DNA of 38,449 bases from assembly GCA_040774145.1 (NCBI GenBank), contig JAXGUU010000002.1, positions 1-38,449 on the forward strand, read 5' to 3'. The notes beneath the pieces were generated by a model, which was given only the letters and a program-made list of their open reading frames with translations, was not told the DNA's origin and did not search any database. Below, piece after piece: positions 1 to 38,449 of this stretch. Numbering within the stretch: the stretch's first letter is position 1; the number at the start of each line of letters is the position of its first letter. The position numbers and the translations under genes are program-made. Source of the DNA: Anaerolineae bacterium (GTDB lineage: Bacteria; Chloroflexota; Anaerolineae; B4-G1; SLSP01).

Positions 1-1139
1 AGCAGCAGCGTGCCGGTATGTCCAACCAGCGCGGACTTCGCCAACCGCCGTTCGAGGACGGGGACGATCAAGCGCAAGAAAGCGGGGAGGTCGGGCACCC
101 GGATGAACCAAGCGTAGGGATCGTCCACCTTGGCCAGCCGGTTCTCCACCATCTCGTAAACCGGATGCGCGCGCCCGAGGCCCAGCACGAGCGTCTCCAG
201 CGGCGACCCACCATCGGCGGGCGCGCTCGCCGTCTGAGGCGCGCTCGCCGTCTGAGGCGCGTCCGCCGTCTGAGGCGCCGAGCCCTCTCCGGCCCGCTTC
301 AGATAGCGCAGCACAGAGGGCGTAACCGCCCACCAGGAGACCCCGTGCTTGAGCTCGTAGGCGGTCATGAAAAAGCTGGTGCCCCAGCGCGCGTTCGGAT
401 GGGCCAGAAACCCCACGGCCTCACCCTCCGGCGTCTCGATGATGCCGAGCTTTCGCGCGGGCATACTCTGCGGGGTGCGCCCGTCCAGCTCATAGCGCCA
501 CAGCGCCGCATCCCGCACGCAGGCGAGCAGGTCACGCGCGTGCGCCTGAGCGGCGACCTCAGCAATGAAGCCGAGGTCGTGCGGCGTTGCAGGGCGAACC
601 TCGAAAGGCTCGCGCTCATCCGTCTTCAGCGCAGGAACGGCGCTCACGGGCCCGCGCCGGCCCCCGTGCATATCCAGGGCCATCTCGTAGCCGAACTGCC
701 GGTAATACCAGGGAATGCCGGTGATGGCCTGGACCAGCTCTCCACGCTCGGCACTCCAGCGGTGCAGGACCTCGAACTGCTTTCTGACCAAGCCGCGGCG
801 GCGGTAGTCGGAGTGGGTGCCCACCAGCTCGGGGCGCCCCACGCCGAAGGGTATGCCGGCATAGGACCACGTCTGAGAGATCAGGTTCGAGCTGGAGACA
901 ATCGCCCCCGTCGCCGAGTCCTCAACGACCAGAAAATCCCCGACTGCAAAGGTGGGGTGACGCCCGGTCATCAGATCGCGCACCCACACCCCGATACCCG
1001 CCTCAGGCGCGTCCCACCCCTCGTCGCTGTGGACGCGCGCGTTGAAGTCGATCAACGCCTCGGCGTCCTCAGGCGTCGCGCGGCGCAGAATCGAACCATC
1101 ACCGAGGTCCTGCGAAAGCCGTGCACCGTCGCTCATCAT
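1..1139 (-). CDS. GNAT-family N-acetyltransferase (Eis-like architecture), C-terminus beyond left edge of window
   Basis: Absent from the ORF track because it has no stop inside the window. The reverse-strand frame is open from ATG 1139 (or ATG 1136) to position 1, and GAGGGAGGG lies directly upstream. My translation: MMSDGARLSQDLGDGSILRRATPEDAEALIDFNARVHSDEGW...FLVVEDSATGAIVSSSNLISQTWSYAGIPFGVGRPELVGTHSDYRRRGLVRKQFEVLHRWSAERGELVQAITGIPWYYRQFGYEMA. The H-x-DYRRRGL block fits GNAT acetyl-CoA motif A. The gene starts 11 nt after the lysK stop on the same strand. Confidence 0.7.
   Translation of the reverse strand, partial: MMSDGARLSQDLGDGSILRRATPEDAEALIDFNARVHSDEGWDAPEAGIGVWVRDLMTGRHPTFAVGDFLVVEDSATGAIVSSSNLISQTWSYAGIPFGVGRPELVGTHSDYRRRGLVRKQFEVLHRWSAERGELVQAITGIPWYYRQFGYEMALDMHGGRRGPVSAVPALKTDEREPFEVRPATPHDLGFIAEVAAQAHARDLLACVRDAALWRYELDGRTPQSMPARKLGIIETPEGEAVGFLAHPNARWGTSFFMTAYELKHGVSWWAVTPSVLRYLKRAGEGSAPQTADAPQTASAPQTASAPADGGSPLETLVLGLGRAHPVYEMVENRLAKVDDPYAWFIRVPDLPAFLRLIVPVLERRLAKSALVGHTGTLL
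223..276. repeat. 3 x 18-bp tandem repeat inside the GNAT gene
   Basis: GCGCTCGCCGTCTGAGGC occurs at 223-240 and 241-258, and GCGTCCGCCGTCTGAGGC at 259-276. On the coding (minus) strand it encodes APQTAD-APQTAS-APQTAS, a linker-like low-complexity insert. Confidence 0.9.
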
Positions 1140-1150
1140 CCCTCCCTCAT

Positions 1151-2200
1151 CTAGGAAGCGAGCGTCTCGAGCGCCTGAGCCAGGATGCCGATCGAGCGCT
1201 CGAACTCCGCGATGTTGATGTGCTCCCGTGGGGTATGATCCAGGGAGGAGTCCCCGGGTCCATAGGCCACCATCGGACACTCCCACACCGGTCCCACGGT
1301 GTTCATGTCCGAGGTGCCGGTCTTGAGCTTAAAGCGCGGACGCCCTCCCGCTACGCGGATCGCCCGCAGCAGCGCGCGCACAAGGGGCGTGTTCTTCTCA
1401 CAGCGATAGGCCGGATCCGATCCCAGGAACTTGAGCTCGGCTCCGTTGCTCCACACCTCCATGCCGGCTTGGAGCACATCGATGCCGAAATCCGGCGGGA
1501 GGCGGGCCACGATGTTCATCTCCACATAGTCATAGAGGCCATCGCTGTAGGTATGCAGATCGCGCAGGGCCGGGTCGAGCGTGTTGAAGCGCCCCTCCTT
1601 CCCCAGATTGTAGGCATGGGCATAGCGGCGCAGGCGGTTCCAGAAATGGACCGCGTGCTCCGCAGGTCCGGGCGCCTCACCCGCGCTGTGCCCGCCGGGC
1701 TGCACCAGGCGGTACTCCATATTGAGCATCCCCTTGTATCCCAGGGTGATGCTGTCCCAATCGCTTGGCTCGCCGATGATGACATAGTCGGGCGCGGACA
1801 TCGTCTGGGCGAGATAGTGGGCACCCCAACCGTGGGATTCCTCCTCAACCGCACCGATCACCGTGACCCGGGCCTGACGCAGCTTCGGCGCTACGCGCGC
1901 GGCGCCGAGCACAAAAGCCGCCAACGGGCCCTTGGCATCCACGGCGCCGCGCCCGTAGAGGTTATCACCATCCCAGCGCACGGGAATGAAGCCCGGCACG
2001 GTATCCATGTGACCCAACAGCACGATCTCGCGCGGCGCGGTCGAGTCACCCACCGTGCCATGCACGTTGCCGGCCTCGTCGCGGGTCACGCGGAAGCCTT
2101 GCTTCCGCATCTGCGCCATCAGGTACTCGGCAAAGACGTCTTCACCCCCCGAGGGGCTGGGGATCGCAAGCAACTTCTCCAAAAACTCAGCTGCATCCAC
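1151..2200 (-). CDS. lysK: [LysW]-lysine/ornithine hydrolase, M20 metallopeptidase family (LysK/ArgE-like)
   Basis: M20 signatures are present: LLGHMDTVPG, YGRGAVDAKGPLAAF, GAVEEESHGWGA, and GTSDMN near the C-terminus. The track ORF extends to ATG 2305 and overlaps carB. I prefer GTG 2200 because GAGGAGG sits 5 nt upstream and the protein then starts VDAAEFLEKLLAIPSPSG, like other family members. Confidence 0.85.
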   Translation of the reverse strand: MDAAEFLEKLLAIPSPSGGEDVFAEYLMAQMRKQGFRVTRDEAGNVHGTVGDSTAPREIVLLGHMDTVPGFIPVRWDGDNLYGRGAVDAKGPLAAFVLGAARVAPKLRQARVTVIGAVEEESHGWGAHYLAQTMSAPDYVIIGEPSDWDSITLGYKGMLNMEYRLVQPGGHSAGEAPGPAEHAVHFWNRLRRYAHAYNLGKEGRFNTLDPALRDLHTYSDGLYDYVEMNIVARLPPDFGIDVLQAGMEVWSNGAELKFLGSDPAYRCEKNTPLVRALLRAIRVAGGRPRFKLKTGTSDMNTVGPVWECPMVAYGPGDSSLDHTPREHINIAEFERSIGILAQALETLAS

Positions 2201-2294
2201 TTTGTCCTCCTCACGCACCGCCCTGCTCCCCTTGCGATGGGCCTCTGAGGGAGAGGACGACGCCGGGCTGCCGGTGCGGACCGAGGAAACGCGT

Positions 2295-5200
2295 TCAATC
2301 CCCATCGACGCCTCCTTCCAGCCGCCCGACGGTCAACGACTGCGTGCTCAGGTGGCGGATCGCAGCGACTGCAGCCCGCAGCGCCACCAGAGTCGTCACA
2401 TAAGGCACGTGGTGCGCCAGCGCCGCGGTCCGAATGCGATAGCCCGATGTGCGCGCCAGATGCCAGGGCAGCGGCACGCCCCGTTGTTCAGCGTTCTGCG
2501 CACGCGCCGTGTCGCGATGGCGCCCGCTACCGCCATAGGTCGAGGGCGTATTGACCACGAGATCCACCTCGTCCTGCACGATGATGTCCACACAGTCAGG
2601 ACGCCCATCGCCCACCTTGAGCACCTCGCGCGCCTTGACACCCATCGCCTGCAGGGCACGCGCGGTGCCCCGCGTCGCGACGATCTCGAAGCCCAGATCG
2701 GCAAGCTGGGCCACCAACGAGACGCCCTCGCGTTTGTCGCCGTCCGCCAGGCTGACCAGCACCGTCCCCTCCGTGGGTAGCGGATTGCTCGCGGCAATCT
2801 GTGCCTTGGCGAAGGCCTCGGGGAAGCTCTCTCCAAAGCTCATCACCTCACCCGTAGAACGCATCTCGGGGCCCAGTAGGATATCGGCACCCTCAAAGCG
2901 ACCGAAGGGCAGCACGACCTCCTTGACCGACGACCTCACGGGCCACGCCATCGGCGCGCGCTGTGTCTCATCCAGGTAGGCGTCAAAATCCACCGTCGAT
3001 GAGACTTGGGTCGGATAAGGCCAATAGGGCGCCAGCAGCTCCCGCAGCGATTTTCCCACCAGGATTTTCGCCGCCAGCTTGGCCACCGGAATGCCGATCG
3101 CCTTGCTCACGTAGGGCACGGTGCGCGATGCACGCGGGTTGGCCTCGAGCACGTAGAGCTCGTTGCCGCGGATGGCAATCTGGATATTGACCAGACCGAC
3201 CGCCCCCGTCGCCCGCACCAAGTCGGCGACCGAGGACTCGATCCGCGACACCATCGCGCTCGAGAGGCTCACCGGGGGCATCACACAGGCGGAGTCGCCT
3301 GAGTGCACGCCGGCTTCCTCAATCTGCTCCATCAGCCCGGCGATCCATACGTCCTGCCCGTCGGAGAGCACATCCACATCGAGCTCGACCGCGTCCTCCA
3401 GGAAGCGATCGATCAGCACCGGATAACCCGGGGAGACACGCGCCGCCTCGACGATATAGTGGCGCAGCTCCTCGCCGCTGTTCACGATCTCCATCGCCCG
3501 CCCGCCCAGGACAAAGCTGGGCCGCAGCAGCACCGGATAGCCCAGCGTCTCAGCGACCGATAGCGCCTCCTCAACGGTCGAGGCCAGACCGTAGGGCGGG
3601 CTCTTGAGACCGAGCTCGGACAACAGCGAGCCGAACTGCTCGCGGTCCTCGGCCATCTCGATGGCTGCGAAGTCGATGCCCATCAGCGGCATGCCCGCCT
3701 TGACGAGATCACGCGCCAGCTTCAGCGGCGTCTGCCCCCCGAATCCCACCACGACCCCGATCGGCTTTTCTTGTTCGACGATGTTCAGCACATCCTCAAT
3801 GGTGAGTGGCTCGAAGTAGAGGCGATCAGCCGTATCATAGTCAGTCGAGACCGTCTCGGGGTTGGAGTTGACCATGATGGCCTCGTAGCCCTCCTCCTGC
3901 AGAGCCCAGACGGCGTGCACGTTGGCATAGTCGAACTCCACGCCCTGCCCGATACGGTTGGGGCCCGATCCCAGGATGACGACGCTCGGCTTATCGGTAC
4001 GCTGCGCCTCGTTCTCGATGCCTCCGTAGGTCGAATAGTAATAGGGCGTATAGGCGTCGAACTCCGCAGCACAGGTATCCACCATCTTGTAGACGGGGCG
4101 CACGTCCAGTGCATAGCGGCGCGCACGGACCTCCTCCTCGGACCGCGAGAAGAACTCGCTCAACTCCAGATCCGAGAAGCCCCACGCCTTGGCCTCGAGC
4201 AACACCTCACGATCCAGCTGCTCCAAGCTCAGGTCGCGCAACCGCGACTCCAGCTCGATGAACTGCGCCAACTCGGTGAGGAACCAACGATCAATGTGGG
4301 TATAGGTATTGATCTCGTCCAGGGAGTAACCACGACGCAGCGCGGCGTAGATGTAGGCCAGACGCTCAGGCGTGGGATTCGCCAGGTGCTCCACAATACG
4401 CTCGAAATCGAGCTTGGGCGTGGCGTCCAGCTCAAGCGAGCGCAGCGCTTTGCCGAGCGCCTCCTTGAACGTGCGCCCGATGGCCATCGCCTCGCCCACC
4501 GACTTCATCTGCGTCGTCAGGCGCGGGTCGGCGCCGGGGAACTTCTCCAGCTGAAAGCGCGGGATCTTCACGACGATGTAGTCGAGGGTCGGCTCAAAAG
4601 CCGCCGTCGTGCGACGCGTGATGTCGTTGGCGACCTCATCGAGCCGATAACCGACGGCGAGCAGGGCCGCGACCTTCGCGATCGGATAGCCGGTAGCCTT
4701 GGAAGCCAGCGCCGACGAGCGCGAGACGCGGGGATTCATCTCGATCACCACCATCCGCCCTGTCTCCGGGTCGACGGCGAACTGGATGTTCGAGCCACCG
4801 GTGTCGACCCCGATGGCGCGCAGCACTGCCAGGGAGGCGTCACGCATGCGCTGGTACTCACGATCGGTGAGCGTCTGGGCCGGCGCCACGGTGATCGAGT
4901 CGCCTGTGTGCACGCCCATCGGATCGAAGTTCTCGATCGAGCAGACGATGATGGCGTTGTCGGCATGATCACGCATCACCTCCATCTCAAACTCCTTCCA
5001 CCCGATCACCGACTCCTCGAGCAGCACGGTATGCGCGGGGCTCTCGATCAGGCCGCGGGCCACGATCTGCGTCAGCTCCTCGGCGTTGTAGGCGATGCCC
5101 CCGCCGGTGCCGCCCAGCGTGAAGCTGGGACGGGCGATCAACGGGTAGCCCAGCTCGCGCGCAGCGTCGAGCGCGCCGGGCAGATCGCCGATCTGCACGC

Positions 5201-5636
5201 TGCGCGGGACCTCCAGGCCGATCCTCTGCATCGTCGCTTTGAAGAGCGCGCGATCCTCGGCCAACTGAATCGCCTCAAACGAAGCGCCGATCAGCTTCAC
5301 GCCGTAGCGGTCAAGGATACCCGCTTCGGAGAGGGCAACCGCCAAGTTGAGCGCCGTCTGCCCTCCCAACGTCGGGAGCAGCGCGTCGGGGCGCTCCTTC
5401 CGGATGATGGCCTCGAGGAACTCCACCGTCAGCGGTTCGATATAGACCGCGTCCGACAACTCAGGATCGGTCATGATCGTCGCGGAGTTCGCATTGACGA
5501 CGATAAGCCGATAGCCGGCCTCTTTGAGCGCTTTGAGCGCCTGCGTTCCGGAATAGTCGAACTCGGCAGCCTGACCGATGACGATCGGGCCCGAGCCGAT
5601 GATGAGAATGGATTCAATGTCGGTGCGCCTGGGCAT
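2295..5636 (-). CDS. carB: carbamoyl-phosphate synthase large subunit
   Basis: 1113 aa. It has a duplicated ATP-grasp architecture (two copies of the IGQAxEFDYxG ... NPRxSRSSALxSKATGxPIAK-type blocks) and a C-terminal MGS-like domain. It sits directly downstream of carA with a 9-nt gap. Confidence 0.97.
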
Positions 5637-5645
5637 AGTCCCCCC

Positions 5646-6887
5646 TTAGTTGTGATGGTGAATCAATGCGACAAACTGCCTGAAGAAATCCTTGGCATCG
5701 TGGGGCCCGGGGGACGCCTCGGGATGGTATTGCACGGAGAAGGCGGGGTAGTCGAGCAGCCGCAACCCCTCGACCGTGCCGTCGTTGAGCGACAGATGGG
5801 TGACCTCCACAGGGCCCAAGCCGATAGGGCTCTCGCCGATCAGAGGCGTGGCGGGCAACCGTTCAGCCATGGTCGTGGAACGCTGCGGTTCCGGGTCCCC
5901 AACCAACAACTCCGGGCGCACCGGCACGAAGGCCGTATCAAGCGGAGCCCAACCGATGCCCAGGCTCGTGGGATCGACGGCGAAACCATGGTTCTGCGTG
6001 GTGATCATGATCCCGCCCGCTTTCAGGTCCTTGATCGGATGATTGATACCTCGATGACCGAAGCGCATCTTGTAGGTCCTCCCCCCTGCCGCGAGCCCCA
6101 GCAGCTGATGCCCCAGGCAGATGCCCGCCACCGGTATGCGCGCCCGCAGAAGATCACGGATCAACCGGATCGTTGCGCCCAGCGGCTCAGGGTCGCCCGG
6201 ACCGTTGGAGATCAATACCGCGTCGATCCCCAGCGCGAGCACCTTCGCCGTATCCGCGTCGTAGGGCAGGGCCGTGACCCGGGCGCCGCAAGCGATCAAG
6301 TCGCGCACGATCCCCTCTTTGCGCCCGGCGTCCAGGACCGCGATATGTCCACCAGAGAGGCCTCCGCCGTTCAGCGCCGTCACCGTCGACGGTGTGACCT
6401 CCGCAGCTAGGTCTTGCCCGCGCATCTCGGGGCTATGCCGAACGCGGACGAGCAGATCGCCCGAATCTGACGTCAGCCCGATCGCGCCCCGCATCGCGCC
6501 ATGGGTGCGTAAATGGCGGGTCAGTGCGCGAGTATCCACCCCCTCGATCGCGACGATGCCGGCTTCCTTCAGATAATCGGTGAAGGACTGGTTCGCGCGA
6601 TGGTTGAAGGGCTCGCACACCGCACGATGGACCACAAAGCCTGCGACCTGAACCCGTGCCGACTCGACATCGTCGGGATTCACGCCGTAGATACCGATCT
6701 CCGGATAGGTCATCACCACGATCTGGCCGCGATACGACGGGTCGGTGAGCACCTCTTGGTAGCCCGTCATCCCTGTGTTGAAGACTAACTCGCCGAAGGA
6801 CTCCCTTACGGCGCCGATCCCCCATCCCCTAAAGCGCGCGCCATCCTCCAGCACCAGCAAAGCCGGCGTTCTATCCCCTTGAGCCAT
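5646..6887 (-). CDS. carA: carbamoyl-phosphate synthase small (glutamine amidotransferase) subunit
   Basis: Contains the class-I GATase motif GICLGHQLL plus HRGINHPI and VQYHPEASPGPHD. The start is moved to ATG 6887 (MAQGDRTPALLVLEDG) because GGAAGGAGAGG lies just upstream. The track start at 6938 adds 17 non-conserved residues. Confidence 0.95.
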   Translation of the reverse strand: MAQGDRTPALLVLEDGARFRGWGIGAVRESFGELVFNTGMTGYQEVLTDPSYRGQIVVMTYPEIGIYGVNPDDVESARVQVAGFVVHRAVCEPFNHRANQSFTDYLKEAGIVAIEGVDTRALTRHLRTHGAMRGAIGLTSDSGDLLVRVRHSPEMRGQDLAAEVTPSTVTALNGGGLSGGHIAVLDAGRKEGIVRDLIACGARVTALPYDADTAKVLALGIDAVLISNGPGDPEPLGATIRLIRDLLRARIPVAGICLGHQLLGLAAGGRTYKMRFGHRGINHPIKDLKAGGIMITTQNHGFAVDPTSLGIGWAPLDTAFVPVRPELLVGDPEPQRSTTMAERLPATPLIGESPIGLGPVEVTHLSLNDGTVEGLRLLDYPAFSVQYHPEASPGPHDAKDFFRQFVALIHHHN

Positions 6888-6975
6888 CCACCTCTCCTTC
6901 CAGCCTACGGCAGTCGACCGTCGATGGTCAGCGATCACCCGTCACTCGTTAATCGCCACGCTGTTCGCCGCGCCC

Positions 6976-8157
6976 TCACGCTGACAAGACGACAGCCACC
7001 TTCTCAATCACGGTCTCGATATCCGCCTCGCTGATCACCAACGGCGGCAGGAAGCGCATCACGGTGGCCCCTGCCGGCAACGCCAGCACCCCCTGCTCCG
7101 CCAGCGCAGCCAGGTAGGCGCCGCTGCGCTCCCGCAGCTCAATGCCGACCATCAGCCCCAGCCCCCGCACCTCGCGGATGACCGGTACATCCAGGGCGCG
7201 GAAGGCCGCGAGCAGGCGTGCCCCCAACTCAGCGGCGCGCTCCGGCAGCTGCTCCTCTTCCATCGCGTGGATCGTCGCCAGGGCCGCGGCGCAGGCCAGC
7301 GGATTGCCCCCGAAGGTGCTGCCGTGGACGTGTCCCGGCAACGCGCCGACGTGGTCTGCGATCAACGTCGCCCCCATCGGCACGCCGCCGGCCATACTCT
7401 TGGCGACTGTCATCAAATCCGGGCGCAGGTCGTAGTGCTCGCTCGCGAAGAGCTTGCCCGTCCGCCCAAAGCCGGTCTGGATCTCGTCGACGATGAAAAG
7501 CGCGCCACGCTCCTTACAGAGCGCCTGCACACCCGTCAGAAAGTCCGCGCTTCCGGGAATGACCCCCCCCTCGCCCTGGACAACCTCCACGATCACGGCG
7601 GCGGTCGTGTCATCGATCGCCTTCTCCATCCGCTCGAGCCGGTCATAGGGCACGAAACTGACGTCAGGGATCAAGGGCTCAAACGGCTCGCGGTACTCCT
7701 TGCGCCACGTCGTCGCCAGGGCGCCCATGCTGCGACCGTGGAAACCCCGCATAGTTGAGACGATCTTGGTACGCCCCGTATTGAGCCGCGCGATCTTGAG
7801 TGCCGCCTCGACCGCCTCGGTGCCCGAATTACAGAGGAAGGCACGGCTCAGGCCCGGCGGCGCCACCCGCACCAGCTCAGCGAGCAGTTCAGCTCGCTTG
7901 TCATTGTAGAACCCATTGGGCGCGAGAAAGAGCCGCTCGGCCTGCGCCTTGACCGCCGCGACCACGGCGGGGTGTGCGTGTCCCATATTCGCTGCGCCAT
8001 GCCCGCCGACGCAGTCGATGTACTCGGTACCGTCGGCGTCCCAGATCCGTGCCCCCTCGCCGCGCACCAGGACAATGGGCTGCTTACCGTAGACACCGCT
8101 CTCGTAGGCATCCTCCCACGCGATGACCTGTTCGCGACTGATGTTTGGTTCGTTCAC
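6976..8157 (-). CDS. lysJ: class-III PLP aminotransferase, [LysW]-aminoadipate/glutamate semialdehyde transaminase (ArgD/LysJ)
   Basis: Shows motifs typical of acetylornithine aminotransferases: GHGAANMGHAHP, NSGTEAVEAALKIAR, DEIQTGFGRTGK and VAKSMAGGVPMGA (PLP lysine). Confidence 0.93.
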   Translation of the reverse strand: MNEPNISREQVIAWEDAYESGVYGKQPIVLVRGEGARIWDADGTEYIDCVGGHGAANMGHAHPAVVAAVKAQAERLFLAPNGFYNDKRAELLAELVRVAPPGLSRAFLCNSGTEAVEAALKIARLNTGRTKIVSTMRGFHGRSMGALATTWRKEYREPFEPLIPDVSFVPYDRLERMEKAIDDTTAAVIVEVVQGEGGVIPGSADFLTGVQALCKERGALFIVDEIQTGFGRTGKLFASEHYDLRPDLMTVAKSMAGGVPMGATLIADHVGALPGHVHGSTFGGNPLACAAALATIHAMEEEQLPERAAELGARLLAAFRALDVPVIREVRGLGLMVGIELRERSGAYLAALAEQGVLALPAGATVMRFLPPLVISEADIETVIEKVAVVLSA

Positions 8158-8189
8158 CTCTTCCCCCCTTAAACGTACGCAGCTACCGG

Positions 8190-8996
8190 CTATTTGATCA
8201 CCGTTCCCTGCCCCGACAGCGCGGTCAGCACCGGCTGATCGACGCGCCCGTCAGCCAGGATCACCTGACCCACCCCCTCCTGCAGGGCCTCAGTGGCGCC
8301 CAGGACCTTGCGCTTCATCCGACCTTCTGCATAGCGGTCGAGATAGGCCTCAGCCTGTCCCTGCGGAATCTCCTCGATCAAGCTGCCCTCATCCTCGACA
8401 TCACGCAGCAGCCCCGGCACATTCGTCAGGATGACCAGTGTCTCGGCACCCAGCGCAGCGGCAATGGCTGCCGCAGCCCGGTCGCCGTCGACGTTCAACG
8501 CCTCACTCTCATAGCTGATCGCCTGAGGAGCGATCACGGGCACGAAGCCGGCGCCCATCACGGCAGCCAGCAGCTCGCCGTTCACCTGCTCGATCACGCC
8601 GCTGTACTCATCGCGCAGGATCTTGGTCTTGCCCCCCTCGCGGATGCGCAGGAATGACTTACGCCGTCCCTCCAACAGCCGCCCGTCGATGCCCGAAAAC
8701 CCCACGGCGTTGACCCCCAACTGCTGCAGCCGTTCGACCAACAGCTTGTTGATCTTGCCGGCGGTCACCATCACGAAGATCTCCAACGTCGCCCGGTCCG
8801 TGTAGCGGCTGCTATGGCCCGAGACCGAGGTGACGAACCGCGGTGGATGCCCGAGCTGTTCTGAGATCACGTTCGTCTCGTGGGAGCCGCCATGCACCAG
8901 CACCACCTGCTGTCCCTGCTTCACCAAGTTCGCGACGTCCAAACAGACCGATTCGGTATCGACCCCCTCGCCGCCGCCCACCTTAATGACGATCAT
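8190..8996 (-). CDS. lysZ: amino-acid kinase family, [LysW]-aminoadipate/glutamate kinase (ArgB/LysZ)
   Basis: Has the MIVIKVGGG N-terminus, VLVHGGS and NVDGDRAAAAIAAALGAE. The start is moved to ATG 8996, which has GGAGG 6 nt upstream. The track start at 9059 would overlap lysY. Confidence 0.92.
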   Translation of the reverse strand: MIVIKVGGGEGVDTESVCLDVANLVKQGQQVVLVHGGSHETNVISEQLGHPPRFVTSVSGHSSRYTDRATLEIFVMVTAGKINKLLVERLQQLGVNAVGFSGIDGRLLEGRRKSFLRIREGGKTKILRDEYSGVIEQVNGELLAAVMGAGFVPVIAPQAISYESEALNVDGDRAAAAIAAALGAETLVILTNVPGLLRDVEDEGSLIEEIPQGQAEAYLDRYAEGRMKRKVLGATEALQEGVGQVILADGRVDQPVLTALSGQGTVIK

Positions 8997-9015
8997 GCTG
9001 GCCTCCAATCCTTTC

Positions 9016-10053
9016 CTACACAGGATGCAGCCCGGGGAACTCCAGCCCCAGTCTCTCATCCCAGCCGTACATCACGTTCATCGCCTGCACCGCGCTGCCG
9101 GCGGCACCCTTCATCAGATTGTCGATCGCGGCGATCACCACCAAACGTCCGCCCTCGGGATCCGCCACGAAGCCGACGTCGCAGATATTCGACCCGGCAA
9201 GCAGCTTGGGTTCGGGGTAGCGGTGGATCCCACGCCGCGACCGAACCAGGCGCACGAAGGGTTCGTCACCATAGTCATCGCGGTACATCCGCCAGACGTC
9301 CCGCTCCTCGACCGGCGCCTTAACCAGACAGTGACATGTCGCCAGCGCACCACGCACGATCCCCACCGAGGTCACGGTGAAGTGAAAGCGCGGGTCAGCG
9401 GGATCGAGCTCCAGCTCCTGGATCATCTCGGCGATATGCCGGTGCCCGAAGGGGGAGTAGGTGCGCACGACGTTGTCGCGCTCAGGGTGATGCGCGGCGG
9501 GGCTGGGCCGATGTCCACCCTCGGAGGACCCGACCTTGACCTCGACCACGGTCTCACGCACGAGCCCCCGCTTGTAGAGGGGCCGTAGCGCCAGGTTGGT
9601 CACCGTGGCGTTGCATCCCACGCCACTGACGTAGCGCGCCCCGGCGAGCTCCTCACGGTGGAACTCCGGCAGCCCATAGACGAACTTCTCCAGCCACTCG
9701 GGATGCGGGTGTTTGTGTTCGTACCAGCGCTCGTAATCAGATGGGTTCCTCAGGCGAAAGTCGCCCGAAAGGTCGACGATGCGCTCTGCCATGCCGGCGA
9801 AGCGGTCGATCTGATCCCAAGCCACACCATGGGGCAGGGCGAGAAAGAGCAGGTCACACGGCTCGAGCTCAGAAAGCGACGAGAACTGCAGCGTCGTGAA
9901 CCCGCGAAGATTGGGATGCACAAAGTAGGCAAACTGCCCGGCGTAGGTCTCGGACGTGATCTGCACGACCTCGACCTCCGGGTGAAAGGTCAACAGGCGC
10001 AACAGCTCACCCCCCGCGTAGCCTGAAGCTCCGACAATCGCGGCTTTGATCAT
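9016..10053 (-). CDS. lysY: N-acetyl-gamma-glutamyl-phosphate / [LysW]-aminoadipyl-phosphate reductase (ArgC/LysY)
   Basis: N-terminal Rossmann motif [16 protein letters not shown], the active-site region SGVGCNATV, and the C-terminal [16 protein letters not shown]. Its start overlaps the lysX stop (ATGA). Confidence 0.94.
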
Positions 10054-10904
10054 ACGTTTCCCCCCTCAGCTATCTTCAACACGTAATCCACGATCCTCGC
10101 GGCGATATCCACATCAGTTGCCTCGCGCGCGCCATGGAACTCCGGCGTGTGGTTGACCTCATTGACCAGGAGTTGCCCCTCGCCATTCTCCAACAGGTCG
10201 ACCGCCACAATGCCCCCACCCACCGCCTTTGCGGCGCCCACCGAAAGCTCGATGAGCTCATCTGTGATCGGGCAGGGCAACGGCGTGCCCCCCAACGCGG
10301 TGTTGGTGATCCAGTGCTCCGACCGGCGGTAGATCGCATAGACGATCTCCTCACCGGTCACCATCACGCGGATGTCACGCCCCGGTTTGTCGACGTACTC
10401 CTGAATGTAGACGACGCCATGCTGATAGCCACCGAGCGTGCTCTTGTGCTCCAGCAAGGCTTCTGCAGCATCGCGATCGTTGACGCGCGCCAACAGCCTG
10501 CCCCAGGAGCCGAAGAGCGGCTTGAGCACGACGGGATACCCCATCGCCTCAATGGCCTTGAGCCCGGACTCGGGCGTGAACGCCACGGCCGTCCGCGGCA
10601 TCGGGAGGCCCGCCTCCTGGAGCGCAGCACTGGTCAGCAGCTTATCGCCGCAGACCGAAATTGTCCGGTGCGGGCTGACCGTGGGAATCCCCAACCCCTC
10701 CAGCCAGCGGCTGATGTAGTAGGCGTTCGTGTGGCTCAGGCAGCGCACCAGAAAGGCGTCGTAGTCGCCAGGGGAGCCGCCATCCAATTCGAAAGTGAGC
10801 TCGCGGGGATCAAAGCGGTCGTACGCCACCCCCCGCTCATCGAATGCCGCCGTGATGAGCTTCTCCTCAACGCGCTTGCGCGAGTATAGCAGGCCGATCT
10901 TCAT
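10050..10904 (-). CDS. lysX: RimK-type ATP-grasp ligase, LysW-glutamate/aminoadipate ligase (LysX/ArgX)
   Basis: [10 protein letters not shown]-terminus and ATP-grasp blocks ([24 protein letters not shown]...LVNEVN). The start is moved to ATG 10904, which has GGAGG 6-7 nt upstream. The track start is a GTG at 10922 overlapping the lysW stop. Confidence 0.92.
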
Positions 10905-10918
10905 GCAAGAACCTCCGG

Positions 10919-11089
10919 TCACTCGCCCCAGTCTTCCTCAACCTCAGGTGCCATCTCAACCTCGAGCGGATCGACGGAGACGACCTCCAGCTCAACACCG
11001 CAGTCAGGGCAGACGATGATCTCGCTTTCCTCTACGTTCTCACCCAACGTCAGTTCTGCTTCGCACTCTGGACACATCACGGTTGCCAT
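10919..11089 (-). CDS. lysW: amino-group carrier protein LysW
   Basis: 56 aa: [56 protein letters not shown]. It has a CxxC...CxxC zinc ribbon, an acidic tail and the diagnostic C-terminal EDWGE. AGGAGAG lies upstream of ATG 11089. The track ORF (to 11179) adds a 30-aa non-homologous extension. Confidence 0.92.
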
Positions 11090-11139
11090 CTCTACCTCTC
11101 TCCTTTTTGCTGTGAATAGTCGTCCAAACTTAGGTACAG

Positions 11140-11160
11140 AAAAAGCCAGCCCCTGGCTGG
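11140..11160 (-). terminator. short GC hairpin + T5 inside the lysW 5' leader (attenuator-like)
   Basis: The minus strand reads AGCCAG-tccc-AGCCAG-ggg-CTGGCT-TTTTC. CTGGCT can pair with either upstream AGCCAG copy, and the proximal hairpin is followed by a T run. It lies about 50 nt upstream of the lysW ATG, and no upstream gene on this strand would need terminating. Confidence 0.3.
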
Positions 11161-11296
11161 GACTGGCTTTGACATCCAACTTAGCGATCTCGTGCTAGCT
11201 ACGCACAGAGGCGCCGACCCAGCAGGCCTGGTTCAGCATAGCTCGAGCTCGTCGCTTCAGTTCAGTGGTCGTGATCATTTTTGTACCTTGCCGCAC

Positions 11297-11324
11297 AGCA
11301 TACCATAGGCCCGGATTTTGTCAA
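11297..11324 (-). promoter_or_regulatory. candidate sigma-70-type promoter of the lysW operon
   Basis: Minus strand: TTGACA (11324-11319), a 16-nt spacer, then TATGCT (11302-11297). This implies a leader of about 200 nt. Confidence 0.35.
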
Positions 11325-11370
11325 CATACCAGAGTCGGGGTAACTGTTCAGCGTTGTCCTAGAGTGTGGT

Positions 11371-11719
11371 ATGATGCAGCCGATGGCAGACGAACTCGAG
11401 TCATTGCAGACGGAACTGGCGCAGTTGCGCGATGAAAACGCGCGACTGGAAGCCGAGGCGAACCGGCTTGCGACGGCGTTGGCAGAAGCCCGCATGGGTG
11501 AAGCCCAACCGAGCGAAGCGGGAAGGCGAGAAGCGACCGCGCAAGAAACGGGTGGCAGAGCATACTACGTCGCGCGAGCGGATGCCCCCCACGCGCTGGG
11601 TGCGGCACGCATTGGAGCACTGCCCGACGTTCCGGTACGAACTGCGCGGGGAGAGCGCGACCTACACGCGCGAACCTCTCTGGTTGGCGGACGTTTTCGT
11701 GCGGAAAGGAATGAGATGA
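11371..11719 (+). pseudogene. frameshifted, truncated N-terminal remnant of an IS66-like transposase
   Basis: Frame 1 reads MADELESLQTELAQLRDENARLEAEANRLATALAEA (coiled coil). Frame 2 continues VKPNRAKREGEKRPRKKRVAEHTTSRERMPPTRWVRHALEHCPTFRYELRGES. This order (coiled coil, basic KRPRKKR stretch, then a degenerate zinc-finger CP-x-CGY-LRG that has lost cysteines) is what I recognise from IS66-type transposase N-termini. No catalytic domain follows. The frame-2 stop overlaps the ATG at 11716. Confidence 0.4.
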
Positions 11720-14700
11720 CCCACTTCAACTTATGGACCCGCGGCGCCGTACGATCCGGCCTCAGAGGGCGCGCACCGTTGCGCCACGGCCGGCCAACCG
11801 GCGCCATCATATGCGCGATCGCGGGTGCGCTCGCGCTGCTGCTGGCGGCGCGTGCAGCGTCGCTGGCTGCGCCTCTGCCCCAACCTCAACCAGCCCGCAG
11901 TGCGCAGACGCCGGTCCGGGTGGCGGCCCCGAGTTATGTGGGCCTCAATACGATCCACATTACCTATACCCATGAAAGCACGTGCGGCGCAGCGTGCCGG
12001 CGTGACCTGGAGGTGCTGCTGCCCGACGGCTCTGTGAGAGTTCTGAAAACGCTCGCGGAGGGCGCCGTCACCGGCAGCTACCAACACGACAAGTTGCCCG
12101 GCGGAACGTACGGGTACCGTATCGTCGAGACCACGCTCGACGGTGGTTTGCCGATATACTCCACGACCACGACCATGCGCTATGGCACCATCGATGGGCT
12201 CACCATCGGCGGCACGCTGCTCTACGACGAGGTCGTGGGCGAGGCGTTCGCCTGCGTGGTGCCCGGGGGCGTGACCGTCGGCGATGGACTCACCCTCGCG
12301 CTGGACGGCGCCCGCCTTATCTCCAACTGCACGATCACGCTCCAGGGCAGCGCTGCGCTCACCGCCCAGGGCAGCGACTTCGTAGGCAGCGTCTTGGCCC
12401 TCAGCGGCGCCGGCACCGCCGATGTCATCGGCAGCACCTTCAGCGCCATCATCCTTGATGTAGGTCCCGATGTCGTCGCCAACATCACGCAGTCCCGTTT
12501 CAGGGGCACGTTACAGCTGAGAGGAGCAGCCGGGTCGCTGCGTTTCCAGGGCAACGCCTTCGCCGACATGGTCCGGCTGCTCACCCGCAGTGCGGTGACC
12601 TTTGAGGACAACCTGTTTCTCACCGCCCTCTCGCTCGACGAGGAGACGCCCGAGTCACGGAGTTGGTGTGATGAGGACAACGCGTTGAGCCCTACGATCA
12701 GGAACAACAGCTTTGTCGGGCGCGTCGCGTTGGGCTACACGTTGAGCTACACGCTGACCACCTGTAGCGATGCCGGCTTCCAGCTCGTAGAGGTCGGTCC
12801 AAACTACTACGGCGACCCGCAGGGACCGGTCTATGGCCAGGTGCAGGACGATCCTGTGGTGCCGGGCATCGACTACGGCACACGCTGGCTGCAGCGGGGC
12901 GCTGCTGTCTTCCCCAACCCATTCCTGCTCGGAAAGCACCTGGAGACGGGGTCCCAATGGCAGGACACGCAGCCGTTTCCCACGTTCTGGGTGAACGGGT
13001 ACCGCCTGGGTCAGCACACGCTCACAAATCAGATCACCGACATCATGAGCGACAAGGAAAGCCTCTTTTCCGTGGATCTGGTGACCTCCCACGAGCGGGT
13101 GGGGGGCGCCAAGGTCTGGGTGATGTGGAACGGGCAGCGCGTCGAGCCCTCCGTTTCGGTGGCGGAGCTGGTCCGCGACGCGGGCAGAAAAGCCGTCCAC
13201 CTCCGCAATGCCGCCACCACCATCGACTTCTTCCTGCCCCCGACCGAGGGGGTGACGGCGACGTTGGAGCTCTGGCTCGACACGACAGCGCTGACCGGCT
13301 ATCCCGATGCGGCTACCAGCGGCGAGATCAAGAAACTCGTGACCCTGTCCGTCCCGCTTAAGGGGGCCCCGCGCATGATCGGCATCCATATCGTCCCGGT
13401 GACGGTCGACGGTGTGACCCCATCGATCGGCGCCATGCGGTCCACGCTGGAGAGCGCGACCCCGGCGATGCTGCCGGTGGCGTCGCGGAACCTGCGCATC
13501 AGCACTACGGGGTACTCACCCGCGTGGAACACGACCTATATGCCGACGGCTGTCCTGCTGAATGCCGTGGCCACCGATCTGGTGCGCTATCGTGGGGCGA
13601 TGCGATACGACCCGGTGGAGTTCCCGAAGGGCGAGCTCATGGACTTCCTGGTGGGGGTCATGCCCGCCGGGAGCCTGGGCGGCGGCGACGGCGTCTACCT
13701 GAACCTGCGTCACGGCATCGTCCTGGTCGATGAGGGCAAGTCGGAGGCGGTCTTCCACGAGTTGGGCCACGCGATCGGCCTCTACAACCTGGTCGAGCAG
13801 TATAGCTGGCCCAACTACCCGCCGAATGGCTACCCCGTGGAGGACGTCACCCTCTTCATGAACCAGCCCACCACGTCGAATGCGACGATCAACGGCGTCT
13901 TCACAGGCGATTCGGGCCGCGTCGTCCACACGCCGGGGCCCGGACAGTGGTGGCACGACCCGCACCTGGTGGTGGTCGATGTCATGGGCAATACCGCTCC
14001 CTTCTGGCCGGATCCCGGTACCCTCAAGTCGTTTGCGGAAGCCTTCTACGCCCTGGCCGCAGAACCGCGGCCAAAGGTGCTTTCTCCGGCGGCTGAGCTC
14101 GATCTGCGCCGGGTGATCGTCACCGTGGCGACCGAGCGGGTGGAGCTCACGGAGGCGTCCATGTTTTTTGGCGAACGGCGCTGCGCGGCCTATCGTCCGA
14201 TCATCGAGACGGCGCGCCTCTTCCCCCGCGATGCCTTTGAGGGCGTGACCGGCGGCTCTGCCGGCGAACCCGACGTGACGACCGGAGCCCTGCCCCTGTG
14301 TGTGTCCGCAGACGCCTACACCTATGCTTCGGGCGATATCGAGCTCTGCGTCGTGCCCATCGACGAGAACGGCATCATGCCGGAGTACGAACAGTGCCAA
14401 CGGGTGTTGGCGCCCGAGCAGGTGAACACCGCGCTGCAGCGCGATGTGGCCGTGCTCTTCTACGATGTGCCGGCGTCGGCCACGCGCGCCAGCCTGGTGA
14501 CCAGACGCAGCACGGTCTCGCCCCTGCTGCTGACCTCCAGCGCGTCGCTGGACGTGGTCCTGCTCGCGCCGCCTGCAGGCCAGACACTGACGGATACGGT
14601 GACGCTGAGGTGGGACTCCCAGGCCACCCCTCGCGACCCAGGGGTGCCCATCGGGCAGCCCCTGCTGGCCCAGGTCTCCTACTCCGCCGACACCGGCGTC

Positions 14701-15867
14701 ACCTGGTCGCCGGTGGGGATGCCGGGGGAGGAGCAGTCCATGGTCCTGAGCACCGACTTCCTGCCGTCGGGCGTGCCGCTCGCGTTCCGCGTGACGGTCT
14801 CCGATGGCTTCCTCACGGAGGCTGACCAGGTGACCGGGCTGCTGGTGCCCCATCGATCGCCCGAGGTGGTCATTCACAGCCCTCGCGATGGCGATCGGGC
14901 TGCTCCGGGGTACGCGTGGGCCCTGCAGGCCTGGAGCCGCGAGGATGGCGGCGGCGCGCCTGCCACGGGGGCGTGGCGCTCGTCGCTGGATGGGCCGCTG
15001 GGGAACGACTCTGTGCTCGGCGCCGTGGTGTTGAGCCCCGGCACCCACCGGCTCACCTATGCGGTCACCGATGGGTTGGGGGCCTCCGCCCAGGCGGCGG
15101 TGACGGTCACCGTTGCGCCCATGCCCACGGTGGACCTGGCGATCGCTCCCGACGCCCTGGCCCTCTCGATGCCCTGGCGCGACCCGGTGGTCGTGCAGGC
15201 GCCGCGGCTGCGGATAGGCACCGCGCAGACCGCCACCCTCGCGCTGCGCAACACCGGCGCGGCGGTGACGGCCACGCTGCAGCTCTTTGTTCAGCCGCCC
15301 GGCGCTGCTGAGCGGCTGGTCGCTCAGGAGACGCTGAGCCTCGCGCCCTTTGAGACGCGCTGGATCGGCGGCGCCGTCACGGCAACGGTCGCCGGGCCGC
15401 ACCGCTTCCGCGGCGTGGTCACCGCAGCGTCACCTGCGGATAACACGCCGGGCAACAACGCCCGCGCATGGGATGTCCTGGCCGTGTCCCCGGCCCAGCT
15501 CGTGCCTAGCGCGGCCACGGTCGAGTTCACGGCGCCGGCGGGCACCCCCATCACCCGATCCATCACGCTGAGGAATACCGGCGGCCTGGGCCTGATCGTC
15601 CAGCGGGTGGCGCTGGAGCAGGGCGCGGCATTGACCACCGGCTTCCGGCTCTGGGAGGACGGCTGCTCGGGGACGGCACTGGCGCCCGCCGCGGCGTGCC
15701 GGGTCACGGTGCAGTACACGCCTGTCGCAGGGATCGAAGAGCAGGTCCTGCTGGAGATCAGTTCGACCGACCCGGACCAGCCGGCGCAGCAGGTCGTGCT
15801 CATCGGGAACGTGGGGGCGCTCGCCGAGGAGTGGAAATACGTCTACCTGCCTCTGGTCGTGAGGTAG
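11716..15867 (+). CDS. large exported/anchored protein: parallel beta-helix repeats + HExxH zinc-metallopeptidase-like core + Ig/CARDB-like and ASH/choice-of-anchor-like C-terminal domains
   Basis: ATG 11716 is preceded by GGAAAGGA and followed by a basic stretch plus hydrophobic signal/anchor (GAIICAIAGALALLLAARAASLAAP). Beta-helix-like repeats are present (LTAQGSDFVGSVLALSGAGTADVIGSTFSAII...FQGNAFADM...IRNNSFVG). FHELGHAIGL lies at 13753-13782. There is an Asp-box-like YSADTGVTW and a CARDB-like domain ending PADNTPGNN. The final domain (ITLRNTGGLGLIVQRVAL...C...LAPAAACRVTVQYTP) resembles ASH/choice-of-anchor-D folds. The track start at 11371 is rejected (see the pseudogene above). Confidence 0.8.
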   Translation: MTHFNLWTRGAVRSGLRGRAPLRHGRPTGAIICAIAGALALLLAARAASLAAPLPQPQPARSAQTPVRVAAPSYVGLNTIHITYTHESTCGAACRRDLEVLLPDGSVRVLKTLAEGAVTGSYQHDKLPGGTYGYRIVETTLDGGLPIYSTTTTMRYGTIDGLTIGGTLLYDEVVGEAFACVVPGGVTVGDGLTLALDGARLISNCTITLQGSAALTAQGSDFVGSVLALSGAGTADVIGSTFSAIILDVGPDVVANITQSRFRGTLQLRGAAGSLRFQGNAFADMVRLLTRSAVTFEDNLFLTALSLDEETPESRSWCDEDNALSPTIRNNSFVGRVALGYTLSYTLTTCSDAGFQLVEVGPNYYGDPQGPVYGQVQDDPVVPGIDYGTRWLQRGAAVFPNPFLLGKHLETGSQWQDTQPFPTFWVNGYRLGQHTLTNQITDIMSDKESLFSVDLVTSHERVGGAKVWVMWNGQRVEPSVSVAELVRDAGRKAVHLRNAATTIDFFLPPTEGVTATLELWLDTTALTGYPDAATSGEIKKLVTLSVPLKGAPRMIGIHIVPVTVDGVTPSIGAMRSTLESATPAMLPVASRNLRISTTGYSPAWNTTYMPTAVLLNAVATDLVRYRGAMRYDPVEFPKGELMDFLVGVMPAGSLGGGDGVYLNLRHGIVLVDEGKSEAVFHELGHAIGLYNLVEQYSWPNYPPNGYPVEDVTLFMNQPTTSNATINGVFTGDSGRVVHTPGPGQWWHDPHLVVVDVMGNTAPFWPDPGTLKSFAEAFYALAAEPRPKVLSPAAELDLRRVIVTVATERVELTEASMFFGERRCAAYRPIIETARLFPRDAFEGVTGGSAGEPDVTTGALPLCVSADAYTYASGDIELCVVPIDENGIMPEYEQCQRVLAPEQVNTALQRDVAVLFYDVPASATRASLVTRRSTVSPLLLTSSASLDVVLLAPPAGQTLTDTVTLRWDSQATPRDPGVPIGQPLLAQVSYSADTGVTWSPVGMPGEEQSMVLSTDFLPSGVPLAFRVTVSDGFLTEADQVTGLLVPHRSPEVVIHSPRDGDRAAPGYAWALQAWSREDGGGAPATGAWRSSLDGPLGNDSVLGAVVLSPGTHRLTYAVTDGLGASAQAAVTVTVAPMPTVDLAIAPDALALSMPWRDPVVVQAPRLRIGTAQTATLALRNTGAAVTATLQLFVQPPGAAERLVAQETLSLAPFETRWIGGAVTATVAGPHRFRGVVTAASPADNTPGNNARAWDVLAVSPAQLVPSAATVEFTAPAGTPITRSITLRNTGGLGLIVQRVALEQGAALTTGFRLWEDGCSGTALAPAAACRVTVQYTPVAGIEEQVLLEISSTDPDQPAQQVVLIGNVGALAEEWKYVYLPLVVR

Positions 15868-15910
15868 CACCGAAGTCAAGCCCGGCCTCAAAGTGGGCGC
15901 GGCGGTCTGA

Positions 15911-15943
15911 GACCTTTGAGCTCTTCGGAAGAGCTCAAAGGTC
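15911..15943 (+). terminator. perfect inverted repeat downstream of the large protein gene
   Basis: GACCTTTGAGCTC-TTCGGAA-GAGCTCAAAGGTC begins 44 nt after the stop. Only a weak T tract (TCTTCC) follows, so it is a hairpin terminator candidate rather than a textbook one. Confidence 0.5.
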
Positions 15944-16156
15944 TTCCGGATAGGTCCTCCCCGCACTCCCCTCACCCCGGTTGCCCACCTGCGCGAGCTC
16001 TCCGAACGACAGCGAGATACCGTCGTGCTGCCCGCCGCCCAGGCGGTCCTTGGGCTTGAGCACCCGCAGCTCCTCCGGCGCTGCTTGGGTGTGATGGAGC
16101 AGCAAGATTACATACGCGATCTGCTCTAGCTCGCCCGGGTCCCGCAGATCCTCCAT
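15935..16156 (-). pseudogene. C-terminal fragment of a DnaB-type replicative helicase (remnant)
   Basis: ...RDALPEMEDLRDPGELEQIAYVILLLH...VLKPKDRLGGGQHDGISLSF resembles the DnaB C-terminal block (DLRESGxIEQDADVVxFLxR ... AKxRNGPTGxVxLxF) with conserved residues degraded. No Walker motifs or N-terminal domain lie upstream. Confidence 0.3.
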
Positions 16157-16203
16157 CTCCGGAAGCGCGTCTCGCCCGCTCTGCCTCCGCCTCCGCCCGT
16201 CGC

Positions 16204-16668
16204 CTAGGCCGGCCGCTTCGGAATCCGGGCATCAGGATCCCTTCCGACAAGACCCTCATCCCGCAGCAGAGGCTCCGTCTGCTGCGGGGAGATTGTTTCT
16301 TTCAGCATCAGCATCTGTCTCTGCATCTGATTCCTTCCCTGATCAGGTAGCAATGGCTGACCCCCTGCGTCGCCGGGCACCCTGACACCCTGGTCTGCGG
16401 TTCGCCTCGGCTGGTAGACGTAGGAGCTCCGTGCCGCATCCCGACCGTCGCTCTCGCGGACCAGCAACCCGTGTGCCACGGCAGCACGGACGCCAGCCTT
16501 GATGCTGTTGAGCGACAGGTGCGTGCCGCTATCGAGCCGGGTCCAGTCGCTGCGCTTGCGGCCGTGGCAGAACCCGTCGAGCGTGATCCGCCGACCCGCG
16601 TCATAGTCCTGGAAGCCCCAGGTGTGGCGCAGCACATACAGGATCACCTTGAGCTCGGCGAGCGTCAC
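16204..16668 (-). CDS. phage/plasmid replication-organizer-like winged-helix protein (Phage_rep_O-like N-terminus), probably 5'-truncated
   Basis: TLAELKVILYVLRHTWGFQDYDAGRRITLDGF...SLNSIKAGVRAAVAHGLLVRE matches the pattern L-S-x-AELKVLLYIxRxTxGF...I-x-x-L-x-x-L-x-x-x-GLI seen in replication protein O-type N-terminal domains. Similarity continues upstream of the GTG start (in-frame ...VAPALIDELGRI), but there is no ATG/GTG/TTG there before an in-frame TAG. Confidence 0.5.
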   Translation of the reverse strand: MTLAELKVILYVLRHTWGFQDYDAGRRITLDGFCHGRKRSDWTRLDSGTHLSLNSIKAGVRAAVAHGLLVRESDGRDAARSSYVYQPRRTADQGVRVPGDAGGQPLLPDQGRNQMQRQMLMLKETISPQQTEPLLRDEGLVGRDPDARIPKRPA

Positions 16669-16710
16669 GATCCGCCCCAGCTCGTCGATCAGCGCCGGAG
16701 CAACTGCATC

Positions 16711-16739
16711 TTGACAACCTATTCGAGTATCACTATAAT
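16711..16739 (+). promoter_or_regulatory. perfect consensus sigma-70 promoter (TTGACA-N17-TATAAT)
   Basis: TTGACA at 16711-16716, an exactly 17-nt spacer, and TATAAT at 16734-16739. It lies in a short AT-rich island within an otherwise GC-rich window, 60 nt upstream of the FtsK-like ATG. Confidence 0.6.
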
Positions 16740-16744
16740 GATAG

Positions 16745-16760
16745 TAGAACGTATGTTCTA
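16745..16760. promoter_or_regulatory. LexA/Cheo-box-like palindrome TAGAAC-GTAT-GTTCTA
   Basis: Perfect 6+6 inverted repeat with the core GAAC-N4-GTTC. It begins 6 nt after the -10 hexamer and so covers the predicted transcription start. Confidence 0.5.
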
Positions 16761-16798
16761 TTTCGAGAGACCTGACGACGATGATGGGAGAGTAGCCG

Positions 16799-17872
16799 AT
16801 GTCGAAGCAAGTGAGACCCTATCTCGAGTATCAAGCCGACCGCGTCGAAGCCGTCCTAGCCGCCCATCGCGCGCCGGGGCGCATCACGGGCGGCACTGTC
16901 GGTCCGCGCCTCATCCGCTTCTTCCTCAACCCCGCACCACACACCCGCTTCTCTGCCATCAAGCGTCTCGCCGACGATCTAGCACTCGCTATGCGTGTCT
17001 CGACGCTCAACGTCGATCGCAATGAAGATGGCGTCGTGCTCTCGTTCGCCAATCCCGATCCCAAGCCCGTTGAGCTGATGGCGCTACTGGATGAGGTGCT
17101 CCCCGTCCCCTCCGCCACGGCGCTGCTAGGCCTCACCGATTCCGGTGTCCCCCTACTCGCCCGCCTCTCCGCACCCGATGTCGCACACGTTCTCGTCGCC
17201 GGCACCACCGGATCCGGGAAGTCTGTGCTGCTGCGCACGATGGCTACCTCACTCTGTCTCACCAACTCAGAGAGGGAGTTGCGCCTTCTCTGCATCGATC
17301 CCAAGGGCCGAACCTTCCGCGCGCTCGCCGCCGCCCCGCACCTCGCACGCCCCCTGATCATCGACCCGATCGAGGCAGGCGAAGCCCTGCGCTCGCTCCT
17401 GCGCACGATGGAGATCCGGGATCGGCGGGGTGAACTCCCCGACGATCCCAATTCCGACACGCCGCGTATCGTCGTCCTCATCGACGAACTCGCCGACCTG
17501 ATGATGACCGGAGGTGATACCATGACCGACACCCTCACCCGCTTGGCGCAGCGCGGTCGCGAGGCCGGCATTCACCTCATTGCTGCGACCCAGCACCCAT
17601 CCGCCGCGATCCTCGGCAGCCTGATGCGCGCCAACTTCCCCCTCCGGCTCATCGGACGGGTCGCATCGTCGCAGGACGCCCTGGTCGCCGGTGGGCGCGG
17701 CGGCACCGAGGCCCACCTGCTTCACGGGCGCGGCGACTTCCTCGCCGTTTCCGGCGGCGATCAACCGATCCGTTTCCAGGCGGCGGACATTCGCGAGCGT
17801 GAGATCCGCGGACAGATGACACAGTTGGCACCGCAGCGCGCGATGCCGGCGCTCACCATGAGTAACGAGTGA
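16799..17872 (+). CDS. stand-alone FtsK/SpoIIIE-family DNA-translocase ATPase (no TM or gamma domain)
   Basis: Walker A VAGTTGSGKSVLL, Walker B RIVVLIDELADLM, and GIHLIAATQHPS...R...I..R. GGGAGAG lies 6 nt upstream of ATG 16799. Confidence 0.85.
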   Translation: MSKQVRPYLEYQADRVEAVLAAHRAPGRITGGTVGPRLIRFFLNPAPHTRFSAIKRLADDLALAMRVSTLNVDRNEDGVVLSFANPDPKPVELMALLDEVLPVPSATALLGLTDSGVPLLARLSAPDVAHVLVAGTTGSGKSVLLRTMATSLCLTNSERELRLLCIDPKGRTFRALAAAPHLARPLIIDPIEAGEALRSLLRTMEIRDRRGELPDDPNSDTPRIVVLIDELADLMMTGGDTMTDTLTRLAQRGREAGIHLIAATQHPSAAILGSLMRANFPLRLIGRVASSQDALVAGGRGGTEAHLLHGRGDFLAVSGGDQPIRFQAADIREREIRGQMTQLAPQRAMPALTMSNE

Positions 17873-17966
17873 CACGTGACGACTGAGTCCTTAAGGATAG
17901 ATCGGACACAGATGCGCGCACATCGCCGGAGGATCACCCGTCACACGTCACGAAAGGACACATTCC

Positions 17967-18392
17967 ATGCGACGCAGACACACTGAGGACTATGCTATGC
18001 CTATCGAATCACGCCTGCCGCTCGGGCAGCGCCTGGCCCGGTTCTTCGGCCTGATCGGCGCGCTATTCGCCGTCACGATGGCCGTCCTCGTGACCCAACG
18101 GCTGAGTCACGACTCGCTGGCCCTCCTCATCGGGCTCAGCTGCGGCATCCTGGCGATGCTGCCGACGTTGGCGCTGGGGATTCTCATCTGGCGGCGCGAG
18201 GACGCCCGCCGTCAGGAACGCGAGCAGGCGCCACGCCAGGCTTACCCTGCCCAACCACCGGTCATCGTCGTCACGCCCCAGGGGCTGCCCGGTTACGGGC
18301 AACAGCCCGCCTTCGGCCCCGCCGAGCCGCCCAATCCCTGGGGCCGCCCCGCTACCGAGCGCGTCTTCAAAATCGTCGGGGGCAACGACTGA
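17967..18392 (+). CDS. small membrane protein, two TM helices and a Pro/Gln-rich tail (hypothetical)
   Basis: FFGLIGALFAVTMAVLVTQ and LALLIGLSCGILAMLPTLALGILIW are followed by RREDARRQEREQ and a proline-rich C-terminus. The in-frame ATG at 17997 (GAGGA 7 nt upstream) may be the real start. Confidence 0.5.
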   Translation: MRRRHTEDYAMPIESRLPLGQRLARFFGLIGALFAVTMAVLVTQRLSHDSLALLIGLSCGILAMLPTLALGILIWRREDARRQEREQAPRQAYPAQPPVIVVTPQGLPGYGQQPAFGPAEPPNPWGRPATERVFKIVGGND

Positions 18393-18484
18393 TCCGCACA
18401 CATTCGACGCCTGGTCAGAATCCGGGATGGAGGGTACACTCGCAACGTCAAGTTCCAACGTCAAGACCAGGAGATGATGGTGGC

Positions 18485-19276
18485 ATGGACCACGCACAAG
18501 TTGGACGCTACTGGAACGGAAACGCTGAAGCGTGGACAAAGCTGGCGCGAGCAGGCTATGATGTCTATCGTGACCACCTCAACACACCGGCCTTCTTTGC
18601 GATGCTACCGGAGGTGGATGGGCTCTTGGGCTTGGACGTCGGCTGCGGTGAGGGTTACAACACCCGGCTGTTGGCTGGACAACGCGCACGCGTCATAGCT
18701 ATCGATATCTCGGAGATCTTTGTCTCTCACGCTCAGGCCCTGGAGAGCCGGTCACCACAGGGCATTCATTACCAGGTCGCCAGTGCGGTGGAGTTACCAT
18801 TTGCCGATGCGTGCTTTGACTTCGCCACGGGCTTCATGAGCTTCATGGATATCCCTGAGACGTATGCTGTACTGGCTGAGACCTATCGCATCCTGAAACC
18901 GGGTGGCTTTCTGCAGTTTTCCATCACGCATCCATGCTTCGATACACCTCACCGGCGAAATGTGCGCGACATGGAGGGTCGCACATATGCCGTGGAGGTT
19001 GGTGACTACTTTAGGAATCTCCAAGGGAACGTCACGGAGTGGCTCTTTAGTGCCGCGCCTCCGGAGACAAGAGCGGGCCTGCCGAACTTCAGGGTCCCTC
19101 ACTTCACGCGAACCTTGAGCCAGTGGCTGAACCTGGTGACGGCGAGCGGGTTCGTCCTGGAGCAGATCGAGGAGCCACACCCAAACGATGAGACGGTGCG
19201 CAGGTACCCTAACCTTCAGAGCACCCAGATCGTGGCTCACTTCCTGCACCTGCGTGCACGAAAACTCGGGCGATGA
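18485..19276 (+). CDS. class I SAM-dependent methyltransferase
   Basis: Motif I LGLDVGCGEGYNTRLLA, then VIAIDISE, and the post-I/II blocks LPFADACFDFATGFMSFMD and LKPGGFLQFSITHP. Confidence 0.85.
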   Translation: MDHAQVGRYWNGNAEAWTKLARAGYDVYRDHLNTPAFFAMLPEVDGLLGLDVGCGEGYNTRLLAGQRARVIAIDISEIFVSHAQALESRSPQGIHYQVASAVELPFADACFDFATGFMSFMDIPETYAVLAETYRILKPGGFLQFSITHPCFDTPHRRNVRDMEGRTYAVEVGDYFRNLQGNVTEWLFSAAPPETRAGLPNFRVPHFTRTLSQWLNLVTASGFVLEQIEEPHPNDETVRRYPNLQSTQIVAHFLHLRARKLGR

Positions 19277-19404
19277 TCGCTTGTCGGCAAGGGTATGACT
19301 GACGGGGACATGGCGCTAAGCTGACTCCGTCCACCCTGGACTTGCCGTGGAGCGGTGCCGGGCCCTACTGCGGACGATCAACGCGTACCCATAGGAGGAT
19401 GACT

Positions 19405-20310
19405 ATGAACAGCTCCGCTCATGCGATCAAGAACGACGTGATCGGCCTCATCGGCCTCGGCTGGATGGGCTCGCACTTCGCCGGGCGACTGTTGCAGGCC
19501 GGTTGGCGGCTGGAGGTCTATGACCTTGTCGCGCAGAAACGCGCTGCATTGGCGGACCAAGGCGCGATAGCAGCCGCCGGCGCCGACCACGTCGTCCGTG
19601 ACTGTGACGTGGTCTTCACCAGTCTCCGGAGTTCGGCGGTCTTTGGTACGGTCGCCGAGCAGTCCCTCATCCCCAACAGCAGACCTGGGCAGGTTGTCGT
19701 CGACCTGGGCACCACCGAGGTCGGGCTCACGCGCCAAGTCGCCGCAGCCCTCGCCGCGAAGGGCACTGCCCTGTTGGACGCGCCGGTCAGCGGCGACCCC
19801 CGCCAACCGGTCTACGTCTTCGTCGGCGGCGAGGTCACCGCATTCGAGCGCGCCAGACCGCTGCTCGAGGTCCTGGCGGATCCGGACCACCTGACCCTGG
19901 GCGGTGGCAGCGGAGCGGGGCAGATCCTCAAGGGCGTCAATCAACTGGCTATGGGCCTGGTCCAGGCCGCTTGGCTGGAAGTCGTCAGCTATGCCACGCG
20001 CCAGGGCATCGATCCGCAGACGATCGAGCAGGCGGTCGGCGGCGCTACAGGCTGGCGCGCCGAGCTGGTCCGGGTGTGCCGCCAGATCGCCGACGGGAAG
20101 GGCGACGCGAACGATCTGAAGTTCGCCGAGCTCCCCTACTTCCTGAACGCCGCCGAGCAAGCCGGGCTGGGCATACCCCTGACGCGCGCCCTTTTCGAGT
20201 TCTGCGACCCTGGTCCACGGGATTGGCGTGACAATATGAACCGCCCCTACGTCTCCTTCTGGTCGATGCTGAACCGCGGGCCGGAGACCGATGCAGACAA
20301 GGAACGCTAA
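19405..20310 (+). CDS. NAD(P)-dependent oxidoreductase, 3-hydroxyisobutyrate/6-phosphogluconate dehydrogenase-like family
   Basis: Rossmann motif VIGLIGLGWMGSHFAGRLLQAG, LDAPVSGD, and a helical C-terminal domain. The start is set to ATG 19405 (AGGAGG ends 6 nt upstream). The track start at 19342 and the ATG at 19399 are in frame but poorly spaced. Confidence 0.85.
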   Translation: MNSSAHAIKNDVIGLIGLGWMGSHFAGRLLQAGWRLEVYDLVAQKRAALADQGAIAAAGADHVVRDCDVVFTSLRSSAVFGTVAEQSLIPNSRPGQVVVDLGTTEVGLTRQVAAALAAKGTALLDAPVSGDPRQPVYVFVGGEVTAFERARPLLEVLADPDHLTLGGGSGAGQILKGVNQLAMGLVQAAWLEVVSYATRQGIDPQTIEQAVGGATGWRAELVRVCRQIADGKGDANDLKFAELPYFLNAAEQAGLGIPLTRALFEFCDPGPRDWRDNMNRPYVSFWSMLNRGPETDADKER

Positions 20311-21080
20311 CGCGCGGTCCAGCCACCGTCGATGAGGATGCCGGCCCCGGTCACGAAGCTTGAGGCATCGCTGGCGAGAAAGAGTGTCACGCCGCCGATC
20401 TCCCCCAGCTCTCCCCAGCGGCCCAGGGGGATCTGCGCGACGAAGGCCTGGTAGGCCTCGGGATCGTCGAGCAGCGGGCGGTTCATTTCCGTGCCGAAGG
20501 GGCCCGGGAGCAGGGCATTCACCGTGATCCCGTAGGGCGCCCACTCGAGGGCCAGGGTCCGCGTAAGCTGCACGACAGCGCCCTTGCTTGAGGCGTACGG
20601 CGTGCGCTCCGGAATGGAGATGAGCGACAGCATCGAGCCCACGTTGATCACGCGACCGTATCGCTGCACTTTCATGTGGGGCGCAACCTCGCGGCACAGC
20701 AGCCAAGGCCCGGTCACGTTGGTCTCCTGCACGCGACGGAACTCCTCCAAGCTCAGATCCTCGATGGCCCCCCGGATGTTGATGCCCGCATTGTTGATCA
20801 GCACATCGACCTTGCCGAAGGCATCGACCGTGGTCCCTACGAGCCGGCGGACCTGATCCTCATCGGTCACGTCGCAAGCGACGGCACGACACGGCGTCCC
20901 GTAAGTGGACGCGATCTCCGCGGCGACCGCGCTAACCGTTTCCTGATCTCGGCTGACGACCACCACACTCGCGCCGGCTTCGGCCAAGGTACGCGCCATC
21001 ATCTTGCCCAATCCCCTGCTGGCGCCGGTCACGATAGCGACGCGCCCCTCCATCCTGAACTGATCCAGAATCCCCATCAT
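20307..21080 (-). CDS. SDR-family oxidoreductase (FabG / gluconate-5-dehydrogenase-like)
   Basis: TGASRGLG cofactor motif, NNAG, and the catalytic S...YASSKGAV (YxxxK). The start is moved to ATG 21080/21077 downstream of AAGGAGG. Its stop overlaps the stop of the convergent gene (CTAA). Confidence 0.9.
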   Translation of the reverse strand: MMGILDQFRMEGRVAIVTGASRGLGKMMARTLAEAGASVVVVSRDQETVSAVAAEIASTYGTPCRAVACDVTDEDQVRRLVGTTVDAFGKVDVLINNAGINIRGAIEDLSLEEFRRVQETNVTGPWLLCREVAPHMKVQRYGRVINVGSMLSLISIPERTPYASSKGAVVQLTRTLALEWAPYGITVNALLPGPFGTEMNRPLLDDPEAYQAFVAQIPLGRWGELGEIGGVTLFLASDASSFVTGAGILIDGGWTAR

Positions 21081-21149
21081 CACCCTCCTTATCTCACACC
21101 TTAGGTCCCAGCATTCTCTTTGAGCTCGCGAGCACGTCAAGCGTGTGTG

Positions 21150-21178
21150 TTTGCCCGAGTAACCGCGCGTGGTATACT
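21150..21178 (+). promoter_or_regulatory. candidate promoter with extended -10
   Basis: TTTGCC (21150-21155), a 17-nt spacer ending in TGG, then TATACT (21173-21178). It lies upstream of the Trm112-like gene. Confidence 0.35.
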
Positions 21179-21221
21179 TTCAGCCGTCTTGAACGTGACA
21201 CCTACCGTCCCAGGAGGACCC

Positions 21222-21470
21222 ATGGTTGACGCCGAACTGCTGGAGATTCTGCGCTGTCCCTATTGCGTGAGTGGCGAGACCCGCCGCAAGGACAAGGAGG
21301 ACCCGGGCGTATTGGATCTCGTCCGCGAGGAGTACTGGCTCGTCTGCCAGGACTGCGGACGGAAGTACCCCATTCGTGAGGACATCCCCGTCATGCTCAT
21401 CGAGACCGGCGAGAAGTGGATGAGCACCGCCGTCGAGGACCTGCCCGTTCCGCCGCCCGACGAGAGTTGA
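21222..21470 (+). CDS. Trm112/YcaR-family small zinc-ribbon protein
   Basis: MVDAELLEILRCPYCVSG...LVCQDCGRKYPIREDIPVMLIETGE gives CPxC...CxxC and the YPI-x-D/E-x-IPVML signature. AGGAGG lies 4 nt upstream of ATG 21222. Confidence 0.75.
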   Translation: MVDAELLEILRCPYCVSGETRRKDKEDPGVLDLVREEYWLVCQDCGRKYPIREDIPVMLIETGEKWMSTAVEDLPVPPPDES

Positions 21471-21709
21471 TGCCCCCCTCTCGTGGCAATTGGCTCGTCG
21501 TCGCAGTCAATGCCGCGGGGGTGTTGTTCATCCTCCTGGGCCTGCTCGCGCTCGCCCTTCCGACCGCACAGGAAGGCGTGCAGCTGTGGGAACTCGACAG
21601 CCAACACGCCATCTACCTGATGGATGCGGCGGGGAGCTTCGTCCTGGCCCTAGGCCTCATCCTGACATGGCTCGGGAGCCGAATCTGGCAACGTCACCTC
21701 CGCCACTAG
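21470..21709 (+). CDS. small two-TM membrane protein (hypothetical), translationally coupled to the Trm112-like gene
   Basis: Its ATG overlaps the upstream TGA (TGATG). The sequence contains NWLVVAVNAAGVLFILLGLLALALP and AAGSFVLALGLILTWLG. Confidence 0.5.
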   Translation: MPPSRGNWLVVAVNAAGVLFILLGLLALALPTAQEGVQLWELDSQHAIYLMDAAGSFVLALGLILTWLGSRIWQRHLRH

Positions 21710-21726
21710 ACGTCCTCTCGTCCGCT

Positions 21727-22161
21727 ATGTTACCCCCCACCGGCGGCACCTACGGCATTGTCCTCTCCCTCGCCGCCCCCACGTCGTGCACTATCGGGGC
21801 ACTGGGATTGTGGCACTTCCCGGCGGGGAGTTACCTGTACATGGGCAGCGCCTGGGGGCCGGGAGGCTTGCGAGCGCGGGTAAGCCGGCATCTGCGGGGC
21901 ACGACGGTGCGGCGCTGGCACATCGACCACCTGCGCGCGATCGCCGAGCCCCTCGGCGTCTGGGTAGCACCCGACGAGCATCTTGAATGCGCCTGGGCAC
22001 AAGCGCTCAGCAATAGCACGCCCGCCGCTATCGTTGTCCCGCGCTTCGGCGCCTCCGACTGCCGCTGCCCCAGCCACCTCTTCTTCGTCGAGCACGCTAC
22101 AGATGGTCGGCTGACCCTACCCGGCGCCCCGCGGTACTACGCCCTGACGGCTGCGGGCTGA
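21727..22161 (+). CDS. DUF123 / GIY-YIG-superfamily domain protein
   Basis: GTYGIVL...YLYMGSAWGPGGLRARVSRHLR...RRWHIDHL...ECAWAQAL...FGASDCRCPSHLFF matches the G-x-Y...Y-x-GSA...R-x-x-RH...WHIDYL...E-C...FG-x-SDC-x-C-x-SHLF pattern of DUF123. The start is set to ATG 21727, because the upstream part of the track ORF is Arg/Pro junk overlapping the previous gene. Confidence 0.75.
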   Translation: MLPPTGGTYGIVLSLAAPTSCTIGALGLWHFPAGSYLYMGSAWGPGGLRARVSRHLRGTTVRRWHIDHLRAIAEPLGVWVAPDEHLECAWAQALSNSTPAAIVVPRFGASDCRCPSHLFFVEHATDGRLTLPGAPRYYALTAAG

Positions 22162-22174
22162 CGATCGCACGGAT

Positions 22175-22209
22175 CAGACCCTTGGGGTTTCGGCAACCCC
22201 AAGGGTCTG
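22175..22209 (+). terminator. 15-bp perfect hairpin after the DUF123 gene
   Basis: CAGACCCTTGGGGTT-TCGGC-AACCCCAAGGGTCTG begins 14 nt after the stop. There is no clear T tract. Confidence 0.45.
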
Positions 22210-22223
22210 CTGCTGTCCACCGT

Positions 22224-22251
22224 TTGACAACCCAATCCCCCGTGCTATACT
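22224..22251 (+). promoter_or_regulatory. tRNA-Lys promoter
   Basis: TTGACA (22224-22229), a 16-nt spacer, then TATACT (22246-22251). It ends 11 nt before the tRNA 5' end. Confidence 0.55.
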
Positions 22252-22262
22252 CCCAACTGCCT

Positions 22263-22336
22263 GGGTCGTTAGCTCAGTCCGGCAGAGCAGGGGCCTTTTA
22301 AGCCCAGGGCCGCAGGTTCGAATCCTGCACGACCCA
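22263..22336 (+). tRNA. tRNA-Lys (anticodon UUU)
   Basis: Cloverleaf folded by hand: acceptor GGGTCGT/ACGACCC, D arm GCTC-AGTCCGGCA-GAGC, anticodon stem GGGGC/GCCCA with loop CTTTTAA, T arm GCAGG-TTCGAAT-CCTGC, discriminator A. CCA is not encoded. The 5' and 3' thirds are almost identical to E. coli tRNA-Lys as I remember it. Confidence 0.95.
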
Positions 22337-22353
22337 TCAACTCAGCATCGTCG

Positions 22354-22404
22354 GCCCCCGACAATTCCTGCGGCAACGCCGGAATCGACGGGGGCTTTCG
22401 TTTA
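22354..22404 (+). terminator. intrinsic terminator after tRNA-Lys
   Basis: The outer arms GCCCCCG / CGGGGGC and inner arms ATTCC / GGAAT pair around a 12-nt loop, with two mismatched positions between them. TTTCGTTT follows the hairpin. Confidence 0.55.
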
Positions 22405-22457
22405 CTCCCGTTCCCCTTCTCTCTTGTGAGATTCTTGCTCGGTGTTATGATCAAGCT

Positions 22458-25166
22458 GTGCGCGCCATAAGATCACGTACCCTGCGTCGTCCGTTTAGCC
22501 TGCCGGTCCTGCCGACGCTCATGCAGTGGCTCCACCCACAGCGGCTCTCGCTAGAGAACCGCAATATCTTCTACTTCACGCTCGATACCGCCCTGCAGGG
22601 CCTGATGATGGGCGGCGTCTTCAGCTTCATCTCCATCTTTCTGGTCCGCCTGGGGGCCTCGGAGCTACAGGTCAGCCTGCTCACCTCGCTGCCCGCCATC
22701 GTGATGGTGATGGTGTCCATCCCCGCCGGACAGCTCGTGCAGCGTCAGGAGGATCTTGTCCGCTTTACGAACCTGGTGCGCATCTTCCACCGCGGATCCA
22801 TCCTCGTCGTGGCGATCCTACCCTTCTTTATACGGCCCGAGCACCTCATCGTCGTCATCATCGCGATCTGGTCGGTCAAGGCCATCGCCAATGCGCTCCT
22901 GGAGTCCTCGTGGATGGCAGTCATCGCAGAGGTGATCCCCCCGCGCCGGCGCGCGAAGGTCAACGGCATGCGCTGGATCATCCTGAGCATCGTGACCGCC
23001 GGCGCGGTGGCGATCTTCGGGCAGATACTGGACCGACTACCCTTCCCCTTCAGCTACCAGATCGTCTTCTTCATCTCCTTCCTGGGTGGTTCAGCAGGTA
23101 TGATCTACTGGGGCAAGCTCCGCGTCGCCGGACGTGCCGAACCACCCGCCACCACGGAGCTCAAGGCACGGTCGTTCGGGCACCAGATGCGTTCCTTTTG
23201 GCGGAGCCTGCAGCTGCCGGCCTTCATCCGCTACGAGCTGACGACCTCCGTCTTCAGGATCGGGCTCAATATGCCCACGGCCCTCTACAGCGTCTATTGG
23301 ATTAGGCAACTCCAAGCCTCCGACGTCTGGATCGGCTGGCAGGCCACCGCGAACCAGCTCGCGTTGATCGTCGGCTATGCCGTGTGGAGCCGGGTCATCA
23401 CCCGCCGAGGGCACCGCTCTCCCCTGCTCATCTGCGCCGTGGGGACGGCCCTCTACCCGGTGCTGACGGCCTTTGTGCCCAGCCAGGTCTGGCTGCCCCT
23501 CGTCGCGGTCGTCCAGGGCTTCTTCATCACCGGCGTCAACCTCTCGTTCTTCGATCTGCTCTTGGCCGTCTGCCCCGCCGACCGCCGGCCCAGCTTTGTG
23601 GCGGTCAATACCATGCTGGCCAGTTTCGCTATCTTTGCCGGGCCGCTGCTCGGTACGCTGCTGACCAAGGCAACGACTATTCGAACGATGTTCTACGTTG
23701 CCGGCAGCATCCACCTGGTCGCCGCACTGCTCTTCTGGCGCCTGAAGATCGCATCCTATCATCCGGTTTCAACCATGGAGGACTCAATGAGCAACCCAAC
23801 CCTCGCAGCAAGCATCAACTACGCCCATGCACACACCGAATCTTTCCTAGAGCAATACAAGGAGCTCCTGCGCATCCCATCTATCGGCGCCGATCCCGCC
23901 TATCGTGCCGACGTCCGCCGCGCCGCAGCGTGGATCGCCGACGAGATGAAGCGCCTGGGCATCGAGCACGTCCAGGTGATGGACACGGGTGGACAGCCGG
24001 CGGTCTACGGCGATTGGCTACACGCAGGGGACGAGGCTCCCACCGCGCTCCTCTACGCTCACTATGACGTCCAGCCCGTTGACCCCCTGGATCTCTGGGT
24101 GGCGCCACCTTTCGAGCCCGACGTCCGCGACGGCAGGCTCTACGCCCGGGGCGTGATCGACGACAAGGCCGGTGTCTTCTTGCATCTCAAAGCCTTTGAA
24201 TCGGTGATGGCAGCCAACGGCAGCCTTCCGATCAATGTGAAGTTCATCTTTGAGGGTGAGGAGGAGAGCGGCTCACCGGCGATGGCGCCCTTCATCGAGG
24301 CCCACAAGGAGCTACTATCAGCGGACGTGGTCGTCATCTCCGACGGCGGATCATCTGACGAGATCCCATCGATGATGGCCTCGGTCCGAGGCATCGTCAC
24401 TGCGGAGGTGAATATCGAGGGGCCGGAGCGCGACTTGCACTCCGGTAGTTTTGGCGGTGTGGTGCACAATCCCACCCACATGGTCGGCAAGATCGTCGCC
24501 GCCCTCCACGACGACGAGGGCCGCATCCGAATCCCCGGCTTCTACGACGATGTCGTGCCGGTCTCGGAGGCTCACCAGGCGTTGATTGAGACTAACGAAC
24601 CGCTCGCGCTGGAGCACGCGCGCAAGGAGACCGGCCTCGAGACTTTCTGGGGTGTGCCGGGCTACAGCTACCTTGAGCGGGCGACGGCGCAACCCACCTG
24701 CGACGTCAACGGCATTTACGGAGGGTACCAGGGTGCCGGGGCCAAGACCGTGCTGCCCGCCAAGGCCGGCTTCAAGGTCAGCATGCGCCTTGTGGAGAAC
24801 CAGGACCCCGACGACATCGAGCAGAAGTTCATCGCCTTCGTCAACGGCTTCGTATGCGACACGCTGAAGATCGACGTGCGCATCCTGTCCAGCTCGTGGC
24901 CCGCGGAGACGCAGATCAGCGGCCCGATTGCGCAAGCCGCCATCGATGCCTATACCGCGACCTGGGGCCACGCCCCGCGGATGGAGCGCGCCGGGGGCTC
25001 GGTGCCCATCATCGGTATGCTCCAACACGCCCTGGGAGCGCCCGTGGTCAGCATGGGCTTGGGCAACGGCGGCAACGGGCACTCGCCCAATGAGTACTAC
25101 GACCTGGACTACTTCGCCGTCAACATCGACACGGCCATCCACTTCCTCTACAACATGGCCAAGTAG
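22458..25166 (+). CDS. in-frame fusion: MFS transporter (N-terminal ~440 aa) + M20-family dipeptidase (C-terminal ~460 aa)
   Basis: The N-terminal half has about 12 hydrophobic helices with MFS character. From MSNPTLAASINYAHAHTESFLEQYKELLRIPSI onward it is a typical M20 dipeptidase (LLYAHYDVQP, YARGVIDDKAG, IFEGEEESGSP, HSPNEY). There is no stop codon between the halves. The track start is GTG 22458, and ATG 22521 is an alternative because a TTGTGA-N16-TATGAT promoter candidate (22424-22451) would start transcription at about 22458. Confidence 0.8.
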   Translation: MRAIRSRTLRRPFSLPVLPTLMQWLHPQRLSLENRNIFYFTLDTALQGLMMGGVFSFISIFLVRLGASELQVSLLTSLPAIVMVMVSIPAGQLVQRQEDLVRFTNLVRIFHRGSILVVAILPFFIRPEHLIVVIIAIWSVKAIANALLESSWMAVIAEVIPPRRRAKVNGMRWIILSIVTAGAVAIFGQILDRLPFPFSYQIVFFISFLGGSAGMIYWGKLRVAGRAEPPATTELKARSFGHQMRSFWRSLQLPAFIRYELTTSVFRIGLNMPTALYSVYWIRQLQASDVWIGWQATANQLALIVGYAVWSRVITRRGHRSPLLICAVGTALYPVLTAFVPSQVWLPLVAVVQGFFITGVNLSFFDLLLAVCPADRRPSFVAVNTMLASFAIFAGPLLGTLLTKATTIRTMFYVAGSIHLVAALLFWRLKIASYHPVSTMEDSMSNPTLAASINYAHAHTESFLEQYKELLRIPSIGADPAYRADVRRAAAWIADEMKRLGIEHVQVMDTGGQPAVYGDWLHAGDEAPTALLYAHYDVQPVDPLDLWVAPPFEPDVRDGRLYARGVIDDKAGVFLHLKAFESVMAANGSLPINVKFIFEGEEESGSPAMAPFIEAHKELLSADVVVISDGGSSDEIPSMMASVRGIVTAEVNIEGPERDLHSGSFGGVVHNPTHMVGKIVAALHDDEGRIRIPGFYDDVVPVSEAHQALIETNEPLALEHARKETGLETFWGVPGYSYLERATAQPTCDVNGIYGGYQGAGAKTVLPAKAGFKVSMRLVENQDPDDIEQKFIAFVNGFVCDTLKIDVRILSSSWPAETQISGPIAQAAIDAYTATWGHAPRMERAGGSVPIIGMLQHALGAPVVSMGLGNGGNGHSPNEYYDLDYFAVNIDTAIHFLYNMAK

Positions 25167-25175
25167 CCGACGAAG

Positions 25176-25784
25176 CTACGACCTCGCGTCGCGAATCACA
25201 GCGGCAACCATCGGGGCGATGCGCGCATAGTCGGCATCGCCCCGTACGATCAGATCCGCATGCACCCGAGAAGGCTCCACATAGCGAGCGTGCCCGACCT
25301 TTGCCGACTCGAGATAGTAGGTGGCAATCGATGCTGCCCCTTGATCGGCGAGCGGGTCTCCCCGATGCTCGAGGTTGCGGATCAGGCGACGCAGCGCCCG
25401 CACATCGTCGTCCAGCTCGACGAACAGGCGCAGATCCAGACGTTCGCGGATTCCCGGCAGGTGCAGGACCATCAGGCCCTCGACGATCAGGACATCGGGC
25501 GCGTCCTCGGCCCCGGAGATGGACACCAGATCGCTGAGCAGGTGCTCGGCATCTATCGAATCGGGGCGGTTGAAGTCAGGGACAGCCTTGCCGGTCGTCG
25601 AAAGCACCAGCGTCGGCATATCGGGCGACCGGGGGTTGAAGTAGCTGTCGGTGTGCAGGACCTGGGTCCGGATGGCCGGCTTGGCCTCCGCCAGGACCTC
25701 GAGCAGTGATCGGGTCAGCGCGCTCTTCCCCGAGGCCGATCCACCGGCAATGCCGACGATAAAGCTTCTGCCATTGCGCTGCAT
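25176..25784 (-). CDS. udk: uridine kinase / PRK-family P-loop nucleoside kinase
   Basis: P-loop IVGIAGGSASGKSALT, then HTDSYF, NRPDSID, LIVEG, and VELDDDVRALRRLIRN. Confidence 0.82.
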   Translation of the reverse strand: MQRNGRSFIVGIAGGSASGKSALTRSLLEVLAEAKPAIRTQVLHTDSYFNPRSPDMPTLVLSTTGKAVPDFNRPDSIDAEHLLSDLVSISGAEDAPDVLIVEGLMVLHLPGIRERLDLRLFVELDDDVRALRRLIRNLEHRGDPLADQGAASIATYYLESAKVGHARYVEPSRVHADLIVRGDADYARIAPMVAAVIRDARS

Positions 25785-25825
25785 AGACGATGTTCCCCCT
25801 TGCTCAGTGAGATGAGGATGTGTTG

Positions 25826-27151
25826 TCAGGGTGCAGGCGTGAGCTCCGCGAGGAGCGCTGCTGCCTCATCGGGGGCACCGGAGAGGATCGTCGCGAACAC
25901 CTCGTCGAGTCGAGCCTGTAGGCCGGCGTCACCCGTGTGGCGTCTGCGTGCTTGGAGTAGCTGTAAGGGAAGCCGTAGATCGTCCGCCGTGTAGGGGAAG
26001 GCATCGCCGTTGAACGAGCGGCGCGTCTCCTGCACCACCTCGAGATACCGGGTACCGAACTCCGCGGTCGGCTCGATGATCGTGCCCTCTCCATAATCGT
26101 TCCACGTAATCAGTTGAATCACGTCAGGATCGTGGTCTAGCGCCATGTCCAGCGTCAGCCGGAACGTCTCGCCTTCCCGGTCGTCGAGATAGCCGTACGA
26201 GTTGCCCACCCCCGCCTCGGCGTAGATGTCATGGAAGCCCGGGAAAGCCCCCGCCACGAGGGTGTCCCAGCGCTGCGCCTTCTCGTAGAAGCCCTCCAAG
26301 TAGCCGACGAGCGCCTCTTCGCTAAGCACACCTTGGGTGCTCGCCCACATCGGAGGCCAGGGGAAACTCGTCACCGCCGCGGACTCCGTGTGCCGGTCGA
26401 GGGTGATCAGGGCTGGGCGGTTGTCCGGAACGGAGAAAAGCTGGTCCCAATCCGACGGGTTCTTGTAGTACTGCGGGCCGAAGACGAAGAGCGCCGGTCG
26501 GCCCTCGATCTGCAGATAGGCCTCGTCGTCAAACCAGGTCTCCTGTAGATAACGCATCACCTGCTGCCCATGGGTGTAGACGTCGCCTGCCGCGAGGTGC
26601 CCGTTGTCGACCATATGTCGGACCGTCTGGTCCTCGTAGCAGATAGCAAACTGCAGGCCGGCTTTCTTGACCGCGGCAAAGAGCGCCTGTGTGCTGCGGT
26701 TGATGACCCCGTAATCCCAGAACTCCTCAATGCCGTACCAGTCCACGATGACGCCGTCGATGCCGCTCAGCTTCATCAGGAGCGTCTGGTACTCCAGGAT
26801 GGCCTGGTCGCGCGAGTCATAGGGCCCGGTCAGCGGCGTCTAGTGCGACGCAATATCCGGCATCCCATCCTCACGCACCTGCCTGGGGTCGAAATGCTCC
26901 ATCGTCCAGTGCCACCCCCAAACACCACTGACGTCCGGGGTCTCATACCAGGGCATGAAGTGTACCATCAGGAGCGGTCGCTCCGGCGTGGGGTCAACCG
27001 ACGGGGACATCGTAGGCGTCTGAGTCGCTTCCCCCACAGATGCCTCGGGACTTTCGGGGGCACCGGCGGGCATCAAGGGTGAGCCCCCACACCCGACGAG
27101 CAACACCAGCAACAAACAGCAGGCTCCGCTATACACACCATGCTGGGACAC
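25826..27151 (-). pseudogene. lipoprotein glycoside hydrolase (GH71/GH99-like TIM barrel) interrupted by one in-frame TAG
   Basis: Track ORFs 26840..27151 and 25826..26776 are in the same frame. Reading through gives ...[48 protein letters not shown]... GTG 27151 is preceded by AAGGAGGAGG. The signal peptide has the lipobox [18 protein letters not shown] and ITWNDYGEGTIIEP are the conserved blocks. Confidence 0.75.
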
Positions 27152-27325
27152 GTGCCTCCTCCTTGCCTAGAGCATCGCGCGCACCATGATTCTACCATGA
27201 ACTCCAACGCACCTCGCGCCTTACCCCGCCAGGGCGATCGCATATCACCCTTCGAGCGGCTACGCCGCCTTCACTTCTGCGATCCTTAGGGCCTGCCGCC
27301 GGACCGGCCCGCCCCGAAGACGGCG

Positions 27326-27362
27326 CCCTCGCGGACGAGGCCCTCGCGGACGAGGGGGGGGG
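27326..27362. repeat. two tandem copies of a 15-bp self-complementary unit followed by a G9 homopolymer
   Basis: CCCTCGCGGACGAGG occurs at 27326-27340 and 27341-27355. Each unit is itself a CCTCG-cgga-CGAGG hairpin. A run of nine G (27354-27362) follows, then TGGG. The element lies in the ada / glycosidase intergenic region. Confidence 0.85.
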
Positions 27363-27480
27363 TGGGAAGCATGCGTTGGAAGGCTGGTAGCCCCGTCCTC
27401 GGGGCGTCGGACGCGGTCGCCAGGCTGCCGGCAAGCCACATGCGATAGCCCTGTTACCCCACTGCCGCTACCTGCGGCCC

Positions 27481-28557
27481 CTAGCGCTTCGCCCCCGCAG
27501 CCTCACGCTCCAGGATCGCCCGCTTGCGCTCAAGCCCCCAGCGGTAACCGCCGAGAGCGCCGTCACTGCGCACCACGCGATGGCACGGGATCCCCACCGC
27601 GACCTGGTTCGCGGCGCAGGCTTGCGCGACCGCTCGCGCAGCCTTCGGATGGCCGATCTGCGCGGCGAGCTCGCTATAGCTGACGGTCTCCCCCGGCGGG
27701 ATCTCCTGAAGGGCAGCCCAAACACGCCGTTGAAAGGCCGTACCCTGGACATCAAGAGGTAGTGACATGCCGAGGCTGGGCGCCTCCAGCAGAACGACGA
27801 CCTCGTCCACCACTGCATCGAACGCCGGGCCTCCTGCCTGCAGGTCAGCCTCAGGGAAGTTCTCCTTGAGCTGCCCAAGCAACTCCTCATCCGAGCTGCC
27901 CAGATCCACGCGGCAGACGCCCTGTGACGTCGTCGCGACCAACACACGGCCAAGATAGCATGCTGCTACAGCGTAGGATATCACCATCCCTCGTCCCCCC
28001 TTGCGATAGTCGGACGGCCTCATGCCCAGAGCAGGAGCACCCGATGCGTAGAAGCGACTGAGTGACTCGTAGCCGGCATCAAAAACCGCCGCGGTGATCG
28101 TTTCCCTCTCCTGCACGCCCTCCCGAACCCGGCGTAGACGCTGCTCAAGGCCATATTGCTTCGGCGACACACCGACCAACTCCTTGAACACCCGCTGGAA
28201 ATGATAAGGGCTGTACCCGACCGCATCCGCCAGCTCGCGTAACGAGGGCGCGCGCTCAGCGGACTCGAGGATCCGGCAGGCCCGTAGGACAGCAGGCAGT
28301 GCCGCGTTCGGCACATCGGGCGTCCGCGGCGAGCAGCGCTTGCACGCGCGAAACCCCGCCGACTCCGCCGCTGACCACGATTCGAAGAACCGGACATTCC
28401 CGCGACGGGGCAGGCGTGACGGGCACCCGGGACGGCAATAGATCCCGGTCGTGATCACGCCATAGACAAAGGCGCTGCGGGCATCCGGATCACGTTGGAC
28501 CACGGCTTCCCAACGATCCGCCACCGTCTCATAGCCCCTCGATGCCTTCTCCGCCAT
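27481..28557 (-). CDS. ada: bifunctional Ada: methylphosphotriester-DNA methyltransferase / AraC-type activator / O6-methylguanine-DNA methyltransferase
   Basis: N-terminal Ada zinc domain FVYGVITTGIYCRPGCPS...GFRACKRCSP, a central AraC HTH (LRELADAVGYSPYHFQRVFKELVG), and a C-terminal MGMT with the active site IPCHRVV. The start is moved to ATG 28557, which has GGAGGG 5 nt upstream. Confidence 0.92.
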   Translation of the reverse strand: MAEKASRGYETVADRWEAVVQRDPDARSAFVYGVITTGIYCRPGCPSRLPRRGNVRFFESWSAAESAGFRACKRCSPRTPDVPNAALPAVLRACRILESAERAPSLRELADAVGYSPYHFQRVFKELVGVSPKQYGLEQRLRRVREGVQERETITAAVFDAGYESLSRFYASGAPALGMRPSDYRKGGRGMVISYAVAACYLGRVLVATTSQGVCRVDLGSSDEELLGQLKENFPEADLQAGGPAFDAVVDEVVVLLEAPSLGMSLPLDVQGTAFQRRVWAALQEIPPGETVSYSELAAQIGHPKAARAVAQACAANQVAVGIPCHRVVRSDGALGGYRWGLERKRAILEREAAGAKR

Positions 28558-28737
28558 GGGTTCCCTCCAAGCCACAGACTTACCACAACGCCTTCCAGTA
28601 TAACGGCTGTCGTCCCGGAGGCATACCCGTTTCTTGCGCTCCAATTCCAGCAAACAGCCCGGCACACACGTGTGTCGGACTGTTTGAGCTGCAGCTGTCA
28701 GCTCACATCAACTTCATCTGAGACGTTACTCAGAGGG

Positions 28738-28968
28738 TCACCTCATCACACAGGCGGGTGAGCGGCTCCAGAAGAGAGCACAGCTCTCGCGCAGCGGATC
28801 CGTAACAACGGCCAGCAGACGATCGACACGCGCCAGAAGCCGACCGCCCATGGCGGGCCGGATAGGCTTGGCTCGGCTGATCAAGCGAGCAAGCTCACCG
28901 TGTCGCAGCGTATCGTTGGTTCTATTTTCGGCCATTCGTGCTGCTGCATAGGTATATGGAGGTATCAT
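28738..28968 (-). CDS. hypothetical small protein (weak call)
   Basis: 76-aa ORF upstream of ada on the same strand. It has only a weak SD (AAAGGGA) and no recognisable motif. Confidence 0.2.
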   Translation of the reverse strand: MIPPYTYAAARMAENRTNDTLRHGELARLISRAKPIRPAMGGRLLARVDRLLAVVTDPLRESCALFWSRSPACVMR

Positions 28969-29243
28969 CGGTATCCCTTTCTGGTGCTTCGGATGTCACG
29001 ATCGGACTCACAAGCACGATGACAATGATACGGGAGAGATGAAACGTCTGATGTCTTCATCCATATCCTATCCCAAGGGCGCGTCGCCGTCATCAGCCGA
29101 AGCTCGGAATCGCTTTACGCAGAAAGGACGATGTTTCCAGGGGACGGTGTCGACACGGCACGTAGGCCTCTACAACAAAACGCGTAGGCCACAGGTGCAG
29201 CCGGGCGCTGCACCGAGGCTCTGTAACGGGGATGGGCTTTCGC

Positions 29244-29954
29244 TTATCTGTCGCTTAGTGACGCCAGACCCTCGCGCAGGGCATAGAGGGCGGCCTGCGT
29301 GCGGCTGGCAAGGTGAAGCTTCGTCAAGATGTTGCTGACGTGTGTGCGCACGGTGGCTTCGCTGATCCGCAGCGCCTCTGCAATCTCCTGGTTGCTCTTC
29401 CCCTTGGCAACAACCTGGAGGACCTCGACTTCGCGCTCCGTCAACGGGTCCTCGGTCGGGGGGCGGTCCGAGGGGCGTGACAGCTCCTGAAGCACCTTAC
29501 GGGCAATGGTGGGCGAGAGTGACGACTCGCCGCGGCAAACCTGGCAAATCGCCTGGACCAGAGCCTCGGGTCCCGTATCCTTCAGCAAATAGCCCGAGGC
29601 GCCGGCCTTGATCGCCGGGAAGACTTTGTCATCGGCGGCGAAGCTCGTCAGCACCAGGATCCGTGCCCGCGCGTCCCGAGCCCTGAGCCGGCGCGTGACC
29701 TCGATACCGTCCATCCTGGGCATAAGTAGATCCAGCAAGACAACGTCAGGATTCAGGGCCTCGATCTTCTCCAGGGCCTCCTGCCCGTCCTGCGCCTCGC
29801 CGATCACCTCAAACCCCTCTTCGGTCTCTAGAAGCGCACGAATACCCCGGCGAACAATGGCGTGATCGTCGACGATCAGCACACGAATCGCTTCATCGGT
29901 CGTCCCCGCTCGTCGGCCGTCGTCTCTCTCCACGATCCGGCTCCCCAGGTTCAT
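29244..29954 (-). CDS. NarL/FixJ-family response regulator (REC + LuxR-type HTH)
   Basis: REC signature IRVLIVDDH...DVVLLDLLMPRMDG...LTSF...KAGASGYLLKD. LuxR HTH signature LTEREVEVLQVVAKGKSNQEIAEALRISEATVRTHVSNILTKL. Its start overlaps the kinase stop (ATGA). Confidence 0.93.
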   Translation of the reverse strand: MNLGSRIVERDDGRRAGTTDEAIRVLIVDDHAIVRRGIRALLETEEGFEVIGEAQDGQEALEKIEALNPDVVLLDLLMPRMDGIEVTRRLRARDARARILVLTSFAADDKVFPAIKAGASGYLLKDTGPEALVQAICQVCRGESSLSPTIARKVLQELSRPSDRPPTEDPLTEREVEVLQVVAKGKSNQEIAEALRISEATVRTHVSNILTKLHLASRTQAALYALREGLASLSDR

Positions 29955-32491
29955 CGAGCCACCGCCACTCTGACCCGGGTTCCGGGCCCGGGCTCGCTAT
30001 CCAACACTAACTCGCCCCCGATCTGTGCCGCCCGCTCGGTCATGCCCTCAAGACCCAACCCACCGCCCTCCTTCGCGGCGTCGGCCTCGAAGCCGACGCC
30101 ATCGTCAACGATCTCCAGCACCACGGCGTCCTGCCAGATGGTCAGGCTCACGCTGATATTCTGTGCGGCGGCGTGCTTGAGCGCGTTATTCAGCACCTCA
30201 CGGGCAATCCGGTAAAGGCCCTCCTCGATCATCGGACAGATCTCTCCCGCACCCTCCACTTGGAAGCTGACCCCCATGCCCGCTCGCTCCTCGACGGCCT
30301 CGAGACGCGTCCGCAAGGCCACCAGCAGCCCCTCATTCTCCAGCACCGAGGGACGCAGCTCGAAGATAAGCAGGCGCATCTCGCGCAGGGCCTCACGCGA
30401 CGTGTCGCGCACATCATACATATACGCCTTAGCCGCATCAGCCATCCCTGCATCCAGACGGCGTGCCGCAGCCTCCGCGTAGAGGGAGACGCCATAGAGC
30501 GCCTGGGTGACCGAGTCGTGGAGCTCACGGGCCAACCGTTGCCGCTCCTCGATCACGGCTAACCGACGTGCCTGCTCGTAAAGCCGTGCGTTCTCGATGG
30601 CGATAGCTGCCTGATGCGCCAGCGATTGGAGGACCAAGAGGTCGCTCTCGTCGAAGGCGTTAAGCTGATCGCTCTGGACGTCGAGCACGCCGATGACGTC
30701 GCCCTTGACTTTCAGAGGCACAATCAGCTCCGAACGCGTTTCAGCGGGGCTCATCCACACATAACGCGGATCCTCGCGAACGTCGGGAACGAGCAGGGGC
30801 TCGCCCGTCGCCGCCACCCAGCCGGTGAGGCCCTCCCTGCCCATCACAAAGCGAGCGGGCGCGAACCGGAACTCCAGCTTGTCCCAAAGCTCTCCGGCAC
30901 CGACACGGTAGGCGACCTCATCACCCTCAACAAGGCCGATCCCGACGTGGTAGTAGCCAAAGGTCTGTTGGATGAGCCTTACAACCTGGTTGAGCAGCTC
31001 ATCCACCGCCAAGATGGACGTGATATGGCTGCCGACCTCGCTAATGACACGGAACTGCTCGGCCCGCCGCTGCTCGGCCTCAAAGAGCTGGGCGTTCACG
31101 ATCGCCGAGCCTGCTTGGTCGGCAAGGGCCTGCAGGACCGCTAGGTCACTTTCGTCGAAAGCGTCAAACACCACGCATTGGATGTTGAGAACACCGATGA
31201 CCTCATCCTTGGTCTTGATCGGCACGGCCAGTTCTGAGCAGGTAGCGGTGTTCAGAGCCCCGGTGAAAGACCGCTCCCGGTGCACATCGGGTATCAGAAT
31301 CGGTATCCCCGTGGCAACCACCTCACCCGCGATGCCCTCCTGGCCCACGCGGATTCGATAGCTCTGGAAGGGTTGGCGCCCGTCACCGTCTGTCTCGCGT
31401 CCCGCACCCGCCCTGAAGACCAGCTCCTCGCCTTCGACCAAGCCGATCTCAACGACGTCATAGCCGAAGCCCTCACGGATAAGGATGACCATCTGATGGA
31501 GGAGCTCGTCCGTCGACAGGATTGACGTCGTGCGGCGTCCGACTTCGCTAAGCACTCGGAACTGCTCAGCACGGCGTTGTTCACCCTCAAAGAGCCGCGC
31601 GTTCTGAACCGCCACACCGATCTGGTCGCCGATAGAGGCCAGCAGCTGGACCTCGCGCCGGCTGAATTCACGGAGGTGGCGCGTGCTCATAAAGAGCGTC
31701 CCGCTGATCCTGCCTTTGGCCCCAACGGGTACAATGGCAAATGAGCGGAAACCCTCCTGTTCGACGGCGATCCGGGTGAGCCGCCCGTCCTCTGAGACAT
31801 CCGGCACAACCAGGGGCTCACCGGATGCCGCGACATACCCCGAAAACCCCTCGCCCACCTCAAGCCGATCGATCTCAGCCACCAGCTCGGGGCTCAGTCC
31901 TTGGTGGGCCGCGATGGTGAGCACGCCGGCACTCGGATCGAGTAGGTAAATGCCACCGGCCTCGCAGTTCATCAGTTGGAGCGTCTTCTCCAGCGCATCG
32001 GCAAGCAGCTGGTCGAGGTTCAGCGACCGGCTCACCACAGCAGCGATGGCATTCACGGCAGCCAGCTCACGGGTGCGCTGCGCGACCTGTCGCGCCAAGG
32101 CATGACTGCGCGCCTCGATGGCCCGGATCCGCAGCCAATAGACGGCTACAGCAACGCCCAGAATAAGCAGCACCACGATCCCCCGGAACCACCAGGTGGC
32201 CCAGAAGACCTGCACGATGGCTACAGCGACGCCTGTATCGCTCCATACGACATCGTCAAGGAGGAGGCTGCCCACGCGGTGGATGTAGCGGTTCAGCGGC
32301 AGGCTATACCGGGTGAAGCCGAGGCTGTGAGGGTCCCCGGATGAGGGTGCGGACTGGGACGAGGCATTCAGCGGGGTGACGCGGCAGATAGCCACCAGCA
32401 GCACCAGACCAGCCGCGAGAGCTGCGCACGTGCCGCGTCGCGCGAGCCGGATGATCCGGTTCCTCAACGCCACGTATCCCCCTCTCTCCAA
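29951..32491 (-). CDS. membrane sensor histidine kinase: 2 TM + three GAF domains + HisKA_3 + HATPase_c
   Basis: TM segments AALAAGLVLLVAI and FRGIVVLLILGVAVAVYWL. Three GAF-like modules are joined by near-identical linkers. The H-box is ERQRLARELHDSVTQAL (HisKA_3/NarX type). The N-box is EVLNNALKHA and the G-boxes are DDGVGF...GLGLEGM. The track start is TTG 32491. GTG 32473, which follows GGGGGA, is an alternative. Confidence 0.9.
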   Translation of the reverse strand: MERGGYVALRNRIIRLARRGTCAALAAGLVLLVAICRVTPLNASSQSAPSSGDPHSLGFTRYSLPLNRYIHRVGSLLLDDVVWSDTGVAVAIVQVFWATWWFRGIVVLLILGVAVAVYWLRIRAIEARSHALARQVAQRTRELAAVNAIAAVVSRSLNLDQLLADALEKTLQLMNCEAGGIYLLDPSAGVLTIAAHQGLSPELVAEIDRLEVGEGFSGYVAASGEPLVVPDVSEDGRLTRIAVEQEGFRSFAIVPVGAKGRISGTLFMSTRHLREFSRREVQLLASIGDQIGVAVQNARLFEGEQRRAEQFRVLSEVGRRTTSILSTDELLHQMVILIREGFGYDVVEIGLVEGEELVFRAGAGRETDGDGRQPFQSYRIRVGQEGIAGEVVATGIPILIPDVHRERSFTGALNTATCSELAVPIKTKDEVIGVLNIQCVVFDAFDESDLAVLQALADQAGSAIVNAQLFEAEQRRAEQFRVISEVGSHITSILAVDELLNQVVRLIQQTFGYYHVGIGLVEGDEVAYRVGAGELWDKLEFRFAPARFVMGREGLTGWVAATGEPLLVPDVREDPRYVWMSPAETRSELIVPLKVKGDVIGVLDVQSDQLNAFDESDLLVLQSLAHQAAIAIENARLYEQARRLAVIEERQRLARELHDSVTQALYGVSLYAEAAARRLDAGMADAAKAYMYDVRDTSREALREMRLLIFELRPSVLENEGLLVALRTRLEAVEERAGMGVSFQVEGAGEICPMIEEGLYRIAREVLNNALKHAAAQNISVSLTIWQDAVVLEIVDDGVGFEADAAKEGGGLGLEGMTERAAQIGGELVLDSEPGPGTRVRVAVAR

Positions 32492-32631
32492 CAGTAAGTG
32501 GAGCCGTCCACACTATTTAGGGCTCAACGACAACCCCCATGATACCGCGCACGACCTCAAGAAGCAATCCCAGTTCTCATCAGACACGATAACTTCGGCT
32601 CAGATCTCGGGGAATCACGCTCGATATAGCA

Positions 32632-32663
32632 CATCGCCCGACACGTGGGGGTGCCGGGCGATG
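32632..32663 (-). terminator. 9-bp GC hairpin between heliorhodopsin and the kinase gene
   Basis: The minus strand reads CATCGCCCG-(14 nt)-CGGGCGATG, beginning about 30 nt after the heliorhodopsin stop. No T tract follows, so a terminator function is uncertain. Confidence 0.3.
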
Positions 32664-32693
32664 CGGGTCAGATTTCGTTGTGCGCGGGCACGA

Positions 32694-33476
32694 TCATACG
32701 GGCGCGAGGGTCCCCGCGAAGATCAGCCAGGCCAGGACTGTTTTAGCCGTCAGGCTCAGGACGATATACGCCCGCTCGCCGAACAGGTAGTCCTTCCAAC
32801 GCCCTACTTTCTTGTACTGCAGCACCATGTTTACCGCGAAGGCGTTGAAGAAGACAAAGAGCGTGGGGATGATCGTGTAGACGAAGGCCGGCGGCTTGGC
32901 GTCCCCGGAGGAGAGCGCGCTGAAGAAGTAGAGCACGATCACGATCCAGGGGATGATCCCGGCGATGCTGCCGTAGATGAAGGCCGTCCAGTCCGTCCGC
33001 TTGGTCGCCTGGTTGTGCAGCTCCATCATGATCCCGAAGAGGTTCATCATCGCGTTGAGGCCAAACATCAGGATCATGCTTCCGAGATCCCAGATGCCGG
33101 TCAGCATGCCGATCAGCACGATCATCAACGACGAACTCAGGGCATACTCGTAGAAGCGTACCGGGTTCATGTTCTTCTTAAGGTCTGAGACATATCGACG
33201 ATATCCCACCGTGGAGAGGTAGAAGTGGGCGACCGCCGAAATCAAGAGGAAGAGCGCCACTGCCGGTCCGAAGCGCAGCTCGTAGAGGAGCTGGGGATCG
33301 GGCACCAGCGAGAAGGTCTCACGGTCAAACCTCAGGAAGTTCGTGAAAATCGGATAGGTCGTGTCATTGCTGAGCACGATCATCAGGATGCCCTGGATCA
33401 GGTGCAGGAAACCCATGACAACGTTGAACTTTCGCAACCCGGCAAACGTTTGCTCAGACACCTTGGCCTGTTTCAT
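32694..33476 (-). CDS. heliorhodopsin (7-TM retinal protein, inverted topology family)
   Basis: The 260-aa product aligns by eye along its whole length with heliorhodopsin 48C12 as I remember it. RKFNVVMGFLHLIQG compares with QNFNRIAGVFHLLQ. AVAHFYLS has the second conserved His. NPVRFYEYALSSSLMIVLIGMLTGIWD compares with NIFRWVEYSLSSSVMIVLIAQICGIAD and includes the counter-ion Glu. GSIAGIIPWIVIVLY and FFNAFAV also match. GERAYIVLSLTAKTVLAWLIFAGTLAPV compares with GERAYIVLSLVAKSALAWQIFSGTLIPA and carries the Schiff-base Lys. The start is set to ATG 33476 (AAGGAG 8 nt upstream), because the track start at 33536 lies inside the -35 of the predicted promoter. Confidence 0.9.
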   Translation of the reverse strand: MKQAKVSEQTFAGLRKFNVVMGFLHLIQGILMIVLSNDTTYPIFTNFLRFDRETFSLVPDPQLLYELRFGPAVALFLLISAVAHFYLSTVGYRRYVSDLKKNMNPVRFYEYALSSSLMIVLIGMLTGIWDLGSMILMFGLNAMMNLFGIMMELHNQATKRTDWTAFIYGSIAGIIPWIVIVLYFFSALSSGDAKPPAFVYTIIPTLFVFFNAFAVNMVLQYKKVGRWKDYLFGERAYIVLSLTAKTVLAWLIFAGTLAPV

Positions 33477-33504
33477 CTCTCGACTCCTTATCACTGAATA
33501 TGCT

Positions 33505-33536
33505 GTCATTGTAGCACAATGACCAATATTTGTCAA
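33505..33536 (-). promoter_or_regulatory. heliorhodopsin promoter overlapped by a 19-bp palindrome (operator candidate)
   Basis: Minus strand: TTGACA (33536-33531), a 17-nt spacer, then TACAAT (33513-33508). The perfect inverted repeat GTCATTGT-AGC-ACAATGAC (33505-33523) covers the -10 and half of the spacer. Confidence 0.55.
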
Positions 33537-33623
33537 TATATTGAAGAGTTAATCTTTGCCACTCCCGGCTTTCGAACGGGTGGTCCCCACCGTGTCAGCG
33601 ATCTGGCGGGAACTCGCGACCGT

Positions 33624-33651
33624 TTGACATTCCGGCGACCGGTTTCATACT
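33624..33651 (+). promoter_or_regulatory. candidate promoter of the ABC-exporter operon
   Basis: TTGACA (33624-33629), a 16-nt spacer, then CATACT (33646-33651). This would give a leader of about 265 nt. Confidence 0.3.
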
Positions 33652-33784
33652 GAGGAGGTAACTCTGGAGGACTCTATTTCGATGGTGAGCGACAACCACT
33701 CCCGGCACTAAGGCCTAACCGGCAGGACCCACATTCGTGTGGGGCGCTGCGCTTGGGTGCTCCTCCATGGGAGGAGCTGTAGTG

Positions 33785-33829
33785 ATGCGTCAGGTGCCGT
33801 TGGAGAATGTTGTCGCAGTGCGTCTATAG
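33785..33829 (+). other. candidate 14-codon leader ORF (MRQVPLENVVAVRL) in the ABC leader
   Basis: The ATG has GGAGGAG 8 nt upstream. That SD is the 3' arm of a perfect hairpin GCTCCTCC-ATG-GGAGGAGC (33759-33777). The stop lies about 30 nt before the terminator stem. A second mini-ORF, MVSDNHSRH (33683-33712), lies upstream behind GGAGGA. Confidence 0.25.
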
Positions 33830-33860
33830 GGACTTCGTGTCCTACCCGTGAGAAGCTTGA

Positions 33861-33899
33861 GGCCGTGGACGTCTGTGACGTCCGCGGCCTTTTCTTTTT
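33861..33899 (+). terminator. intrinsic terminator inside the 5' leader of the ABC operon (attenuator)
   Basis: GGCCGTGGACGTC-TGT-GACGTCCGCGGCC is a 13-bp stem with one G-U pair, followed directly by TTTTCTTTTT. It ends 23 nt before the ABC start codon. No upstream plus-strand gene exists for it to terminate. Confidence 0.6.
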
Positions 33900-33922
33900 C
33901 CCGAGCACATGGAGAACTATTG

Positions 33923-35695
33923 ATGAAACTACCGATCAAGCGTTACTGGAGCCTGCTCCGGACCTATCTGAGACCGCAGTGGCGGCGCATGCTGACGCTG
34001 GGCATACTGCTGATCCTGAAAATCGCCTCGCGCCTGGTGAACCCGCAGATCATTCGAGCCTTCTTGGATCAGGCGCTTGCCGGCGCGCCGACCACGCAGC
34101 TACTGCGCCACGGAGCCCTCTTTCTGGCCATCGCTGCCGCGACGCAGGCGCTGACCGTGATCAGCGTCTATGTCGGCGAGACGGTGGCCTGGACGGCGAC
34201 CAATGCACTGCGGCTGGATCTGCTGCGCCACTGCCTGGGGCTGGACATGACCTTTCACAAGGCACACCAGCCCGGGGAACTCACCGAGCGGATCGACACG
34301 GACGTCAACGCGCTCTCCAACTTCTTCTCGAGCTTCGTCATCAGCGTTACCGGCAACGGCATCTTGGCCATCGGTGTGCTGGCGCTCTTCTTTCGGCAGG
34401 GGTGGCAGTACGGCATCGTCTTTACGCTCTACGCCATCACCGGACTGCTGATCCTGATGCGGCTGCGGAATCTCGTGACGCCCCACTGGACCAAACTTCA
34501 CGAGATTCGCGCGCAATTCTACGGATTTCTGGGTGAGCAGTTCACAGGCACGGAGGACATCCGCGCCAACGGCGCCCAAGGCTACGTGATGCACCGGCTC
34601 TACGAGCACCTGCAAAGCTGGCTCCCCATCAACCGTAATGCCAGCCTGGCAGGCTACTCCGGTTGGATGACCAACGCCGCCCTCGTCGCCGCCGGTGAGG
34701 TCCTCTCCTACGCGCTACCCGGCTACTTCTTCTTCCGCGGTGCATTGACGATCGGTGAGGTCTATATGATCGGCACCTATATGGGCATGCTCTTCGGACA
34801 GATCGCGGAGCTCCGCCGGCAGATCACCGACCTGCAGCACGCAGAGGCAGGCATCGAACGCATTCAGGCGCTCTTCGAGATGCGCCCGCGCCTGACCGAC
34901 GGTGCAGGCAACCCCTTGCCCGAGGGTGCCCTATCGGTCACCCTGGATGGGGTCTCCTTTGCCTATGATGACACGCAGGAGGAGGAGACGCCGACGCCCG
35001 ACGATCGGGTGCTGCAGGATCTCAGCTTTGAGCTGTCACCCGGTCACATCCTGGGCCTGCTCGGTCGAACCGGGAGCGGCAAGACCACGCTGGCGCGGCT
35101 GCTCCTACGCCTCTACGATCCCACCGAGGGGCAGGTCCGCCTGGGCGACGTGCCCCTGACCGAGACAACCATCGGCGACATCCGCAGGCGCGTGGCGCTC
35201 GTCACCCAGGAGGTGCAGCTCTTCCAGGCCAGCGTGCGCGACAACCTCGCGCTTTTTGACCCCAGCGTCTCCGACGCAGCGATCACACAGGTGCTGTACC
35301 AGCTCGGACTGGGCGAATGGCTCACGAGCCTTCCTGAGGGACTCGACACGGAGCTGGGCTCAGGAGGGACCGGGCTTTCTGCGGGACAGGCCCAGCTTCT
35401 GGCCTTCGCCCGCGTCTTCCTCGCCGATCCTGACCTTATCATCCTGGATGAGGCCTCATCGCGCCTGGATCCGGCGACCGAGCTCCTCGTCGAACGCGCT
35501 GTGGACCTGCTCCTTGCGGAGCGAACCGGGATCATCATCGCGCACCGCTTGCCCACCGTCGAGCGAGCGGATGAGATCCTGATCTTGGAGGACGGTCAGA
35601 TCCGTGAAAAGGGCCATCGCCTACAACTCGCGACCGACCCCACATCTTACTTCTACCATCTCCTGGAGACAGGGATGCAGGACGTACTGGCCTGA
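33923..35695 (+). CDS. ABC exporter half-transporter (TMD-NBD), subunit 1 of a heterodimer
   Basis: Six-helix type-I exporter TMD. Walker [12 protein letters not shown], non-canonical signature LSAGQ (35375-35389), Walker [11 protein letters not shown]-loop IIIAHRL. The start is set to ATG 33923 (GGAG 8 nt upstream, [16 protein letters not shown]). Confidence 0.92.
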
Positions 35696-35711
35696 GGGCA
35701 AGGAGAGAGGG

Positions 35712-37559
35712 ATGACTGCAACCACACACAATGGACCGCTCAACGCCGTGCCCCAGTCACGTCTCAGCACGAGTCGGATGCTCTGGCGGTTGATCGCCTT
35801 CAAGCCCTGGTGGTCGCTCGGATACCTGGGGATCTGGCTGGTGATCCATATCATGGAGCTGACCCCGCGTATCGGGACGAAGCTCTTCTACGACACTCTG
35901 ACAGGCGATCAGCCCTTTCGCTATGGCGTGGCGGGCGTCATCGTCTACGTGATTGTAACGCGGACCTTCCACATCTTCACCATCGGCACGGGCGCCGTGG
36001 TCAGCGCCCGGCAGAAGTTCGGCATCGGCTCGCTCCTGCGCCGCAACCTGCTCGCACACATCCTCAATCGACCGGGGGCTAGGGCGGTCCCCGGCGCGCC
36101 GGGCGAGGCCCTCAATACGATCCGTGACGATGTGGGCGAGGTTGAGGACACCATCGGCTGGATCGCCGACCAGATTGCCGTGATGACCTACACACTGGTG
36201 ACGCTGGCGCTGATGATCGCCATCGATGCCAAGATCGCGATCCTGTCATTGATCCCGCTGGTCATCGTCATTCTGATCTCGCGCGCGATGGCGGCCCACG
36301 CGGAGCGCTACCGCCAGGTAAGCCGAGCTGCCACCTCGCGCTTCAGCGGCGCCCTCACCGAGATCCTGGATGCCGTCCAGGCGATCAAAGTCGGGGGCGC
36401 TGAAGCCCACGTCGCCTCGCACGTTGACGCGCTCGGAAGACAGCGACAGCACGCGATGGTGCGCGACCGCTCGCTCAACCAGGTGCTCTACTCGATGTGC
36501 GAGGAGGCCGGTACGCTCAGCACCGGCTTCATCCTGATCCTGGTCGCGAGCGCCATCCGGGACGAGACCTTCACCATCGGCAACTTCGCCTTCTTCGTAA
36601 CGTGTCTCGATAGCTTCACGATGTTGATCGTGGAGGCTGGAGGCTTCACGACACGCTTCAAGCAGGCCGGCGTCGCCTTTCGGCGCCTGATGGAGCTGAT
36701 GCAGGAGGAAAGCCTTACAACCCAGGCGCGCGCCGACGCTGGGGAGCGGCTGGTCACCCACCACCCCATCTACCTACGCGGCGAACTCCCCAGCCTCACG
36801 GTGCCCGAGAGGAGACAGGAAGACCGCCTAAGGCAGCTGGACGTGCGGGGTCTGACCTACACTTACGCAGCCAATGGAAACGGGGCGACCTGCGGCATCC
36901 GGAACATCGACTTCTCCCTACGGCAGGGCGACTTCGTCGTCATCACCGGACGCGTCGGATCGGGCAAGACGACGCTACTGCGGGCGCTCCTGGGCTTGCT
37001 GCCCAGCGAGGAGGGCACGGTGTTGTGGAACGGCGAGCCGGTGCAGGATCGGGCCGCGTTCTTCACGCCGCCGCGCAGCGCCTACACCGCCCAGATTCCG
37101 CACCTCTTCAGTGAGACCCTGCGCGACAACATCCTGATGGGACTGCCGGAGGATTGCGTCGACCTGGCGCGCGCTATCCGACTTGCTGCTTTGGACTATG
37201 ACATCGGACACATGCCTAGCGGCCTCGACACGATGATCGGCCCGAAGGGCGTACGGCTGTCGGGAGGACAGCGACAGCGGGCTGCCGCTGCACGGGTGTT
37301 CGTGCGCGAGCCCGAGCTCCTGGTCTTCGATGACCTCTCCAGCGCGCTGGACGTCGAGACCGAGCAGAGCCTGTGGGAGAACGTCTTCGCAAGCACCGGC
37401 GCGGGGAGCAGCGCTACATGTCTCGTCGTCTCCCACCGCTGCCCGGCGCTGCGCCGCGCCGACCGCATCCTGCTCCTGGTGGACGGGCGCCTCGAGGCCG
37501 ACGGCACGCTGGATGAGCTGCTGGTGACCAGTGAGGATATGCGCCGGATCTGGGGCTAG
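35712..37559 (+). CDS. ABC exporter half-transporter (TMD-NBD), subunit 2 of a heterodimer, Walker-B Glu replaced by Asp
   Basis: Walker [12 protein letters not shown], canonical signature LSGGQRQR, Walker [10 protein letters not shown] (GAC at 37332-37334 where the catalytic Glu is expected), H-loop LVVSHRC. The start is set to ATG 35712 behind AAGGAGAGAGGG, 16 nt after the subunit-1 stop. Confidence 0.92.
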
Positions 37560-37587
37560 CGTCGCACCCCGAAACCTAAGGCCAGAC

Positions 37588-37624
37588 AACGCAAGGAGCA
37601 TCGTACGTCGATGCTCCTTGCGTT
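37588..37624. terminator. 16-bp perfect hairpin between convergent ABC and higA genes
   Basis: AACGCAAGGAGCATCG-TACGT-CGATGCTCCTTGCGTT lies 29 nt after the ABC stop and 26 nt after the higA stop. There is no T tract on either side, so it is a likely bidirectional hairpin terminator. Confidence 0.55.
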
Positions 37625-37649
37625 AGGGAACCGTCTTAGAGGACCGACG

Positions 37650-37958
37650 TCACTCCCCTACCTGCACCAAAGGTCGTACCTCCTGATCCAGTCGCTCCGA
37701 CAACTCGTCCTCCGCGAGATCAAGGTCGTAGTCCACCTGAAGACAAAGCCAGAACTGCGGAGAGACGCCAAAGTAACGACCCAGCCGGAGGGCCGTATCC
37801 GCCGTTATCCGTCGGCGCCCGAGTACAATCTCATTGATGCGTCGAGCCGGAACACCCATAGCCAAAGCCACCTGATTCTGGCTCAAGCCCATCGGCTTGA
37901 GGAACTCTTCCTGCAGTACCTCCCCCGGATGCACGGGGGCCAGTTTCTTCTCAGACAT
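37650..37958 (-). CDS. higA: HigA-family antitoxin (XRE-type HTH)
   Basis: HPGEVLQEEFLKPMGLSQNQVALAMGVPARRINEIVLGRRRITADTALRLGRYFGVSPQFWLCLQVDYDL is the canonical HigA/VapI pattern (HPGE...L...G.S...LA..LGV....I..I..G.R.IT.D.ALRL...FG.S..FWLNLQ..YDL). Confidence 0.92.
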   Translation of the reverse strand: MSEKKLAPVHPGEVLQEEFLKPMGLSQNQVALAMGVPARRINEIVLGRRRITADTALRLGRYFGVSPQFWLCLQVDYDLDLAEDELSERLDQEVRPLVQVGE

Positions 37959-37970
37959 TCTCTCGTCTCC

Positions 37971-38252
37971 TCAATGGTAATCGACAATCTCCACGCTATA
38001 GGCATCTCCTTCCAGCCACTCAAAACAGAGGCGCCATTGATCGTTGATCCGGATGCTGTACTGACCTTCGCGCTCCCCACGCAGTTTCTCCAAGCGGTTA
38101 GCCGGCGGAACACGCAGGTCATTGAGGCCCATAGCTCTATGCAGCATACGCAGCTTTCGCAAGGCCACCGGCTGAATCGTCGGCGGGAACTTCCGCGACC
38201 TCTGTCGCTGGAACACTCGTTGCGTCTCCGAGCACGCAAAGCTCCGTATCAT
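37971..38252 (-). CDS. higB: HigB-family toxin (RelE/ParE superfamily, plasmid-maintenance killer protein)
   Basis: MIRSF...L..L..A..L.DL.VPP.NRLEKL.G.R.GQYSIRINDQWR.CF.W..G.A..VEIVDYH is the canonical HigB pattern. The toxin is upstream of the antitoxin, as in higBA modules, with a 12-nt gap. Confidence 0.92.
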   Translation of the reverse strand: MIRSFACSETQRVFQRQRSRKFPPTIQPVALRKLRMLHRAMGLNDLRVPPANRLEKLRGEREGQYSIRINDQWRLCFEWLEGDAYSVEIVDYH

Positions 38253-38258
38253 GGACTC

Positions 38259-38287
38259 ATGATATAACGGAGTACGTTAAACGTCAA
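38259..38287 (-). promoter_or_regulatory. higBA promoter with internal palindrome
   Basis: Minus strand: TTGACG (38287-38282), a 17-nt spacer, then TATCAT (38264-38259). The 11-bp palindrome ACGTT-A-AACGT (38274-38284) overlaps the -35 and spacer. The -10 ends only 6 nt before the higB ATG. Confidence 0.45.
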
Positions 38288-38449
38288 GGGTTAAGCCAAC
38301 CCTGAGATTCCGCAGTAAAAGGGATAGGATGACCGAGGGAACCGAACGACAGAGGGACATAGAGCTGGGTTGAGCGAGTTTCTGAAGGCTGCGGGGGGAG
38401 GGTGAGGGAGAATGGGGCGATGTAAAGCGACGGTGGGGAGGGAAAGCAG

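Follow-up and report, generated by a model that had tools for sequence, protein, structure and literature searches.

The heliorhodopsin (HeR) gene, the divergent heterodimeric ABC exporter and the kinase-regulator pair found here are best regarded as three separately transcribed modules lying side by side rather than as one integrated light-signalling operon, a reading to which we give a probability of roughly 0.6. The window, that is, the whole stretch of DNA analysed (38,449 nt), covers positions 1-38,449 of the forward strand of contig JAXGUU010000002.1 from an Anaerolineae bacterium (Chloroflexota; B4-G1; SLSP01; assembly GCA_040774145.1), and the region studied is 29244-37559. All five genes (regulator, kinase, HeR, ABC1 and ABC2) were present at the positions in Table 1, with 446 bp between HeR and ABC1 and about 200-220 bp between the HeR stop and the kinase start. 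The observations concern gene identities, the catalytic-site asymmetry of the exporter, promoters recognized by consensus match, the structure and covariation of the exporter leader, and phylogenetic distribution, the last including a neighbourhood survey of the loci of 80 species-level HeR relatives. L-numbers are labels within the set of loci compared.

Table 1. Features of the region studied, in window positions.
Feature	Position	Strand	Basis
NarL/LuxR-type response regulator (receiver and GerE HTH)	29244-29954	-	Response_reg E=3.8e-32, GerE E=4.3e-23
Sensor histidine kinase (N-terminal hydrophobic segments, three GAF, HisKA_3, HATPase_c)	29951-32473	-	Pfam
GC-rich 15-bp hairpin, ~30 nt past HeR stop codon	32630-32665	-	folding: dG -35.7 kcal/mol, z=-3.46
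Heliorhodopsin (HeR), 260 aa; H25, H84, counter-ion E110, Schiff-base K245	32694-33476	-	Pfam, NCBIfam, PDB alignments
HeR promoter: TTGACA, 17 nt, TG-extended TACAAT	33508-33536	-	consensus match (11/12)
ABC-operon promoter: TTGACA, 16 nt, CATACT	33624-33651	+	consensus match
Leader upstream ORF, 9 codons, MVSDNHSRH*; GGAGGA ribosome-binding site at 33666-33671	33682-33711	+	conserved position
Conserved 3' block GGTGCCG..GGAG..GTTGTCGC..GTGCGTC, pairing with the upstream ORF including its start codon	33793-33824	+	folds, covariation
Intrinsic terminator AGGCCGTGGACGTC-TGT-GACGTCCGCGGCCT then TTTCTTTTT	33860-33899	+	motif scan, alignment
ABC1 half-transporter (transmembrane and nucleotide-binding domains), 590 aa	33923-35695	+	Pfam ABC_membrane and ABC_tran
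ABC2 half-transporter, 615 aa	35712-37559	+	Pfam ABC_membrane and ABC_tran

An earlier note, made from the sequence alone, had named the central gene a heliorhodopsin from its hallmark His, Glu and Lys positions, and both the identity and the positions were upheld. The product matched Pfam PF18761 over its full length (E=4.1e-103), its residues 14-257 covering model positions 1-242 with 344 bits where 26.7 are required, and passed the NCBIfam equivalog NF038020 (377 bits, cut-off 100), with PDB matches to TaHeR (6is6, E=1e-78) and 48C12 (6su3, E=4e-60). Residues H25, H84, E110 and K245 align with H23, H80, E107 and K241 of 48C12; the lysine, in the last helix, corresponds to K238 in TaHeR and K252 in OcHeR, and the single helix 3 Glu counter-ion to E108 and E118, respectively. 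More than 7,500 homologues were found, the nearest all from Anaerolineae. Identity is 43% to OcHeR, 46% to 48C12 and 78% over the full length to BcHeR, the Bellilinea caldifistulae heliorhodopsin (Shibukawa et al., 2019, as cited in PMC9769723; Cho et al., 2024, Supplementary Data 20), which falls in the same clade and has all of the hallmark residues in common with the window protein. Given this identity and the alignment with HeR structures, an inverted topology with a cytoplasmic N-terminus, retinal binding, a slow photocycle and the absence of ion pumping would be expected, making the protein a putative BcHeR-like, non-pumping retinal photoreceptor. No crt, blh or carotenoid-oxygenase domain was detected in any other sizeable ORF of the window, in line with the earlier note, which had seen no retinal-synthesis gene there.

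The start of HeR was placed at ATG 33476 because TTG 33536, the other candidate, which was rejected, is the -35 hexamer of the HeR promoter. Both hexamers of this promoter are kept in the alignment with L087 and L002, and a GGAG ribosome-binding site lies at 33485-33488. The hairpin past the stop codon, which has no canonical U-tract, probably marks where the HeR transcript ends or is terminated; equivalent hairpins follow HeR in L001, where Ada is the next gene (z=-5.5), and in L087, where the kinase is next (z=-4.4). With a near-consensus promoter and a 3' hairpin of its own, HeR would be a self-contained gene. The physiology of heliorhodopsins is still largely open, and to our knowledge only three partner proteins have been demonstrated experimentally. 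Judged from the three heliorhodopsins whose function is known, the present one would most likely work through light-dependent protein-protein contact involving its cytoplasmic loops.

The start of ABC1 at ATG 33923 is marked by MK[LIV]PI, which is kept in 18 orthologue loci, and that of ABC2 at ATG 35712 is preceded by a GGAGAGAGGG ribosome-binding site. ABC1 combines a Walker B motif with the canonical Glu (LIILDE) and a deviant signature (LSAGQ), and ABC2 an Asp in place of the catalytic Glu (LLVFDD) and a canonical signature (LSGGQ); the heterodimer therefore has one consensus and one degenerate ATP site, the latter supplied by ABC2. This asymmetry bears out the heterodimeric exporter that had been proposed. 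Full-length PDB matches of ABC1 to TmrA, Sav1866 and TM288 were obtained. The arrangement of two half-transporters with a consensus and a degenerate site is common to the type-I (type IV fold) exporters TmrAB, TM287-288 and BmrCD; the window pair reached none of the NCBIfam equivalog cut-offs. ABC1/ABC2 make up an exporter of the TmrAB/BmrCD/OmrDE type, and the pump probably serves drug or metabolite efflux.

The region of about 450 bp between HeR and ABC1, previously taken as a divergent regulatory region, has the size claimed (446 bp) but consists mostly of a conserved leader that belongs to the exporter and is kept with or without HeR; it comprises a promoter, an upstream ORF of 9 codons, a long-range helix with covariation and an intrinsic terminator. 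The -35 hexamer of the ABC promoter is invariant in six aligned orthologue loci, with TATACT, TATAAT and TAGAAT as variants of the -10, and in most of the remaining orthologue loci a TTGACA stands 278-387 nt ahead of ABC1. The 88 bp separating the HeR and ABC promoters are unconserved even in L087. An ORF of 5-9 codons occupies the same position in all 12 leaders, 11 of them with a ribosome-binding site and one (L081) without an obvious one. It forms the 5' strand of the long-range helix, and its pairing is conserved while its peptide is not. When the 12 leaders were folded independently, the upstream ORF paired every time with the block 5' of GYGCGTC, and compensatory changes were seen in the helix, for example GACGCGAACTTC:GAAGTTTCGCGTC in L007 and CTGAACGC:GCGTTCAG in L084. 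In the covariation test 93.5% of cells were paired and both partners had changed in 13 pairs, a count that 0 of 500 shuffles reached (4.8 +/- 1.6) and that compares with 1-4 in slid controls. RNAalifold placed compensatory changes at 13 of 30 pairs, and the single-sequence fold of the window leader had z=-4.8.

The terminator ends ~23-32 nt ahead of the ABC1 start codon. A strict scan recovered it in 16 of 18 ABC1-orthologue loci, HeR-less loci included, and its core motif was present in all 17 of these loci with a leader (all except L083), compared with none of roughly 70 paralogue-ABC loci and none of 77 HeR-only loci. Thirteen of its pairs are 100% paired across the alignment, three of them with changes on both sides. 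A search of Rfam with the leader returned no family at E<=1. The leader, comprising upstream ORF, long-range helix and terminator, is an undescribed cis-regulatory RNA of Chloroflexota.

Transcription of the exporter would start at a promoter of its own and run through a ~265-nt leader, with the upstream ORF sequestered in the long-range helix and termination just ahead of ABC1 as the default state. Relief of this termination may come from a ribosome that occupies the upstream ORF or stalls there, in which case translation stress would induce the pump in the manner of bmrB-bmrCD. In Bacillus subtilis, bmrCD is controlled by ribosome-mediated attenuation via the leader peptide BmrB (Reilman et al., 2014; PMC4191407). 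There too a heterodimeric ABC exporter stands behind a short leader ORF and an intrinsic terminator, and from this likeness of layout it would follow that pump expression is gated by the fate of the ribosome on the leader. The two leaders are unrelated in sequence, however, and differ in design: bmrB has alternative stem-loops inside the leader ORF, whereas the ABC1/ABC2 upstream ORF has only 5-9 codons, is sequestered by a long-range helix and precedes its terminator by ~150 nt. The predicted induction by translation stress offers a concrete route to the substrates of the pump.

For the regulatory region only, a different reading deserves consideration as a minority possibility, namely that the leader is a ligand-sensing riboswitch, or a protein-controlled terminator reading GGACGTC-N3-GACGTCC and/or GTGCGTC, and not a ribosome-stalling attenuator. 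Hardly any variation is seen in the terminator stem, its loop or GTGCGTC across species whose ABC proteins are only 65-75% identical, which is unusual and counts against ribosome stalling, so that a protein or ligand may be involved; the sole loop variant is its own complement. Conservation of the pairing of the upstream ORF but not of its peptide points the same way, as does the outcome of the antiterminator search, in which no convincing candidate was found: with the upstream ORF masked, the terminator formed in silico in all sequences, and the freed 3' block showed, in some sequences, a weak 6-bp pairing (2 G-U) to the terminator 5' arm. The lack of an obvious ribosome-binding site in L081 also counts against ribosome stalling. 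Against a riboswitch or protein-controlled terminator, a short ORF with start, in-frame stop and ribosome-binding site has been kept in 11 of 12 leaders despite sequence change, the central domain varies in length and sequence, unlike a ligand pocket, and there is the lack of an Rfam match noted above. Ribosome-mediated switching is retained here as the working model for the leader.

The link between HeR and the pump is confined to a narrow lineage. The orthologous ABC pair adjoins HeR in 3 of the 80 related species and is absent from 77, and the commonest neighbour family of any kind occurs in at most 8 of the 80 loci. By this survey no genomic partner is common to the Anaerolineae HeR clade as a whole, which argues against inferring function from adjacency in this clade. 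The HeR-ABC arrangement was found within one HeR sub-clade (the window, L087/L088, L001, L002/L094, L105 and L007, and loosely L085). About half of the ABC1/ABC2 orthologues have no HeR nearby, and in at least five ABC-orthologue lineages none was seen within the 1.8-7 kb visible upstream. The BcHeR locus (L032) has neither the ABC pair nor the kinase-regulator pair, and L166, a very close relative of the window, has HeR and the kinase with no ABC pair upstream. The ABC1 and HeR trees indicate that the juxtaposition is a single old block, inherited together within one sub-clade of Anaerolineae, with several losses on either side.

Several observations count against full independence of the modules. 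The divergent HeR-ABC pair persists while the other flank changes, with Ada and the kinase-regulator genes each present or absent, and it is kept down to 64-70% ABC1 identity (L002, L085), neutral gene order often being shorter-lived. There is also a published precedent, for HeR light modulation of a heterodimeric ABC exporter has been described for OcHeR-OmrDE of Ornithinimicrobium cerasi, where light gave an enhancement of 1.8-2.8-fold and the binding was micromolar (Cho et al., Nat Commun 2024; PMC11109279); this is the report to which the earlier note had alluded. Light-modulated export by HeR and ABC1/ABC2 is a possible but not the favoured reading. In a complex of this type HeR would bind the ABC1/ABC2 heterodimer within the membrane and light would raise ATPase activity and transport, the attenuator setting the amount of pump and light its activity. 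As with OcHeR, the window HeR adjoins two half-transporter genes that form a type-I heterodimeric exporter with one Asp-substituted, degenerate nucleotide-binding domain, and it shares with OcHeR a Glu as counter-ion, the Schiff-base Lys and basic residues in ICL3, the last being conserved together with W163. Exporter pairs also adjoin HeRs in Ornithinimicrobium and Ca. Izimaplasma, and in L040 HeR has a second, unrelated heterodimeric exporter immediately upstream; these cases likewise tell against full independence. The co-inheritance of the HeR-ABC block across considerable divergence is in keeping with such a complex as well.

Several differences nevertheless make this light-driven complex doubtful for the window. 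The HeR and ABC units are divergent across 446 bp, with separate promoters and no co-transcription in one same-strand operon, whereas omrDE lies upstream in the same operon with a gap of 37 nt; the order here is canonical then degenerate, the reverse of omrD-omrE; and the exporter, unlike omrDE, has an attenuator-like leader of its own whether or not HeR is present. The window HeR, at only 43% identity, belongs to a BcHeR-like Chloroflexota clade different from that of OcHeR; the OcHeR contacts D167, W225, R104 and R105 are unconserved, and those that are conserved are family-generic. To these are added the scarcity of the pump beside HeR relatives, the ABC-orthologue lineages without HeR and the L166 arrangement, and, by a rough and informal count, the independent HeR/exporter juxtapositions appear near chance expectation. 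Any HeR-pump contact would be conjectural; should HeR have a partner among its neighbours, it would be the exporter, whose transport light would enhance post-translationally in the way described for OcHeR-OmrDE, a possibility judged less likely than not. The idea is not new in kind, since HeR regulation of an ABC transporter (Cho et al., 2024) and kinases near HeRs (Bulzu et al., 2021) are already published. The locus provides a second pair of HeR and heterodimeric exporter, with a phylogenetic origin separate from that in Ornithinimicrobium, and because its HeR shares 78% identity with the well-behaved BcHeR, one reconstitution could test light-modulated export beyond one actinobacterial genus.

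As the earlier note had described, a GAF-GAF-GAF kinase and a NarL-type regulator lie downstream of HeR on its strand, and their Pfam domains (HisKA_3 and HATPase_c; receiver and GerE) form an adjacent NarL-class two-component core in which the regulator start overlaps the kinase stop by 4 nt. The kinase appears to be membrane-anchored, judging from its hydrophobic segments, and most likely starts at GTG 32473 by alignment with orthologues of 95% and 87% identity, the ORF itself reaching TTG 32491. The kinase-regulator pair reached no named NCBIfam equivalog; the regulator scored 199 bits on NarL, where the cut-off is 250. Regulator orthologues were found only in L087/L088 (90%) and L166 (96%, partial), and linkage of the kinase to HeR only in L087, L088 and L166, relatives of at least 87% kinase identity. 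In the next relatives HeR is followed directly by Ada (L001, L002) or by another gene (L007). The kinase is one of a very large family of multi-GAF paralogues in Anaerolineae, and its nearest homologues of the same architecture stand in unrelated contexts, those at 64% and 55% identity without HeR nearby. The pair is a recent insertion, probably functionally unrelated to HeR; it would represent a paralogue particular to this lineage that entered between Ada and the 3' hairpin of HeR.

It is accordingly very improbable that HeR acts as the light input of the GAF kinase, after the manner of sensory rhodopsins and their transducers, with the regulator controlling the HeR and ABC promoters. The genes are on the same strand, the kinase is apparently membrane-anchored, and the spacer contains neither a canonical U-tract terminator nor a consensus promoter, so that read-through from HeR into the kinase-regulator genes may occur, a further point against full independence of the modules. 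The order HeR-kinase-regulator is also kept in L087, L088 and L166, in the last despite replacement of the HeR, but such retention among near-identical genomes is uninformative. A 3' hairpin belonging to HeR is retained ahead of the kinase, the 88-bp stretch separating the promoters is not conserved, and orthologues of the kinase or regulator occur in none of the 80 related HeR loci. The tabulation left one part of the light-modulated export or signalling module proposed earlier, export, as a possibility, with ABC adjacency in a narrow lineage (3 of 80), and told against the other, the GAF kinase as output (0 of 80), by the refuting condition that the earlier note itself had set, which removes the kinase as a likely HeR partner. 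Equally improbable is the wider scheme in which HeR, captured as light input of the GAF kinase, would through contact with it in the membrane govern phosphorylation of the regulator, which would act on the divergent HeR and ABC promoters, and would also boost the pump directly, a scheme that, if true, would amount to a combined light- and drug-responsive efflux module and the first in-trans relay from rhodopsin to two-component kinase for a heliorhodopsin.

Histidine kinases near HeRs, Chloroflexi included, and an enrichment of two-component domains within 10 kb of HeRs have been reported (Bulzu et al., 2021, bioRxiv 10.1101/2021.02.01.429150 / mSphere). The window resembles those cases in having a GAF-containing HisKA-type kinase and a response regulator within 10 kb of HeR in a Chloroflexota genome, but its kinase-HeR linkage lends no support to a conserved HeR-kinase partnership, being confined to one near-species-level lineage.

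The two genes transcribed divergently from the heliorhodopsin gene (HeR) both encode half-transporters with ABC_membrane and ABC_tran domains according to Pfam. This agrees with the two-gene exporter described in the earlier note, all of whose genes were found where it had placed them. ABC1 begins at ATG 33923, where MK[LIV]PI is conserved in 18 orthologue loci, and ABC2 at ATG 35712 with a strong ribosome-binding site 5' of it. The proteins show full-length similarity to TmrA, TM288 and Sav1866 and have asymmetric ATP sites, as do pumps of the TmrAB/BmrCD/OmrDE type; no NCBIfam equivalog was reached by ABC1, ABC2 or the neighbouring kinase and regulator.

The most original element of the locus is the previously undescribed leader RNA of this exporter. 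Leaders of about 220-350 nt were found at ABC1 orthologues in the window (33624-33922, plus strand) and in L001, L002, L007, L081, L084, L085, L087-L094 and L105 (L001-L080 being species-level loci of HeR relatives and L081-L165 loci of ABC1 homologues). A strict scan detected the terminator in 16 of the 18 ABC1-orthologue loci, those without HeR included, and its core motif was restricted to this orthologue group. All six leaders that were aligned from the promoter onwards share one -35 hexamer, and an upstream ORF of 5-9 codons occurs in all 12 distinct leaders (with a ribosome-binding site in 11), its peptide sequence not being conserved.

Features of the heliorhodopsin-exporter region and genomic settings of the ABC orthologues
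Feature	Position or loci	Strand	Remarks
HeR 3' hairpin, strong	32630-32665	minus	about 30 nt past HeR stop; dG -35.7, z=-3.5
HeR promoter	33536-33508	minus	TTGACA, 17 nt, TG-TACAAT; then short leader
ABC promoter	33624-33651	plus	TTGACA, 16 nt, CATACT; then leader of about 265 nt
Upstream ORF	33682-33711	plus	9 codons, MVSDNHSRH, with ribosome-binding site
Variable central domain			leader, between upstream ORF and conserved block
Highly conserved block	33793-33824	plus	ends GTGCGTC
Small hairpin			leader, between conserved block and terminator
Intrinsic terminator	33860-33899	plus	just before ABC1 start codon
Pairing strands of ABC leader	within 33600-33930		GCGACAAC/GTTGTCGC
Whole kinase-regulator-HeR-ABC block	L087, L088		ABC orthologues, HeR divergent and adjacent
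ABC orthologues with HeR	L001, L002/L094, L007, L105		HeR divergent and adjacent
ABC orthologue with distant HeR	L085		HeR 3.8 kb away, 1,070-aa gene in between
ABC orthologues without HeR	L081/L082, L084, L089, L090, L092		no HeR in the 1.8-7 kb visible upstream
ABC orthologues, HeR not seen	L083, L091, L093		shorter stretch visible
Paralogue-level ABC loci (about 70)	L095-L165		no HeR nearby

The window leader folds with a z-score of -4.8, and RNAalifold pairs the upstream ORF, including its start codon, with the conserved 3' block in a long-range helix by which the ORF is sequestered. When the 12 leaders were folded independently the same partner region was recovered, L002, L007 and L084 differing there entirely in sequence. 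Across the leader alignment 93.5% of cells pair, and changes on both sides were observed at 13 of the 30 pairs, compared with 4.8 ± 1.6 in shuffles (none of 500 reaching 13) and 1-4 in slid controls, the structure having been taken from the same alignment as was tested. The terminator stem (GGACGTC..GACGTCC core, 33860-33890) and its TGT loop are near-invariant where the ABC proteins are 65-75% identical, which is more conservation than an ordinary terminator would show. The sole loop variant, ACA in L094 and L105 (versus L002), is the exact complement of TGT and amounts to an inversion of the loop in a perfect palindrome. Rfam gave no match to the leader at the gathering threshold (in the whole window only the tRNA at 22263-22336 was matched), nor any at E<=1 on 33480-33960.

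Judged by its sequence, the leader is laid out like a transcription attenuator, for which bmrB-bmrCD provides the closest functional precedent: there ribosome-targeting antibiotics act through a translated leader to induce a heterodimeric ABC exporter (PMC4191407). Masking the upstream ORF and folding nascent transcripts revealed no consistent alternative pairing and hence no convincing antiterminator, so that the switching step is one we infer. Given this result and the near-invariance of the terminator stem, the loop and GTGCGTC, control of the terminator by a protein or ligand is a live alternative. The leader, which is specific to this ABC orthologue group and present with or without HeR, is likely to be a Chloroflexota cis-regulatory RNA of the attenuator type that is new.

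The 260-aa product of 32694-33476 (minus strand) is indeed a heliorhodopsin, as it matches Pfam PF18761 over its full length (E=4.1e-103, 344 bits against a cut-off of 26.7) and passes the NCBIfam equivalog NF038020 (377 against 100 bits). The closest solved structures are those of TaHeR (6is6, E=1e-78) and 48C12 (6su3, E=4e-60). The hallmark residues named in the earlier note hold in pairwise and multiple alignments, H25, H84, E110 and K245 corresponding to H23, H80, E107 and K241 of 48C12, and E110 and K245 also align with E118 and K252 of OcHeR, the Ornithinimicrobium cerasi protein. Using the comparison sequences of Supplementary Data 20 of PMC11109279, identity was 78% to the characterised heliorhodopsin BcHeR from Bellilinea caldifistulae (whose locus is L032 in our set), 51% to the Izimaplasma protein, 46% to 48C12 and 43% to OcHeR. 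The search gave more than 7,500 homologues; identity is 76-95% for the 120 nearest, the named ones among them being from Anaerolineae, and the best 80 species-level loci come nearly all from Anaerolineae or other Chloroflexota MAGs. As the TTG at 33536 is accounted for by the -35 hexamer in a promoter close to consensus, the HeR start is placed at ATG 33476. Domain searches of the sizeable window ORFs found no carotenoid or retinal gene, in line with the earlier note.

That note had also proposed a regulatory region of about 450 bp (446 bp) between HeR and the exporter; both promoters are there, but no conserved operator was found between them. A perfect 8-bp inverted repeat, GTCATTGT-AGC-ACAATGAC at 33505-33523, overlaps the spacer and -10 element of the HeR promoter, where it may serve as an operator; it is partially conserved in L087 and not conserved in L002. 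A conserved operator was rejected because even in L087 a CCCGG..CGGG repeat (~33565-33585) is not conserved and the 8-bp repeat is so only in part.

Published precedent exists for both halves of the light-modulated module suggested earlier (Cho et al., 2024; Bulzu et al., 2021). The ABC-transporter report that the earlier note mentioned is that of Cho et al. (2024; PMC11109279), in which O. cerasi HeR binds the heterodimeric multidrug exporter OmrDE and, when illuminated, increases the activity of this exporter 1.8-2.8-fold. The OmrDE genes lie directly upstream of that HeR in the same operon, and the catalytic Glu is replaced by Asp in OmrD (PMC11109279). That study scored same-strand arrangements only, and the seven operons of its ABC group include none from Chloroflexota (PMC11109279). 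Histidine kinases carrying GAF, PAS and similar domains, as well as response regulators, were reported to be enriched within 10 kb of HeRs, Chloroflexi included (Bulzu et al., 2021).

The OcHeR residues implicated in OmrDE binding are partly kept in the window HeR (W170 as W163; R229/R233/R235 as K222/R226/K228; R102 as R94) and partly changed (D167 to K159; W225 to V218; R104/R105 to V96/S97). They were rejected as a diagnostic, since those kept are generic to heliorhodopsins and several others are lost, which makes them uninformative. R93, S133, M134, S186 and L188, the few residues specific to ABC-linked HeRs, were regarded as clade markers and not as evidence.

Among the 80 HeR loci, tblastn with the window proteins found orthologues of the ABC pair divergent from and adjacent to HeR in L001, L002 and L007 only (70-75% identity for ABC1, 67-77% for ABC2). 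These loci are collinear with the window over at least 15 kb and thus, taken alone, are evidence of shared ancestry only. A census of ORF families within 6 kb on either side of the 80 HeRs returned none in more than eight loci, indicating that this HeR clade has no clade-wide genomic partner; the recurrent families (OppD/F-type ATPase, SDR, DUF1295, DegV, peroxiredoxin, DUF2177, DUF4345 and Staygreen) overlap the groups catalogued by Cho et al.

Seen from the exporter side, the ABC1 orthologues form a group of 64-98% identity, beyond which homologues drop sharply to 58% or less. HeR-linked members occupy three separate positions in the ABC1 tree, the most basal included, interleaved with unlinked members. 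In the HeR tree, every HeR linked to the window-type pump falls in one sub-clade, which also holds the unlinked HeRs of L003, L004, L009 and L166 (the last a close relative carrying the kinase-regulator pair). The simplest reading of the two trees would be one old juxtaposition, co-inherited and followed by several losses on each side. The pairing persists while the other flank of HeR varies, with or without Ada and with or without the kinase-regulator pair; it outlasts neutral gene order somewhat and is far from obligate.

An unrelated heterodimeric exporter (at most 35% identity to that of the window) lies directly upstream of HeR in L040 (650-5480), on the same strand with a gap of 330 nt. 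Its A subunit has a Walker B-Asp and an H-loop Gln and its B subunit is canonical, leaving one degenerate site, so that both the layout and the degenerate-then-canonical subunit order mirror omrD-omrE-helR. The orthologue of this exporter in L029 (1831-5602) is 4.4 kb from HeR. Taking four independent events (window lineage, L040, Ornithinimicrobium and Izimaplasma) against several hundred HeR contexts, and with about 0.5% of genes assumed to encode exporters, a rough estimate puts this recurrence close to chance expectation.

The kinase and regulator have the domains ascribed to them earlier (three GAF, HisKA_3 and HATPase_c; receiver and GerE, by Pfam); GTG 32473 is the probable start of the kinase, and the regulator start overlaps the kinase stop. 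Their proposed linkage to HeR is not conserved, as tblastn found orthologues of the pair in none of the 80 HeR loci; they occur only in L087/L088 (87% for the kinase, 90% for the regulator) and L166 (95%). Ada follows HeR directly in L001 and L002, and L007 lacks both Ada and the pair. The kinase is one of a very large family of multi-GAF/HisKA_3 proteins whose sensor modules vary, and its nearest homologues of the same architecture (64%, 55%) are kinase-regulator pairs in unrelated contexts. The hairpin 3' of HeR is conserved ahead of the kinase in L087 and ahead of Ada in L001, which argues that the pair was inserted downstream of HeR's own 3' element. Only the ends of the coding regions align with L001 and L002, the intergenic DNA being too diverged to give the limits of the insertion. 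Read-through from HeR is possible, since the spacer has neither a U-tract nor a consensus promoter; a HeR-kinase relay is nevertheless very improbable.

In L166 (NPIE01025318.1, 4403-8541) the kinase and regulator show 95% nucleotide identity to the window, and they follow a different complete HeR (83% amino-acid identity) and 47 codons left over from the 3' end of a window-type HeR; no ABC pair was found upstream of that HeR. This locus reflects either a real replacement or recombination, or an assembly chimera.

Of the module proposed earlier, the heliorhodopsin, the exporter, the absence of retinal genes and the ABC precedent stand, but the kinase linkage does not and the exporter linkage is confined to one HeR sub-clade. 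The locus is best viewed as three units independent of one another: a BcHeR-like photoreceptor gene that stands alone, a putatively attenuator-controlled heterodimeric efflux pump travelling with HeR in one Anaerolineae sub-clade, and a kinase-regulator pair of recent insertion. The leader of the exporter appears to govern exporter expression by itself, with no part played by HeR. Any effect of HeR on the pump would be post-translational, by analogy with OcHeR-OmrDE, and a functional contact between the two is plausible, if rather doubtful.

Several lesser features of these neighbourhoods were also recorded. The ABC2 orthologue in L001 (4859-6793, minus strand) is split into four alignment segments (56%, 26%, 2% and 12% of the query), which suggests frameshifts; the gene could be decaying, or the MAG could contain long-read assembly errors. 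A HigB/HigA toxin-antitoxin pair (37650-38252, minus strand) directly follows the ABC operon in the window, and L001 has HigA at the equivalent position with 85% conservation. In L085 and L084, HeR or ABC genes are flanked by genes for a recombinase or integrase, as would fit a recombination-prone neighbourhood.

Within the 80 HeR loci, DUF2177 occurs in five, about 150 nt upstream on the same strand, and a Staygreen/Mg-dechelatase-like gene in four, about 45 nt downstream on the same strand (e.g. L052, 1314-1811); the AhpC/TSA peroxiredoxin, DegV, DUF1295, SDR and DUF4345 families are likewise of low frequency. A protein of about 1,100 aa with no Pfam match is encoded directly upstream of HeR in five loci (e.g. 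L062, 6528-9839). The 1,070-aa gene between HeR and ABC in L085 was considered as a member of this family and rejected as unrelated (E=0.8).

Other genes of the window encode LysX/ArgC/ArgB/ArgD-type enzymes, carbamoyl-phosphate synthase, M20 peptidases, an FtsK-like protein, dehydrogenases, Ada and HigBA. A LysX/ArgX-type (RimK-like) ligase, a semialdehyde dehydrogenase, an amino-acid kinase and a class-III aminotransferase adjoin carA/carB (5646-10922, minus strand) in what looks like a carrier-protein-type arginine/lysine biosynthesis cluster, its genes being shared only with Bellilinea (L032) among the loci compared. An ORF of 1,498 aa with no Pfam match (11371-15867, plus strand), a putative gene overlapped by long opposite-strand ORFs, is located where the GC content of the window is highest (0.70 at 14-16 kb). 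Downstream of the tRNA gene comes an ORF of 902 aa (22458-25166, plus strand) combining an MFS transporter domain with an M20 peptidase and the dimerisation domain of that peptidase in an unusual fusion. It matches as two separate pieces in L001, L002 and L007, and may be two genes or a genome-specific fusion.
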